Notes: generated from the letters alone by a model not told the origin. Positions 1 to 62,924 are shown, counted from the first letter of the stretch. The stretch is 62,924 nucleotides of DNA from Desulfobacterales bacterium (GCA_027027005.1 JALVMN010000375.1:1-62924); one strand, 5' to 3'. Translations and numbers: made by a program.

Positions 1-4
1 GCTG

Positions 5-1003
5 TTGCAAGAGGGGGTGGAGCCAGGCGGGGTGAGCATGGGGGTGGATTTTGCCCTCCAGCAAAAAGCCCCTTTCGTCCTTGAAGAGGCCACCAAGGTC
101 CAGGTCCGCGAAGGAAAAGTGGTGAGCATTGGCAAGGATATCAAAGATTTTCAGGCCCTGGACACCGGCCTGTTCCTGTGTTCTGAAGGCATATTTGAGG
201 CATTGGCCGAATCTTCTGGCAGAGGGGACACAACCCTCAGCGGCGGTATCAGGGTCCTGGCATCCAAAGGAAAGGCCAAGGCCGTTGCCATGGAGGGTCT
301 TTGGTTTGACATCGACGATGAAAGGTCCTTGAAAAAGGCAGAAACGGCCTTTCTTAACTCCCTGAAAAAACCCACGGACGGGCCTGTTTCCCGCTACATA
401 AACCGCCCCCTGTCCATCAGGATCACTAAGCTCCTGGTGGAAAGGGACATAACACCCAATACCATCAGCCTGGCTTCTTTCTTCATGTGTCTCATGGGGG
501 CCGTCTGCTTTGTGTTCAAGTCGTATGCCCTGCTTTTGCTAGGAGGGATGCTGGCCCAGGCTGCCTCCATTGTGGACGGATGCGACGGCGAGGTGGCCAG
601 GGTCAAGTTCATGGAGACCGAATTCGGGGCCTGGTTTGATGCAGTGCTTGACAGATACGCCGACGCCCTCCTCTTGACCGGTCTTTCCCTCCACTGTCTG
701 TGGTATCATCCTCCGTGGTTGGTCTTCTTGCTGGGTAGTGCGGCCATCTCGGGTTCACTCATAAACAGCTACACAGCGGACAAGTACGATGGCTTCATGA
801 AGAGAAGGCTGGCTGCACGGCCTGGTAGAAATGGAAAACCAGGATATTTCAGGGTCGGGCGAGACATCCGAATGATGGTGATCTTTCTTGGGGCCCTGTT
901 GGATCTTGCCCTCTTTACCTTGCTGGTCCTTGGTGTGGGAATGAATCTTGAAAATGCCAGGAGAGTCTGGCTACTCTATGGGCATGGAAATGAGGCGGCA
1001 TGA
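5..1003 (+). CDS. Bifunctional IPCT/DIPPS-like enzyme (CTP:inositol-1-phosphate cytidylyltransferase fused to CDP-alcohol phosphatidyltransferase), 5' end cut by the window edge
   Basis: ORF is open to the window start. The C-terminal half is polytopic and carries the CDP-alcohol phosphatidyltransferase motif D-G-x2-A-R-x8-G-x3-D-x3-D (DGEVARVKFMETEFGAWFDAVLD, preceded by IVDGC as in DIPP synthases). The N-terminal part looks like the end of a nucleotidyltransferase fold. Confidence 0.7.
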   Translation: MQEGVEPGGVSMGVDFALQQKAPFVLEEATKVQVREGKVVSIGKDIKDFQALDTGLFLCSEGIFEALAESSGRGDTTLSGGIRVLASKGKAKAVAMEGLWFDIDDERSLKKAETAFLNSLKKPTDGPVSRYINRPLSIRITKLLVERDITPNTISLASFFMCLMGAVCFVFKSYALLLLGGMLAQAASIVDGCDGEVARVKFMETEFGAWFDAVLDRYADALLLTGLSLHCLWYHPPWLVFLLGSAAISGSLINSYTADKYDGFMKRRLAARPGRNGKPGYFRVGRDIRMMVIFLGALLDLALFTLLVLGVGMNLENARRVWLLYGHGNEAA

Positions 1004-1614
1004 GCACAAAGCAAGATATTTTACGGGCAGAGAGGAAAATCCTGGATATCATAGACCGATCCCCTGTGCCCGAGGACCCTGTCCATGCCAGGAACACCGC
1101 CCAGTGGGTGGAAAGGCTCGGCTCTTCAGACCCCCTTTTAAGGTTGGCTGCCCTGGGCCATGACATAGAGAGGGCCTTGCCTGCGGAAAAGGTCAAGCGA
1201 GACCAGTTTACCTCCTTTGATGATTTTAAGGAGGCACACGCAAAGAACAGCGCCAGGGTCTTGAGAAAGATCTTGGCAGACTCCGGGCTGGAGCCAGAAG
1301 AGATTGATAAGATATGCTACTTGGTGGAAATGCATGAAAGGGGTGGCTCCCCTGAGGCAGACCTCCTCAAGGAGGCCGATGCCCTGTCTTTTTTTGAGAC
1401 AAATCTGGCCCTCTACAGCCTGAGGCACACCGAGGAAGATGTTGAAAAAAGGGCCTTGTGGGGCCTAAAAAGGTTGCGGCCAGCCACAAGGGACTTGGTG
1501 CTTAACATGGATTACAAGGATCCGCATCTATCCCAAATGGTCCGGCGCTTGATACGGGAGATGAATAAGGGCTCAAGGCCCCTCAAGGGTGAGGAAAGGA
1601 AGGTGAGAACATGA
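1000..1614 (+). CDS. HD-superfamily / DUF4202-like protein
   Basis: 204 aa with an LGHDIER motif and a second MHERGG region. The start overlaps the upstream stop by 4 nt (operonic). Confidence 0.45.
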   Translation: MSTKQDILRAERKILDIIDRSPVPEDPVHARNTAQWVERLGSSDPLLRLAALGHDIERALPAEKVKRDQFTSFDDFKEAHAKNSARVLRKILADSGLEPEEIDKICYLVEMHERGGSPEADLLKEADALSFFETNLALYSLRHTEEDVEKRALWGLKRLRPATRDLVLNMDYKDPHLSQMVRRLIREMNKGSRPLKGEERKVRT

Positions 1615-2750
1615 GAGTAGGTTTTATCTCAACATATCCGCCCATTGAGTGTGGGATTGCCACTTATACACAATATCTGACCGAGGCATTGAGAAAGAAG
1701 GCCACAGATGTCTATGTGGTCTGTCATGTGGGTGGCAGCGGGACACAGGTATTCCCGGCCTTTGACTATGAAGATGGCGACCTTGCAGAAAAAGCCTATT
1801 CCACCATGGTTCGGTTCACCCCTGATGTGGTCCATGTCCAGCACGAGTACGGATTGTTTGGAAAGCATTATGGCGTCTCAGTGGTTCCCCTCCTCATCCA
1901 GTTCCGCATGCTGGGCATCCCTATAGTCACCACACTTCACACCGTGTACCAGGAGATTGACGCCCCTCATCAGATCCTCCTTGAATCCATAGTGCTCAAT
2001 TCAGACCGTGTGATTGTCCACGAGGAATACCAGAGGAAGACACTAGAGCAAACCCTTCCCCAGGGGCTCAGGAGCAAGATAGCGGTCATACCCCATGGGG
2101 CTAGGGAGGTGGAGATATTGACCGGTGCCAGAAAGAAACTGGGTCTCCCTGAGGACAAAAAGATCATCCTCATCATCGGCTACATCAGGCCCTCAAAGAA
2201 TTTTGAGCTGGTAATAGATATATTCCCCAAGATACGGGAGAGGTATCCGGACGCAGTCCTGGTAATGGCAGGAAAGATCAGGGGGCAGGAATATGTGGAC
2301 TACAGGAATTTCTTGTATCAGAAGATTGCAAGCTCTCCTGCCAAAGACAATATCATCATAATAAGGGGCCAGTTGCCCCAGGATGTGTTTGACCAACTCT
2401 TATGTGCGGCCGATGTGGTGGTGCTCCCCTACAAGCTTTCATCCCAAAGTGGAATCCTTGCCCACTGCCTCTCCTTTGGCCGCCCCATTGTTGCAAGTAA
2501 CAGCCAGGCCCTGTTGGATGCAGTGGCAAAGACCAAGGCAGGGCTGGTGTGCGACGGAGAGATGGATTTTATTGACAATATCGTGCGCATCTTGTCTAAT
2601 CCCGAGTTTGCCAGCACCCTGTCTGAAAACGGCAGGAGGTATGTAAGAGAGCATATCTCGTGGTCAATCGTGGCAGACAAGCACCTGGCCCTATACAGAA
2701 AGATCACGGATATGCCCAATGTCCAGGCAAAGATAATAACCACTGCATAA
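1611..2750 (+). CDS. Glycosyltransferase, GT4-like (GT-B fold)
   Basis: N-terminus MRVGFISTYPPIECGIATYT and a C-terminal VVLPY...SQSG...E-type region typical of retaining GT4 enzymes. Overlaps the upstream gene by 4 nt. Confidence 0.75.
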   Translation: MRVGFISTYPPIECGIATYTQYLTEALRKKATDVYVVCHVGGSGTQVFPAFDYEDGDLAEKAYSTMVRFTPDVVHVQHEYGLFGKHYGVSVVPLLIQFRMLGIPIVTTLHTVYQEIDAPHQILLESIVLNSDRVIVHEEYQRKTLEQTLPQGLRSKIAVIPHGAREVEILTGARKKLGLPEDKKIILIIGYIRPSKNFELVIDIFPKIRERYPDAVLVMAGKIRGQEYVDYRNFLYQKIASSPAKDNIIIIRGQLPQDVFDQLLCAADVVVLPYKLSSQSGILAHCLSFGRPIVASNSQALLDAVAKTKAGLVCDGEMDFIDNIVRILSNPEFASTLSENGRRYVREHISWSIVADKHLALYRKITDMPNVQAKIITTA

Positions 2751-2767
2751 GGGAATGACGGAGCCTC

Positions 2768-3724
2768 TTGACCATGAAGCCGCCCCTTCACCCCTTTGTA
2801 CGTTACCAGGGAAATCCCATTCTGGATCGGGATGACATACCGTATCCTTGTAACACCGTGTTTAATGCCGCGGCCTGCAGGTTCAACGGCCAGTATCTCT
2901 TGCTTCTCAGGGTTGAGGACTTGCGGGGCTACAGTCACCTCACCATAGCCCGCTCTGATGACGGATACAATTTCCAGGTGGACGAAGAACCCTGGATACT
3001 GCCTTCTGAAGACCCCCACTTTCGAATCCACGAGCAATACGGTGTGGAGGACCCCCGTATAACTCAGATGGGTGATGTCTATTTCATCACCTACACGGCA
3101 TATGGCCCCCATGGCCCGAGGGCTGCAATAGGTATGACAAAGGACTTCAAGAATTTTGAGAGGATCTCTCTCATAACCGCGCCAGACAACAAGGACGCGG
3201 TCTTGTTTCCAGAGAAGATCAACGGTAATTTTGTCCTATTGGATCGACCAGGAGGTATGGGGGGGCGGAAGGGTGCAATCTGGATCAAATATTCCCCTGA
3301 CCTGGTCTACTGGGGCAAGGCCGAAATCATACTGGGTCCAGAACCGGGATGGGGGCCTTCCAAGCTGGGCATGTGTAATCCCCCCATAAAGACGGAAAAG
3401 GGCTGGCTCGCCCTGTACCACGGCGTGAGGGAGACTGGCGGAGGCAGGATCTACAGGGTTGGGGCCATGCTCTTGGACCTGGAAAACCCGGAAAAGGTAA
3501 TAGGTTACACCCCGTATTTTATCTTCGGCCCTGAGTATCCCTATGAGAGGACGGGCGATGTGCCCAATGTGGTATTCCCTTGTGGAGGGGTTCTGGAGCC
3601 TGACAATACCCTCAAACTCTACTATGGAGCGGCAGATACCTGCATTGCGGTGGCAGAGGCCAAGCTGGATGACCTTGTTGAGCTCTGCCTCGGGACCCGA
3701 AATTCCACACCCAGGGCATTCTGA
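2768..3724 (+). CDS. GH130-family beta-mannoside phosphorylase/hydrolase-like protein
   Basis: YQGNPIL...VFNAAA..NGQYLLLLRVED, EDPRIT and YYGAADT blocks typical of GH130 five-bladed propeller enzymes. TTG at 2768; an ATG two codons later is an alternative start. Confidence 0.7.
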   Translation: MTMKPPLHPFVRYQGNPILDRDDIPYPCNTVFNAAACRFNGQYLLLLRVEDLRGYSHLTIARSDDGYNFQVDEEPWILPSEDPHFRIHEQYGVEDPRITQMGDVYFITYTAYGPHGPRAAIGMTKDFKNFERISLITAPDNKDAVLFPEKINGNFVLLDRPGGMGGRKGAIWIKYSPDLVYWGKAEIILGPEPGWGPSKLGMCNPPIKTEKGWLALYHGVRETGGGRIYRVGAMLLDLENPEKVIGYTPYFIFGPEYPYERTGDVPNVVFPCGGVLEPDNTLKLYYGAADTCIAVAEAKLDDLVELCLGTRNSTPRAF

Positions 3725-3733
3725 GTCAAAGCC

Positions 3734-5683
3734 ATGTACCCTCATCGTCCCCTATTTTGGCAGATAGAACACCCTTGGCTGTTTTATTCGGCCACCGCAG
3801 TGGCAGTCGCCTTCTTTTCTCTGGGGCTATGGCGACACATCCGGGCCTGGGTCTCTTTGGGCCATGGAAAAGTGGCGTTTTCTCCTGAGGGCCTGAAAAA
3901 GATGGCCCTGGAGAGCCTCTTTGGGGTAAAGATATTCAAGGGAGATGTGGCGGCAGGCACCATGCACTTCCTGATTTTCTGGGGCTTTTTGGCTCTTTTC
4001 TTGGGTACCCTCACCCTCTCTGTTCATCATTATTTGGTTCCAATTCTCACCGGCACTCCATACCTGGTATTTTCCTTGTCCATGGAAGTTGCCGGGCTCA
4101 TGCTTGCATCCGGCCTGTGTTGGGCTCTATGGAGGCGCTATATCACCAGGGTGCCAAGGTTAGAGAGGCGGCCCCAGGACCTTTTGTTGCCCCTATGGCT
4201 GCTGGTGATCACGATGTCAGGCTACTTGCTGGAAGCTGCGAGACTTTCTGCCCTAGATCCCCAGTGGGCCCCCTGGTCTTTTGTGGGAGAGAGACTTTCG
4301 TTTTTTTTCACCACCACTAGCGAAACCCAACAGGGCTATGTATATCTGTGGTGGACCCATGCCATGATTAGCCTGGGCTTTGTGGCATCCATCCCTTATA
4401 CCAAGCTCTTTCATATCTTGGCCTCCCCCCTGAGCATCTATCTTCAAAGTTCTCCATCCCGGGATTCAGGGGAGCCGGTTTCAGAAGGATTCAAAATAAA
4501 GGATGTGGTGTTTTTCAGTGCCTGCATGCGCTGTGGAAGATGCGTGGAAAAATGCCCTCCAACCATTGCTGGGGAGCCGTTTGCCCCAAGGGAGTTGATC
4601 CAGGAACTCAAGAGGCGTTACTGGCCCAATCTCCTCCAGGCATCATATTACAAGGACCAGGCCGGCAGCGCTGTTCCACCCCCATCATCCGTATGGCACT
4701 GCACCACCTGCAGTGCCTGCATGGAGGTGTGCCCTGTGCATGGTCCTACTTTTGAGGCAGTATTCGCCGAGAGGGCAAGGGTGGTTGAGGATGGAACCAC
4801 CCTTCCTTCACTAATGGCCCAGACACTGGAGAGACTTTACAGGTATAACAACCCGTGGGAGGCCTCCAAGAAGAAGCGGGCCGCCTGGTCCAAGGGCCTC
4901 GGCATATTAGATATCACAAGAACCGATGAGAGGGTGGATGTATGCTATTTTGTGGGATGCACCACATCTTTTGACACCAGGGCCCAAGGCATTGCCAGGG
5001 CTTTTTCCGCTATTCTGGAACACAGTGGGGTGAACTTCGGAACCTTGGGAAAGAAGGAACCCTGCTGTGGTGATATTGCAAGAGTTTCAGGGGAGCTGGG
5101 GCTGTTTCAAGACCAGCAGGAGGAGTGTAACAGCCTGTTTTCAAAGTATTCTATTACCAAGCTGATTACCTCCTCGCCACATTGTTTCCATACCCTTAGG
5201 AATCACTATGGCAATCCATCATTTTCGGCCCTCCACTATACCCAGTTTCTCTTCGGCCTCTTGGAGGAGGGAAAACTAAAGTTCAAAGAAGAATTCCCTG
5301 CCACAGTCACATATCACGATCCCTGTTACCTTGGGCGCCACAACAGGATATTTGAGGAGCCGAGGAGGGTGCTCACGGCCATCCCGGGGGTGAGGCTGGT
5401 GGAGATGCCCAACCACGGCACAGGGAGCCTTTGTTGTGGTGGGGGTGGGGCCAGGATGTGGCAAGAAGAGCTGGATGCCGAGACCAAGATCAGTGAGATC
5501 AGGATAAGAGAGGCTGCAGAGACCGGTGCAGGCGTGCTGATCACTGCCTGCCCCTTGTGTCTCATAATGCTGGAAGATGCCAGGAAAACCGCAGGGCTTG
5601 AGGAAATCCTGGAGGTGTTGGACCTGAATGAATTAGTGCTGAAGGCCTTAGGGATTGAATCCAAAAGGGAGGAGAATGGATGA
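3734..5683 (+). CDS. Membrane-bound Fe-S oxidoreductase: NarI/DsrM-like membrane domain fused to an HdrD/DsrK-like domain (2x[4Fe-4S] plus two CCG domains)
   Basis: About 5-6 N-terminal TM helices with conserved His residues. Two ferredoxin motifs (CMRCGRCVEKCP, CTTCSACMEVCP). Two CCG motifs (EPCCGD, SLCCGGGG). Stop overlaps the etfB start. Confidence 0.75.
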   Translation: MYPHRPLFWQIEHPWLFYSATAVAVAFFSLGLWRHIRAWVSLGHGKVAFSPEGLKKMALESLFGVKIFKGDVAAGTMHFLIFWGFLALFLGTLTLSVHHYLVPILTGTPYLVFSLSMEVAGLMLASGLCWALWRRYITRVPRLERRPQDLLLPLWLLVITMSGYLLEAARLSALDPQWAPWSFVGERLSFFFTTTSETQQGYVYLWWTHAMISLGFVASIPYTKLFHILASPLSIYLQSSPSRDSGEPVSEGFKIKDVVFFSACMRCGRCVEKCPPTIAGEPFAPRELIQELKRRYWPNLLQASYYKDQAGSAVPPPSSVWHCTTCSACMEVCPVHGPTFEAVFAERARVVEDGTTLPSLMAQTLERLYRYNNPWEASKKKRAAWSKGLGILDITRTDERVDVCYFVGCTTSFDTRAQGIARAFSAILEHSGVNFGTLGKKEPCCGDIARVSGELGLFQDQQEECNSLFSKYSITKLITSSPHCFHTLRNHYGNPSFSALHYTQFLFGLLEEGKLKFKEEFPATVTYHDPCYLGRHNRIFEEPRRVLTAIPGVRLVEMPNHGTGSLCCGGGGARMWQEELDAETKISEIRIREAAETGAGVLITACPLCLIMLEDARKTAGLEEILEVLDLNELVLKALGIESKREENG

Positions 5684-6474
5684 ACATAGTTGTCTGTATC
5701 AAACAGGTGCCAGAGATAACAGATGCCGAACTGGAGATAACCGAGGATGGCGCAGAGATCGACTTGGAAGATCTCGCCATGACCATCAATGAATGGGACA
5801 ATTATGCAGTGGAAGAGGCAATCCGCTTGAAGGAAAGGCTGGGGGGAAGGGTGACGGTTATCACCCTGGGCGACGAGGACGCAGAAGATGTCTTGCGCCG
5901 GGCCCTGGCCATGGGGGCTGATGAGGCCATATTGATAGATCAGGAAGGATTCGAGGGTTCTGATGCCTTCGGCGTGGCAAGGGGGCTTATGGAAGCAATA
6001 AAGGATTTTGAGTTTGATCTGCTCCTTACCGGAGTGCAAAGCTCTGATGACGGCTGGGCACAGGTGGGATTGATCCTGGCCGAATGGCTGGAACTGCCCT
6101 TTGCCTCGCTGGTGGTTGGGATCGAGCCGGTGGATGGACACAAGATAATAGTGGATAGGGAGCTTGAGGCAAATCAACTGGAGCGCGTGGAACTCCCCCT
6201 TCCCGCGGCCCTTACCCTACAGACAGGGATAAATGAACCCCGTTATGTCTCCATTATGGGGATCAGGAAGGTCAGGAACATAACCATAAAAGAGCTTGAT
6301 GTGGACGACCTTCAAATCCCTCAAGACGAGATAGGCTGGAGGGGATCAAGTGTGGCTCAAAGAAGGCTTTCCCTACCCGAAGAGGGCGAGGGTGCTGAAA
6401 TACTCAGTGGGACCCTGGATGAAATATGTGAAAGGGCGGCCCAGATAATTCGGGAAAGAGGGGGGGTGTCCTGA
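5680..6474 (+). CDS. etfB: Electron transfer flavoprotein beta subunit
   Basis: MNIVVCIKQVPE start and typical EtfB length and blocks. ATGA overlap with the upstream gene. Confidence 0.9.
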   Translation: MNIVVCIKQVPEITDAELEITEDGAEIDLEDLAMTINEWDNYAVEEAIRLKERLGGRVTVITLGDEDAEDVLRRALAMGADEAILIDQEGFEGSDAFGVARGLMEAIKDFEFDLLLTGVQSSDDGWAQVGLILAEWLELPFASLVVGIEPVDGHKIIVDRELEANQLERVELPLPAALTLQTGINEPRYVSIMGIRKVRNITIKELDVDDLQIPQDEIGWRGSSVAQRRLSLPEEGEGAEILSGTLDEICERAAQIIRERGGVS

Positions 6475-6476
6475 TC

Positions 6477-7445
6477 ATGAAAGAGATAATGGTTGTGGCA
6501 GAACACCGCCAGGGAAGCTTGAGGGAGATGACTTACGAGATGTTGGCCTGTGCCGCAGATCTAGCAGAGGGCTTTGATTGCACTGTTTCCGCACTAGTAC
6601 TGGGAAAGGATACTCGCCCCATTTGTGATGCGCTGGATGGCTTTGCCCATCAGATTGTTGAAGTGCAAGACCCAATGCTAGAGCACTACAATGCAGATCC
6701 GTATCTCACGGTGCTGGCTGAGATACTGTCATCCCGCAAGCCCTGGCTTACCATGGTGGGCCACACGGCCATGGGTATGGATATGGCCCCTGCCTTGGCT
6801 GCAAGGCTCCACATCCCATTGGTGACCGATTGCCTGGAAATAGGGTGGGCAGAAGGAGGGCTTACCACCTTAAGACAGGTCTATGGGGGCAAGGTGGATG
6901 AAAGGCTTCGGCTGAAACCAGCCGAACAGTACCTGGTTACCTTGAGGCCCGGCGCTTTTTCTGCTGGCCAGGGGATAAGTGAGGGGCCGGTCGTGGAAAA
7001 GATCTCTCCGTCCAAGTGGGAGCAACTTAGGGGAAGGAGGTTTCTGGAATACAAGGTCCTGGAGCAGGAAGACGTGGATATAGCCGAGGCCGAGATCCTT
7101 GTATCCATAGGGAGGGGGATAGGAAAGCCTGAAAACATCCCCTTGGTGGAGCAATTTGCCGAGGCCATAGGGGCCACCTTGAGTTGCTCGAGGCCTGTGG
7201 CCGATAAGGGGTGGCTTCCCAAGAGCAGACAGGTGGGAACATCCGGCAAGACCGTAAAGCCGAAACTGTATATTGCCCTGGGGATCAGCGGGGCGTTTCA
7301 GCATCAGGCAGGCATGAAAAACTCTGGAACCATCATAGCCGTCAACAAAGATCCCAAGGCCCCCATATTCAAGGTGGCCCATTACGGCATCGTGGCCGAC
7401 CTGTTCCAGGTCCTCCCGGTGCTCACTGAAAAGCTCAAAAAATAG
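6477..7445 (+). CDS. etfA: Electron transfer flavoprotein alpha subunit
   Basis: C-terminal FAD-binding block SRPVADKGWLP...QVGTSGKTVKPKLYIALGISGAFQH...IIAVNKD. Confidence 0.9.
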   Translation: MKEIMVVAEHRQGSLREMTYEMLACAADLAEGFDCTVSALVLGKDTRPICDALDGFAHQIVEVQDPMLEHYNADPYLTVLAEILSSRKPWLTMVGHTAMGMDMAPALAARLHIPLVTDCLEIGWAEGGLTTLRQVYGGKVDERLRLKPAEQYLVTLRPGAFSAGQGISEGPVVEKISPSKWEQLRGRRFLEYKVLEQEDVDIAEAEILVSIGRGIGKPENIPLVEQFAEAIGATLSCSRPVADKGWLPKSRQVGTSGKTVKPKLYIALGISGAFQHQAGMKNSGTIIAVNKDPKAPIFKVAHYGIVADLFQVLPVLTEKLKK

Positions 7446-7501
7446 CCGATCTCTTTACAAGAGTAATCCAATTTCGTGACTAAGGATGTGCAGTTGGTTC
7501 C

Positions 7502-7531
7502 TTGACACCAATTGGTTCCAAGGATTATGAT
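7502..7531 (+). promoter_or_regulatory. Candidate sigma70 promoter for the inositol monophosphatase gene
   Basis: TTGACA (7502-7507), 18-nt spacer, TATGAT (7526-7531). The ORF-track TTG start at 7502 lies inside this element. Confidence 0.4.
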
Positions 7532-7564
7532 CACGAAGTAGTTAGAGGTATAAGGAGCGATTCA

Positions 7565-8362
7565 ATGAGCGATAGTAATGGCCGTGAGCTTGAGGAACTC
7601 ACGCGGTTTGCAACCGATGTGGTCAAAGAGGCCGGCCGCAAGGCCCTTGGGTTTTACGGAAAGAGGGGTGGCGGGGTGAGATTCGATGAAGAACTGGTTA
7701 CGAGCGCAGAGTTGGCCCTCTCGGACCTGTTTACCTCCAGGTTGAGGAGCACTTTTCCAGAGCACCAAATTTTCAACAATGCCTTGACCGAGGAATCATA
7801 CACCCATGAGGAAAGGCGCTATGTGTGGGTTTACGATGCACTTGACGGTGTGGCAAATTTTCAGGCAGGTATCCCCATGTGGGGGATATCGCTTGCACTC
7901 TTGGAAAATTTCTGGCCCATATTTGGGCTTTTTTATATGCCTGCCACAGGGGATCTCTTTCGAGCAAGGGCAAAGGAGGCGGCGTATCGGGGCGATAGTG
8001 AGATAAAGATGGGCGAGCGGGCCGGCATTGATGACCAAAGCCTCCTTTTGGTCTTTTCACGATTCCACCACCAGTTCAGAAGCAATTTCCCAGGCAAGGT
8101 GCTGAACCTAGGATGCACATCGGCCCACTTATGCTATGTGGCAAGTGGGCTGGCCGATGCAGCCGTGCTCGCCAACGAGTCGTTCCAGGATCTTGCCGCA
8201 GCAAGGGTGATAGTGGAGGCCTCAGGCGGAAGGATCTATAAAATGGACGGCAATGAATTGCACCTGAATGAATATCTGGAGGGACAAAAGATACAGGAGC
8301 CCCTGGTGGTCTGCGGACCCGAGACATTTGAGCAGGTGAAGGGGTGCCTGCAATCAATCTAG
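7565..8362 (+). CDS. suhB: Inositol monophosphatase family protein
   Basis: WVYDALDGVANF (DPLDGT-type) motif and IMPase-like length. ATG at 7565 is preceded by AAGGAG; the longer ORF-track start overlaps the promoter. Confidence 0.75.
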   Translation: MSDSNGRELEELTRFATDVVKEAGRKALGFYGKRGGGVRFDEELVTSAELALSDLFTSRLRSTFPEHQIFNNALTEESYTHEERRYVWVYDALDGVANFQAGIPMWGISLALLENFWPIFGLFYMPATGDLFRARAKEAAYRGDSEIKMGERAGIDDQSLLLVFSRFHHQFRSNFPGKVLNLGCTSAHLCYVASGLADAAVLANESFQDLAAARVIVEASGGRIYKMDGNELHLNEYLEGQKIQEPLVVCGPETFEQVKGCLQSI

Positions 8363-8392
8363 GTCAATAAAATAGGGGAGCATGAAAGAGAC

Positions 8393-9154
8393 GTGTTTGA
8401 AAATGCCTACCTGGACCGCCAAAGCATTATCCATGGCCTTGACCCCCGCCTCAAACTCGTAATCACCTCCCTGTTTTCAGTGATAGTGGCGCTCAGCCAT
8501 CAGTGGCAGGCCTTGGCGGTGGCCCTGGCCACGGCCTTCTCCTGGGCAATGCTTGCCCGCTTACCTCTCATAAGAATACTCGGAAGACTACTGGTGGTAA
8601 ATTTCTTCCTGGTAATCCTTTGGGGGATGCTGTGCTTTTCTGTGCCAGGGCAAGGCCTTTTAGAGCTCGGCCCTCTGATGGCCACTAAAGAGGGCATTGC
8701 CTATGGAGGGCTCATATGGGTTAGGAGTAATACTATTGTAATCTGCCTCATGGCCCTGGTGGGGACCACTCCCATCTTTTCTCTGGGGAGAGCCATGGGC
8801 CATCTGGGTGTTCCCAGAAAGCTGGTCCACCTCCTGCTCTTTACCTACAGATATATACATGTTATTGAAACCGAATACCATCGTCTCATGAACGCATTGA
8901 AAGTAAGGGGCTTTGAACCCAGGACCAATATGCACACTTACAAGACATACGCATATCTCATAGGGATGCTCTTGGTAAAGAGCTATGAACGATCTGAGAG
9001 GGTGAGAAAGGCCATGCTGGCCAGGGGATTCCAGGGCCGTTATCCTGATCTGTGGACATTTACTTTGACGGGGTGGGATCTTGTGGCAGGCTCCATGATG
9101 CTGCTCCAGGTAATAACCATAGCTGTGTTGCAATGGACCAAAATAGCATATTGA
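8393..9154 (+). CDS. cbiQ: ECF/cobalt-type transporter transmembrane (T) component
   Basis: LDPRLKL N-terminal block, polytopic, ARGF near the C-terminus. GTG start. Confidence 0.75.
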   Translation: MFENAYLDRQSIIHGLDPRLKLVITSLFSVIVALSHQWQALAVALATAFSWAMLARLPLIRILGRLLVVNFFLVILWGMLCFSVPGQGLLELGPLMATKEGIAYGGLIWVRSNTIVICLMALVGTTPIFSLGRAMGHLGVPRKLVHLLLFTYRYIHVIETEYHRLMNALKVRGFEPRTNMHTYKTYAYLIGMLLVKSYERSERVRKAMLARGFQGRYPDLWTFTLTGWDLVAGSMMLLQVITIAVLQWTKIAY

Positions 9155-9903
9155 TAAACTTGGAGGGGATTCACTTTGCATACCCAGGGGGCAGGGTGGT
9201 ATTTGAGGGCCTTGATTTCCAATTGCGCGAAGGGGAAAAGGTGGGCCTCATCGGGCCCAATGGGAGCGGAAAGACCACTCTTTTTCAGATCATCATGGGG
9301 CTCCTGAAGCCAACGGCAGGCAGCATCGAGATCTTCGGCCGCCCCATGAGGGATGAAAAGGACTTTCGGACAATAAGGCAAAAGATCGGCCTCCTGTTCC
9401 AGGACCCCGACGACCAACTGTTCAGTCCCACTGTGCTTGAAGATGTGGCTTTTGGCCCCCTTAACCAGGGAAAGAGCATGGAAGAGGCCAAGGAGATAGC
9501 CCGCCAAACCCTTGCCTCACTGGGATTGGCAGGCTTTGAAGAACGGATCACTTACAAGCTTTCGGGGGGTGAGAAGCGGCTGGTTTCTCTTGCCACGGTT
9601 CTTGCCATGCAACCCAGGGTGCTGCTCCTGGACGAACCCACCACCGGCCTGGATATGGAGACCACTGAGAGACTGGTGGAGATCCTCAACGGTCTTGATC
9701 TTTCCTATGTGTTCATATCGCACGACATGGATTTCATCCTTCAGACCACCGACAAGGTCTTTGGCATGCTCAAAGGCCGGATTGTCTCAGAGGAGGAGGC
9801 GGTCCCTCATACCCATTACCATGTCCATGGGTTCGGTCGCCTTCCCCACAGTCATTCCAGGACCCAGGGGATTCCTCTTGGTGAGGCTGATCATGATCAT
9901 TGA
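9133..9903 (+). CDS. cbiO: ECF/cobalt-type transporter ATPase with a His-rich C-terminal tail
   Basis: Walker A GPNGSGKTT, signature LSGGEKR, Walker B LLLDEPT. ATG at 9133 gives the usual N-terminus (MDQNSILINLEGIHFAY). The tail reads HTHYHVHGFGRLPHSHSRTQGIPLGEADHDH. Confidence 0.8.
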   Translation: MDQNSILINLEGIHFAYPGGRVVFEGLDFQLREGEKVGLIGPNGSGKTTLFQIIMGLLKPTAGSIEIFGRPMRDEKDFRTIRQKIGLLFQDPDDQLFSPTVLEDVAFGPLNQGKSMEEAKEIARQTLASLGLAGFEERITYKLSGGEKRLVSLATVLAMQPRVLLLDEPTTGLDMETTERLVEILNGLDLSYVFISHDMDFILQTTDKVFGMLKGRIVSEEEAVPHTHYHVHGFGRLPHSHSRTQGIPLGEADHDH

Positions 9904-9960
9904 GAATTGCTGCCGGCGGCGATTGTGAGGTGGAAGACTGGGATGAAAAGAATAATAAAG

Positions 9961-10182
9961 ATGAGACAGATGGAAAAAAACCAGAAGGGAGTGGTGCGCA
10001 AGGTCTCGGCCTCTGGCGACATGGGCAGAAGGATCAGGGAGATGGGGATAGTGCCGGGTGTGGAGATAAGGGTCCAGGGCCGGGCACCCCTGAAAGACCC
10101 GGTGGCAGTGAAGATAAAAGACTATGTCCTTACCCTCAGAAACAACGAGGCCAGCTTTATTTTCGTGGAAGTGGAAGATTGA
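9961..10182 (+). CDS. feoA: Ferrous iron transport protein A
   Basis: 73-aa SH3-like FeoA pattern (GVVRKV...RRIREMGIVPGVEIRV...). The start could also be the ATG at 9943. Confidence 0.8.
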   Translation: MRQMEKNQKGVVRKVSASGDMGRRIREMGIVPGVEIRVQGRAPLKDPVAVKIKDYVLTLRNNEASFIFVEVED

Positions 10183-10195
10183 CACTAAGTTAGGA

Positions 10196-12577
10196 ATGAA
10201 GAAAAAGATCACAATAGCCCTTTCGGGCAATCCCAATGCGGGTAAGACCACGGTCTTCAATGCCCTTACCGGCGCACACCAGCATATTGCCAACTACCCA
10301 GGAGTGACGGTTGAAAAGAAGTGCGGCACCACATACCACAAGGGGATTGAGATAGAGGTGGTTGACCTCCCGGGCACCTATTCCCTGACTGCATATTCCC
10401 TGGAAGAGATAGTGGCCAGGGATTTCCTGGTGCGAGAGCGACCCGATCTGGTGGTTGACATCGTTGATGCCTCCAACCTGGACCGCAACCTTTATCTGGC
10501 AGTCCAGCTCATGGAACTTGGCGCCCCACTAATCATTGCCCTCAATATGATGGATGTTGCCGAAGCGCGCGGCATCCAGGTGGACGCCGACAGGCTTTCG
10601 CAACTTTTGGGTGTTCCGGTGGTGCCCATGGTGGCAAGGAGCAACAAGGGGATCCAGGAACTCCTGGAAAAGGTGGCCGAGGCGGGGCAAGACGGCACCA
10701 GGTGGAGGCCGGTGAAGATCTCCTATGGTATGGACATTGATCAGGCCCTGGAAAAGATCCAAGAGATCATAGAGGCCAATGGGGTGCTGACAGACACATA
10801 CCCACCTCGATGGGTGGCACTGAAATGCCTGGAGGGAGACAGCCAGATCTTGGATTTTCTGGATCAATACCCTGAGGCAAGCTCCAGGATAAAAGAGATC
10901 TGCCAGCAAACGGCAAAGCACACCCTCGATACCCTAGAAGAAGACCCAGAAGGGATCATAGCGGATCACCGCTACGGCTACATAACGGGCATCACAAAAA
11001 AGGTTGTCAAGAGGCGCATAGAATCACGCCTCAACCTTTCCGACCAGATTGACAGGGTGCTCACAAACCGGGCCTTGGGCCCCTTGCTGATGGTGCTCAT
11101 CCTCTATGGGATCTATTCATTCACCTTTTGGGCCAGCGAGGTGCCCCTGGCATGGGTTGAGAGGTTCTTTGAACTGCTAAAAGAGACGATGGAGACCACA
11201 ATCCCCCAAGGCCCACTCCAGTCATTGCTGGTCTCAGGGGTTATAGACGGTGTGGGTGGAGTCTTGGGATTCGTTCCCTTGATAATGTTCATGTTTTTTG
11301 CCATAGCCATCCTGGAGGATTCTGGTTACATGGCCCGGGTGGCTTACATGATGGACCGGGTGCTTCGTTGGTTCGGGCTTCATGGAAGCTCTGTGATCGC
11401 CCTTATCGTGAGCGGGGGGATCTCGGGGGGGTGTGCGGTCCCTGGGGTGCTTGCAACCCGCACCCTTCGTGACCCAAAGGAACGCATAGCCACCCTGTTG
11501 GTGGTCCCCTTCATGAACTGCGGGGCAAAGCTGCCCGTCTATGCCATGTTGATAGCGGCCTTTTTTGCAAGAGAGCAGGCCAAGATGCTCTTTGTGCTGA
11601 CTATCTTGTCTTGGGCCTTTGCCCTGCTGGGTGCAAAGCTTTTGAGATCCACAGTGCTCAAGGGCCCCAAGACCCCTTTTGTGATGGAGCTCCCCCCATA
11701 TCGCCTACCCACCCTTCGGGGGCTTGCCATACATACCTGGGAGCGGACCTGGCAGTATATCAAGAAGGCTGGGACCATAATCCTTGGATTTTCCATCCTG
11801 TTTTGGGCCATGATGACATACCCTGGCCCTTCACCTGAAGGGCTGAAAACCTTTGACCAGAAAAGGCAGAAGATCACAGAACAACTCCTTGCCTCTCCCC
11901 CTTTTAATACCCTGGTCCAAGACCGGGCCGGCTTGAGGCGGCTCGAGACCCTTTATGCCGAGTATTCAAGGGGTATGGACAAAGGGGGTGAAGAAGTCCT
12001 TCAGAAAATTTCCAGGGAAAAACTATTTCCCCTGGTAGAAGCCGCCTATATCCTGGAAAGCGGTGAAAGGTGGGCAGAAGAGAGAAAGTCCAGCACCATG
12101 GAGGCTGCCCGCACCTATGTAAAATACAGAAAACAGTTGAGGGCCCTTTCATTGGAGCGGCAGCGGTTCATTCTCCAGAGCACTGTTGCGGGCTGGCTGG
12201 GTGCAAGGCTTGAGGCAATCACCAGGCCTCTGGGGTTTGACTATAGGGTGAACATAGCGCTGGTGGGAGGATTTGCAGCCAAGGAGGTGGTGATCTCCAC
12301 ACTTGGAACCGCTTATTCACTGGGCCAGATTGATGAAGACTCTTCTGCCTCCCTTTCTGCCAGGATTAAGGAGGACCCCACATGGAATCCCCTTCAGGCC
12401 TTTGTGTTCCTCATATTCACCATGCTTTATGTGCCCTGCCTCCCCACTGTAATAAGCATAAAAAAAGAGAGTTCGTGGGGCTGGGCCGCCTTTTCCATAG
12501 GATTCAACTTGCTGGTGGCCTACTTTGTGGCCCTGGGGATCAAGCAGGGAGGGACTCTTTTAGGCCTGGCTGGATAG
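10196..12577 (+). CDS. feoB: Ferrous iron transporter B
   Basis: G-protein N-terminus MKKKITIALSGNPNAGKTTVFNALTG and DLPGTYSL, followed by a polytopic permease domain. ATG at 10196. Confidence 0.9.
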   Translation: MKKKITIALSGNPNAGKTTVFNALTGAHQHIANYPGVTVEKKCGTTYHKGIEIEVVDLPGTYSLTAYSLEEIVARDFLVRERPDLVVDIVDASNLDRNLYLAVQLMELGAPLIIALNMMDVAEARGIQVDADRLSQLLGVPVVPMVARSNKGIQELLEKVAEAGQDGTRWRPVKISYGMDIDQALEKIQEIIEANGVLTDTYPPRWVALKCLEGDSQILDFLDQYPEASSRIKEICQQTAKHTLDTLEEDPEGIIADHRYGYITGITKKVVKRRIESRLNLSDQIDRVLTNRALGPLLMVLILYGIYSFTFWASEVPLAWVERFFELLKETMETTIPQGPLQSLLVSGVIDGVGGVLGFVPLIMFMFFAIAILEDSGYMARVAYMMDRVLRWFGLHGSSVIALIVSGGISGGCAVPGVLATRTLRDPKERIATLLVVPFMNCGAKLPVYAMLIAAFFAREQAKMLFVLTILSWAFALLGAKLLRSTVLKGPKTPFVMELPPYRLPTLRGLAIHTWERTWQYIKKAGTIILGFSILFWAMMTYPGPSPEGLKTFDQKRQKITEQLLASPPFNTLVQDRAGLRRLETLYAEYSRGMDKGGEEVLQKISREKLFPLVEAAYILESGERWAEERKSSTMEAARTYVKYRKQLRALSLERQRFILQSTVAGWLGARLEAITRPLGFDYRVNIALVGGFAAKEVVISTLGTAYSLGQIDEDSSASLSARIKEDPTWNPLQAFVFLIFTMLYVPCLPTVISIKKESSWGWAAFSIGFNLLVAYFVALGIKQGGTLLGLAG

Positions 12578-13541
12578 GCTCAAGGCCCAGGTGCTCCAGC
12601 ATCTCCAAGTCTTTTTCCATGGTTCGCCCTTCAGTGGTCAAGTAATTGCCCGTCATTATTCCGCTTGCCCCGGCAAAGAACACCAAGGGATGAAGTTCCT
12701 TGAGATTGGCCTCCCTGCCGCCGCAGATAATTATCTCCTTTTGAGGGAGCACGAAGCGGAAAAGTGCAATTATCTTAAGGCACCTTAGGGGGGTCAGGTA
12801 ACCGGCGCCCTCCATTTTGGTGCCCTGGATGGGCGTCAAGAAATTTATGGGAACGGCATCAACATCGAGGGTCTTGAGGGTCAAGGCCAGTTCAAGGACC
12901 TGGAGGTCACTCTCTCCCATTCCAAAAAGCCCACCTGAACAGACAGAAAGGCCGATATCTTTGGCGGCCTTGACTGTTCCCACCCTCTCATCAAAGGAGT
13001 GGGTGGTGCAGATGTGGGGATAGTGGCTCTTGGCGGTTTCAAGGTTGTGGTGGTAGCGTGTAACGCCGGCCTCCTTTAAAGTCTTGAGGTCTTGGGGGCC
13101 CAAGGTGCCAAGGGATGCGCAATAGTTGATTCCATCGGCCCCGCAGGCAGCCAGAGTCTCACCCACTATCTTGACCTCGTTTTTGGGAAGGCGCTTTCCG
13201 CTGGTAACCACGGAAAACCTTGCAACGGCCCCATTCTTGGCATGCTGGGCCCCTTGTTTGATTATGTCCGGGTCAAGGGGATAGACTGGTATCTGGGCTT
13301 TGGCGAATGCAGACTGGGAGCAAAAGGCACAATCCTCTGAGCATTTCCCTGACTTGGCATTACAGATGGTGCAAAGCTGCACCCTGTTTCCAAAGAAGGC
13401 GTTTCTCAATGTGCTGGCCCCTGCCATGAGGTCAAACACCTCATGGTCAGGTGTGTGGGCGATGCGGGCCAGGGTGTCTTGGTCAGGTTCTCTTCCTTCC
13501 AGTATTCTCTCTGCCAGTTGAATAGCTTCCTTTTTGTCCAT
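12540..13541 (-). CDS. bioB: Biotin synthase (radical SAM)
   Basis: CSEDCAFCSQS radical-SAM triad and YHHNLET block. The 3' end overlaps the feoB 3' end by 38 nt (convergent). Confidence 0.9.
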   Translation of the reverse strand: MDKKEAIQLAERILEGREPDQDTLARIAHTPDHEVFDLMAGASTLRNAFFGNRVQLCTICNAKSGKCSEDCAFCSQSAFAKAQIPVYPLDPDIIKQGAQHAKNGAVARFSVVTSGKRLPKNEVKIVGETLAACGADGINYCASLGTLGPQDLKTLKEAGVTRYHHNLETAKSHYPHICTTHSFDERVGTVKAAKDIGLSVCSGGLFGMGESDLQVLELALTLKTLDVDAVPINFLTPIQGTKMEGAGYLTPLRCLKIIALFRFVLPQKEIIICGGREANLKELHPLVFFAGASGIMTGNYLTTEGRTMEKDLEMLEHLGLEPIQPGLKESLPA

Positions 13542-13771
13542 AGTGTGATTTACCTCTCTTCAGAGTTAGCATATTCCCCTAAGGACTGAACATGATACCT
13601 GAAGTAGAATGGCTATGCAAACAGTAGGGTTTTTTCTTTCCAAGCCCCTTTTATGGCATTGAAGCCTCTTTAGCATTTTTTACTCAGAGGCAAAAGCCCC
13701 AGGCAAGGCTCCCCATTCTTTTGGATCCAAAAGGACTAGGAAGTATGGGCGAGGTTTGTTAAAAAGAGGGC

Positions 13772-14935
13772 ATGAAAGAGGACGGCCCCCTGAAAGATTT
13801 CCACCACCAAGTAGATTCCTTCAGCACTATTTCGCGCAAGGGCTATCTCCTGAGGCAAAAGGCCGCTGGCCGGGCCGTCATGGGGGTGTTTCCGGGCAAT
13901 TATCCCAAAGAGATCCTGTGGGCCTTGGGCATATTGCCTGCAGAGATTTGGGACCCACCGCTTGAGATCACCAAGGCCTCTGCTCATTTGCAGCCATACG
14001 TCTGTTCAGTGGTAAGGAGTGCAATGGAGCTGGTGGTCCAAGGGAAGTGTGACTTTTTGGATGGTTTCCTGTTTCCGCACACCTGTGACTCTGTGCAGAA
14101 CATGGCCTCAGTCATAAATGATTACCTGGGGCCTTCTGTGCCGTGCCATTTTTTCTATCTCCCCAAGGCACCCTTTTCAGGAGGCGCAAAAAAATACTAT
14201 GAAAAGCAGCTAAGGGGATTGGCAGCCTCGCTGGAAAGAAAGTGGGGCCCCCTAAAGTTAAGCCGACTGAAAGGGGCCATTGAGCTTTCTAACCAGATTA
14301 GTGATCAAATCTGGAGATTATACAAGGCCAGGGAAAAGCAAAGACTCAGGGGGCGGGGGAGAGATTTTTATGAAGTAATCCGAAAAGGTGAATATCTGGC
14401 TCCCGAGGATTTCATAATTGTCTTAAGGAAATACCTTCAAGAGAACACCCAAGAGGAGTCCGGAGATCAAGCGGCAGTTGTGCTGAGCGGAATCCTCTCC
14501 AACCCTTTAGAGCTCATGGACAAGTTGGATGAGCTGGGTGTGGTAGTGGCAGGAGATGACCTTTTCAATACCAGCAGGCGCCTCCTGTCCCAGGCAATAG
14601 ATGCCTCCATTGACCCCTTTGAGGCCTTGGCACAAAGATATTTCCGCCAGCCGCCATGCTCCACCAAAGGGTCCCGGGTTAAAGAGAGGCTGGATTTTCT
14701 GACAGACCTGGTAAAAAAGACAAATGCCAGGGGGATCATCTTTAATGTGGTGAAATTCTGCGAGCCGGAGTTTTTTGATATCCCTTTTTTGGAGAAGGCG
14801 TTCAAGGAGACAGGTATCCCAACCCTGGTGCTTGAAACAGAAGTCAATCAAGGGCTCTCGGGCCAGATGATCACAAGGCTTGAGGCATTTGCAGAACTAT
14901 TGCACTCCGCAAACAAGCAGGGAAGGCTAGATTAA
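13772..14935 (+). CDS. 2-hydroxyacyl-CoA dehydratase / benzoyl-CoA reductase BcrB-BadE-type subunit
   Basis: HGD-D family pattern: PKEILWALGILP near the N-terminus, conserved Cys-containing blocks, KFCEP near the C-terminus. Confidence 0.7.
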   Translation: MKEDGPLKDFHHQVDSFSTISRKGYLLRQKAAGRAVMGVFPGNYPKEILWALGILPAEIWDPPLEITKASAHLQPYVCSVVRSAMELVVQGKCDFLDGFLFPHTCDSVQNMASVINDYLGPSVPCHFFYLPKAPFSGGAKKYYEKQLRGLAASLERKWGPLKLSRLKGAIELSNQISDQIWRLYKAREKQRLRGRGRDFYEVIRKGEYLAPEDFIIVLRKYLQENTQEESGDQAAVVLSGILSNPLELMDKLDELGVVVAGDDLFNTSRRLLSQAIDASIDPFEALAQRYFRQPPCSTKGSRVKERLDFLTDLVKKTNARGIIFNVVKFCEPEFFDIPFLEKAFKETGIPTLVLETEVNQGLSGQMITRLEAFAELLHSANKQGRLD

Positions 14936-14938
14936 CAA

Positions 14939-16303
14939 ATGGGTGTGACAGCCTCCATAAGATATCTCTTGATGAAAGACCTCTTGGCCCCTGGCCTGAT
15001 GAAGTTGCAAAAGGTCAAAAAAAGGAGACGGCCCCTTAGCACAAGCCCTTACCTCGGTCCGCCCCTCAAATGTGCCCCCAGATTGCGAGAGATAATGACC
15101 AGGCATTACTTTCTTGCCCGCTTTGCAAAGGGTGCAATGCCTGTGGCATGGGTAAGCAGTGGAGCACCTGTGGAGTTGTTGAGGGTTTTTGATTTCTACA
15201 CCCTTTATCCAGAAAACCACGGCGCGCTTTGTGGTGCTCAAAAGATGGGGCCTGAAATCTCCCAGGAGGCAGAAAGGGAGGGCTTTTGTCCGGATCTCTG
15301 CTCCTATGCCAGAATCGACCTGGGACATGCCTTTTCAAGAAAGACCCCTGCGGGCCGACTTCCAAGGCCTGATATCCTCTTTTGTTCCAATAATATCTGT
15401 CAGACAGTGCTTTACTGGTTCAAGGAGTTATCCCATTATTGGAATGTCCCACTGATCCTGTTTGATACCCCCTACAACTTCGGAGAACTAAGAAAGGATG
15501 ATATTGATTACATGGTGGCACAGCTGGAAGAGATGATCCCGAAGCTGGAGACCATATCCGGAAAAAGATATTCCGAAGCGCGGCTAAAAGAAATCATCAC
15601 CATTTCCAGGGAATCTGCAAGGCTTTGGGGTAAGGTCCTGGGCACATTGAAGGCACGTCCTGCTCCCATGACCATATTTGACGCCTTTGTACACCTTGCT
15701 CCCATTGTGTCCCTCCGAGGTCTTGGTGTAACAAGGCAGTATTACGAGATCCTCCTCAAAGAACTGGAGGAGAGGGTAAAAAGTGGTATTTCAGCCGTTG
15801 TGAATGAGAGGTGGCGCCTCATGTGGGACAATATTGCCGTGTGGTTCAAGCTGCGTGACTGGTCGCATCTTTTTGCCCAGCGGGGCTGTGCCTTTGTTGC
15901 CGCCACCTATACCAATGCCTGGGCCGAAACCATCCACTATCTTGATCCCTCCAAGCCATTTGAATCCCTGGCAAAAGTTTACAGCCTCGTGATCCTCAAT
16001 AACAACCTCAAACACCGCCTGAACCTCATGAGGCAAATGATCGAGGATTACCAGATTGATGGGCTGGTGCTTCACTCAGACAGGAGCTGCAAGCCCTATT
16101 CCGTGGGTCAATACGATATAAGGCGCCTGCTCTCGTCCGAGCTGGGTGTCAAGACCGTTGTGATTGAAACCGATATGACAGATTTCCGCCACTATTCAGA
16201 AGAACAGGTGCGGACAAGGCTGGAGGCCTTTTTCGAGACCCTGGAAACCCAAAAGACACGGCATTCCCAAGGTGAACTGGCCCCTGTCAAATCTGGTCCT
16301 TAA
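14939..16303 (+). CDS. 2-hydroxyacyl-CoA dehydratase / BcrC-type subunit
   Basis: PVAWVSSGAPVELLRVFDFYTLYPENHGA and LHSDRSCKPYS blocks typical of HGD-D family partners. Lies 3 nt after the previous gene. True start uncertain. Confidence 0.7.
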   Translation: MGVTASIRYLLMKDLLAPGLMKLQKVKKRRRPLSTSPYLGPPLKCAPRLREIMTRHYFLARFAKGAMPVAWVSSGAPVELLRVFDFYTLYPENHGALCGAQKMGPEISQEAEREGFCPDLCSYARIDLGHAFSRKTPAGRLPRPDILFCSNNICQTVLYWFKELSHYWNVPLILFDTPYNFGELRKDDIDYMVAQLEEMIPKLETISGKRYSEARLKEIITISRESARLWGKVLGTLKARPAPMTIFDAFVHLAPIVSLRGLGVTRQYYEILLKELEERVKSGISAVVNERWRLMWDNIAVWFKLRDWSHLFAQRGCAFVAATYTNAWAETIHYLDPSKPFESLAKVYSLVILNNNLKHRLNLMRQMIEDYQIDGLVLHSDRSCKPYSVGQYDIRRLLSSELGVKTVVIETDMTDFRHYSEEQVRTRLEAFFETLETQKTRHSQGELAPVKSGP

Positions 16304-16502
16304 ATTCCAAAATATACCCGGCTAGAAGCATAGAGACCAGCTATCCTCATTCCCCGGGAAATTTTTTTACAGAACTTAGCTCTGCCCAGGCAGTGTTTTG
16401 CTCAAGCCGTAATTGTCCCTCAGCATTGATACCCCCTTTTTCGATACTTCATAATGGCTTGGAAAACTTGATCAATCCTCCAGGCATTAGAGGAGGCCTG
16501 CC

Positions 16503-16898
16503 ATGTCAAGGCTTACATTAAGAACCCGCTACAGGCTGGGGGCTGCCGCAATCCTGCTGGTATTCAGCATACTTCTTTCGGTCATCGCCTATTCCTTCCT
16601 CAGACATCTGGTTACCATCAATGCCTTCAAGGAGACAGAACTCTTTGTGGGGACAGCCAGCGCCATCCGCACATATGTAAAAGAGGTCCTGAGGCCCAAG
16701 ATTTATGAACACGTGGATGCCAACATCTTTTTCCCTGAGGGCATGTCCACTTCATTTGTGAGCAGAAACATAATGGAGAACCTCCAGGACCGGTTTCCCC
16801 ATTTCCATTATAAAAGGGCGGCCCTTTGGCCCAGGAATCCCATGAACAAGGCAGATCCTGATCAACGTCAAGTATTTTTCCCTGTTGGCGACAATTAA
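16503..16898 (+). pseudogene. N-terminal fragment of a DUF3365 (Tll0287-like) sensor protein, truncated at an IS21-family end
   Basis: Signal anchor plus the block STSFVSRNIMENL...KRAALWPRNPMNKAD typical of DUF3365 sensor domains. The reading frame runs into the IS-derived sequence at about 16883 and stops; no transmitter domain follows. Confidence 0.55.
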
Positions 16899-17580
16899 AA
16901 TTCCCGTTTTTCTCTATGAGTATATCTTGTCATATATTCCGCCTTCTATTGTTTCTTAGACCTCTTTGATTGTTCTAGCCTGTAGCTGGGTAAGTTCGTT
17001 TCAAGGATGATGCTGTGATGGACCACCCTGTCTATGGCAGCAGCAGTAGTCATGTGGTCCTTAAAGATCCGATCCCATTTGGAAAAAGGTAAATTGCTAC
17101 TAATCATTACACTGCCCCTGTCGTAGCGGTCTGCGAGCAGGATAAAGAGCACCTCCATCTCTTCTCTGTTTTGTTCCACATAGCCGATATCATTGATTAT
17201 GATGGCATCATACCTTGACAGTTTTTTAAGAACCTGGGGAAGCCTTAGATTCTGCTTTGCAAGGAGGAGTTGTTGGACCAGCAGACTGCAGGGCATAAAA
17301 CGTATCCTGCGGCCCCTGTAGATCAGCTCTTGCCCTATGGCACACAACAGGTGCGTCTTACCACTTCCAGGGTTTCCAAAGGCAAGTACGTTTTCTGCCC
17401 GGTCCAAAAAAGACCCATCTAGTAGGGCATTGACATTGGCCACCACCTTTTAAGGCAACCGTTTCATATCAAAACTTTTGAGATCCTTTTTTAGTGGTAG
17501 TCTCGATTCCTTCAAAAATCTCTGCACTCGCCTGTTAAACCGCTCCTTGCCATTGCAGGGGTACTCCCTCATACACCCAA
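16883..17580 (-). mobile_element. IS21-family remnant (right end plus degraded istB; no istA)
   Basis: IstB helper ATPase ORF 16946..17446 (FGNPGSGKTH Walker A, IIINDIGY Walker B). Upstream in the same frame reads ERFNRRVQRFLKESRLPLKKDLKSFDMKRLP-TAA-KVVANV, giving an in-frame TAA at 17450-17452. N-terminal residues and istA are absent. A TG-initiated terminus-like sequence TGTTGGCGACAATTAAAATT lies at 16883. Confidence 0.65.
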
Positions 17581-17632
17581 GATAGCCAAGTGGACCAGTC
17601 TGGCACAGGCCTTTCCAAAAGGTTGGGAAACA

Positions 17633-18781
17633 GTGGGCACCACCATAGTGCTTTGCATCACCATGTGCGCCCTTACTTTTGTGGGGGCGATTTTCATGAA
17701 AGTGGACCTCAAGCGCTATATCCCGGGGTTCGTAATTATCTTTCTCATAGCCTTTGTCTCCATGGTGGTTTCCAAGCAGGCGTTTATCAAGAAGTGGGGT
17801 ATCTCCTATGTGCTGTTCGCCCTGGTGGTTGGTTTGATAATCAGCAATATCTTCAAGGTTCCGAAGATATTGAAGGCAGCAGGGCTAACAGAGTTTTTCA
17901 TCAAGATCGGCCTGGTTTGCATGGGTGCCACCATCATGTTTTCTGTAGTGCTCAAGGCCGGATTTTATGGAGTGTTGCAGGCCGTGGTGGTTGCCACTGC
18001 GGTGTGGTTCATGACCTACTTTATTTGCCGAAAGTTCGGGCTTACTGAGCGGTTCAGCAGTATTATTGCCACAGCCAATTCCATCTGCGGGGTCTCGGCA
18101 ACCATAGCTGCTGGAGGCGCCATCCAAGGCGATCCCAAGGAGATAAGCTACATGGTGGCCTGGGTGCTGGTGTGTGCCGTGGTGCTCATCGTTGTCATGC
18201 CCCCAATTGCCGCCAGGATCTGTTATGTGGACGGGCAGTTCTCTTAGGCGTGGGCAGGGGCCTGGGTTGGCAGGGTCATTGACAACACAGGCGCGGTGAT
18301 AGCAGCAGGAGAGATGATCAAGGGCGAGGCAGCCGTCAAGGCGGCTGCCATGGTCAAGATGGCCCAGAATGTCATGATGGGGCTTGCCGCCTTTTTCATG
18401 GCGCTATGGGCTACCATTAGCCTTGACAGGCGGGAAGACCCCACGGCAGAAAAGCCCTCCCTCATGGAGGTCTGGTTCAGGTTTCCCAAGTTTGTGGTGG
18501 GCTTCATGGTGGCATCCCTCATCGTCTCATCCCTGGTGGAGCCAGCCATGGGCGCAAAGCCCACCAAGAAGATTGCCAAGGCATGCAAGTCTTACAGGAG
18601 CTGGTTTTTCGCAATATGTTTTCTGTGCATAGGCCTTGAGACCAACTTCAAGGAATTGGTGACCGTGGGTGGCGGAAGGCCTGCCATTGCATACTGGCTC
18701 TCTCAGACAGCCAATGCCTTCTGGACCTTGTTCATTTCATGGCTCATATGGTCTGGGACTTTCTTCCCCTCCCCAGTATAG
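17633..18781 (+). pseudogene. yeiH: YeiH/UPF0324-family membrane protein (putative sulfate-exporter family) interrupted by an in-frame TAG
   Basis: ORFs 17633..18247 and 18296..18781 are in the same frame. TAG at 18245-18247 is followed directly by AWAGAWVGRVIDNTGAVIAAG, the family's conserved GAW.GG.ID.TGAV block. SICGVSATIAAG lies upstream. Confidence 0.6.
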
Positions 18782-18786
18782 GAGAT

Positions 18787-18823
18787 CAGGGCAGGCCCTT
18801 GAAAATTCTAGGGTCCTGCCCTG
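18787..18823 (+). terminator. Strong GC hairpin downstream of yeiH (no clear U-tract)
   Basis: CAGGGCAGGCCCT-tgaaaattct-AGGGTCCTGCCCTG inverted repeat. Confidence 0.4.
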
Positions 18824-18956
18824 CCCACCTCTGGGCCGCAGAAATCATTTGCCCAAATCATGGAAGGGACTTAGTATGTCGCGAAAATGCGGTATTTTTA
18901 AAAATGCGGCCTTGCCTTCTTATTATGCCCCTACTGTCTTTAGGAGGAACATTTAG

Positions 18957-19943
18957 ATGGGACTTCCTCTTTTGATCATACTATGTCTGGTGGGTTTTCT
19001 GCTCCTCTACTTTGGGGCCGAGTGGCTGGTCAAGGGGTCGTCGAGCTTTGCGCGCAGCCTTGGAGTCAGCCCCATAATCATTGGCCTCACCGTGGTGGCC
19101 TTCGGGACCTCTGCCCCCGAGCTTGTGGTGAGCGTCATCTCATCCGTAAAAGGCAAGAGTATGATAGCAGTGGGCAATGTGGTGGGGAGCAATATATGTA
19201 ACATTGCATTGATCCTGGGTCTCTCGGCCCTGTTGCACCCCCTTACAAGTGACCAGTGTGTCAAGAAGCGCGACATTCCCATAATGCTTGGCATCTCTTT
19301 ATACCTGTTGGTCCTCACAATAGACTCTTACCTGGGGAGGTTGGAGGGGGCAACACTTTTTGGAGGTATAATAGGCTACACCCTTTTCAACTATTACCTA
19401 TATGTGAAGGGAAAAAGGGCGAAAGGGGAAAAATGTGAGGTGCCTGTGGCATGCGAGGTGGAAGAGATCGAGTACATAGCCTCCAGGCCAAAACAGATCC
19501 TACTCATTGTAGTTGGCATCATTAGCGTGGTTGGTGGGGCACAGGTGGTGGTGGATTCTGCAGTGAAGATAATGAAGATCCTTGGTGTTGACGAAAAATT
19601 CATAGGGCTCACCATAGTGGCCTTTGGCACATCCCTACCCGAGCTTGCCACCTCTGTGGTGGCTGCCATTCGAAAGGAGATGGACATCTCGGTGGGCAAT
19701 GTGGTGGGGAGCAATGTCTTCAACATCATGAGCGTCCTTGGAGCGGCCTCCCTCATCCGGCCCATCCCCATCCCGGGCGGCTTTTTTGAAAGCGGGATGG
19801 TAATAGACTATTCGGTCATGTTTCTTACCAGTGCCTTGCCACTGGCGCTCATGGGAAAAGACTACACCATCACAAGGTTGGGTGGAGGTGTCCTGCTCGG
19901 CTCCTATGTTGGCTATATCGTGTATCTTATATCCAAAATCTGA
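18957..19943 (+). CDS. yrbG: Ca2+/Na+ antiporter (CaCA family, YrbG-like)
   Basis: Two alpha-repeat motifs (GTSAPELVVS...GNVVGSNICNI and GTSLPELATS...GNVVGSNVFNI). Confidence 0.85.
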   Translation: MGLPLLIILCLVGFLLLYFGAEWLVKGSSSFARSLGVSPIIIGLTVVAFGTSAPELVVSVISSVKGKSMIAVGNVVGSNICNIALILGLSALLHPLTSDQCVKKRDIPIMLGISLYLLVLTIDSYLGRLEGATLFGGIIGYTLFNYYLYVKGKRAKGEKCEVPVACEVEEIEYIASRPKQILLIVVGIISVVGGAQVVVDSAVKIMKILGVDEKFIGLTIVAFGTSLPELATSVVAAIRKEMDISVGNVVGSNVFNIMSVLGAASLIRPIPIPGGFFESGMVIDYSVMFLTSALPLALMGKDYTITRLGGGVLLGSYVGYIVYLISKI

Positions 19944-20344
19944 TACCAAAGACCTGGTGGAATTCAATCATCACCGGCAGGACTTTTCATGGGAAAGGCC
20001 CTGTATGCAGCTCGACCAGAAAAAATTTGATGTTATTTACAGGATCATTCACCAAAGAGAAAAAGCTTGGGCGTTCACGGTTGCGGCTAGAGCGGTCAAG
20101 GCCAAGCCCATTACGAGAGGCTGCTCAAGGCAGGAGGTTCCACCTACGACGAGATGGTGCGGAATGCCTATGGCACCAGCGCCAGCTACCATAAGTACCT
20201 GAGGGAATTGGCCTCTGCAGAATCCCAACTGGACAAGGCCATCCTGGAAAGGGTGGACAACTCTGAAACCGTGAAAGAAAAACTAATGGCTGAGGCCGAA
20301 CAGTTGGAAAAATTCCGGGAAAAGGAGGTGGAGCGCATCTTCTT

Positions 20345-21736
20345 TTAAGGAAGAACCTTTTGTGGGTTTAATATGTGGTTTGGATCAAAGAGGTCTTTTA
20401 TTTTCCTCATCCATGCAACTGAGCGGCCGTGTTCTTCGGCCATGTATTTCCGCTTCCCGATTCCGATTCCATGCTCCCCGCTACAGGTCCCCCCAAGGCT
20501 CACTGCCTGCTTGACCAACTTGTTGCTGAGTTCCCAGATGCTTGCCCACTCTGCCTGGTCCCCTTCCCTTCCCATCATAACCACATGAATGTTACCGTTT
20601 CCCGCATGACAGAACACGTAACCAGGGAGGCCAGCCTTCCTCACCTCATCCGAGGCAAAGGCCACCATCTCTGGAAACGAGCTTATGGGCACTGCCACAT
20701 CCGTGCTGAGCGCCTTTCTGCCCACATTCACCCTCTTTATGATTTCAGCGAGGGAGTGCCTTGTCTTCCATAAATTATCGCGCTCCTGGCGGCCTATGCC
20801 TGAGCGAAACACCTCGGCCCCGCACCCTTCGGCTATTTCTCGAGCCATCTCAACCAGTTCAGAGGTGTAAGAAGTGGTTGGTCCGTGAAACTCAATCAAG
20901 AGAAGGGGCGAGACCGGGGCCTCTATTCCGCTGTCCTCCTTGAATAGCCTTGCAGTTTCTGCATCCAACAACTCCAAGGCTGCAGGCTCAAGCCCCCCTT
21001 TCAACATCTCGAAGACCGCACGGGCGGCATCCCCCACCTCTGGGAATGACACCACGGCTGCCGAGAATTCCTGGGGGAGCCCTCTTAACCTTATGGTGGC
21101 CTCCACCACCACCCCCAAAGTGCCCTCCGAGCCCACAAAGAGGTCCAGAAGCCTGTATCCCGAGGATGTTTTGGAGGCCCTGGTGCCCACTTCAATCATC
21201 TCGCCGTCTGCCATGATAACCTTGAGCCTCAACACGTTGTCCCTGGTGGCGCCGTACCGAAGGGCCCTGGTCCCGCTGGCGTTGTTGGCTATCATCCCCC
21301 CAATGGTGGCCGCAGCCCCTGGGTCTGGCGGAAAGAAGAGGCCTTTGTGCCTCAACTTTTGGTTCAGGTCCTTATAGATGACCCCAGGCTCCACATCTGC
21401 CTGAAAGTCTTGTTCCCTGATCTCAAGGATTCGGTTCATCTGCGTGAAGTCAAGCACGATGCCTCTTTTGACCGGGATAGGATTGCCTTCAAGGCTGCTT
21501 CCAGCACCCCATGCAGTAACCGGTATGCGGTTCTGGTTTGAAAATTTCAGGATCTCGCTCACCTCTTGGGCTGAAACCGGCCATATGACCACCTCTGGTT
21601 CCACTGCCCGGTGGTGGGATTCGTCATGGGAGTGGAGTTCCAGGTTGGATTTTCCAGTGGAGAGCCGCTCAGGCCCCACGATATTTTCTAAATAGGTCAG
21701 ATGGAGTTGTGTCACCCTCTGGTAATTGGTTTCCAT
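20345..21736 (-). CDS. glcD: FAD-linked oxidase (GlcD / D-lactate dehydrogenase family)
   Basis: PCMH-type FAD-binding domain (VTAWGAGSSLEGN, GGMIANNASG) and C-terminal GTCSGEHGIGIGKRKYM block. Confidence 0.8.
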   Translation of the reverse strand: METNYQRVTQLHLTYLENIVGPERLSTGKSNLELHSHDESHHRAVEPEVVIWPVSAQEVSEILKFSNQNRIPVTAWGAGSSLEGNPIPVKRGIVLDFTQMNRILEIREQDFQADVEPGVIYKDLNQKLRHKGLFFPPDPGAAATIGGMIANNASGTRALRYGATRDNVLRLKVIMADGEMIEVGTRASKTSSGYRLLDLFVGSEGTLGVVVEATIRLRGLPQEFSAAVVSFPEVGDAARAVFEMLKGGLEPAALELLDAETARLFKEDSGIEAPVSPLLLIEFHGPTTSYTSELVEMAREIAEGCGAEVFRSGIGRQERDNLWKTRHSLAEIIKRVNVGRKALSTDVAVPISSFPEMVAFASDEVRKAGLPGYVFCHAGNGNIHVVMMGREGDQAEWASIWELSNKLVKQAVSLGGTCSGEHGIGIGKRKYMAEEHGRSVAWMRKIKDLFDPNHILNPQKVLP

Positions 21737-21801
21737 TTGTCTGCTCCTTTCAAAAACCCTTGTCCCTCGAGCTAGCAGATGCTCTACCGGAGATACGATC
21801 C

Positions 21802-21917
21802 CATATTACCCCTATTTTTCCTTTGAATTCCAGGTAATACTTGGTATGGATATGGCCGATCTCAAACCAGGAGCCTGATTGTAGCGGGAATTCGGCTCAT
21901 CCACAAAGAGGACTGAC
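21802..21917. repeat. 116-bp direct repeat, copy A (115/116 identical to 27841-27956)
   Basis: Direct base-by-base comparison. The single mismatch is 21906 (a) versus 27945 (g). Confidence 0.95.
21877..21905 (-). promoter_or_regulatory. Candidate sigma70 promoter inside repeat copy A, reading toward glcD
   Basis: Minus strand: TTGTGG, 17-nt spacer, TACAAT. This would give a leader of about 130 nt before the glcD ATG at 21736. Confidence 0.4.
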
Positions 21918-22120
21918 ACCAGCCTCTCTTCAATACCTGTAAAATCGGTCACATCAGCAAACAGCACCGAGACCAGCTTTCTCTCGCCCTCCAAAGAAAG
22001 GGTATAGTCCCGGGGAGAGCGTCGGGTTAGGCAGGGACTTCCCGGTCCTGTGGGCATACCTTGAAGGATGGTTGCACTCGAAAGACAGGTTTCGCTTGGT
22101 ACCCGCCCCCGTTGTTTCTT

Positions 22121-22166
22121 CAAAAAGAGGGTCGAATCCGAGGCCCCACGCCCCGGATTCGATCCC
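22121..22166 (-). terminator. Rho-independent terminator ending the sigma54-driven operon
   Basis: Minus strand: GGGATCGAATCCG-loop-CGGATTCGACCC followed by TCTTTTTG. Two further hairpins (22178-22197, 22202-22226) lie between it and the stop codon at 22231. Confidence 0.6.
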
Positions 22167-22230
22167 TTAGGAGGAAAGAGCAACGAAGCTATTGCTCTGC
22201 CACAGCGCCACGGGGCGTGGTGCTGTAAGC

Positions 22231-24033
22231 TTAATAAAATGCCTCCAGGGCGTATCCGTCACTGTCACGGTAAAGCACCAGGATGCGATCGGGGTTTTTC
22301 AGAAACGTAAAATCCAGTATGTCCTTGGCCAGCTTCTTGGATTTCCAGGTCTCGATAATCCGGTTGCCCTGCCACTTGACCCCCACGACCTGATCGAATC
22401 CCTCCCCGGAGCGCAGGACCTTCTTCAGGCTTTTCTCAAGCGCTTCTCTGCCACGCTCTTTGTAAAGGAGGAAGAATTGCCCGTCAAACTCTGTCCTCAG
22501 TTCAAGACGTCGGGGTGCGAAGACCTCTCGAAAGGTCTTCTTGCGGTCAAATCCCCCCAGATATTGGACCGTTTCCAGTTTCAGGGGATAGGATATCTCC
22601 GTATAAGCTCCATATGTTCGCTCCCCGGAGGCCTCCACCCGCTCCTCGGGGGCAAAATAGCCGTGCAGCACATGGTTGGGCTCAAGGATCATGACACGCT
22701 CCCTCTCCCCGGGCACAAGCGCGAACTGGTAAATGGAATAGATGGCCCTTGCAGGCTCGTATGGAGGGCCGAGTTGAACCCCCTTGTCCTGGGTGCTCCA
22801 CCTTACACGATAGATCGGACCGCTATACTGTTTGAATTTTCCCTCTGCCTGCGCAAGGGCCACCGGCCTCCCTTCCCTGTCCTGGATGACCCGCAGGTAG
22901 TAGGGCCAGTCCTGAACAAGGACCTGAAAAATTCCTTCCTTGAAGGTGATAACCTGGGAACATAGCCGATTATCTAACCTGTCCAGATAATATACAGGCT
23001 CACTCAGGGTGATTAAAAGTTCATCGCCCCCATCCCCATCCAGGTCTTTTGCATGAAGATGGAGGGGAAAATACTCCTTTTTATTAATTCGATACCGCGC
23101 TTTTTCAACCAGCCTGGCCTTTTCAACTTGATAAACGCGGAGGTCCACCTTGCCCAACAAAGCAACCTCTGCTCGCCCATCCCCTTCCAGGTCACACTTG
23201 ACCACGCGAAAATAAGCCCCGGAGATCCGAAAAAAATCCCCCCTCACTTCTTGGGTAGGCCCATGAAAGGACCGGGCGCCAATACCAGGGTGGGAAAAGG
23301 CCCCCCGCGGTGCCGCAGCGGCATCAAAAGAGGTGACGGCTTCACCCGATCCATAGGCTCTCATCTTCACGGGGTGACCCAAAGGGAAAAGGGTGTCGAT
23401 GCGGTCCTCTTGGAGAAGAGTTTCGGTGAAAAAAATCTGACCACTGGACAGGGATGAGAGCCTGCAGATCAGATGATCGCCCTCTCCTTCCAGGCGCAGC
23501 AAGAGATCGGCCACGTCAGGTTTCCCGGTAATGGAATCCCCTTCTACTTCGTAGATGATAAAGCGGGTTTTAAGAAGTGCCTTTAGCAGATCCTGATAAG
23601 CGGAAAAGCGATGTTTTGCCCTGATGTTAGTGTAAAGATAGATGGAAGGGGCAGGGGGCGTGAGCACCCAGTCCTGTACTTTAACGGCTCTTCCTACGTT
23701 CTGTATGATGCGGGCAAGAAAGCCATGGGGAAGGATCGCCTCTACCTGGACCCAGGCCACCTGGCGCTGGAGTGGGGGGGATATTCCCTCCCTGTGTTCG
23801 CTCACCCAGAGATACTGCCCCAGCCGGAAAGGGACCTCTCCCCCGGTGACAAGTATTCGTTCCCTCGAGACCTCTTTTACCCGGCCAACCCTCCTGGAGG
23901 GGGACTCGTATTGCTGTTTCAAGAAAATAAAAAGCCCTGGGAAAGGGTGGTTTTGTGCTCGTATTTGCGCCGCATCCAGGCAGATGAGAACTCCCAGAAA
24001 CGCGGCCCAAAAGAGACTCTTTCCTGTTTTCAT
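22231..24033 (-). CDS. Secreted protein with FG-GAP/VCBS-like repeats, function unknown
   Basis: Signal peptide MKTGKSLFWAAFLGVLICLDAAQIRAQ. Ca-binding-like repeats DLEGDGRAEVALLG and DLDGDGGDELLI. Confidence 0.5.
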   Translation of the reverse strand: MKTGKSLFWAAFLGVLICLDAAQIRAQNHPFPGLFIFLKQQYESPSRRVGRVKEVSRERILVTGGEVPFRLGQYLWVSEHREGISPPLQRQVAWVQVEAILPHGFLARIIQNVGRAVKVQDWVLTPPAPSIYLYTNIRAKHRFSAYQDLLKALLKTRFIIYEVEGDSITGKPDVADLLLRLEGEGDHLICRLSSLSSGQIFFTETLLQEDRIDTLFPLGHPVKMRAYGSGEAVTSFDAAAAPRGAFSHPGIGARSFHGPTQEVRGDFFRISGAYFRVVKCDLEGDGRAEVALLGKVDLRVYQVEKARLVEKARYRINKKEYFPLHLHAKDLDGDGGDELLITLSEPVYYLDRLDNRLCSQVITFKEGIFQVLVQDWPYYLRVIQDREGRPVALAQAEGKFKQYSGPIYRVRWSTQDKGVQLGPPYEPARAIYSIYQFALVPGERERVMILEPNHVLHGYFAPEERVEASGERTYGAYTEISYPLKLETVQYLGGFDRKKTFREVFAPRRLELRTEFDGQFFLLYKERGREALEKSLKKVLRSGEGFDQVVGVKWQGNRIIETWKSKKLAKDILDFTFLKNPDRILVLYRDSDGYALEAFY

Positions 24034-24266
24034 AGCCCCGATCTTTTCTATAGGTTGAATGGTTAGGTATTTGCGAAACTCAGCGGGTCCTTATTCTCCT
24101 TCGCTATCCATTTAATCAAATACGCTCAGGGATGTTTGGCACAAGGCACAGGGTGTGAGGCATCTACCAGGCCAAAGCAAGGAGCCCGCCCTAGTACCTG
24201 CGCCTCGTGCCCTTAGGGATTGTTATTGGACCCACAACTCAAACATCCGGAACCATTATAGACTAA

Positions 24267-25703
24267 TTACCACACCCACTTCAGCTCTACTGTATCGATC
24301 ATACCAATATCGTCGTAACTGGATCCGCGGATATCTTCCACCGCATCACCGGGATTGAAAAGGGAGAAACAGTTACCAATACTGAAGTGCTTGTTAAACT
24401 TATAAGTGAGAAGAACGTCAAACTCTATGCCCACCTCGTTATCAATGCCCCTTCCATAGAAGTCCTCTATGGCGCCCTGTTCCTCAAACTCCATGTACAG
24501 GCCCTGAACCTTGTAAGAGAACTTGCCCATGCTTCCCTTGACACCCAGGCCGTAGGAAATGAGGCCAGGACTGTCGCCAGTGGAGCTGTTGCCGATTCCG
24601 CCGTAACCCGGACTTGTCCCTCCGAGGGTGGCAAAGTTGTTGCTGTAAAGATGGGACCCTAGAACAGGTATGTAGCGATAGATAAAGGCGTTTTCCATGC
24701 CGAATGTGGGGGTGTAGCGGGAGATGTTGGTAATCCCGTTAAAGGCCTCAATGTCCCCGTCGTTGGCATTATCATCGCCGGTCATATAGGTCACGCCGAA
24801 ATAAGGAATGAACCTGGGGGACACATTGATATCCACGGATCCAAAGGCTGCCCAGGCGCTGATATTGTAGTCCTTGCCTGTGGCAGGCCATGTGTCAGTG
24901 TCTCCCGTGGCGTACACAAACTCGAGACGGGGCGTGAACATTCCCAGTTTTCCATAGGCCTCGGCGCCAAGATAATGGACCTTAGCATCTGAGGATTGGT
25001 TCTCGCTGTTATCGCTGTACGCGTAAAACGGACTAATCACAAAACCATTGGCCATCTTGTAGATCCCTTTCAAGCTGTAGACCCGCCAGTCCAGGGTGTC
25101 CGCGTCTATAGCGCCCACTCCAGTGGTGGAGGTCTCGTCCTGGACGATGATATAGAGGGCCTCCCACGAGAAGTTATTGCCGAGCTTGCCTTCAAGACCG
25201 ATATACGGGTGATCATCCCCATAAAGAACCCCGCCGGTCATGATATCCAGAAAACGGGTATTCCACCCGGTCTTGATGGCAACGGGACCGAAGTTGTACC
25301 GCAGATTCAGTTTTTCCACACCAAAATCCTCACCGGTCATGCCGCTGTCCAAAGATTGTGTGAGGTCAGCTCCACGGTCGGCATGGGCCTTGGACAGATT
25401 AAAATCGGCCTCCAGGATAATGAGAAAGTCCCAGTTGTCTCCCTTGCCGACCCACCCCATCCTGAGTTCATTTCGGACGTTGTGATCGGCCATCCATCCG
25501 TTCTCATCCAGTATTCGGTCATACTCGGTGTCTTTGCTGTTCAGGTCCACATCACCCAAAAAGGTAGGATAGGTTTTGACGCTTCCAAAAAATTTGACCT
25601 CAATATCCTTGCTTTTCGGAATGAGCTCCCCCATTTTGGCAGAGGCGCTGAACGGGGAGCTGAAAAACATCAATACCATTGAAACAAGGATCCACTTTTT
25701 CAT
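24267..25703 (-). CDS. Putative outer-membrane beta-barrel (porin-like) protein
   Basis: Signal peptide MKKWILVSMVLMFFSSPFSASA, alternating amphipathic strands rich in G/Y/D/N, aromatic C-terminus ...VELKWVW. Confidence 0.55.
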   Translation of the reverse strand: MKKWILVSMVLMFFSSPFSASAKMGELIPKSKDIEVKFFGSVKTYPTFLGDVDLNSKDTEYDRILDENGWMADHNVRNELRMGWVGKGDNWDFLIILEADFNLSKAHADRGADLTQSLDSGMTGEDFGVEKLNLRYNFGPVAIKTGWNTRFLDIMTGGVLYGDDHPYIGLEGKLGNNFSWEALYIIVQDETSTTGVGAIDADTLDWRVYSLKGIYKMANGFVISPFYAYSDNSENQSSDAKVHYLGAEAYGKLGMFTPRLEFVYATGDTDTWPATGKDYNISAWAAFGSVDINVSPRFIPYFGVTYMTGDDNANDGDIEAFNGITNISRYTPTFGMENAFIYRYIPVLGSHLYSNNFATLGGTSPGYGGIGNSSTGDSPGLISYGLGVKGSMGKFSYKVQGLYMEFEEQGAIEDFYGRGIDNEVGIEFDVLLTYKFNKHFSIGNCFSLFNPGDAVEDIRGSSYDDIGMIDTVELKWVW

Positions 25704-25835
25704 TTACTCTCCCTCCTCTATTTTTTCTTTTGCCACCATCACTTCCACAAGCTCCTGTGGGAGGAAGGTGGTTCGACGACTCATTCAAGAAGGACTTGCC
25801 GGTGGTGCGGATATGGCGGACCGCGGCTATAACAC

Positions 25836-26075
25836 TCAACCATCTTCCCCTCCCCTCTTGACCCTGAGCCGATAAAAATCATGCTCCTTTTGTATGCCAA
25901 CGACCTGATCTCCAGAGTGATCGATGATCCTTCTTAGATCCTCAAGGGTGTCTCGGTCTCCAATCAGCACCTCTGCTATCTCGCCAGTGCCTATGGCCTG
26001 GAGGGTGTTCTTGAATTCCAAAAAGCAGAGGGGAATCGGAATGTGTCTCAGGTCCAGTTCTTTATCAGCATGCAT
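25836..26075 (-). CDS. TusA/SirA-fold small protein lacking the canonical CPxP cysteine
   Basis: 79 aa from the ATG at 26075 (GGGGAGA RBS). ELDLRHIPIPLCFLEFKNTLQAIGTGEIAEVLIGD aligns by eye to TusA [34 protein letters not shown], with Ile in place of the active-site Cys. Confidence 0.5.
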   Translation of the reverse strand: MHADKELDLRHIPIPLCFLEFKNTLQAIGTGEIAEVLIGDRDTLEDLRRIIDHSGDQVVGIQKEHDFYRLRVKRGGEDG

Positions 26076-26115
26076 CCCACGTCTCCCCGGTGCTTGTGGA
26101 CCTACCTGCTTAAAC

Positions 26116-26130
26116 GCAACAGGTGTGCCA
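26116..26130 (-). promoter_or_regulatory. Sigma54 (-24/-12) promoter
   Basis: Minus strand reads TGGCAC-ACCTG-TTGC, a perfect match to TGGCAC-N5-TTGC. It lies about 40 nt upstream of the TusA-fold gene ATG and is divergent from the sigma54 activator gene. Confidence 0.7.
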
Positions 26131-26262
26131 CATCCCATGTCCCGACAGAAGTTCCATAACATGGTGATCTTTCGATGAATTTTCCCCCGCATCTTTTAGT
26201 TTGTGTTAAGAGTATTTCTGTAGTATTTAAACTTTCGTTTAAACTGTTAAGGAGGGCTCTTA

Positions 26263-27654
26263 ATGATTTTTCAGGAGCGAGAGGTCAACCGTTATTGGAG
26301 GGAAATCTTCGATGCAATGAACGATGGGATGATGGTGATTGCCGGTGACGGGACAATTATCATGGTGAACAATGCTTTCTCAGAGATCACCGGATATGAA
26401 AAAGATGAGATCGTCGGAAAGAGCTGCTCCATGCTGAGATGCGATGTCTGTTCTATTGCAAGGAAGGGAGGGGAGGGAAAATGGTGCGTTCTCTTTGATG
26501 AAGGTCGTCTACATACCAAGCGCTGTACAATAATGAGAAAGGATGGCTCCTTAAGGACCGTGGTCAAGAACGCCTCCCTGCTCAAAGGCTCAGACGGAAC
26601 AGTACTGGGCGCCGTGGAAACGTTAACGGACCTGACAGAAATCACCGATCGGGACCAGAAGATCGAGAACCTCTGTCAGATGCTGGGAAAAAGGAGTGGC
26701 TTTTGCGGGATGATCGGGGAATCTGCGGCCATGCGAGAGGTCTTCCAGATTATTGAAAAGGCCGCCCTCAGTGATGCCCCGGTCATCATTTACGGGGAGA
26801 CCGGAACAGGGAAAGAACTGGTGGCACAGGCGATTCACCAGTTGGGCTGGAGGAGGGAGGGGCCCTTTATTCAGCTCAACTGTGCGGCTCTAAATGAATA
26901 CCTCCTTGAAAGCGAACTTTTCGGCCATATGAAGGGGGCCTTCACCGGGGCCATTCGCAATCACCGGGGACGGTTCGAGGTGGCGGACGGAGGAGATCTT
27001 TTCCTGGACGAGATCAGCGATATTCCCATGAACGTCCAGGTCAAACTCCTGAGGGTCCTGGAGACAAAACAGTTCGAGCGGGTTGGGGATAGCCGTCCCA
27101 TCTCTGTGGATGTCCGGATCATCAGCGCAAGCAACCGCGATCTGAAGGATCTGGTCAGACAAAAGCTGTTCAGGGAAGACCTTTTTTTTCGCATCAATGT
27201 CATCCCCATCTATCTCCCGCCGCTGCGTGAAAGAAGAGAGGACATCCCACCGCTGGTCAGACACTTTATCCATCTCCTGCGCAAAAGTTCGCAGAAAGAG
27301 ATCAAGGGGTTGACCCCGGAAGCCATGAGGGTCTTAATGGACTACCCCTGGCCTGGTAATGTGAGAGAGCTCAAAAGCGTCATGGAATATGCCTTTGTCA
27401 TCGCTGATACCGACATAATCTCCCCGCGTGAGCTCCCCCCGGAACTCCTGGGGAAAAACCGGAGGAAGATGATAGGATATCTCACTCCCGACGATAAGGA
27501 TGAGACCCAGAAGAGAGAACTCCTGGAAGCCCTCAAGAAATGTAACGGAAATCAAACAAGGGCTGCCGAGATCTTGGGCGTCAGCCGGGTAACAGTATGG
27601 CATCGTATGAAGAAGTACGGGATTGACTTGAAAAGGGCCCTCTCATCCCTGTAA
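26263..27654 (+). CDS. Sigma54-dependent transcriptional activator (PAS, AAA+, Fis-type HTH; no receiver domain)
   Basis: GETGTGKELVAQAIH Walker A, ESELFGHMKGAFTGA (GAFTGA loop), C-terminal NQTRAAEILGVSRVTVWHRMKKYG HTH. The N-terminal PAS domain has 5 Cys. Confidence 0.9.
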   Translation: MIFQEREVNRYWREIFDAMNDGMMVIAGDGTIIMVNNAFSEITGYEKDEIVGKSCSMLRCDVCSIARKGGEGKWCVLFDEGRLHTKRCTIMRKDGSLRTVVKNASLLKGSDGTVLGAVETLTDLTEITDRDQKIENLCQMLGKRSGFCGMIGESAAMREVFQIIEKAALSDAPVIIYGETGTGKELVAQAIHQLGWRREGPFIQLNCAALNEYLLESELFGHMKGAFTGAIRNHRGRFEVADGGDLFLDEISDIPMNVQVKLLRVLETKQFERVGDSRPISVDVRIISASNRDLKDLVRQKLFREDLFFRINVIPIYLPPLRERREDIPPLVRHFIHLLRKSSQKEIKGLTPEAMRVLMDYPWPGNVRELKSVMEYAFVIADTDIISPRELPPELLGKNRRKMIGYLTPDDKDETQKRELLEALKKCNGNQTRAAEILGVSRVTVWHRMKKYGIDLKRALSSL

Positions 27655-27707
27655 AAGATATCTCATGTCTCCATCCAATCGAAATCTTTGAGCAGATAGG
27701 GGTAAGT

Positions 27708-27776
27708 CTAATTCGGTCTCAAAACACCCAAATAAGTCAGGTGGGTTTGGGACACCCTCTGGTAGTTGGTCTCCAT
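27708..27776 (-). pseudogene. Remnant of a glcD-like 5' end
   Basis: Encodes METNYQRVSQTHLTYLGVLRPN-stop versus glcD METNYQRVTQLHLTYLENIV. The DNA is 41/50 identical to 21689-21738. Confidence 0.55.
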
Positions 27777-27840
27777 TTAAGCACTCCTTTTGCAATTTTT
27801 TATCCATCAAGCCAGCACATGCCCTGTTGCGCTTGCTTCT

Positions 27841-27956
27841 ATATTACCCCTATTTTTCCTTTGAATTCCAGGTAATACTTGGTATGGATATGGCCGATCT
27901 CAAACCAGGAGCCTGATTGTAGCGGGAATTCGGCTCATCCACAAGGAGGACTGACA
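27841..27956. repeat. 116-bp direct repeat, copy B
   Basis: 115/116 identical to 21802-21917. Lies about 90 nt upstream of the nuoE-like start. Confidence 0.95.
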
Positions 27957-28045
27957 AAGGATTGGGAAAGACAGGGGCTGAAAACTTAGGTGAACAAGAC
28001 CATACAAACTTGAATGAAGAAGCCTCATTACTGGAGAGGGAGGCC

Positions 28046-28564
28046 ATGTCGGCCGATCTTGAGAAACTCCTCTCACGCTTTCCACGAGAGAGTTCGGCCC
28101 TAATCCCCATCCTCCAGGCCATCCAGGCCAAATACGGATATATTGACCCAATGGCAATGGAAAAGGTGGCCCAACACCTCGGCCTTGCGGTTGTGGAGGT
28201 TTATGGGGTGGCCACCTTTTACAATCAGTTCAGGTTTCATCCCCCTGGCAAACACCAGATCAAGGTATGTCTGGGCACTGCCTGTCACGTGAGGGGTGGT
28301 GATATAATCCTTGAAAATTTTGAAAGAAAGCTGGGTATCAAAAGGGGGGAAACCACCCAAGACAGGGAATTCAGCTTAGACAGTGTGGCCTGTGTTGGCT
28401 GCTGTGCCCTGGCCCCTGTGGCAGTGGTGGACGAGGAGATAAAAGGGCACATGCTTCCCAGCAAGGTGGAGGGCATCGTTTTGGGGTTTCAGTTGCAGAA
28501 GGAAAAAGAGGCAAGGGAAAAAGACAAGGCAGGCAAGGATGGGAACTCCGAGTCAAGCAGTTAA
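28046..28564 (+). CDS. NuoE/HoxE-like [2Fe-2S] thioredoxin-fold subunit
   Basis: LIPILQAIQAKYGYI, VCLGTACHVRG and CVGCCALAP cluster motifs. ATG at 28046 follows GGAGAGGGAGG. Confidence 0.85.
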   Translation: MSADLEKLLSRFPRESSALIPILQAIQAKYGYIDPMAMEKVAQHLGLAVVEVYGVATFYNQFRFHPPGKHQIKVCLGTACHVRGGDIILENFERKLGIKRGETTQDREFSLDSVACVGCCALAPVAVVDEEIKGHMLPSKVEGIVLGFQLQKEKEAREKDKAGKDGNSESSS

Positions 28565-30488
28565 CAAGGCATATGAGGAGCTGAGGAAAGAGGCTCTCAA
28601 GCGGCGTAGCCTGCTGGAGAAATCCACCCTGCCGAAAATTTATGTGGGAATGGCCACCTGCGGGATTGCTGCAGGCGCGTTGGAGACCAAAGAGGCCTTC
28701 CAGGAAGCCTTGAAACAGGAAGGCATAGAGGCAATGGTTCGTAGTGTTGGATGCCTGGGGCATTGCTATGCAGAACCCACCGTAGTGATCCACGACCCCC
28801 AGACAGACTTTCCCCCTATCCTTTACTACAATGTAAGCCCAGGAAAGGCCCGGATGCTGGTAAGGTCTTTTTTGAAGGAAGGCGACCCTCTTTTTGAATA
28901 CATGCTCGGGGCCACTGAGCCCAATGAGGTGCTCCCCTGTGTGTCGGATTTTCCAAGATTCGGTCAGGAGACCAAGGTGGTGATGGAAAAGTCAGGCCTC
29001 ATAGACCCTGAAGATATACACGATTATATCGCGCTGGGTGGCTATGAGGCCCTTGCAAAGGCCCTCACCCTTCCACCAGAGGAGATCATCCAAGAGATAA
29101 AGGATTCCGGGCTTCGAGGCAGGGGCGGGGCAGGATTTCCCACCGGAGAAAAGTGGGGGCTGGCAGCAGGGGCCCTGGGACCAGGCCGGGAGAAATACGT
29201 CATATGCAATGCCGACGAAGGTGACCCGGGCGCTTACATGGACAGGACCATACTTGAGAGCAATCCCCATCAAGTGATTGAGGGGATGATAATCTGCGCT
29301 TATGCCATAGGGGCGTCCAGGTGTTTCATATACATCCGGGCTGAATACCCTCTGGCCGTAAAGATTGTCACCAAGGCCATTGAGGATGCCAGGGAACTGG
29401 GTCTTTTGGGCGATTCCATCCTTGGAAGTTCATTCCATGTTGATGTCACCGTATTTCAAGGCTCTGGGGCCTTTGTGTGCGGGGAAGAAACAGCCCTCAT
29501 CCATTCCATTGAGGGTAAGAGAGGCACACCCCGGCACCGCCCCCCCTATCCCGTGGAAAGGGGCCTCTGGGGACATCCCACAGTAATAAATAATGTGAAG
29601 ACCTTTGCATCAGTCCCTCCTATAGTGACCAGGGGGGCAGGCTGGTTCAGGGGTATTGGCACAGAGCACAGCCCAGGCACTGCCATCTTTTCTATTGTGG
29701 GAAATGTCACACACCCGGGCCTTGTGGAAATCCCCATGGGTGTTACCCTCAGGACCTTGATATTCAAGATTTGTGGCGGCCCCCCGGAGAAAAAGGCGTT
29801 CAAGGCGGTCCAGATAGGCGGCCCCTCTGGAGGGTGCCTACCCGATGAATTCCTGGATATCCCCATAGACTTTGACTCCCTCACAGAGGCAGGGGCCATG
29901 ATGGGCTCCGGGGGCATGGTGGTCCTGGACAAGGATGCCTGCATGGTGGATGTGGCCCGCTATTTCCTGGATTTCACCCAAAAGGAGTCATGCGGAAAGT
30001 GCACATTTTGCAGGATAGGGACCAGGCATCTGCTGGAGATACTGGAAAGGATCACCAGGGGGGAAGGCAAGGAGGGTGACCTTCAAATCCTCGAGACCCT
30101 TTCTCGCCACATAAAACTGGGCTCCCTTTGCGGGTTGGGGAAGACCGCGCCCAACCCGGTGCTCACATCGCTCAAGTACTTCAGGGAAGAATACGAGGCC
30201 CATGTAAAGGAAAAAAGATGTCCTGCAATGGTTTGCAGGACGCTCACAGCATTCTACATCGATCTGGAAAAATGCGCCCGGGGGTGTGATGCATGCGTGG
30301 GCTCTTGCCCCACCGAGGCCATTTTTACCACGAGAGACCGGAAAAAGGCCATAGACCAGGAGCTATGCGTAAAGTGCGGCGAATGTGTGGTGGCCTGCCC
30401 CCCGGAATACGATGCAGTGAGAAAGATATCCCCGGCCCACCAGGTGCCCATTGTGGAAAGACCCAAGGAAGGTCCCTCTGAAAAGTAA
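28539..30488 (+). CDS. NuoF/HoxF/HydB-like NAD(H)- and FMN-binding subunit with extra Fe-S domains
   Basis: GLRGRGGAGFPTG(E)KW, NADEGDPGAY, ESCGKCTFCRIG and C-terminal 2x[4Fe-4S] ferredoxin motifs (CDACVGSCP, CGECVVACP). Confidence 0.85.
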   Translation: MGTPSQAVNKAYEELRKEALKRRSLLEKSTLPKIYVGMATCGIAAGALETKEAFQEALKQEGIEAMVRSVGCLGHCYAEPTVVIHDPQTDFPPILYYNVSPGKARMLVRSFLKEGDPLFEYMLGATEPNEVLPCVSDFPRFGQETKVVMEKSGLIDPEDIHDYIALGGYEALAKALTLPPEEIIQEIKDSGLRGRGGAGFPTGEKWGLAAGALGPGREKYVICNADEGDPGAYMDRTILESNPHQVIEGMIICAYAIGASRCFIYIRAEYPLAVKIVTKAIEDARELGLLGDSILGSSFHVDVTVFQGSGAFVCGEETALIHSIEGKRGTPRHRPPYPVERGLWGHPTVINNVKTFASVPPIVTRGAGWFRGIGTEHSPGTAIFSIVGNVTHPGLVEIPMGVTLRTLIFKICGGPPEKKAFKAVQIGGPSGGCLPDEFLDIPIDFDSLTEAGAMMGSGGMVVLDKDACMVDVARYFLDFTQKESCGKCTFCRIGTRHLLEILERITRGEGKEGDLQILETLSRHIKLGSLCGLGKTAPNPVLTSLKYFREEYEAHVKEKRCPAMVCRTLTAFYIDLEKCARGCDACVGSCPTEAIFTTRDRKKAIDQELCVKCGECVVACPPEYDAVRKISPAHQVPIVERPKEGPSEK

Positions 30489-30492
30489 GGCC

Positions 30493-31134
30493 ATGGAGAT
30501 GGTTGAAATCATAGTGGACGGAAAATCGCTGAGGGTGGAGCAAGGTGGAAATCTCCTGGAGGCATGCCTTGAGGGCGGCATCTACATCCCAAATCTATGC
30601 CACCTCAAGGGCATGGAAGAGCCCCCGGCATCCTGCAGGCTCTGCCTGGTGGAAGTGGAGGGGGAGGAGAGACCAGTGACAGCCTGCACCGTAAAGGTGG
30701 CTGGTCCAATGGTGGTAAGGACCAATACTCCGCTGGTAAGGGAGCTTCAACGCTCGGCCCTCAGGTTGCTGCTTTCGGCCCACCTGGTGGATTGCGCCCA
30801 CTGCCAGGCAAACAAGAGGTGTGCACTTCAAGATATGGCCAAGTTTCTCCAGATAGGGCTCAAGCCTAAGGGGCTGGACCAATTCTTGAAGGAGCCTGAA
30901 ATTGATGACTCACACCCTTGTCTGGTGTATTATCCCAACAGGTGCGTTCTCTGTGGAAGGTGCATTTATGTCTGCAAAAGAGAGCACCCTCGGCCCATGC
31001 TCTCCTTTGCAAAACGGGGCTTTGACACGGTGGTTAGCCTCTACGGGGCTTCTGACAGGATCGATCTTCCCTGCTACACCTGTTCCCTTTGTGTGGATGT
31101 GTGCCCTGTCTCAGCCCTTTTAAGAAAGACCTGA
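30493..31134 (+). CDS. HoxU / NuoG-N-terminal-like Fe-S subunit (2Fe-2S plus 4Fe-4S only, no catalytic domain)
   Basis: 213 aa. CRLCLVEV...C plant-type 2Fe-2S, HxxxC...C motif (HLVDCAHCQANKRC), CVLCGRCIYVC and CSLCVDVCP. Confidence 0.75.
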   Translation: MEMVEIIVDGKSLRVEQGGNLLEACLEGGIYIPNLCHLKGMEEPPASCRLCLVEVEGEERPVTACTVKVAGPMVVRTNTPLVRELQRSALRLLLSAHLVDCAHCQANKRCALQDMAKFLQIGLKPKGLDQFLKEPEIDDSHPCLVYYPNRCVLCGRCIYVCKREHPRPMLSFAKRGFDTVVSLYGASDRIDLPCYTCSLCVDVCPVSALLRKT

Positions 31135-31146
31135 AAATTTGATCCC

Positions 31147-32310
31147 ATGAAGAATAAGGCCAACCATTCCCAGATTGATTTCAAACAATACAGGAAGCTC
31201 TTTCCAATCACTGAAAAATACTGCTTCCTCAATCATGCGGCCATCTCTCCCTGGTCCAGCCGGGTTTGCAACGCAGCAATGGAATTGCTGGAGGAATTCG
31301 AGCATGAGGGAATTGCTGCCTATCCCCGGTGGATGAAGCGTATCCAGGAGGCAAGGAGGCTATTTGCCACCCTGGTGGGGGCAGGAGATGATGAAATTGC
31401 CTTCATGGGCAACACCTCAGAGGGCCTGAGCATCGTGGCCTCAGGGATCAGGTGGAAACCAGGCGAAAAGGTCCTGGTCTCCATGCCCGACTTTCCCACC
31501 AATATCTATCCCTGGCTGAACCTTGAATCCAGGGGCGTGGGGGTGGTGGAGGTGAGGAGGCGTGAGGGTGGCAGACTGGCAGTGGGGGACTTTCAAAGGG
31601 CGCTCAGTCCAGGAGCCAGGATGGTGGTGGTAAGCTCTGTGGATTTTTTAACAGGCTTTTACTGTGACTTGGAATCCATTGGTGATTTTTGCAAGCAAAA
31701 TGGGCTGCTCTTTTGTGTGGATGCCATCCAGAGCCTTGGTGTGGTCCCGTTGGATGTGAAGCGATCCGGAATACATTTTCTGGCAGCAGGGGGACAGAAA
31801 TGGCTCCTGGGGCCCATGGGATGTGGCGGGCTTTTCGTTGACCGTGAGGTAGTGGGCCTACTGGATCCTGTGGTGGTGGGATGGAGGAGTGTGACCAGGG
31901 AGGAAGACTTCTTTGACATACACTTTGAATTGAAGCCAGGGGCTGCCAGGTTTGAGCCGGGCACCCCCAATGTTGTGGGAATCTACGCCCTGGGTGCTGC
32001 CATCAAGCTATTGCTGGAAGTGGGTATCGGTGCGATCCACGAAAGGGTCACGGAGCTTGTGGGGCTGCTTGCCGAGGGCCTCCGAGAAAGAGATCTCCAA
32101 ATCGCCACTCCTCTCAACCCTCGAGAGAGAGCCGGGATCATAACCTTCCTGCCCAAAGGTGACCCAAAGGCCCTCATTTCGCATTTCATGAAAAATGGCG
32201 TCGTGGTCTCAGAGAGAAACAACCTGATTCGTGTCTCACCCCACTTTTATAATAATGAAGAAGACTTGGACAGGTTCTTCTCTGTGCTGGACTCCTTCTC
32301 CACTGCTTGA
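31147..32310 (+). CDS. Class V aminotransferase-fold PLP enzyme (cysteine desulfurase / selenocysteine lyase-like)
   Basis: FLNHAAISP near the N-terminus and AAGGQKWLLGPMGCGGLFV (PLP-lysine block). Confidence 0.75.
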   Translation: MKNKANHSQIDFKQYRKLFPITEKYCFLNHAAISPWSSRVCNAAMELLEEFEHEGIAAYPRWMKRIQEARRLFATLVGAGDDEIAFMGNTSEGLSIVASGIRWKPGEKVLVSMPDFPTNIYPWLNLESRGVGVVEVRRREGGRLAVGDFQRALSPGARMVVVSSVDFLTGFYCDLESIGDFCKQNGLLFCVDAIQSLGVVPLDVKRSGIHFLAAGGQKWLLGPMGCGGLFVDREVVGLLDPVVVGWRSVTREEDFFDIHFELKPGAARFEPGTPNVVGIYALGAAIKLLLEVGIGAIHERVTELVGLLAEGLRERDLQIATPLNPRERAGIITFLPKGDPKALISHFMKNGVVVSERNNLIRVSPHFYNNEEDLDRFFSVLDSFSTA

Positions 32311-32411
32311 TTAAGGTGGAGGCCCCAATTTTTTGTTGACAGTCTCGCTATAACAAATTAAACTTTAAAGAAAACCATTATCTATTATTTGGCATTCCAG
32401 GAAGTCCATTT

Positions 32412-32852
32412 ATGAACGACCCTGAAGTCAGGCTCAAAGAGATGCTCCAGAAGCTGAGGGAGCGGAGGTTCAGGATTACCCCCCAGAGGCTTGCGGTGCT
32501 AAAAATCCTTGCCCGAAGCGAGAATCATCCCAGTGTGGACATGATTTACGAGGAGGTGAGGCGGGATTTTCCCACCACAAGTCTTGCAACCATTTACAAG
32601 ACCGTGACCCTCCTGAAGGAGCTTGGCCAGGTCTTGGAATTGGGCTTTCCTGAAGGCAGCAATCGATTTGATGGAAACGAGCCCTCACCTCATCCTCACA
32701 TGATCTGTATCAGTTGCAAGAAGATAGTTGATCCGCCGCTCGACTCCCTATCGGATCTAACCAGTGAAGCGGCGCAAAAGACAGGGTTCAACATCGTCAC
32801 CCACAGGCTGGATTTCTTCGGGATATGTCCTGAATGCCAGGGCAAAAATTGA
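32412..32852 (+). CDS. perR: Fur-family regulator, PerR-like
   Basis: RITPQRLAVLKIL winged helix, HPHMICISCKKIVD and GICPECQG CxxC pairs. Sits immediately upstream of katG. Confidence 0.7.
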   Translation: MNDPEVRLKEMLQKLRERRFRITPQRLAVLKILARSENHPSVDMIYEEVRRDFPTTSLATIYKTVTLLKELGQVLELGFPEGSNRFDGNEPSPHPHMICISCKKIVDPPLDSLSDLTSEAAQKTGFNIVTHRLDFFGICPECQGKN

Positions 32853-32878
32853 GGAACATATATTTTTTTGCCACTTAA

Positions 32879-32893
32879 TGATAATTATTATTT
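32879..32893. promoter_or_regulatory. Candidate Fur/PerR 7-1-7 box between perR and katG
   Basis: TGATAAT-T-ATTATTT versus the classical TGATAAT-N-ATTATCA: left arm 7/7, right arm 5/7. Confidence 0.45.
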
Positions 32894-33108
32894 GAAAATA
32901 GCTGTTCTGTAACGAAAATGGATATTGATTAACTAGGGCCGCAAGGAGGTGTATAATGGGCTGAGCCAAAAGGCTTACCTTGTCCCTGTAGACCCCACCT
33001 CTTTGTGGCAATAGCAGAAAATGTGGCTGAACTGATGCTCTAGGGGGGAGGTGATAGTGGCCAGTTCCCAGAGTCCCAAATCCGCTACCAGTATTTACAA
33101 CCATATGA

Positions 33109-35313
<2,205 letters not shown>

Positions 35314-35357
35314 ACAAGCTGAACCGTGTCAGGAGAGGGCCCCCCTTTCGTCTCTCT

Positions 35358-36554
35358 TCACTCCTCTTGGGTGTTCTTCCCCGAGTCGCCTTGGGCAGGA
35401 AGGGAGATGGAGCGGGCCCTCCTTATTTCCTCGATCCTGTTTAGGGGCCGCTCCAGTTGCCTTCGCCTGGTGGTGACCAGAGATTCATACTCCTTTTGGG
35501 CGTCATTGATGCGCTTTCCCAGCACTTCCAATTTCTTGAGGAATTGATCCCACTGTTTCCTGAAAGAGCCCAGGAGCGAGAGGATCTCGGTGGAGGTCTG
35601 CTCCAGGGTGAAGTTGTCCACTGCCTGGCGGATTACTGAAAGCACTGCAAACAGGGTCAAAGGAGAACAAGGGACCACTTTGTGTTTGATACTTTCGTCC
35701 AGGATGCTGCTGTCCTGCTCATGGATAAAGGCATATACCTGCTCGTTGGGGATGAAGAGGAGCACATAGTCCAGGGTGTTATTGGCCGGGTCAATATAGT
35801 CACGCGTGGTGATCTCCTTGATCCTTGCCCTTACATCCCTCAAGAAATCATTGCGGTACTTGGCCCTTTCCATGTCGCTCCCTGCCTGCAGATACCTGAG
35901 GTAATTGTCCAGGGGAAATTTCACGTCCATGTTCAGCTTGAACCCCCTGGGTAACAAGAATGTATAATCCGGCCTCGCCCTGGCCCCATCCATGGCCTTT
36001 TGCTTGAGATAGTTGATGTTTTCCACAAATCCTGCCAGCCGCAGCACATCCTCTGCCATCCTCTCGCCCCATTGGCCCCTGGCCTTGCTGCTGGAAAGTG
36101 CCTCCCTCAGGGAACTGGTGGTCTGAAGCAAGGCCTGAGTCTGCTCCTGGGCGGACTTGAGCTGGCGGGCCAGCTCACCGAACTTGGCCGCCCTGTCCTT
36201 TTCAAGCTCTTTTACCAGGTTGGACAAATTGTCCAGCTCTCGATTCATTATCTTCAATTGCTGGTCTATCAGCTCCTTTCGGACATCCAGTTCTTTGGCG
36301 GTGAGCTGCCTGTCGGTATCCAGCCTGGTCTTAGCCAGCGTCAGGAATTCTTCATTTGACCTCCTCAGGGCCTCCCGGGAGAGGCTATCAAAACTGCTCT
36401 TCAGTTCTTGAACCATGGCCTCCATGGCACTCTGGGTTTGTTTGGCAAGGTTATCAGAGGTCTTTGACTGGATCACCCTGAGCAAAAAGGCCGCCCCCAG
36501 GCCCACCAGGAAACCTGCCACAAAGACCATGGCCAGTATGACTGTATCCTGCAT
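35358..36554 (-). CDS. rmuC: DNA recombination protein RmuC
   Basis: N-terminal TM anchor, long coiled coil, C-terminal nuclease-like block DYVLLFIPNEQVYAF. Confidence 0.85.
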   Translation of the reverse strand: MQDTVILAMVFVAGFLVGLGAAFLLRVIQSKTSDNLAKQTQSAMEAMVQELKSSFDSLSREALRRSNEEFLTLAKTRLDTDRQLTAKELDVRKELIDQQLKIMNRELDNLSNLVKELEKDRAAKFGELARQLKSAQEQTQALLQTTSSLREALSSSKARGQWGERMAEDVLRLAGFVENINYLKQKAMDGARARPDYTFLLPRGFKLNMDVKFPLDNYLRYLQAGSDMERAKYRNDFLRDVRARIKEITTRDYIDPANNTLDYVLLFIPNEQVYAFIHEQDSSILDESIKHKVVPCSPLTLFAVLSVIRQAVDNFTLEQTSTEILSLLGSFRKQWDQFLKKLEVLGKRINDAQKEYESLVTTRRRQLERPLNRIEEIRRARSISLPAQGDSGKNTQEE

Positions 36555-36712
36555 GAAATCCCCCTTTTTATCCTTTAGTGGGGCAAAATGAGTAATATGT
36601 CGAACAATCTAAAGGCTGTGGCTCTTTTTTGTCAACCTGGAGGGCCTTAGAGTCGTCCCACAAAAAAATAAACCACTTGAATGAGGCGAATATTTTCAAT
36701 ATACTCCGCCGC

Positions 36713-37258
36713 ATGGAAAAAAAACCCGAACCACACATAATGATCCTGGGTGTAGGCAACATCCTTTTCAAGGATGAAGGCCTTGGGGTCAGGGTCATCG
36801 AACGAATTCAGGAACTCTATGATTTTCCCGAAAATGTCTCAGTGGTCGACGGAGGGGTATTGGGCTTGGGACTTTTGGGGACCATCTCCCAGGCGGACCA
36901 CCTGATAGTAGTGGATGCCATAAGAAACGGGGGGACTCCTGGGACCTTGTACAGGCTCTGCGGCGAAGAAATCCCCAAGAGGATCTTTGCAAAGAACTCC
37001 CTTCACCAGGTGGATCTCCTGGAGGCCTTGACCCTGTGTCAGGCCCTGGACAAGGTCCCTGAGACCGTGATCATTGGCGTGGAACCAGAAGATATAGACT
37101 CACTGGACATAGAACTTACCGACACAGTTAAGGCAAGGGTGGACCAACTTATCCAAAGTGTGCTGGAGGAGCTGGCCCGGCTAAATGTCACACCAACACC
37201 AAAGGGCTCTGGAGGGACCAACACGCATGTGCCTTGCAATACCTGCCAAGATAGTTGA
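36713..37258 (+). CDS. hybD: [NiFe]-hydrogenase maturation endopeptidase (HybD/HyaD family)
   Basis: IMILGVGNILFKDEGLGVRV, VVDGG, VVDA and SLHQVDLLEAL match the HybD metal-ligand blocks. ATG at 36713. Confidence 0.8.
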   Translation: MEKKPEPHIMILGVGNILFKDEGLGVRVIERIQELYDFPENVSVVDGGVLGLGLLGTISQADHLIVVDAIRNGGTPGTLYRLCGEEIPKRIFAKNSLHQVDLLEALTLCQALDKVPETVIIGVEPEDIDSLDIELTDTVKARVDQLIQSVLEELARLNVTPTPKGSGGTNTHVPCNTCQDS

Positions 37259-37460
37259 GATACGTGATGGAATGGGAATAATCGACATGGAGGGCACCAG
37301 GAGGGAGGTAAGCCTCCTTCTTCTGGAAGACCCCAAGGTGGGCGAGTATGTGATTGTGCACGCCGGCTTTGCCATCCACAAGGTGGACGAACGAGAGGCC
37401 CAAGAGTCTTTGAAGGTCTTGAGGGAACTTGCAGCCTTTGCAGCAGAGGACAATACATGA
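37227..37460 (+). CDS. hypC: Hydrogenase assembly chaperone HypC/HupF
   Basis: Starts MCLAIPAKIVEI (essential N-terminal Cys). 77 aa. Overlaps the hybD 3' end. Confidence 0.85.
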   Translation: MCLAIPAKIVEIRDGMGIIDMEGTRREVSLLLLEDPKVGEYVIVHAGFAIHKVDEREAQESLKVLRELAAFAAEDNT

Positions 37461-37597
37461 AAAAGGGCATATTCATATTTGCTTGACAAGGTTGGTTTTT
37501 TTTATTAGGGTTGTGCAAGTTTTCACAAGTGGGACCCAGGCTCTTTCAATCAAAACATAGGGGTTAACAGTTAGCCGAAAAGGAGGTGGATGCGGGG

Positions 37598-38017
37598 ATG
37601 AAACAGAAGGTTCTGATGGTTATGGTGGCCATTTTGGCAGGTTTCATGTTTCTGGCTGTGGGGGTGTTGACAGCCACTGATGTGCCCGAACAAGTGACGA
37701 TAGAGAATACCGGGTATAAGAAGGACAAAAAAGGCCCGGTTAAACTAGCCCACAAAAAACATTCTGCTGAATACAAGGTCGCCTGCACAGAGTGCCATCA
37801 CGAATACAAGGATGGCAAGAATGTCTGGAAGGAAGGAGACCCTGTCAAAAAGTGTAGCGAGTGCCACAATCCCAAGAAAAAAGAGGGGAAAGTCTTAAAG
37901 CTCCAGAACGCATATCACAAGAACTGCAAGAGCTGTCACAAAAAATTGGTAAAAGCAGGTAAGGGAAAGGCACCTTTCAAGAAGTGCTCACAGTGCCACC
38001 AGAAGAAAAAGAAATAA
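37598..38017 (+). CDS. Tetraheme cytochrome c3-family protein with N-terminal signal/anchor
   Basis: Four CxxCH motifs (CTECH, CSECH, CKSCH, CSQCH) in about 100 Lys-rich residues with interspersed His. AAAGGAGGTGG RBS upstream of the ATG at 37598. Confidence 0.85.
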   Translation: MKQKVLMVMVAILAGFMFLAVGVLTATDVPEQVTIENTGYKKDKKGPVKLAHKKHSAEYKVACTECHHEYKDGKNVWKEGDPVKKCSECHNPKKKEGKVLKLQNAYHKNCKSCHKKLVKAGKGKAPFKKCSQCHQKKKK

Positions 38018-38042
38018 TCCTTTAGACATACGAGGCATGAGA

Positions 38043-38070
38043 GGGGAGGTTGTCAATTGACCTCTCCTTT
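38043..38070. terminator. Hairpin between the convergent cytochrome c3 and bd-like genes
   Basis: GGGGAGGT-tgtcaattg-ACCTCTCC (one G-U pair) followed by TTT on the plus strand. Confidence 0.5.
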
Positions 38071-38071
38071 C

Positions 38072-39130
38072 CTATGCCTTGACTCTTGCCTTCCTCGTAA
38101 TCCTTACCATCCACACGATACATCCCATGCCGAACAACAATACCGCCAGAAAAAAGACCAAGGGAGAATATTGGCAGGTTACCTTGAGTGTAGATGGGTA
38201 GAAGTAGCCCTGAAGCAGTTCACCCCGAAGATACGCTCGCATGAATGTCATAACATAGATGACCAAGACAGAAAGCACCACCGTGGGCCAAAGCCTTTGC
38301 CTCCGGGAGGCCAGCAGGGCCGATATCACGAGGAGTATGGCGACTCCAAAAAGCAATGTGGGCCATATCTTGGCCCCCAAGAATATCATCTTGCTGTCTC
38401 CAGGTATCCTGAGCAGGAACCAGGTGCCTATGGCGATGTTAAGAAGGGTTACCCAGAAAAATGTCTTCATGCCCACGCTCTTTGCCTGATCCGCCATTTC
38501 AGGGTCCACCTTTCTTTTCAGTTCACCCAGCACAGCCACAAACAGCCCACCTATTGCCACAGACCCTGCCATCATGTGAAGAAATCTGGGCAGAAACATG
38601 GCATGCCATGAGACCAGCATGTCTCCTCCCATGTGGTCAAAGTATTCAGAGAAGAGGTGCGGCAGGGTCATAAAGGTCATGTTGTTGCTGAACATGTAGC
38701 CGATCACTACCAGGAGGGCCAAGGCCCCTATCGCAATTATCACCCCCAGGCCACCCAGTTGCTTAAAGCGGAAGTCATAGAGATAAAGCCCGTAATATGC
38801 CGCAATGAGCATGGGTATCACCAGTATCCAGAAAGCCCCCATCAATATGGTGCTGGTGTAAATGAGATGGCCGTACAGCACCTGCAGGAAAAGCAGGGGG
38901 GCAACCCCCATATTCACTGCAAAGGCCACCACCACGGGCAGAGAAACCGCCACTGTGTGGGCAACTCTACGGTTTGCAGGGCCGCCTCTGAACCATTCAA
39001 AAATACTCAGGCCAAGGCCTCCAACCATGGCGTTCATGGCCAGGAGGTGGATGGGAAAGAGGAGCAGCAAGAATGCCTGGAACCACCACCACTGCACTGG
39101 TATGGGGTCTGGTACAGGGATGAAGTTCAT
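38072..39130 (-). CDS. Polytopic membrane partner subunit of the bd-like oxidoreductase (CydB-analogous position)
   Basis: 352 aa, about 9 TM helices. The start overlaps the upstream CydA-like stop by 4 nt. No recognisable soluble domain. Confidence 0.45.
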   Translation of the reverse strand: MNFIPVPDPIPVQWWWFQAFLLLLFPIHLLAMNAMVGGLGLSIFEWFRGGPANRRVAHTVAVSLPVVVAFAVNMGVAPLLFLQVLYGHLIYTSTILMGAFWILVIPMLIAAYYGLYLYDFRFKQLGGLGVIIAIGALALLVVIGYMFSNNMTFMTLPHLFSEYFDHMGGDMLVSWHAMFLPRFLHMMAGSVAIGGLFVAVLGELKRKVDPEMADQAKSVGMKTFFWVTLLNIAIGTWFLLRIPGDSKMIFLGAKIWPTLLFGVAILLVISALLASRRQRLWPTVVLSVLVIYVMTFMRAYLRGELLQGYFYPSTLKVTCQYSPLVFFLAVLLFGMGCIVWMVRITRKARVKA

Positions 39131-40665
39131 GACCTCCCCTCCTTTATGGTGTAAAGATAGTCAGCAAGCAGGTCCTTTTCCTGGGATGTTCCCTCAAAGG
39201 GGGGCATTTCATCTGAAAGTTCCTCCAGCCTGTCCAGCATATCTCTAAGGGTGTCCCTGTCTCGATCAGCAATCAGCTCTCTCATCTCTTCAATGGAATG
39301 GCAGGAGGAGCAGTTGTCCTCGAACAGTGTATCGCCCCGTGTGGGTAATGCGGCGACAGGAGGGAGTTCTTTTTCGATGGGTTTTCCGTGGAGCCCTCCC
39401 ACAATGAAGGCAGCAAGTGCCTTGGCCTCCTCCTCGGTGCCTGCAAAGGGGGGCATGAAGTATCGCACCCGGTGTATCCTCTCTATGTATTTGACCATGC
39501 CCCGAAGGCTCATCCCCTTGGTCCTAACAACGATGTCATTATTAATACCCCCGATGGTGTGGCAGGCATAGCACTGGTGGATGAATATCTCTCTGCCGGC
39601 ATCGATTAGTTTGCTTTCTGCAACATTCCGATTCTTAACCCACTTGGCCATCTTCAAGAACCCTGTCTCGTTTATCTGAGGGAGGTCATTTTCAAATATC
39701 ATGTTTGAATACATGACTTGATTTATCACATAGGGTCGTCTTGCAGCCTCCCTGGTCCACTCAAAGGAGCCCATGAACAGAAGCGCGCTCACAAAGACAA
39801 CGAGAGAGGTGATCTTGTTGTTAAGCTTGGGCAGCACCATGCCTGCAACAATAGAGACGACGATGATCGCAACAAGTGAGCCCAGGCCCCAGAGCTTGGC
39901 TACTTCTATGGTGGGCGATTTGCCCATAATCAGCTCCTGGGCAGGGGTGGGAAGGGCCTTCAGATACCAGTAAGCAGAGGGGATGATGCCTGCCACTGCC
40001 ACCAGGCACCACTTTGCAGAAAACCTGGTCATTTGGACTCGGACCACTCGGTCCTTTGAAAAGGATGAAGTCACATAACCGAATGCCCCTGCCATGAGAA
40101 AAGCGAGAAATGTCCTGAAGAACATGGAAGGAAGAAAGCTCGGGTTTAAAAAGCCTGACCAGAAGTTTTGATCTTGAACCCATCTACCTGGAGTCAACAT
40201 GAAGGCCACTATCCCGTTTATGAGGACCAGGCTCATCCACGCGCTGAAGAAATACATCCAGCCGATCTTTTGGTGTGAGGAGGGTTCCATCTTGCCGAAC
40301 ATGTAGAAATAGATAAAGGCGGCCAGGATCTCCACCACGAAAAACACCCATTCAGCGGCCCATCCAAATACAAAGTTGTGAATCAAAAGGGAGGTGGCAG
40401 CAGGATTGACAAGAGAAATGATCCACCATATTCCAACGCCTGTAATAGACCCATAGACAAGGGTAACCAGGATAAAGAACTTTGCGTGCGATCTGGTGAA
40501 CTCCAGGATCTTGCCGCTCCTCTCCTTTAGCCCCTTCCTTTCCGCAAGAACCAGGTACAACCCGCCGCCCACAGCAAAATGGGCCACAAACACGTGGGTT
40601 ACTGCTATGAGGGCAATCAAGCTCCCACCGCCTATGGCGGGTAGAAACCACGCAGGATAGTTCAT
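39127..40665 (-). CDS. Cytochrome bd-superfamily subunit I-like protein fused to two C-terminal monoheme cytochrome c domains
   Basis: By-eye alignment to E. coli CydA: ALIAVTHVFVAHF vs ALTAMYHFLFVPL; GWAAEWVFFVVEI vs AIEGLMAFFLEST; REAARRPYVI vs EYGRQPWAI. CYACH at 39559-39573 and CSSCH at 39298-39312 (minus strand). Confidence 0.65.
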   Translation of the reverse strand: MNYPAWFLPAIGGGSLIALIAVTHVFVAHFAVGGGLYLVLAERKGLKERSGKILEFTRSHAKFFILVTLVYGSITGVGIWWIISLVNPAATSLLIHNFVFGWAAEWVFFVVEILAAFIYFYMFGKMEPSSHQKIGWMYFFSAWMSLVLINGIVAFMLTPGRWVQDQNFWSGFLNPSFLPSMFFRTFLAFLMAGAFGYVTSSFSKDRVVRVQMTRFSAKWCLVAVAGIIPSAYWYLKALPTPAQELIMGKSPTIEVAKLWGLGSLVAIIVVSIVAGMVLPKLNNKITSLVVFVSALLFMGSFEWTREAARRPYVINQVMYSNMIFENDLPQINETGFLKMAKWVKNRNVAESKLIDAGREIFIHQCYACHTIGGINNDIVVRTKGMSLRGMVKYIERIHRVRYFMPPFAGTEEEAKALAAFIVGGLHGKPIEKELPPVAALPTRGDTLFEDNCSSCHSIEEMRELIADRDRDTLRDMLDRLEELSDEMPPFEGTSQEKDLLADYLYTIKEGRS

Positions 40666-40677
40666 GGTGCCACCCCA

Positions 40678-41607
40678 TTATGAAGGTTCACGCCTTTTGT
40701 CTCCCAGGTGTTTTCTCATGCTCAGCCACATGAAGTAAATTATCATAAAGGTCGTAACAATTGCAGCAGGAAGAGCAGCCTTCTTGCCAAACAATACCAA
40801 AGCGATCCCTGCTGCCGTGCCGGCATTCTTAAGGGTTCCCAAGAGTTTGATGCTTATGCGTCTGGCTGGATCCAGGCCCAGCCGTCCTGAAACAAAATCT
40901 GTGAGTGCGCCCAACAAGAAAGTTGATGAAAGGCAAACGACAAGTAAAGGAGCAATCACATCCAGGTCATTGAAAAACACCTTCCTGTTCAGCCCTATGA
41001 TGGTATAGATCACCACAAAAAAACCCCAATTGGTGATGGTTCCTTTGTGGGGCAGGATGGGCCTGTCAGCCCCGAGGAATATCAAGATCCTTGAGGCCAC
41101 GATGGGGGCGATCACCAACTGGCCCAAGATAATCAAGACCTTTACAGGATCTATGATAGTTGTTCCCAGGAAGGTCAGGCAAATCAGAGGCGTTATTACG
41201 AGCCCGCCGAGATAACCCCCGATTGTGGCCATCAGAGAAAAGGCCGTATCACCCCCGAGCAGCCCTGTAAATGGTATCACAGCCACAGCCGGAGGTACCG
41301 AGGCCACCAGCACGATCCCGGTCCACAGCATCTCATCAGAGATGAGAACTCTTCCCAGTCCAATGAGGACTCCTGCCTGGACCACGAAGTTCATTAACAA
41401 TCCCGTCAATATGGGAAGGGTCATGGAACGATTTACCCTGAAAAACTCGCCTGGAATACCAAGGGTGGAGACCGTCATCACTATGGCAAGGGCTGGCAGC
41501 ACTGCCCATTTGGTGACAGCCGCCCATTTACCAAGAAAGAGTCCACAAAAGATAGCCAGCGAAAAAATAAAGTTCCTGTTACGGAAGCATGAAATCAAAC
41601 GGTTCAA
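40678..41607 (-). CDS. BASS/AEC-superfamily-like transporter
   Basis: 309 aa, about 10 TM helices. The block ASVPPAVAVIPFTGLLGGDTAFSL resembles the SBF CPGG..S....LA.GD.ALS motif. Lies 12 nt upstream of the bd-like gene. Confidence 0.4.
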   Translation of the reverse strand: MNRLISCFRNRNFIFSLAIFCGLFLGKWAAVTKWAVLPALAIVMTVSTLGIPGEFFRVNRSMTLPILTGLLMNFVVQAGVLIGLGRVLISDEMLWTGIVLVASVPPAVAVIPFTGLLGGDTAFSLMATIGGYLGGLVITPLICLTFLGTTIIDPVKVLIILGQLVIAPIVASRILIFLGADRPILPHKGTITNWGFFVVIYTIIGLNRKVFFNDLDVIAPLLVVCLSSTFLLGALTDFVSGRLGLDPARRISIKLLGTLKNAGTAAGIALVLFGKKAALPAAIVTTFMIIYFMWLSMRKHLGDKRREPS

Positions 41608-42122
41608 GGCATACCTCTTACAAGTGAATTCTTCGGGCGATGTTTCCTTATATCAAGGGTCATTTAATAATGGAAGGGAATGAGGGAATGGGTTCTTCGG
41701 AAGTGGAGACAGGTCTTGAAAACATTGTAATCCTCAATTGTTAACAATCTGCTCAGTGGATAATAGCCATCAGTTTGCTTTGGATTCAATTCTTGGCCCT
41801 GAAAAGCATCCTTACAGGGTGCGCTGTCTATATATACTGCTCTTGCCTGGTCATGATTCAAGGAAATCACCTGCCGTCCGATAAAAAATTAGCTGATTAC
41901 TTTCGCTTTCTTCAATCTTGAACGACGCTGGGATCGGCATAGGGGCAGAAATAACCCCTTCTGCTCTCCGATCTAGCTTGATTCAATAGTCTGTGAGTTT
42001 AAAAGGGTCAGCGAGCCAGGGTGAATGCTTAAGCTCTCTTCGTTTTTGTGTTGTCGCTACCAGAAAAAAATCGGCAACCGACTATACCCCACAAACTTAT
42101 TAGGGAAAAAAGGAGGGTGATA

Positions 42123-44435
42123 ATGCTTCGTGCTTCAAGGTGTTATTATGCTTCTTTGGGGATACTATTTTTTGCTTTCTCTGCTTTGTTTATTTGGAAC
42201 AGTGAGACGGCTGCATCCCCCTTTTATCATAACGAGGCTCACCATTACAGTCTTGAAATACCAGCCGGATGGGAACAAAGCACGGAATCTATCAGTCAGG
42301 GCTCTGACTTAACGTTGGTTAACAAGGACATGGGAGTCGTTGTAGATATCCAATATCTAGAGGAATCCGAGCCGTCAGCATATGAGGAGTATTGCAGGCT
42401 GATGGAGGATTTCTTTCGTAGTGATAAGGACTTTGATCTGCTCAAGACCAGGCACATGGATTTGCCCCGATTGGACACCAAGGCCTTTATCCTTTTCCTA
42501 AAGGCTAAAGACAAGAGCCATATCCGTGCCGTGGCCTTTGTTCCGCGCTCGCTTGGGCCCGAAAACCGCGTGCACTATCTTGTAAGGGCCATGGCCCGGC
42601 CCAGCAGAAGTAAACAGGCAGAGCATGCCCTCGAAGAAATACTTGGCAGGCTGAAACTTGAGCAAGCTGACACAGGCGATGGGACCATCAAATACAGCGA
42701 GTCACAAGAACCTGATCCCGAATACCAGGTGGTGGGCACGAGATATTTTTCGTTTTTGATCCCCAAGGACTGGAAGGGTGACGTCAAGGAAGGGGAAGAG
42801 CAATACGGGATCATTTGCCATTTTTCCAAAGGAGATGTCGAGTTTTTTCTCAGATCCAAGGCCCTGATTTCATATCCCGGCACTGCCATTGAAAAGGTCC
42901 TGGAAAGAGAAATCAAAATGCTGAAAATGATCTATGATGAAGTGGTCCTTATTTCCAAGAATCAGATAAAACTCTCATCCCGCACAGCCTTAGAGGCAGA
43001 ATTCAAGTATAAGAATTCACGAAAAAACAGAAGAGAAACCTTGTTAACTTTGATCACCAGAGACCCCCATGATGACAGCCTATATTATAGCCTTAAACTG
43101 ACAATCAGCCCCGGCCAGTCCTCCAATGCCATTGCTTATGGAAGAAGGGTATTTGAAAAGATAAAGGAGAGCTTCCTGTTTGAGTCGGCCACAAAAAGGT
43201 CCTCAGGATCAAAATTGAGTCAGAAGCCACAGCTAAAGGCTGAGAGAAGAGAAAATGAGGGGAATAAAATAAACAGCCAGAAAGTCTATGTTCACGAACA
43301 ACACGGATATAGACTCAAGATACCAGCCGGGTGGGAACGGGTGGAGGATTCGCCCATCGAGGCAGCGGATATCACCCTTGTAAACAAGAAAATGAAAGTG
43401 GTGGCAGGAATACAAGTGGTGGAGGAGGACTCATCCTTTTCTACAAAAGAATACTTCGAGCGCCTCGTCTCTCTATTCCGCAGTGAGAGCAGCGACTTCG
43501 AGGTCTTGGGCACCAGCAGGGGGGAGTTCCAAAACCTTGGCAGAGATTGCTATATCATGAAGATCAGGGGCAAGGATGGATCCCAGGTAAGAACAGCGGC
43601 GATAATATCGGCCTCACCCAATGAGATAGGGTCCTCCTTTTACATCGTCCTGGCTGTATCAACAGGGCACGACGCGGAAAACACCGAAAAGGCGATCACT
43701 GAGATATTGCCTAATTTGACCTTTATGCCGTATCGGCCATTGACTCGGTCAAAGGGGATCAAAGCCACCCCCCAGGTATTTGAGATAAAGTTTGCAAAGG
43801 GTATTGAAAACGGCAAGCCTTACGGGATAAGCAGTGTTTTTGATCCTGACACAAATCCCATCTATGTATGGTTCAGGTATAAGAATATCCCAAAGGGGAG
43901 CAAGATCAGGTGCATATGGCACTATCTGGGCAGAGGCAAGCCTTACAAGATTGGTGAGGGTGGAGTTGACACAGTGCTGGAGTCGGACTGGGTTCAATTC
44001 AATTACGAACTGGCAGCGGGAAAGAAGTGGCCTTCCGGCAAATACCGGGTTGACATTATTCTCGGCTCTAAGACGCTTGATAGCGCGTTTTTCGAGGTCA
44101 AGGAGACAGAATTATCAGCCGATGCCTCCCACGTGGAAAAAATGACCCCATTTTATATTGTGGAGAAGTTGAATCAATTGATTGTCAAGACAATGCGCCC
44201 TTCCGATTACCTGCCCTATCTGGACGAGGAAAGCCAGCGCCTGGTAATGGAAAGTCCAGATCTGTTAGCTTCTTTTCTTAAAAGATTTCGAAATGTTCAG
44301 GTTGACGCACCGTTTGAGATCACGCAGATATTAGCCGATGGTCCCGACTATCTCGTGTCCACAAGGTCCGGGTATTCACTGAGGTTCAGGAGGATAGAAA
44401 ATGACGAGAATTTCAGGCTTGCTCTGTGGTATTAG
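42123..44435 (+). CDS. Secreted/anchored protein of unknown function with repeated (F/L)xIPxxW domains
   Basis: ATG at 42123 follows AAAAGGAGGG, then an N-terminal hydrophobic anchor. Modules start YHNEAHHYSLEIPAGWEQ, TRYFSFLIPKDWKG and YVHEQHGYRLKIPAGWER (PsbP/DcrB-like pattern), followed by a C-terminal beta-sandwich-like segment. Confidence 0.5.
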   Translation: MLRASRCYYASLGILFFAFSALFIWNSETAASPFYHNEAHHYSLEIPAGWEQSTESISQGSDLTLVNKDMGVVVDIQYLEESEPSAYEEYCRLMEDFFRSDKDFDLLKTRHMDLPRLDTKAFILFLKAKDKSHIRAVAFVPRSLGPENRVHYLVRAMARPSRSKQAEHALEEILGRLKLEQADTGDGTIKYSESQEPDPEYQVVGTRYFSFLIPKDWKGDVKEGEEQYGIICHFSKGDVEFFLRSKALISYPGTAIEKVLEREIKMLKMIYDEVVLISKNQIKLSSRTALEAEFKYKNSRKNRRETLLTLITRDPHDDSLYYSLKLTISPGQSSNAIAYGRRVFEKIKESFLFESATKRSSGSKLSQKPQLKAERRENEGNKINSQKVYVHEQHGYRLKIPAGWERVEDSPIEAADITLVNKKMKVVAGIQVVEEDSSFSTKEYFERLVSLFRSESSDFEVLGTSRGEFQNLGRDCYIMKIRGKDGSQVRTAAIISASPNEIGSSFYIVLAVSTGHDAENTEKAITEILPNLTFMPYRPLTRSKGIKATPQVFEIKFAKGIENGKPYGISSVFDPDTNPIYVWFRYKNIPKGSKIRCIWHYLGRGKPYKIGEGGVDTVLESDWVQFNYELAAGKKWPSGKYRVDIILGSKTLDSAFFEVKETELSADASHVEKMTPFYIVEKLNQLIVKTMRPSDYLPYLDEESQRLVMESPDLLASFLKRFRNVQVDAPFEITQILADGPDYLVSTRSGYSLRFRRIENDENFRLALWY

Positions 44436-46011
44436 TCTGATTTTTCTAGCAACACTCCTATTCATCTTACAGGTGCCGCAAGAATTGAGAGCCCAGGTCA
44501 TCTGGAAGCCTGGAGTCTATCTGGGAAAGGACGTAAGTTCAATGACAGATGAGGAACTGGAGGAGAACATAAAAGATGCCGCAAAAAATTATTTGTGGTG
44601 GAAAAAGGCTGCCGAGAAAAAGGGCAAGACCAAATCTCACCGAGCCGAGCTTTACAGAAAAGGGCTTGATGAATTGATGTACGTGGTAAAACTCAGAAAG
44701 CTAAGGGCTTCGAAACGCATTCCCAAGGCTAGGACGCCCGAAGAGCGATATCGCACAAGAGAAGAATACCTCAGGCTGAACAAGCTTGAGGATATTTGCT
44801 GGCAAAGCCTTAATCCTCAAAAGTCGGGCTGGATCATGACCATGGACGACATAAACGAGGCTATACAGGAAGATGGTCTGAAGAACTTAAACCCTGTCAC
44901 ATTCCTTAAGAACATGGCCATCAAGAAGTGCGAAAAAAGCTTCTTGAGTTACATGGAGCGAAAGGGGGTGCCTGAGCCAATCGCAAGGGAGCAGTGGGAA
45001 CTCCTTTCTGGAAAGGGAGCAACAAAGATAAAGACACCCATCGAGCATGCTGCTGAATACTTAGAAGATAAACTTGTTGATAAAACGAGGGAGCTATTGG
45101 ATGCCAAGGCCTATGAAAAAGGCTTTATCAGGAAGCGATTCACTAAAAGAGCATTGGACAAGTTGAACATTATCGCCATGGCCTCCGAAGTTTTCCTGGC
45201 TGCTGAAAGGGCATACCTCTATTCTCAGAGCAACTATGAGGATCTTATCGCTCAGGTAAACAAATTGAGGGGAAAGGGTTTGAGCGATGAGGAGATTGTC
45301 AAATGGTACAATGACTCTGAGTTTAGGAAAAAAATTCGTAAACAGGCCCTGGAGCAAAACCGGATAAAGAATGAGATGTTGAAAAAACAGGCCAATGAAA
45401 AAGCCATTGCCGCTTACAAGTATCATTTGGCATTGCGTCACGCAAAGCGCACCATTGCAGAAGCCAGGGGGGTCGCCCCTGACGATATATCAGGACAGGA
45501 AGCTGAGCGTTACCTCAATGAGGGAGAATACAGGAAAAAGGTCGACACAAGGGTATATAGACTCCGAGAGGCTCGGCGCACCCTAGCACTTGCGAAGATG
45601 AAACCAGCATACAAGATATCCAGAGAAGAGCTTGACAGATTTCTTGAAGACCCGGAGTTCAGGAAGCTTTCGCTCAAACAGGCCAGGGAAAATTCTTTGA
45701 GGATGCAACAAATGAGGAAGAAAGGTCAAAGTGAGGCAGGGTTGGCCAATACTGGTGGACAAAGCACGATTGACCGAGACGTCCCGACAGAGATTGAGCA
45801 AGACAGCAATCCAGACCATATAGCCAATAACCAAAGACGGGTGCAAGAAATACTTGATTCCATTCCTACACCACCTGTTGTGGAAACCCCTGAAATGAAG
45901 AAGCTCTCTGACATGGTGGACAAAATCACATCAAACACACCCCCTCCCAAAGGGATAAAGGGCCTCCAAAATCATCCTGTCTTCAAAAAGTTCAGCGGCT
46001 CTCAAAACTAG
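44401..46011 (+). CDS. Secreted Lys/Glu-rich coiled-coil repeat protein, function unknown
   Basis: AGGAGG RBS and signal peptide MTRISGLLCGISLIFLATLLFILQVPQELRAQ. Three repeats of [LI]S-x-(E/Q)E-x3-[WYF]-x-(N/E)-(D/E)-x-E[FY]RK. Overlaps the upstream gene by 35 nt. Confidence 0.5.
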   Translation: MTRISGLLCGISLIFLATLLFILQVPQELRAQVIWKPGVYLGKDVSSMTDEELEENIKDAAKNYLWWKKAAEKKGKTKSHRAELYRKGLDELMYVVKLRKLRASKRIPKARTPEERYRTREEYLRLNKLEDICWQSLNPQKSGWIMTMDDINEAIQEDGLKNLNPVTFLKNMAIKKCEKSFLSYMERKGVPEPIAREQWELLSGKGATKIKTPIEHAAEYLEDKLVDKTRELLDAKAYEKGFIRKRFTKRALDKLNIIAMASEVFLAAERAYLYSQSNYEDLIAQVNKLRGKGLSDEEIVKWYNDSEFRKKIRKQALEQNRIKNEMLKKQANEKAIAAYKYHLALRHAKRTIAEARGVAPDDISGQEAERYLNEGEYRKKVDTRVYRLREARRTLALAKMKPAYKISREELDRFLEDPEFRKLSLKQARENSLRMQQMRKKGQSEAGLANTGGQSTIDRDVPTEIEQDSNPDHIANNQRRVQEILDSIPTPPVVETPEMKKLSDMVDKITSNTPPPKGIKGLQNHPVFKKFSGSQN

Positions 46012-46049
46012 AACAAACGGATTGGCGAAAATAACGGATTGAGGATCGA

Positions 46050-46534
46050 ATCATCATTTCTGCCTGCTGCAGGCGGGTGGGAAAATTCCCTGGGTCTTTA
46101 GAATCTTGCGAAGTGTGTAGTTCAGTGACTCTATAACATTAATGGAATAGATTCCCCTGTAGATCTCTGGAGAGTGGTCAAAGAATACCGTGAGCCTTTC
46201 TCAGTCTGGGCTCCAACTAGGAGAAATGGCAGGATTTCTCATCCCAGGGCCTGGAGAATTCGTCTAAGGCCCGAGTTGGCCTCCTTAGGGGTGGCTGCAC
46301 CACCTGGGGCTCAGGAAACATTGCCTCAAGTGCCTCAGGCAGACATTTCAACCCATCTACACAGGCCACAAAGCAGTCCTTCATATCCCGGTTCTGAGGT
46401 ATGTCCAGATTAGGCGATATCCGCCGTTTATGGTTCATGAAACTCACAGTTGTGCCCAAATGGCCTCCCACCGAGAGAGCACAGACCTGAGGGGGAAGTT
46501 TTTCGATGCAATCAAGCGCAAGCCTCCACCTCAT
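46050..46534 (-). pseudogene. IS256-family (Mutator-type) transposase remnant
   Basis: DCFVACVDGLKCLPEALEAMFPEPQV matches the IS256 block ILIACVDGLKGFPEAIEAVFP. In another frame INVIESLNYTLRKILKTQGIFP matches TNAIESLN.LRK..K..G.FP. N-terminus missing, with an internal deletion and frameshifts. Confidence 0.65.
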
Positions 46535-46607
46535 GTAACACCACTAGCGGATTTTTGGGATTAAGTGTCAGATTTGATCGTAGCTAAGGCAGTTGTTATA
46601 ATCCTTG

Positions 46608-47066
46608 TTACTTCTTTGATACGAGTTTTTCAAGGATTTCCAGGTCTGCCATATCTTGGGCCCTGCCTGAAGCTTTTTTACTTGTGATCAAGTCCAGAAG
46701 GCTGATGAAGGGTACCTCTAGCTCGCCGTACTTGCCCATAACCCGATTTTTCCATACAGTGGAAAAGTCAACTCCAGGAATGGAAGTCATCAAATCTACA
46801 CGAACAGGTTCGTATCCTAGTTGGATTATTTGTCCCGGCTGAATGAAGTCTTCCTCAGACAGCCCTAATGAACCAACTCCGAAGTCATCGAGTGCTCTTA
46901 GGAGATTCCTGGCATTGGACCTGGAAGGCTCTATGAAGATATCCATATCCTTGGTGTACCTGGGTTTGCAATGGAAGGCCAACGCAAAGGACCCTACGAT
47001 GCAGTACCTGACCTCATTTTCGTTCAACGATCTTAATAGATCTTCGTAATCCTTTTCTATCCTCAT
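46608..47066 (-). CDS. Minimal nucleotidyltransferase-fold protein (AbiEii/DUF6036-like)
   Basis: VRYCIVGSFALAFHCKPRYTKDMDIFIEP (G[SG]-x9-D-x-D NTase pattern). Start taken at MRIEKDY. Confidence 0.5.
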   Translation of the reverse strand: MRIEKDYEDLLRSLNENEVRYCIVGSFALAFHCKPRYTKDMDIFIEPSRSNARNLLRALDDFGVGSLGLSEEDFIQPGQIIQLGYEPVRVDLMTSIPGVDFSTVWKNRVMGKYGELEVPFISLLDLITSKKASGRAQDMADLEILEKLVSKK

Positions 47067-47226
47067 AGCTTCTAGCTCCGGTGAATTTAACGTGCACATC
47101 CCTCAAAAGTTGAACAATGTCTAGCCGTTCTTCAGGGGTCATGGCCAAATAATATTCCAGATCAGCTTTATTCTCTTGTTCAAGTCCGCTTATCTTTTTT
47201 ACCCAAATCTTCTTTTTCATTGCCAT
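47014..47226 (-). CDS. Small partner protein of the nucleotidyltransferase (antitoxin-like)
   Basis: 70 aa, overlaps the NTase gene in another frame. GGGGGT RBS upstream of the ATG at 47226. Confidence 0.35.
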   Translation of the reverse strand: MAMKKKIWVKKISGLEQENKADLEYYLAMTPEERLDIVQLLRDVHVKFTGARSYEDRKGLRRSIKIVERK

Positions 47227-47419
47227 CCTATTACCCCCGTAACTCCTCGAGTCCATAAATGCTATCTTAGCTTTCTTACTGCAATGGAGTTAAAAGGGCA
47301 AGTCAAGCGGAAAAACGATTATGAGATAAGGGCAGTCCTAAACGGTATTGCCAACACCTAACCTGATGTAGGAGGTAAGATTAGTATTGCGGCCGCTAAG
47401 CCCCCAACTTCTAGAACCG

Positions 47420-47451
47420 AAAAAGGGTTGCATATCGATGCAACCCTTTTT
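47420..47451. terminator. Bidirectional Rho-independent terminator downstream of tRNA-fMet
   Basis: AAAAAGGGTTGCAT-atcg-ATGCAACCCTTTTT: perfect 9-bp GC-rich stem flanked by A/T runs on both sides. Confidence 0.7.
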
Positions 47452-47478
47452 GCCTTTGGGAAGGCAGATATTTTCTTT

Positions 47479-47555
<77 letters not shown>

Positions 47556-47565
47556 ACATTTTTTT

Positions 47566-47594
47566 ATTATATTCACTCGGGTCCTGATAGTCAA
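47566..47594 (-). promoter_or_regulatory. Sigma70 promoter of tRNA-fMet
   Basis: Minus strand TTGACT, 17-nt spacer, TATAAT, ending 10 nt upstream of the tRNA 5' end. Confidence 0.7.
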
Positions 47595-47632
47595 CCGCTG
47601 GGGGAAAGATTTAGCTTGAACCGTGCTATGAA

Positions 47633-49180
47633 CTATCGTTCGGGGAGGCGGATCACAAAGGTTGCCCCCTCCCCGGGCCGGCTTTCTGCCCAGATATCCC
47701 CGCGGTGGGCCTCGACAATCCTGTAAGAAATAGCCAGCCCCAGGCCTGAGCCCCTCTCGCGCGTGGTGTAAAAGGGCTCAAATATGCGGAGGAGGTCCTG
47801 CTCCTTTATTCCTGTTCCCTGATCACTTATTCGAATCTCCACCCCTTCGGGGATCTTCCGGGTGGATACCATCACCGTGCCACCTGCCTCCATGGCCTCG
47901 ATGCTGTTTGAAACGATATTGATAAATACCTGCTTGAGCTTGTCAGGATCACAGTATATTTCTCCAAGATTTGGATCAAGATCTGCCAAGAATCGATATC
48001 TCTCTCTTGGGTAGGCCTCTATCATGATGCTGAGCACATCATTTACCACGGAATTGACCTGGGCCGGTCTTTTTATCAGCTTGTAGTCCCTGGTGAAATC
48101 CCCCAGCTCCTGGACGAGTCGCTCTAGTCGTTCGACCTCCTCCAGTATCATGTCGAGCTTTTGCAGGGCCTTTTGGTCGGTCAGGGCGTTTCGGATCTGT
48201 CGCGAAAACCCCCCGATGATCATAAGAGGATTCCTTATCTCGTGGGCCACATGGGCCACTGCCTCACCCACGGCCGCAAGCCGCTCCGAGCGGAGCAGTT
48301 TTTTCTCAAGCTGTCTTTGTTCAGAGACATCCCTTATTATTGCGGTAAAGCCGGCCTGCTTGTGGGAAGATGAGGTGCTCTCTTCCATCTCGAAATAGGA
48401 AAGTCCAAGCTCTATTGGAAATTCTTCTCCTCCTTTTCTCAAGGCAGTAAGAGAGAGGGTCTTTCCCATTATGGCGGACCTGCCGGTCTCGACAAACCTC
48501 CTTACATAGAGGTAATGATCTCCATACTGGGGGGGCACCAGCATGTTGAGGCTCTTGCCTATCACCTCTTCCCTTTTGTATCCGAAAATCCTCTCAGCTG
48601 CGTCATTGAAAAGGATGATCCGGTTCTGCTCATCAATGCTCAGAATGGCGTCATTGGCAGTATCCAGAATGGCCTTGAATTTTTGCTCAGATGCCCTTAC
48701 CTTTCGGAGAAGTTCCCTGTGCTCTGTCACTTCCCTTGTTATTTCAACAAAATAACCCCCTTCTTCGTCCCCCGGGCTACCCAGCGGATACATTACCCTG
48801 ATAAACTCCCTCGTCCGATCCCGGTGAGGGACCTTGTGCTCCACTTCCACCCTTGTCCAATTTTCCCTGGCCCGCTCCAGAGGGCAGCGGTCAGGATCCA
48901 CGCTACAAGGAGAGCCCCTCTTTTCGGCGATTTCGTGGCACCTTCTCCCCACCACGTCCCCCTTTTCCATGCCCCAGTTCCGCAGAAGGGCCCTGTTTAC
49001 ATCCACAATGGTAAAATCAGGCTTCAGGATCATTATCTCTTCTTCAATACCGTCAAAGAGGGTTTCCAGGAAAAGGCGGGAACGCCTCATTTGTTCCAGT
49101 TCCTTCTCCCTCTGGGCAAGGAGGGCCTTTAGTCGGGCTATCTGGGAAACCAAGGAGGATTTTTCCGGAGCTTCAGACAT
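47633..49180 (-). CDS. Cytoplasmic sensor histidine kinase (coiled coil, two PAS domains, HisKA, HATPase_c)
   Basis: H-box VAHVAHEIRNPL, N-box FINIVSNSIEAM, G-boxes DQGTGI and GSGLGLAI. No TM segments. Confidence 0.85.
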   Translation of the reverse strand: MSEAPEKSSLVSQIARLKALLAQREKELEQMRRSRLFLETLFDGIEEEIMILKPDFTIVDVNRALLRNWGMEKGDVVGRRCHEIAEKRGSPCSVDPDRCPLERARENWTRVEVEHKVPHRDRTREFIRVMYPLGSPGDEEGGYFVEITREVTEHRELLRKVRASEQKFKAILDTANDAILSIDEQNRIILFNDAAERIFGYKREEVIGKSLNMLVPPQYGDHYLYVRRFVETGRSAIMGKTLSLTALRKGGEEFPIELGLSYFEMEESTSSSHKQAGFTAIIRDVSEQRQLEKKLLRSERLAAVGEAVAHVAHEIRNPLMIIGGFSRQIRNALTDQKALQKLDMILEEVERLERLVQELGDFTRDYKLIKRPAQVNSVVNDVLSIMIEAYPRERYRFLADLDPNLGEIYCDPDKLKQVFINIVSNSIEAMEAGGTVMVSTRKIPEGVEIRISDQGTGIKEQDLLRIFEPFYTTRERGSGLGLAISYRIVEAHRGDIWAESRPGEGATFVIRLPER

Positions 49181-49776
49181 TACACCCTCCCGCGGGGGCA
49201 GTAAAACACATAGCTGGTGGAGATAATCTGGAACATCTCTTCAGTACCTTCCCTTATCTCCTGGTACAGTCTCTTGAGAGTCGGGGCCGAGGCAACAGAG
49301 TTCCTGTATTCCGATTCATTATATAGGTGAGAGTCAATGGGCAGGAGGACTTGGTCCAAGGGAGGGTTCCAGTTCAAGCCAAACTCCTGTTTCAAGTGAA
49401 AGAATTTTTTGAACACATCACGGATCAAATCAGTCCTAAGGACCGGGTTTACCTGATTGATCATGCAATCAATGATTCCGACCAGGAAGTATACCTCCCG
49501 CATCTTCTTTTCGTCCTCCCTGTAGAGGAACAGCCCCCTGATGGTGGAGGCCACGCTACCCCTCAGGGTGAAATGTGGAGGGAGCTGTTGCACCCCGTCC
49601 TTTCCCTGATCCATGTGCTGGACCCTCTCCTGCTCAAACCTGCTGGACTGGGACTTCAGCATCTGGATGAAATGGGCAGATTCCCAGTGAGCGTGCCGGA
49701 ACTCAAAAGGCCTCAGGGTTATGACATTATCATTGGGCCCATGTCCGTACTTGTGGATTTTTATGACCCTTGCCAT
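49180..49776 (-). CDS. Hypothetical protein translationally coupled to the histidine kinase
   Basis: 198 aa from the ATG at 49776 (GGGGGA RBS). Its TAA stop overlaps the kinase ATG (TAATG). No recognisable motif. Confidence 0.45.
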   Translation of the reverse strand: MARVIKIHKYGHGPNDNVITLRPFEFRHAHWESAHFIQMLKSQSSRFEQERVQHMDQGKDGVQQLPPHFTLRGSVASTIRGLFLYREDEKKMREVYFLVGIIDCMINQVNPVLRTDLIRDVFKKFFHLKQEFGLNWNPPLDQVLLPIDSHLYNESEYRNSVASAPTLKRLYQEIREGTEEMFQIISTSYVFYCPRGRV

Positions 49777-49827
49777 GGTCCCCCTGAACCTAAAACCCCG
49801 CACCTGGCCTGGCCCTTCCAGCCTCGC

Positions 49828-50730
49828 CTATGGTCTGGGATGACATTTGCGGTGGATCTCCTTTAACCTCTCTCTGGTCACGTGGGTGTAGATCTGCGTG
49901 GTTGCAATGTCGGCATGGCCCAGCAGCATCTGGACCGAGCGAAGATCTGCCCCACCTTCCAGCAGATGGCTTGCAAAGCTGTGGCGCAAGCTGTGAGGGC
50001 TCAGCCTTCTCCCAATACCAGCCTCCCTTGCATACTGCTTGATTATCTTCCAGAATCCCTGGCGGCTAAGGGGCCTTCCCCTGGAATTCAAGAAGAGAAA
50101 AGAGGTGGGCCGGGCTTTTCTAAGAAGGAGTGGTCTTGCACTGGCCAAATATTCTTTTACGGCCTCAATGGCCTTGGCGCCCAAGGGCACAACCCTCTCC
50201 TTCTGCCCCTTTCCCATGGTCTTTAGGAAGCCTGCCTCCAGGTTTATGTCCGAGACCTTTAGTCCCACCAGCTCACTCACCCTCAGCCCTGCCCCATAAA
50301 GGACCTCCAGCATGGCCCTGTCTCTCAGGCCCTTGGTAGTGCTGGTATCGGGCTCTGAAAGGAGCCTTTCCACCTCCTGGAGGCTCAATACCCCTGGGAG
50401 ACGACGGCCGAGTTTCGGAGTGCTTATGAGACGGGCAGGATTAGTGGGAATGATGCCTTCTGAGGCAAGAAACCGAAAAAACATCTTCACCGAAGAGGTC
50501 TTTCTGGCAACGGTGGCCCTTGAGAGGGTGCGGGCCAAAAATCCCATATAATCGGAAATCAGGTCAGGGGTCACATCCGTGACCTCTTTGCCGATCCCTT
50601 CCAGATGGGAGACAAATCCTGCCAGATCTCTCCCATAGGCCTCCACCGTGTTTCGGGAAAGCCCCCTCTCAACCCTGAGAAAGTCCAGGAATCTGTCCAC
50701 CAGGAGGGATGTGTGTTGGGGCTGGGACAT
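49828..50730 (-). CDS. xerD: Tyrosine recombinase XerD-like
   Basis: LVDRFLDFLRVERGLSRNTVEAYGRDL N-terminal SAM-like domain. Catalytic HSLRHSFASHLL...LLGHADIATTQIYTHV. Confidence 0.8.
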   Translation of the reverse strand: MSQPQHTSLLVDRFLDFLRVERGLSRNTVEAYGRDLAGFVSHLEGIGKEVTDVTPDLISDYMGFLARTLSRATVARKTSSVKMFFRFLASEGIIPTNPARLISTPKLGRRLPGVLSLQEVERLLSEPDTSTTKGLRDRAMLEVLYGAGLRVSELVGLKVSDINLEAGFLKTMGKGQKERVVPLGAKAIEAVKEYLASARPLLLRKARPTSFLFLNSRGRPLSRQGFWKIIKQYAREAGIGRRLSPHSLRHSFASHLLEGGADLRSVQMLLGHADIATTQIYTHVTRERLKEIHRKCHPRP

Positions 50731-50745
50731 GGTACCCCTTTCGGC

Positions 50746-51855
50746 CTAAAACTGGTAAAAGTTGGCATCAGTGGTGAGGAGTTCCACGCCATCCTCTTTT
50801 ATAAGCACGGTCTCTTCCAGCCTTACCCCGCCCTTTCCAGGGATGTAGATCCCCGGCTCCACTGTAACCACCATTCCGGCCTGTAGTTCCACAGGTTTTA
50901 AAGGCCCGACCCTGGGGGCCTCGTGGGTGGCAAGCCCCACCCCGTGGCCCAGTGCATGGCCGAAATATTCTCCGTAGCCTGCATCCTTGATGACCCCGCG
51001 GGCAGCTCCATCGGCCTCATTACTCATTACGCCGTGGCGCATGATTTCCATGGCCTTTAATTGGGCCTGGCGGACCACCTTGTAAATCTCTTTAAACTGA
51101 GGGGGTGGCTCGCTCACAAACACGGTCCTGGTGATGTCTGAACAGTAACCATCAAGTTTCACTCCCATGTCCAGGACCACCGGCTCTCCAGGGCCTATCT
51201 TCCTGTCACTTGCCACGGCATGGGGGAGGGCCGAATTGGGGCCAGAGGCCACAATGGGGGGAAAGGCCACATCCTCTGCGCCCATCTGGCGGGCCAAGGT
51301 CTGGATGCGCCACGCCACATCTCTTTCCACCCGGCCTTGGTCAAGCCATCCGATGATTTCTCCCATGATGGTGGAAATCATCCGGGCAGAGGCCTTCAGG
51401 GCCTCTATTTCATGGGAGTCTTTTATCTCTCTCATGGCTGCCACCAGGCCTTCCATGGGGATCAGCTCTGTGGCCCCCTTGTCCAATTCTGCCGCTACAT
51501 CGGTATAAAGCCTCCAGGTGACATGCTCCTCCTCAAACCCCACCCTTTTGACACCGGTCTCCAGTATCAAGGCGGCCAGGGCACTTGCAAGTTCCCCTTT
51601 TACCAGGTGCAATTCAAAGTGAGCCGCCTCTTTTTCAGCCTCTGTGGCATAGCGCGAGTCGGTCAAGAGAACCTGTTGTCTTTCACTTATAAAAAGAGAG
51701 CCGGCCGATTCTGTGAGCTGGGGATCAGTGGCCTTGAAGCCTGACAAATACCTTCTGTTTTCAGGCTGGAGGATCCAGACGGCATCCAGTTCCTTTTGGG
51801 TCATCCTGGCTCGAAGTCCCTCTATGCGCTCTGCGTAAATGGAATTCTCTTGCAT
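50746..51855 (-). CDS. pepP: Xaa-Pro aminopeptidase (M24B)
   Basis: Creatinase-like N-domain plus pita-bread domain with DMG...D...HALGHGVG...E..VT(V)EPG metal ligands. ATG at 51855. Confidence 0.8.
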   Translation of the reverse strand: MQENSIYAERIEGLRARMTQKELDAVWILQPENRRYLSGFKATDPQLTESAGSLFISERQQVLLTDSRYATEAEKEAAHFELHLVKGELASALAALILETGVKRVGFEEEHVTWRLYTDVAAELDKGATELIPMEGLVAAMREIKDSHEIEALKASARMISTIMGEIIGWLDQGRVERDVAWRIQTLARQMGAEDVAFPPIVASGPNSALPHAVASDRKIGPGEPVVLDMGVKLDGYCSDITRTVFVSEPPPQFKEIYKVVRQAQLKAMEIMRHGVMSNEADGAARGVIKDAGYGEYFGHALGHGVGLATHEAPRVGPLKPVELQAGMVVTVEPGIYIPGKGGVRLEETVLIKEDGVELLTTDANFYQF

Positions 51856-52086
51856 GGTGGCTCCAGTGGCCCATGGGCCAGTATCCAATAACCCTCTGAA
51901 AAGATGACGGGCTATACCTCAGATGGGAGAAACTTGCAGTACCCCACAATAATACCAGATCAGAGGGGCCATTGCAATTTGGGGCCACCATCCTCACCCC
52001 AAGGGATTTGCGGTTTCATTGACAGGACACGGCGCAGTTGTTACTAGAATCTGGGTGTTTTTTGTAAAGACTCAAGGGAGGCGCGC

Positions 52087-54072
52087 TTGGTGAGCGAGGG
52101 CAAGACAATAGAGTATATCGAACAAGGGAAACTTATCTGTGCCTTATGCCTCCAGGAAAAAGGCAAGAGGCTCCATCTGCTCACCCCGACCAACCGTGAG
52201 GTAAACATATCGCCCAAAAGGGCCATTTTGATCTCTGAGGACACGGTCAGCACTGCAAGGCCCAGAGATGTGCTGCTCGACCATTTGAGGAAGGCAGAGG
52301 AGGAGAGAAACCGCCTGAAAGCCCAGGTGGACGTGAAAGAACTGTGGGAGTTGGTCCACGACGAAAACGAGGGCTTTACGCACAAGGACCTTGCCCAACT
52401 CTGTTTTGGCCCTGAAATAACCGACCACCATGTGAGTGCCGTTGTAAGGGCCCTTTTCGAAGACCGGCTTTATTTCAAGCTGAAGGAGGGCATATTTGTG
52501 CCCAATACCCCTCAGAGGGTGGAGCAGATTATCTTACAAAGGGAGGAAGAGGCAAGGCGAGAAGAAAGGCTTTGCCGTGGGGCTGAGTGGCTCAAGGCTG
52601 CACTAAAGGGGGGGCAGCCTCCCGAGCCTCAATGGAAGGCCTATGTGGTGGAACTCCTCCAGCAACTGGCCCTCCACGGAAGGGAGGCCAAGCAATACGA
52701 CGAGGCAAAGGAGCTTCTGGAAAGAGCCGGTGTGCCTGGTCCTGAAAAGGCAAGGCAACTGCTGGTGGAGCTTGGGATCTGGCAGGAGGATGAGAACCTG
52801 GAAATACTGCGCGCAGGGATCCCGGTGGACTTTACGCCGGAGCAACTCCAGGAGGCCGACTCCCTTTCTGCAAGAGAAATTGAAAGGGCGGGAGTCGAGG
52901 ACATGACAGGGCTTGATACCGTCACCATTGACGGGCCCTTTACCAGGGACTTTGATGATGCCATAAGCCTCCAGGAGACTGACCAGGGCACCCAACTTTT
53001 CATTCACATTGCAGATGTTGCATCCGTTGTCGAGCCGGAAACCCCGCTTGACAGGGAGGCATTCCAGCGGGCCTCATCCCTTTACCTGCCTCGCCGCTCC
53101 GTATCCATGATCCCCCAGGTTCTATCTGAAAACAAGTTGAGCCTTAAAGAGGGCCTGGACAGGCCGGCCATAACACTGCTCTGCACCCTGGACCAAGCCG
53201 GGGAAGTGAAAGACTATAGATTTGTGGCTTCGGTGGTGAGGGTCAAGAGGCAGCTCACCTATGAGCAGGTAAACCGTGATCTGGAAAAAGATCCAGAGCT
53301 AAAAAAGATGTTCGCCCTTGCAAAGGCCCTCAAGGAAAAGAGGCGGCTGCGGGGGGCGCTCAACCTGAGCCTCCCTGAGCTCCAGATCTCTGTGGACCAG
53401 GAAGGCACGGTCCAGCCCTATCTCCTGGATCAGGGGAGCCCCTCCAGGATGATTATTGCCGAGTTCATGATCCTGTTCAACTGGCTGGCAGGCCGATTTT
53501 GTAAGGAGCACCAAATCCCGGCCCTCTACAGGACCCAGCCCCCACCCTCGGAATTGATTGAGCAGGGCTCGAAGCCTTTCATCTATTATGTTTTTCATCA
53601 AAGGCGAAAGCTCCACCCCCTCCTCATCGACACGACCCCTGCCCCTCACAGCACCCTTGGCCTTGAGGTCTATAGCCAGGTGAGTTCTCCCATTCGTCGA
53701 TACCTTGACCTGGTGGTGCAACGCCAGATCAGGGCCTCTCTTCTTGGTCAAACGCCCCCTTACAACCAAGATGACCTGGAAAAGATAAGGATGGCCACAG
53801 AGCCCACCTTAAGGGAATTGGCCAGGATCAAGAGGGTGAGGCTGAGGTACTGGCTGCTCAAATTCTTCAGCCAGAACATTGGCAAGGCATTTCCCGCGGT
53901 GGTGCTGGATGAGCTGAACACCAAGTACAGGTTGGTTTTGAGCCAGTTCCTGATAACCACTGAGGTCAAGAAGGATCAGGCCCCGCTACTTGGGCCAGGC
54001 CAGGAGGTCTTGGTTGAGGTGGTAAAGGCCGATCCCTGGGAGGACACCCTGGTGGTCAAGGTGGTGGAATAG
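52087..54072 (+). CDS. RNase II/R-family 3'-5' exoribonuclease (RNB domain)
   Basis: TIDGPFTRDFDDAISL, HIADVA and SSPIRRYLDLVVQRQ RNB motifs, with a C-terminal S1-like segment. TTG/GVG start region follows GGGAGG. Confidence 0.8.
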   Translation: MVSEGKTIEYIEQGKLICALCLQEKGKRLHLLTPTNREVNISPKRAILISEDTVSTARPRDVLLDHLRKAEEERNRLKAQVDVKELWELVHDENEGFTHKDLAQLCFGPEITDHHVSAVVRALFEDRLYFKLKEGIFVPNTPQRVEQIILQREEEARREERLCRGAEWLKAALKGGQPPEPQWKAYVVELLQQLALHGREAKQYDEAKELLERAGVPGPEKARQLLVELGIWQEDENLEILRAGIPVDFTPEQLQEADSLSAREIERAGVEDMTGLDTVTIDGPFTRDFDDAISLQETDQGTQLFIHIADVASVVEPETPLDREAFQRASSLYLPRRSVSMIPQVLSENKLSLKEGLDRPAITLLCTLDQAGEVKDYRFVASVVRVKRQLTYEQVNRDLEKDPELKKMFALAKALKEKRRLRGALNLSLPELQISVDQEGTVQPYLLDQGSPSRMIIAEFMILFNWLAGRFCKEHQIPALYRTQPPPSELIEQGSKPFIYYVFHQRRKLHPLLIDTTPAPHSTLGLEVYSQVSSPIRRYLDLVVQRQIRASLLGQTPPYNQDDLEKIRMATEPTLRELARIKRVRLRYWLLKFFSQNIGKAFPAVVLDELNTKYRLVLSQFLITTEVKKDQAPLLGPGQEVLVEVVKADPWEDTLVVKVVE

Positions 54073-55000
54073 CTTGGGTCTCTGGCTTTTGGCTCGTCCT
54101 GGATGTGCTCCCTGTACCTGATTTGATTGTTTTATCCTTGACTGAAAATGCAATTCCTTTTTCCAGCAATGTATTTCCGTCCTTGTCATAGACCAGGACC
54201 TTTATGTGGGTAGGCATGTTTTCTTTACCGGAGAGCGGAATCTTGCCCTTGAAGGTCCGATAGCTCCTCTTTATGACAAATGGCTCACCTCTGTGGTATG
54301 GCTCAGGCCTTCCATCCACCAGCTTGACCTTCGGCCAGTTGCCGAGATATGGGGGATCGTGCTTGTGGTTTATTGCCACCAGGTGTACGTAACCTTCCGC
54401 AGGTTTTGTCCCCTTCTTTAACCTGTAAAGCCTGAAACTTACCTCTATATGGTCCCGGGCAAGGGAGGCTTGGAACTTCCTGATCTCAAGGGGTACCTTT
54501 TCTGGCTGAGTCCCCCCAGAGGGCGGAGTTGGCGACCCCTTTGCCAGGGCTTGCTTCTTTTGAGCAGCCTGTTGTTCTTGAGCAGTTTCGGTTCGTTTGG
54601 GAGGGGGGGCTTTTTCCTTTGCCCTTGGTCCCACTTTTGCAAGAGGTTGGCGGGCTACTTTTTTCCCTTTTGAACTATTTTTTTTCTCTTTTGACAGGGA
54701 GGCGATGTAATCCCTAAGGAAAGAGATGGTCTGCTCGCTCTTGAAGAGTTTCTTTTTGAGTTCCTTTTCACCGGCCCTCAGGCGATCAAGCTCCCTTGCC
54801 ACTTCATCGCCCTTTTGGATGAGGCGCACATAGCCGTTTATCACGAGGATGCTCCCCACAAGGTAGAGTGCAAGGAATAGGGCGGCCGTCCAAAGCACCC
54901 AGGTGGCCACCCTGAACTTCCTGACCCTACCCACCCCGCTCATGATCACGATGTCAAGCTCTGAGGGACGCCTCTTGCCCCTGCCTTTTGTCTCTTTCAT
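54056..55000 (-). CDS. Single-pass membrane protein, Lys/Pro-rich linker, unknown function
   Basis: One TM helix (WVLWTAALFLALYLVGSILVI), a coiled coil, a low-complexity K/P/Q linker and a beta-rich C-terminal domain. The 3' end overlaps the RNase gene by 17 nt. Confidence 0.4.
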   Translation of the reverse strand: MKETKGRGKRRPSELDIVIMSGVGRVRKFRVATWVLWTAALFLALYLVGSILVINGYVRLIQKGDEVARELDRLRAGEKELKKKLFKSEQTISFLRDYIASLSKEKKNSSKGKKVARQPLAKVGPRAKEKAPPPKRTETAQEQQAAQKKQALAKGSPTPPSGGTQPEKVPLEIRKFQASLARDHIEVSFRLYRLKKGTKPAEGYVHLVAINHKHDPPYLGNWPKVKLVDGRPEPYHRGEPFVIKRSYRTFKGKIPLSGKENMPTHIKVLVYDKDGNTLLEKGIAFSVKDKTIKSGTGSTSRTSQKPETQAIPPP

Positions 55001-55037
55001 CTGCCTTTTACCACTGGATGACGACGTCTGGGCCGAC

Positions 55038-56330
55038 TCAGCCGAATACCCGCTTGAATATGTGGTCCACGTATCTCAGGTGCACCTTGAGGTCAAATAT
55101 CTCTTCGACCTCTTTTGGGCTCAGGTATTCCATTATCTCCGTGTCGGCAAGTATCAATTCCTTGAAGTCAGCCTCTCCTTCCCAGACCTTGAGGGCGTTT
55201 CTCTGGACCATCGCGTATGCCCGCTGCCTTTCCACTCCTTTTTGGGCCAGTTTCAACAGGACTTGCTGAGAAAAAATGAGACCCCGGGTAAGGTTCAGAT
55301 TATTTGCCATTTTTTCGGGGTGAACCACCAGGCCCTCAAGTATCCTTGTGAGCCGATTCAGCATGAAGTCCACCAGGATGGTGGAATCAGGTCCAATCAC
55401 CCGCTCCACAGAAGAATGACTTATGTCTCTTTCGTGCCACAGGGCCTGATTCTCCATGGCGGCAAGGCAGTTGGTCCTCACAAGGCGGGCAAGCCCTGAT
55501 ATGTTTTCGCTTCCAATGGGATTCTTCTTGTGGGGCATGGCAGAAGAACCCTTTTGACCCTTGGAAAAGGGCTCTTCTGCCTCTAGCACCTCTGTTCGCT
55601 GGAGGTGACGAATCTCCACCGCGATTTTTTCCAGACTGCCTGCCAGGACGGCCAGGGTGGCAAAATAGTAGGCATGTCGATCCCTTTGGATTATCTGGGT
55701 GGAGATCTTGGCAGGTTTTAGACCCAGTATCTCACAGGCCCTCTCCTCCACCCTGGGTGAGACATTTGCAAAGGTGCCCACTGCGCCTGAGAGCTTACCA
55801 TAGCTGATCATCTCCAGGGCATGATGGAGCCGGTGGAGGTTTCGCTCCATTTCCGAATACCACACAGCAAGCTTCAACCCGAAGGTGATGGGTTCGGCGT
55901 GTATTCCGTGGGACCTCCCTATCATGACCGTGTCCTTGTGCTCAAAGGCCCTGCGCTTGAGCACCTCCATGAGCCCTTCCACATCCTGGATGATGATCTC
56001 CATGGCCTCCTTTAGCTGGAGGGCAAAGCTGGTGTCCAGGATATCCGAGGATGTCAGCCCCAGGTGTATGTAACGGGAGTCAGGCCCTACCGTCTCCTCC
56101 AGGTTGGTCAGAAAGGCTATGACATCGTGCTTGGTCTCCTCTTCGATCTCAAGGATTCTCTCCACCGAAAACGCTGCGCGCTCCTTTATGTTGTTGAGGG
56201 CCTCGGCAGGGATAATCCCCTCTTCGGCCATGGCCTCACAGGCTGCAAGTTCCACCTCCAGCCACTTCTGGAACTTGTTTTGGTCCTCCCAGATGCTTCC
56301 CATCCGGGCCCTTGTGTAACGAGGGATCAT
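55038..56330 (-). CDS. purB: Adenylosuccinate lyase
   Basis: MIPRYTR..M..IW start, fumarate-lyase signature GSSAMPHKKNP, 430 aa. Confidence 0.9.
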   Translation of the reverse strand: MIPRYTRARMGSIWEDQNKFQKWLEVELAACEAMAEEGIIPAEALNNIKERAAFSVERILEIEEETKHDVIAFLTNLEETVGPDSRYIHLGLTSSDILDTSFALQLKEAMEIIIQDVEGLMEVLKRRAFEHKDTVMIGRSHGIHAEPITFGLKLAVWYSEMERNLHRLHHALEMISYGKLSGAVGTFANVSPRVEERACEILGLKPAKISTQIIQRDRHAYYFATLAVLAGSLEKIAVEIRHLQRTEVLEAEEPFSKGQKGSSAMPHKKNPIGSENISGLARLVRTNCLAAMENQALWHERDISHSSVERVIGPDSTILVDFMLNRLTRILEGLVVHPEKMANNLNLTRGLIFSQQVLLKLAQKGVERQRAYAMVQRNALKVWEGEADFKELILADTEIMEYLSPKEVEEIFDLKVHLRYVDHIFKRVFG

Positions 56331-56863
56331 GACTCATCCTCCTGCTGTGCCAGGGCGGCCAGGATGGCGCGCATGAATGCGGGAAGGTCATCGGGCGTGC
56401 GGCTGGTAATCAGGTTGCCGTCCACCACCACCTCTTCATCCACCCATCGGGCACCGGCATTTACCAGATCGTCCTTTATGGCAAAAAAGGAGGTGACCTT
56501 TTTGCCTTGGAGGATTCCGGCAGAGGCCAGCATCCAGCCGGCATGGCATATGGCCGCCACCACCCTGCCTGCCCTGAACAGGTTGCCCACCAGCTCCACC
56601 ATTGCCCTGTGACGCCGCATGTGATCAGGGGCATAACCTCCTGGAATCACAATGCCGTGGAATTCCTTCCACTGGATGTCAGAAGCTCCTGCGTCCGCCT
56701 TTGCCGTGGTCCCTGCCTTTCCGGTGTATTGTTTTCCCTTTTCACCTCCCACTACCACCACCTGGGCCCCTGCCTCCTTGAGGCGGTAATATGGGTACCA
56801 GAACTCGTGGTCGTTGAACATCTCCTCAACCAGCAAGATGACTTTCTTTCCCTTGGCTTCCAT
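56327..56863 (-). CDS. DJ-1/PfpI-family protein
   Basis: Nucleophile-elbow AAICHAGWMLASAG, 178 aa. Overlaps the purB start by 4 nt. Confidence 0.8.
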   Translation of the reverse strand: MEAKGKKVILLVEEMFNDHEFWYPYYRLKEAGAQVVVVGGEKGKQYTGKAGTTAKADAGASDIQWKEFHGIVIPGGYAPDHMRRHRAMVELVGNLFRAGRVVAAICHAGWMLASAGILQGKKVTSFFAIKDDLVNAGARWVDEEVVVDGNLITSRTPDDLPAFMRAILAALAQQEDES

Positions 56864-56964
56864 GGCTTCCCTCCAAATAAAAAGCTTTCCTTGGGGGCCA
56901 ATTTACCAGATTTGCGGCCCCAGGAAAGCTTTTTTTCGAGTCGATTCCAGTTAGTTGAGGGGAG

Positions 56965-58374
56965 CTACCAGCCCCAAGTCAGATATTTGTGTATGGAATC
57001 CGAGGCCTTTCTCCCGGCCCCCATGGCAAGGATCACGGTGGCTGCCCCTGTCACTATATCGCCTCCTGCCCACACACCCTTCTTCGTGGTCTTACCGGTA
57101 TCAGGGTCGGCCACAATGTAACCCCATTTGTTCAGTTCCAGGCCGGGGGTGCTCTTGGTGAGCACGGGATTTGCCCCCGAACCCACTGCAATCACTGCCA
57201 GATCGCACTCCAGTTCAAATTCCGAGCCTTCGATGGGCACGGGTCTGCGCCTGCCCGATTCATCCGGCTCACCCAATTCCATCTTGATACACTCCATTCC
57301 TCTTACCCGGCCCTGATCATCGCCCAGGAATCTCTTCGGGGCCGTAAGGAGAAAGAACTCAATGCCTTCTTCCTCGGCATGGTGTATCTCTGCTGCCCTG
57401 GCCGGCATCTCCTGGCGCGATCGCCTATAGACGATCCTTACGCGGTCCGCACCCAGGCGCATGGCCGTCCTAGCGGCATCCATGGCCACATTGCCAGCCC
57501 CTAAGACCACCACGTCCTTTCCACGGGCAATGGGGGTGTCGTATTCGGGAAACAGGTAGGCCTTCATCAGGTTTGCCCTGGTCAAGTATTCGTTGGCAGA
57601 ATAGATCCCTATCAGATTCTCTCCAGGGATGTTGAGGAACCACGGAAGCCCTGCCCCCACCCCTATGAAGACAGCGTCGTAACCTTGCTCGAACAACTCG
57701 TCCACGGTAACTGAGCGGCCCACCACCACGTTGCACTCCACCTTTACGCCCAGACGCTCCAGGAAGTTTACCTCTTGGAATACGATCTCCTTGGGCAGCC
57801 TGAACTCGGGTATGCCATAGACCAGCACCCCCCCTGGCTTGTGGAAAGCCTCGAATACCGTCACCTCATGACCTTTGAGGATCAGGTCGCCGGCCACCGT
57901 CAGCCCTGAAGGGCCGGAGCCGACCACTGCCACCCGCTTTCCAGTGGGTTCGGCCTTGGGAGGAAGTTCCCCTTTCCCATGGGCCCTCTCCCAGTCTGCG
58001 GCAAAGCGCTCCAGGTTCCCGATGGCCACTGGCTCATCCTTCTTGGCAAGGATACACGCCCCCTCGCACTGTATCTCCTGGGGGCACACCCTTCCGCATA
58101 CAGCAGGGAGGCTGTTGCGCTCCCAGATCTTCCTTATGGCCCCCTGAAAATCCTCCTCCTTTATGAGCCGAATAAATCCAGGTATATCAATGGCCACCGG
58201 ACACCCTGCCACACAGTTCGGCTTCTTGCACTGGAGACATCTTTCAGCCTCCTTCATGGCCAGCTCCGGCGTGTAACCCAGCGGAACCTCGTCAAAGTTG
58301 CGCCTGCGGACCCCCGGGTCCTGCTCGGGCATGGGCTGGCGTGGGATCTTTTCCTTTTTTACTGCTTTCGCCAT
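56965..58374 (-). CDS. NfnB / SudA / GltD-like subunit (2x[4Fe-4S], FAD, NADPH)
   Basis: CLQCKKPNCVAGCP..., VAVVGSGPSGLTVAGDL and VVLGAGNVAMDAART dinucleotide folds, 469 aa. Confidence 0.8.
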   Translation of the reverse strand: MAKAVKKEKIPRQPMPEQDPGVRRRNFDEVPLGYTPELAMKEAERCLQCKKPNCVAGCPVAIDIPGFIRLIKEEDFQGAIRKIWERNSLPAVCGRVCPQEIQCEGACILAKKDEPVAIGNLERFAADWERAHGKGELPPKAEPTGKRVAVVGSGPSGLTVAGDLILKGHEVTVFEAFHKPGGVLVYGIPEFRLPKEIVFQEVNFLERLGVKVECNVVVGRSVTVDELFEQGYDAVFIGVGAGLPWFLNIPGENLIGIYSANEYLTRANLMKAYLFPEYDTPIARGKDVVVLGAGNVAMDAARTAMRLGADRVRIVYRRSRQEMPARAAEIHHAEEEGIEFFLLTAPKRFLGDDQGRVRGMECIKMELGEPDESGRRRPVPIEGSEFELECDLAVIAVGSGANPVLTKSTPGLELNKWGYIVADPDTGKTTKKGVWAGGDIVTGAATVILAMGAGRKASDSIHKYLTWGW

Positions 58375-58404
58375 TACCTTCCTCCAACTCCATATTATTC
58401 CATA

Positions 58405-59244
58405 TCATGCGGCCTTGCACTCACCCTTGAACTTCTCATAGGCAAGGGCCTCTTGTTCCTTGTAGGCAGCAAGCCTCTGCATGAGTTCGTCAAAATCCAC
58501 CTGGTGACCGTCAAATTCAGGTCCATCCACACAGGCAAACTTGGTTTCGCCACCAACGGTAACCCTGCAGCACCCGCACATGCCGGTACCGTCCACCATG
58601 ATGGGGTTCAAGCTTACGATTGTCTTTACATTGTATTCAGCCGTCATCTTGGCCAAAAACTTCATCATGGGCACCGGCCCTATTCCCACCACGAGCTTTA
58701 CATCCTGTTTTTCCAGTATCTCTTTGAGAACGTCTGTCACAAAGCCGTGATGCCCATAGGAGCCATCGTCGGTGCACACGAAGAGCTCGTGAGATGCGGC
58801 CTTCATCTTCTCCTCCAAGATAAGGAGATCTTTTGTGCGGGCACCTATTATGGCTATCACATGGTTGCCGATCTCCTTGAGGGCCCGTGTTATGGGGTGA
58901 AGTACCGCCACCCCGGTTCCTCCTCCCACACAGACCACGGTTCCCACCTTTTCTATGTGGGTTGGACTGCCGAGCGGGCCGATCACATCCTGGTACCTGT
59001 CACCCACCTGAAGTGTCTTAAAAAGCGCCGTGGATTTCCCAACCACCTGGTATATGATGGTAATGGTGCCCTTCTTGGGATCAGTGTCAGCCATGGTCAA
59101 GGGGATCCTTTCCCCTGTTTCATTGGCCTTCAGGATAACGAACTGCCCCGGCTTGGCCTTCTTGGCAATGAGTGGGGCGCTTATCTCGTTCAGCACCACG
59201 GTGCCCTGGGCCATTTCCTCTCGTCGCAATATCTCGAACATCAC
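58405..59244 (-). CDS. NfnA / SudB-like subunit (ferredoxin-NADP reductase fold with C-terminal 2Fe-2S)
   Basis: RIPLTMAD (RxYS-like FAD site), VCVGGGTGVA, C-terminal GTGMCGCCRV...CVDGP cluster motif. Confidence 0.8.
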   Translation of the reverse strand: MMFEILRREEMAQGTVVLNEISAPLIAKKAKPGQFVILKANETGERIPLTMADTDPKKGTITIIYQVVGKSTALFKTLQVGDRYQDVIGPLGSPTHIEKVGTVVCVGGGTGVAVLHPITRALKEIGNHVIAIIGARTKDLLILEEKMKAASHELFVCTDDGSYGHHGFVTDVLKEILEKQDVKLVVGIGPVPMMKFLAKMTAEYNVKTIVSLNPIMVDGTGMCGCCRVTVGGETKFACVDGPEFDGHQVDFDELMQRLAAYKEQEALAYEKFKGECKAA

Positions 59245-59410
59245 TTGCCTCCCGCTCTTTCAGTAATTCATCAAAAATTCCCATTAGCACACAGCTATTT
59301 CTCCTGTCAAAAGAAATCTTTCACAATCTTATTTTGTTTAATTGACTCAAGTTGAAAAGGGGGTGAAAAGGGCTGAAGGAAGATTTAGCTGCTTCCCTAA
59401 CAGTTTTCTC

Positions 59411-60019
59411 TCATTCTGGAACCGTAGAAAGGTCCTTGGCCATCATGAGGGCATCTTGTCCGGCAGGATAAAATCCTTTCTTGACCTCCAACTCCCTGTA
59501 GCCCATCTTGCGGAACAAGGCCTTGGCAGCAGAGTTTTCAACTGCGGTGTGAAGGATTATCCGCCCGATCCCCACTTCCCAGGCCTTCTTTTCTATGGAT
59601 CGCAGAAGTGTTGAGCCGATCGACTGCCTCCGAAACTCTTCAGATACGGCAATGGCCAATAGTTCGCCTCTACCGAGCCCTACGCCCAGCATGGCAAACC
59701 CAGCCGGCTTACCATCTTTAGTGGCCACCAGGGTGATTGTAAGGCCCGATGAGAGCCACTCAGGTATGCTTGTATCATAGGGGCCGTATTGCTGGAATGC
59801 TTCCGTGGAAAGGGAGCGGATAAAGGGGGTGTCCGAGGCAACGGCCTCTCTCACTTCAATGGAAGGTTTGGCCGAATGGTATTCAGGCCTTGGAAGATGC
59901 TTGCTTGGTTTGGTGATCTTGGTCTTGGTGGCCGCAGGGGGTGTGAAGCGCAGGTGTCTCAGCTTCTGCTTTCGTTTGAAGTCACCGTATTTACCGAATC
60001 TCCCGCGTCTCGCCATCAA
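59411..60019 (-). CDS. GNAT-family N-acetyltransferase with a basic N-terminal extension
   Basis: LAIAVSEEFRRQSIGSTLL (Q/RxxGxG/A-type acetyl-CoA motif) and ARKLFRKMGY-like C-terminus. About 55 aa of K/R-rich extension. Confidence 0.7.
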   Translation of the reverse strand: MMARRGRFGKYGDFKRKQKLRHLRFTPPAATKTKITKPSKHLPRPEYHSAKPSIEVREAVASDTPFIRSLSTEAFQQYGPYDTSIPEWLSSGLTITLVATKDGKPAGFAMLGVGLGRGELLAIAVSEEFRRQSIGSTLLRSIEKKAWEVGIGRIILHTAVENSAAKALFRKMGYRELEVKKGFYPAGQDALMMAKDLSTVPE

Positions 60020-60048
60020 CTCTCCTCAGTTAAAATATATCCAAAAAG

Positions 60049-61101
60049 TCATCCCTGGAGGGACTTCCAGTATCTCCCATGAACCCTTTGGCTGGTCTTA
60101 AGAATTTCTTCCAAAGAGCCCTGGTTTGCCCTATCCATGATCTCCCCCAAGGAAGTCTCTTCCTTGCCGGCCATCTCCCGAAGCACGGCGCGGACCCCAT
60201 CCCTGAGGCCCTGCAAGTTGTATCCCCCCTCCAGGCAGGCCACCATTTTCCCGCCGCATGCCTCCTGCGCCATGTTGAGTATGGACCTGGCAAGTCCTGC
60301 AAACCCTTGAGAAGTTACGCGCATTCCTCCCAGCGGGTCTCCTTCATAGATATCGAAACCGGCTGAGACCAGCACAAGGTCAGGCCGAAATTCCAGCACG
60401 ATGGGGCGAAGGATATTTTGGTAGATTGCCACGTATTCTGCATCACCATATCCGGTGGAAAGTGGGACATTGACGGTGTAACCCTCTCCCTGGCCCTGGC
60501 CCACCTCCTGGAATGAACCACTCCCCGGGTAATACGGATACTGATGGGTGGAAAAATAGAGCACAGAAGGATCATGCTCAAAGATGTGTTGGGTGCCGTT
60601 TCCGTGGTGTAGGTCCCAATCAATGATGACCACCCTTTCGGCGCCACAAATCTCCTGGGCATATCTGGCACCAACGGCCACGTTATTGAACAGGCAAAAG
60701 CCCATTGCCCTGTTCTTTTCTGCATGGTGACCAGGAGGCCTTATGAGGGCAAAGGCATTGTCCAGCGTGCCATCCATTACCATTGAGATTGCCTTACATG
60801 TCCCACCTGCTGCAAGCAGGGCCGCTTCATAAGACCCCGGAGAGGTGGAAGTGTCGGGATCCAGTGAATAGGAGGGCTTTCCCGCAGTACTTGCCACGAT
60901 CTTGACCAGCGAATCACTGTGGACCCAGAGGAGGTGTTCCTCCTGGGCTGGTTCAGGGGTTATATTCGAAAAATTCCCTGCCATATCCTCCTGTTTCAGC
61001 ATCTCGTAGATTACCTCAAGCCGCCTCGGGCTCTCAGGGTGATAAGCACCAGGGTCATGCTTCAAGTACCGCTCGTCCTTAACCACTCCGGTCCTGTTCA
61101 T
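60049..61101 (-). CDS. Histone deacetylase-family (class II/AcuC-like) deacetylase
   Basis: RPPGHHA, IIDWDLHHGNGTQ and EGGYN catalytic blocks. ATG at 61101 follows GGGGGAG. Confidence 0.85.
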   Translation of the reverse strand: MNRTGVVKDERYLKHDPGAYHPESPRRLEVIYEMLKQEDMAGNFSNITPEPAQEEHLLWVHSDSLVKIVASTAGKPSYSLDPDTSTSPGSYEAALLAAGGTCKAISMVMDGTLDNAFALIRPPGHHAEKNRAMGFCLFNNVAVGARYAQEICGAERVVIIDWDLHHGNGTQHIFEHDPSVLYFSTHQYPYYPGSGSFQEVGQGQGEGYTVNVPLSTGYGDAEYVAIYQNILRPIVLEFRPDLVLVSAGFDIYEGDPLGGMRVTSQGFAGLARSILNMAQEACGGKMVACLEGGYNLQGLRDGVRAVLREMAGKEETSLGEIMDRANQGSLEEILKTSQRVHGRYWKSLQG

Positions 61102-61300
61102 GTGGCTCCCCCTTTCTTCGTGACTTGTTCTGGCACTTTCTTGATTCGACAGATGGCCGTTTTTCCCTCTTTTATCAAAAAAGCAGGGGCCCGGCAAAGG
61201 CCAATCAGGTCTTTCCTCCCTTGCCAACAATCACCTTGCCCCTTATATTTGGGAGAGAGGAGCCCGGGATCCTTGAGTTGGAACCGAAGGGTGAAAATTT

Positions 61301-61627
61301 ATGTTTTTTTTCATAGCAGGTGTTCAGCCAAAGACAAAGGTCCTGGATCCCAATCCCAGGCTTTGTCCGGTCTGTGGGCTCAATCGTGCAAAGCTGAAAC
61401 GGATTGATCATTACCTTTCTGTCTTTTTCATCCCCCTTTTCAGGATCAAGAAAGGGGAGCCCATGCTGGTTTGTGATATATGCGGGCCGGTTGGGGCAGA
61501 GGTGGGCCCGGGAGGCCGGGAAGTAGCCCCTGAGCCAGAGGTGGGAACGGGGGAATTGTGCCCCATGTGTAAGGCCCAGGTTGAGCCGCACTTTCGGTTC
61601 TGCCCTTACTGCGGTCAAAGGCTGTAA
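61301..61627 (+). CDS. Zinc-ribbon domain protein
   Basis: CPVCG...CDICG and CPMC...CPYCG cysteine pairs, with one hydrophobic segment. Confidence 0.5.
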   Translation: MFFFIAGVQPKTKVLDPNPRLCPVCGLNRAKLKRIDHYLSVFFIPLFRIKKGEPMLVCDICGPVGAEVGPGGREVAPEPEVGTGELCPMCKAQVEPHFRFCPYCGQRL

Positions 61628-61688
61628 GTTGCCCTTGTCTCTTGTAAATAAACTGACCTTGGAATCATATGACCTGGGATAATATTTC

Positions 61689-62849
61689 ATGAATACACAG
61701 CGCACCCCCCTTTGGACCAGGCCCTTCTTGGTACTTACCGCCTGCTTCTTCCTGGCCTTTTCCAACATCTCCTTTTTTTACCTCTACCCACTGGCCCTGG
61801 ATGCCGTTGGGATAAGCAAGGCCCTCATCGGCTGGGTCATGGGCATATTCTCCCTTTCCACGGTGCTCTCCAGGCCCCTTATGGGGCACCTGGTCTCCAA
61901 GAAGGGAGAACGCATGGTGATTTGGTGGGGGATGGTCCTGATGACGGCGGCCTCGGCGGCTTACCTATGGATAAAGGGGTTTGGATTCCCCTTGCTGGTG
62001 GTAAGGGTGGTTCATGGAATCGGTTTTTCTGCCTTTGTCTCTGGTGGTTTTTCCCTGGTTGCAAGGGAGATTTCTCCTTACAGGCACGCCGAGGCATACG
62101 GGATTGTGGGTGCAGCCCTCATGGCCGCCGTGGCCCTGGCCCCTCCATTGGGGGAATTGCTGATACAGTGGAGAGGGTTTTCTTGGGTATTTGCAGCGGC
62201 AGCCGTTACGACCCTAATTGCATCGGTTGTTGTAGGGGCCCTGCCAGGCAGCAATCCAAACGGGCCAGACCTTCATGGTGGTGCCTCTATTGATTACATG
62301 TCGCTTCTTTTAAAAAGATCATACATATACTTGTTGGTGGTCACCTTTGTGTTTTCACACACCCAGTCAACCGTGGTCAATTTCGTGGCCCTCCTGGCAA
62401 AGGAGAAGGGGGTGGAAAGCGGGGGCTTCTTTTTCGTCTCGTTTGCCCTTGCAATCCTCATCCTGCTCAGTGCAGGGAGATTCATCCAAAGAAGGGGTAA
62501 GCTATGGGTGCTAAGAACTTCGTATCCCTCCCTGGCACTGGGTGTGGGACTGATCCCGCTCTTTATCGGTTCCAACCTCTTTTTCCTCCCGGCGCTATTT
62601 TTTGGCTGCGCCATGGGGCTCCTTTTTCCGGCCCTCAACGCCCTGGCAGCCGACCACGGCACCCGGCAAGAGAAACCCGCCACCATGGCGATCTTTACCG
62701 CTGTCTATGACACGGGCTTTATCACCGGTGGCCTGGTATCAGGCGCTCTTTCCCAGTCAGCAGGCCTGGGAGCCCTCTTTGGGCTTACAGGACTTCTTGC
62801 CTTTGGAGGATTTGTTTTCTTGGCCCTCTTTTTCAGGCATTGGCCATGA
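61689..62849 (+). CDS. MFS transporter
   Basis: 12 predicted TM segments and the MFS loop motif GHLVSKKGERM between TM2 and TM3. Confidence 0.8.
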   Translation: MNTQRTPLWTRPFLVLTACFFLAFSNISFFYLYPLALDAVGISKALIGWVMGIFSLSTVLSRPLMGHLVSKKGERMVIWWGMVLMTAASAAYLWIKGFGFPLLVVRVVHGIGFSAFVSGGFSLVAREISPYRHAEAYGIVGAALMAAVALAPPLGELLIQWRGFSWVFAAAAVTTLIASVVVGALPGSNPNGPDLHGGASIDYMSLLLKRSYIYLLVVTFVFSHTQSTVVNFVALLAKEKGVESGGFFFVSFALAILILLSAGRFIQRRGKLWVLRTSYPSLALGVGLIPLFIGSNLFFLPALFFGCAMGLLFPALNALAADHGTRQEKPATMAIFTAVYDTGFITGGLVSGALSQSAGLGALFGLTGLLAFGGFVFLALFFRHWP

Positions 62850-62924
62850 CGCTTTCCGTGGATCCAAATGCTCCACCTTCCAGGTCCACCAGTGCCGGGG
62901 TGCGGTTTTATTGGTGTTACATTG

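Follow-up and report, generated by a model that had tools for sequence, protein, structure and literature searches.

An OR-C1 member of the cytochrome bd superfamily with fused cytochrome c domains and a CydA-paralogous partner subunit in a Desulfobacterales bacterium

Introduction

The OR-C1 family of the cytochrome bd superfamily, made up of OR-C1a and OR-C1b, was catalogued in 2021 (Murali, Gennis & Hemp 2021, bioRxiv 10.1101/2021.01.16.426971). The loss from OR-C1a of the heme b558 ligands and of the Q-loop was recorded in the same paper, and cytochrome c was proposed as the electron donor of OR-C enzymes (10.1101/2021.01.16.426971). Note that because the family and its missing H186, M393 and Q-loop have already been published, there is little new in these features here. 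We found no biochemical characterization of any OR-C member in the searchable literature to 2026; both the survey and this search agree with an initial annotation of the locus described below, which held that CydA-like clades fused to heme c had been noted in genome surveys and were uncharacterized. In papers on cable bacteria the role of a fused CydA homologue is still unsettled, the protein being regarded either as an O2 reductase candidate or as a means of transferring electrons from quinone to the periplasm, and most cable bacteria are described in the papers on this homologue (CydAh) as being without CydB.

Results

Subunits A and B form one unit

The window is the whole stretch of DNA analysed, 62,924 nt from a Desulfobacterales bacterium (GCA_027027005.1 JALVMN010000375.1:1-62924). 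All four open reading frames of interest were confirmed at the positions first assigned to them, and the locus has the following features.

39127..40665, minus strand: subunit A (OR-C1a type), 512 aa; CydA-like 8-TM domain plus two fused cytochrome c domains
38072..39130, minus strand: subunit B (OR-C1b type), 352 aa; 9 predicted TM helices; CydA paralogue
40678..41607, minus strand: BASS/SBF-like transporter gene, 309 aa; 12 nt upstream of A
37586-38017, plus strand: c3 gene, 143 aa; 4 CxxCH motifs
39127..39130, minus strand: ATGA overlap of the A stop and the B start, 4 nt, with GGAGGGGAGG ahead
38039..38071, strand-neutral: hairpin of 14 bp in the convergent gap between c3 and B; probable shared terminator

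The 4-nt overlap between A and B noted in the initial annotation is an ATGA shared by the stop codon of A and the start codon of B, with a ribosome-binding site upstream, and constitutes translational coupling. Moreover, B follows A in 73 of 80 related loci; five of the seven misses are contig ends, and one miss that we inspected (L014) is broken by frameshifts. Four natural proteins in which A, heme c and B are fused (P0253, P0275, P0297 and P0365) were also found. By the overlap, the adjacency and the fusions, A and B form one unit. (The fusions and the 73/80 adjacency go beyond both the initial annotation and the 2021 paper.)

The spacing of 12 nt between A and the transporter gene was likewise confirmed. 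The transporter is BASS-like only in terms of fold or superfamily, because its matches are sub-threshold but nearly full-length: it scores 22.6 bits against a cut-off of 24.3 for PF01758, 22.6 against 326 for TIGR00841 (E 5e-5) and 33 against 400 for PanS (E 4.6e-8, alignment nearly full-length). The gene is probably co-transcribed with A and B in this genome. It is present in three near-identical contigs and absent from four further homologue contexts that were viewed individually, and neither it nor the c3 gene adjoins the pair in the related loci examined from other genomes (0/80). The BASS-like gene is thus lineage-specific and lies outside the conserved A-B module, and conservation gives neither neighbour a functional link to A-B.

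The c3 gene converges on the operon across a gap of 54 nt that contains the hairpin (fold energy -21.3 kcal/mol, z = -2.64), which is probably a shared terminator. Its product had been described as a signal-anchored tetraheme c3, which is borne out by four CxxCH motifs, a hydrophobic stretch at the N-terminus and a match to PF02085 (E 1.6e-13). The gene trails hycI-hypC on the strand opposite to A-B, with the hairpin in between. At 2.8 kb from A-B in this genome lie genes for a Fur/PerR-like regulator (perR) and katG, genes missing from all 80 related loci; in one Acidobacteriota locus, genes for rubrerythrin and an ODP/flavodiiron-like protein flank the pair. Across the 80 loci, no dedicated donor, maturation or O2-related gene is conserved beside A-B, and every neighbour family occurs in at most 14.

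Subunit A is a bd-superfamily protein with a cytochrome c tail

Subunit A divides into three parts.

39631..40665, minus strand: membrane domain (aa 1-345); 8 TM helices, both termini periplasmic, no Q-loop
39376..39630, minus strand: cytochrome c domain 1 (aa 346-430); C365-Y-A-C-H369, distal M404; PF13442 at residues 354-421
39130..39375, minus strand: cytochrome c domain 2 (aa 431-512); C452-S-S-C-H456, distal M487; PF00034 / PF13442

The ATG start that gives 512 aa is backed by the conserved N-terminus MNYPxW(Y/F)LP. The predicted model of A (AF2; pLDDT 80.6, pTM 0.74) shows eight long helices and, after them, the two c domains, and in a Foldseek search of the PDB with this model ranks 1-10 were all CydA chains. 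The match of A itself to PF01654, suggested as a check in the initial annotation, is weak and sub-threshold (24.6 bits versus a cut-off of 26.2, E 1.2e-5, residues 17-223), and profile searches from A did not reach a solved CydA by sequence alone. The bd kinship is nevertheless confirmed by relatives, profile and fold: 22 of 27 relatives of A match PF01654 at E <= 0.01 (best 1.1e-9), and a deep profile of A aligns with that of the E. coli CydA family over A12-328 and CydA 7-471 (hhalign, E 1.8e-5, probability 78%). Subunit A has more than 4,856 homologues, the nearest of which include many Desulfobulbales, and its membrane domain yields 851 clusters at 50% identity (E <= 0.001). With an N-out, 8-TM topology, 15 Lys and Arg residues of A lie inside and 4 outside, which by the positive-inside rule argues that both CxxCH motifs are periplasmic. 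Thus neither motif falls in a cytoplasmic loop, a placement that would have spoken against the initial reading.

The two CxxCH domains that had been reported in A are found at residues 365 (CYACH) and 452 (CSSCH). The C-terminus matches PF13442 in two stretches (E 2.7e-16) and PF00034 (E 1.5e-8), the Pfam match being to the cbb3 subunit III type, and alignments with c6 and CcoP span both the CxxCH and the MPPF motif, which in each domain holds the conserved distal Met (M404 and M487). We conclude that the tail is two predicted periplasmic class I c-type domains, cbb3 CcoP- or c6-like, with predicted His/Met ligation. Domain 1 is a near-constant part of the family: among 87 diverse representatives at 50% identity, the set used for all conservation percentages of A, C365, C368 and H369 are 99% and M404 95% conserved, and almost all family representatives have their first CxxCH near position 365. 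Domain 2, in which M487 is invariant in alignments, is a repeat module of variable copy number; aligned relatives carry 2, 3 or 4 modules, and the total heme c count across the family is 1, 2, 3 or 8 (2 in this member).

Subunit A appears to keep the di-heme site and lacks the b558 site

The positions of A that correspond to functional residues of E. coli CydA are as follows.

40594..40596, minus strand: H24, equivalent to H19, axial ligand at the heme d / b595 site
40330..40353, minus strand: E105...E112, equivalent to E99 and E107; proton channel / heme d environment
39730..39762, minus strand: E302-W-T-R305-E306-A-A-R309-R-P311-Y312, periplasmic end of TM8
40114..40119, minus strand: F183-R184, with F183 at the position of the b558 ligand H186

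Three CydA hallmarks had been recognized in A, namely a His in TM1, an acidic TM3 region and a GRQPW-like C-terminal block, and each has a counterpart here. H24, in ALIAVTHVFVAHF, aligns with H19 and is 95% conserved. E105 (97%) and E112 (94%) lie in GWAAEWVFFVVEI with six residues between them, a spacing of the qOR3/qOR4a type. The C-terminal block, REAARRPY, spans residues 305-312, and hhalign pairs its E306, R309, P311 and Y312 with E445 (the b595 ligand), R448, P450 and W451 of E. coli CydA, the residue numbering of which was verified for this assignment; conservation in this region is 94% for E302, 98% for R305, 94% for E306, 98% for R309 and 100% for P311. A profile alignment with moderate local confidence, together with the shared E-x-x-R-x-P-aromatic pattern, thus points to E306 as the equivalent of E445, whereas in the published OR-C1a table E445 and W441 are absent (entered as a dash). 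With E306 aligned to E445, A would retain H24 and E306 as the two axial ligands of the di-heme site where O2 is reduced, along with the proton-channel glutamates E105 and E112. The assignment of E306 goes beyond the initial annotation and the 2021 paper, and it would narrow towards O2 reduction a function that the former had left open.

In the hhalign alignment F183 stands opposite H186, in agreement with the register of the published OR-C1a table, and G260 stands opposite M393; residues 132-362 of A contain no His at all. The initial annotation had placed an Arg at the H186 position. The absence of His holds under either register, but the Arg is off by one: the aligned residue is F183, and the neighbouring R184 is 99% conserved. 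As had also been stated, there is no long periplasmic Q-loop, the TM6-TM7 periplasmic loop of A being 17 aa long compared with ~153 aa in E. coli. The further claim that the enzyme has no b558 site holds for A only; B keeps a conserved His, H185, at the H186-equivalent position.

Subunit B is a full-length CydA paralogue

B is annotated as 'hypothetical' everywhere. Two of its positions correspond to heme ligands of E. coli CydA.

39047..39049, minus strand: H28, equivalent to A H24 and E. coli H19
38576..38587, minus strand: R182-F-L-H185, equivalent to E. coli K183-F-V-H186 (b558 His)

Subunit B has no Pfam or NCBIfam match, and so the search with PF02322 that the initial annotation had suggested does not recognize it; alignment with E. 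coli CydB by hhalign was not significant either. The profiles of A and B, however, align over their full length (hhalign, probability 96.9%, E 1.8e-10), and with the predicted model of B (AF2; pLDDT 77.7, pTM 0.81) Foldseek ranks 1-9 were all CydA or CydB chains of bd oxidases. B is therefore a full-length CydA paralogue with the bd fold. Both the model and hydropathy show nine helices, of which the last covers residues 323-351, where the paper gives eight; this may be a difference of counting or of subfamily. B has no heme c and no equivalents of E99, E107 or E445, and its TM3 segment (residues 93-117), which aligns with the segment of A bearing E105 and E112, contains no Glu.

H28 of B pairs with H24 of A and is conserved in 35/35 B sequences, including four divergent fused B domains. 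R182 is likewise conserved in 35/35 and H185 in 34/35, with Met in the exception. H185 pairs with F183 of A, itself paired with E. coli H186; a direct alignment of B with CydA has the same local register at H185, but as a whole it falls short of significance (E 0.59). That B is a CydA paralogue with H28 and H185 goes beyond the initial annotation and the 2021 paper.

Discussion

The gene anatomy, topology, fold, homology, ligand conservation and coupling of A and B are established here. From them we infer the heme occupancy of the sites, the electron donor, O2 as the acceptor and electrogenicity, and we favor, at somewhat better than even, the view that A-B is a heterodimeric OR-C1 membrane enzyme that acts as an electrogenic cytochrome c:O2 oxidoreductase. 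In this model the periplasmic cytochrome pool would donate electrons to the two c-type hemes, with His/Met ligation, that are fused to A, and the first c domain, which is conserved, would stand in for heme b558 and the Q-loop. The electrons would then move on to a di-heme site within the first four helices of A, with H24 and E306 as ligands, at which O2 would be reduced to water. Cytoplasmic protons would reach this site through the E112/E105 channel. With electrons supplied on the periplasmic side and protons on the cytoplasmic side, the reaction would be electrogenic, like that of bd oxidases. Subunit B, a CydA paralogue, would occupy the place that CydB has in bd oxidases. The initial proposal of a bd enzyme fed by cytochrome c rather than by quinol fits all tests run and matches the proposal made for OR-C. 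In this anaerobe the physiological role is likely to be high-affinity O2 scavenging or microaerobic respiration. OR-C1 is a candidate for an oxygen reductase in anaerobes. (The oxidoreductase model assigns no role to R184, which is strictly conserved, or to the two conserved His residues of B.)

Because B keeps H28, H185 and R182, B would bind one or two b-type hemes if the b558-type site had moved to B rather than been lost, an idea that we regard as unlikely. If it were true, OR-C1 would have redox cofactors in both large subunits: A would contain the c hemes and the di-heme O2 site, and B the b heme(s). Periplasmic cytochromes, O2 and the membrane quinone pool might then be linked by a single complex, and cable bacteria 'lacking CydB' beside a fused CydA homologue would be an annotation artefact. 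The same residues, with R182 at the K183 position, could also be read as part of a CymA-like redox conduit that shuttles electrons between the membrane quinone pool and periplasmic cytochromes, in which B would give the b-type heme(s), and perhaps a quinol site, and the heme c of A would be the periplasmic outlet or inlet. The proposal of quinone-to-periplasm transfer for the fused homologue of cable bacteria is consistent with this idea, as are the up to 8 heme c in family members, which are typical of electron-wiring proteins. A pure conduit, however, would not need E105, E112 or E306, which are 94-97% conserved. Moreover, neither subunit has a Q-loop (the TM6-TM7 loop of B is 13 aa), no Met393-equivalent partner for H185 was identified in the alignments, and the direct B-CydA alignment is not significant. 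We therefore consider a conduit improbable.

Equally improbable, in our estimation, is that the di-heme site uses electrons from periplasmic cytochrome c to reduce another oxidant (H2O2, NO, peroxynitrite or nitrite). A-B would in that case serve for detoxification at the membrane, as a reductase or peroxidase, and would not be a respiratory O2 reductase. Consistent with such a function are the side activities that canonical bd oxidases show against H2O2, NO and peroxynitrite, together with the perR and katG genes near A-B in this genome and the rubrerythrin and ODP/flavodiiron-like genes of the Acidobacteriota locus. KatG, however, occurs in 0/80 related loci, where no neighbour family exceeds 14, and what A retains is precisely the set of residues for O2 reduction and proton delivery. 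An ordinary quinol-oxidizing CydAB with an incidental cytochrome c extension is scarcely credible, being refuted for A by the lack of His186 and Met393 equivalents and of a Q-loop, and disfavored by the presence in A of 8 rather than 9 TM helices and by the failure of PF02322 to recognize B and of sequence profiles to reach a solved CydA.

The cytochrome c:O2 oxidoreductase that we propose can be set beside several known systems. Canonical CydAB (E. coli bd-I, G. thermodenitrificans and M. tuberculosis) likewise has two large subunits and shares its fold with A, TM-scores of A against well-aligned CydA structures being 0.46-0.54 when normalized to the 512-aa query and 0.51-0.68 when normalized to the target. 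Equivalents of H19, E99, E107, H126, S140, E445, R448 and P450 are assigned in common. Unlike canonical CydAB, A has no heme b558 ligands and no Q-loop, has lost TM9 and carries fused c-type cytochromes, and B, unlike CydB, is a CydA paralogue with H19- and H186-type His residues. In CydAA' (qOR4a/qOR4b) of Caldivirga maquilingensis the second subunit is also a CydA paralogue, not CydB; qOR4b, like B, has lost E99 and E107 and kept the H19 equivalent, but it has lost H186 (A190), which B retains, and qOR4a, unlike A, is still a quinol oxidase. The OR-N proteins (the 'bd-like' oxidases of Nitrospirota) resemble the present pair in that the second subunit is a CydA paralogue, in being without the quinol site and in that they are thought to use cytochrome c; they differ from A in having 10-14 TM helices and no fused heme c. 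The cable-bacterial CydAh (Desulfobulbaceae), likened to A by description only, is a distant inner-membrane CydA homologue with a C-terminal periplasmic cytochrome domain; A has a partner, invisible to Pfam, whereas most cable bacteria are reported to be without CydB.

The closest correspondence is with OR-C1 itself. Like OR-C1, the locus has an 8-TM A subunit with C-terminal periplasmic heme c, no Q-loop, H186 or M393, and an adjoining paralogous membrane subunit, and it has the same taxonomic range (Desulfobacterota, Desulfuromonadota and Acidobacteriota). No difference was found that excludes membership, and the residues H24, V77, W80, E105, E112, Y119, Y121, H131, S145 and F183 of A are identical, numbering included, to those of the OR-C1a reference row. 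The A-B pair is thus an OR-C1a/OR-C1b member.

Organization of the locus

The four open reading frames at the locus are arranged as follows.

Open reading frames at the locus
40678-41607, minus strand: BASS-like transporter, polytopic, 309 aa
39127-40665, minus strand: protein A, CydA-like membrane domain with two cytochrome c domains, 512 aa
38072-39130, minus strand: protein B, the partner of A, 352 aa
37586-38017, plus strand: tetraheme cytochrome c3, 143 aa

Inspection of these reading frames and their junctions bore out the layout described in the initial annotation. In particular, 12 nt separate the transporter gene from A, the stop codon of A and the start codon of B overlap in the sequence ATGA (with a GGAGGGGAGG ribosome-binding site in front), and the c3 gene converges on B across a gap of 54 nt. 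That gap contains a 14-bp hairpin (-21.3 kcal/mol, z = -2.6 in a fold calculation). Note that a scan for promoter and terminator consensus sequences returned nothing above shuffled expectation, and the hairpin fold alone was used. The motifs that had been quoted for A were likewise all in place (H24, E105, E112, REAARRPY at 305-312, CYACH at 365 and CSSCH at 452).

The deposited gene call for A (P0001/P0511) is 497 aa long and begins 15 codons downstream of the ATG of the 512-aa reading frame. These 15 codons (window 40621-40665) restore an MNYPxW(Y/F)LP N-terminus that is conserved in homologues, and the public annotation of A is probably truncated at its N-terminus.

Protein A is a distant member of the cytochrome bd superfamily

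Residues 17-223 of A match the bd subunit I model PF01654 just below threshold (24.6 bits against a cut-off of 26.2, E 1.2e-5). Neither the A sequence nor its family profile reached CydA when run against the PDB with HMMER, and for both subunits the PDB hits by sequence or profile were cytochrome c domains or noise only. The kinship to cytochrome bd is thus too distant for HMMER against single chains, and we therefore turned to predicted structures and to hhalign comparisons of deeper profiles. A profile built from 87 diverse family representatives aligned over A12-328 and CydA 7-471 with a profile of E. coli CydA (probability 78%, E 1.8e-5), the CydA profile being shallow (Neff 1.4) because the homologue search with E. 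coli CydA gave only relatives of at least 86% identity. This alignment and the deep A-B alignment below supersede earlier ones from shallow alignments (Neff about 2), in which the A-CydA match was weak (E 0.35) and the A-B alignment partial. The AlphaFold2 model of A (pLDDT 80.6, pTM 0.74) matched bd oxidase chains only in the PDB; ranks 1-10 were subunit I (5doq_A, 9r2g_A, 7nkz_A, 6rko_A and others; E 4.5e-5 to 7e-4) and ranks 11-18 were all subunit II. Moreover, 22 of 27 close relatives of A match PF01654 at E <= 0.01, the best at 1.1e-9. Thus, although the PF01654 match of A itself is sub-threshold, its relatives, the profile alignment and the model matches together settle the CydA-like assignment made in the initial annotation.

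A keeps the di-heme ligands and lacks the quinol-side module

The following residue equivalences were read from the profile alignment, with E. coli CydA numbering verified on the K-12 sequence.

Equivalent residues in A and E. coli CydA (A = CydA)
First helices: H24 = H19, E105 = E99, E112 = E107, H131 = H126
Positions of the b558 (quinol-side heme) ligands: F183 = H186, G260 = M393
C-terminal block: E302 = W441, E306 = E445, R309 = R448, P311 = P450, Y312 = W451

Among 87 representatives of A clustered at 50% identity, conservation is high in the first helices (H24 95%, W102 99%, E105 97%, E112 94%) and from R184 to the C-terminal block (R184 99%, E302 94%, R305 98%, E306 94%, R309 98%, P311 100%), and position 183 holds a variable hydrophobic residue. 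As judged from these alignments, A appears to retain the two axial ligands of the di-heme site at which O2 is reduced, together with both proton-channel glutamates. The quinol-side module has been lost. There is no histidine in residues 132-362 of A, so that a His/Met-ligated b558 is impossible in this subunit in any alignment register. In addition, the periplasmic TM6-TM7 loop measures 17 aa, compared with about 153 aa for the matching E. coli stretch that includes the Q-loop, in line with the earlier statement that A has no long Q-loop. It had also been proposed that the b558 ligand position reads Arg; the loss of the histidine stands, but the register was one residue off, and it is F183 rather than R184 that pairs with H186.

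R184 itself (window 40114-40116) sits next to where the b558 histidine has been lost and is kept in 86 of the 87 representatives, which places it in the most conserved class of the membrane domain. It might serve in heme propionate binding or in docking of a c domain.

The cytochrome c domains of A are periplasmic

In its AlphaFold model, A has eight long helices and, C-terminal to them, two small domains that are also helical. With the N-terminus outside, Lys and Arg residues in the loops number 15 towards the predicted cytoplasm and 4 towards the periplasm, which places the C-terminus and both CxxCH motifs in the periplasm. This location fits what covalent heme attachment requires, and it agrees with the initial annotation, against which a cytoplasmic placement would have told. 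The tail matches PF13442 in two stretches (E 2.7e-16). Both domains follow the class-I pattern (CxxCH ... MPPF), with M404 (95% conserved) and M487 as distal methionines. The first c domain, with its CxxCH near position 365, is nearly universal in the family; it can stand alone, or be followed by a multiheme extension or by one or two more small repeats, for a total of 1, 2, 3 or 8 hemes c. The window encodes the two-heme form.

Protein B is a paralogue of CydA

Protein B matched nothing in Pfam or NCBIfam, and "hypothetical" is the only annotation carried by its homologues. The model of B (nine helices, pLDDT 77.7, pTM 0.81) nevertheless returned bd oxidase chains only at PDB ranks 1-9, CydA and CydB both, with TM scores of 0.52-0.61. 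When deep profiles of the two subunits were compared, A3-328 and B4-321 aligned over their full lengths (probability 96.9%, E 1.8e-10), indicating that B is a paralogue of CydA.

The A-B alignment pairs B-H28 with A-H24 and B-H185 with A-F183; chaining it to the A-CydA alignment equates B-H28 with H19 and B-H185 with H186. The surrounding sequence of B, R182-F-L-H185...GGLF, resembles E. coli K183-F-V-H186...GAMF. In a set of 35 B sequences that takes in four very divergent B domains, H28 and R182 are invariant (35/35) and H185 is present in 34, the exception having Met. Equivalents of E99, E107 and E445 are absent from B in the alignments. Because the direct alignment of B with CydA was not significant (E 0.59; nor was that with CydB), the correspondence of H185 to H186 rests on the chained alignments and the local motif, which we regard as suggestive.

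A and B form one unit with incidental neighbours

B sits directly downstream of A in 73 of the top 80 loci, all taken from species-representative genomes; of the other seven, five are cut off by a contig edge. Furthermore, four homologues (P0253, P0275, P0297 and P0365) are natural single-chain fusions of about 800-865 aa that join an A membrane domain, one or two hemes c and a B domain, an order that places the N-terminus of B in the periplasm. A and B are thus one unit. (The fusions could be handy for expression and structure work.) The two remaining exceptions, L014 and L016, come from MAGs labelled MFD...; in both, the A reading frame stops right after the membrane domain and has no intact B behind it, so that they looked like A genes without heme c or B. 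We rejected this for L014 (region 4001-7000), where coding sequence for A, for heme c and for B can all be read but is split by frameshifts; an assembly error is a more likely source of this break than pseudogenization.

None of the 80 loci contains the BASS-like transporter, c3, KatG, HypC, HycI, RmuC or the 795-aa neighbour, each of which we had considered as a part of the system. The first six were also missing from four other contexts inspected, and every family obtained by clustering all neighbours was limited to at most 14 of the 80. The transporter and c3 genes next to A and B are therefore incidental.

Several of these neighbours have features of their own. The transporter, found beside A and B in the lineage of the window only, matched SBF/BASS and PanS models over nearly its whole length at scores far below the cut-offs. 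The best NCBIfam match of the c3 protein is TmcA (79.5 bits, below the cut-off of 114). Its gene ends a plus-strand cluster (36629-38017) in which hycI, encoding a hydrogenase maturation protease, and an overlapping hypC come first, with no hydrogenase structural genes beside it. An oxidative-stress pair lies 2.8 kb from the bd-like operon and consists of a Fur/PerR-like regulator (146 aa, 32412-32852, plus strand) directly upstream of the catalase-peroxidase KatG (727 aa, 33130-35313, plus strand). We regard the proximity of both gene groups as a local circumstance, at most a weak hint.

Divergent from the transporter gene are two overlapping reading frames on the plus strand, one of 795 aa (42048-44435), with faint PsbP/DcrB-like repeats only and halves that resemble each other, and one of 536 aa (44401-46011), Lys/Glu-rich and with no Pfam match. 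Further away (26263-31134, plus strand), a sigma-54/PAS activator precedes a NuoE-like, NuoF-like (649 aa, extra 4Fe-4S domains) and NuoG-N-terminal-like trio. The trio resembles a soluble, NAD(P)H-linked flavin/Fe-S module, and the stretch that was scanned contained no gene identifiable as its catalytic partner.

A proposed cytochrome c:O2 oxidoreductase

The results above establish the anatomy, topology, fold and homology of the two proteins, the conservation of the ligands and the obligate pairing of A with B. For heme occupancy and type, donor, acceptor and energy conservation, we infer a scheme that has the best support and that we hold to be somewhat better than an even bet, namely that A and B act as a cytochrome c:O2 oxidoreductase. 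Periplasmic donors would reduce the fused His/Met c hemes of A, the conserved first c domain standing in for b558 as the point of electron entry. Electrons would then pass to a di-heme site with H24 and E306 as its ligands, and protons would arrive from the cytoplasm via E112 and E105; with uptake from that side, turnover should be electrogenic.

The histidines of B bear on a different reading, in which A and B form a conduit between quinone and periplasm that uses hemes in B. A role of this kind has been proposed for a cable-bacterial protein described as a distant homologue of CydA that ends in a periplasmic cytochrome domain, for which candidate O2 reductase is the other proposal; for A and B we consider it unlikely. 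A reading in which A and B reduce a different oxidant, for instance H2O2 or NO, would leave the c hemes and the di-heme site of A in place with a different acceptor, and we give it the same low standing as the conduit. An ordinary quinol oxidase is highly improbable, given that the b558 ligands and the Q-loop are missing.

Distribution and comparison with known systems

The OR-C family is widespread: relatives occur in at least 587 species-representative genomes, and the membrane domain forms 851 clusters at 50% identity. The hosts are mainly nominally anaerobic sulfate and metal reducers. If a cytochrome c:O2 oxidoreductase with periplasmic electrons and cytoplasmic protons is correct, the family would provide a third, copper-free route of energy-conserving cytochrome c oxidation beside aa3 and cbb3. 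It would also help to explain O2 tolerance or use in Desulfobulbales, Geobacterales and Acidobacteriota, and would put forward a specific enzyme as a candidate for cathodic O2 reduction in cable bacteria. The cable bacteria papers call the role of the CydA homologue unresolved and report CydB as missing in most cable bacteria; none of the top 80 loci is cable-bacterial, and the link to OR-C comes from literature descriptions. The importance of the locus lies in the biochemistry of its family and in O2 reduction by anaerobes and cable bacteria, with nothing unique to the window, which contributes a compact two-heme member suited to expression.

Murali, Gennis & Hemp (bioRxiv 10.1101/2021.01.16.426971) divided the cytochrome bd superfamily into three branches, qOR, OR-C and OR-N, and counted 532 OR-C sequences in GTDB. 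In the same preprint (10.1101/2021.01.16.426971), OR-C1a typically has eight TM helices and a C-terminal periplasmic heme c, its paralogue OR-C1b is adjacent, and cytochrome c is the likely donor. The central point of the initial annotation, a c-fused bd-like enzyme without a quinol module that would take electrons from cytochrome c, was therefore already published, as that annotation had suspected. Later papers cite the OR-C classification only, and our literature search yielded no biochemical work on an OR-C protein.

Supplementary Table 6 (10.1101/2021.01.16.426971) gives F183 for the H186 position of OR-C1a, marks M393, E445 and W441 as absent, and shows H24, E105, E112, S145, H131, Y119, Y121, V77 and W80 as retained. 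Protein A has residues identical to those of the OR-C1a reference at identical numbers, and the locus is a member of the known OR-C1 family, the initial observation being confirmed and its interpretation standing with corrections. The difference concerns E445, which the published table marks as absent, whereas the profile alignment places E306 of A there. To the published account we add this E445 equivalent, a partner that is a full-length bd-fold paralogue with candidate H19- and H186-type histidines, the natural A-B fusions and the incidental status of the transporter and c3 genes. The first three of these are refinements that can be tested, E306 as a putative b595-type ligand among them.
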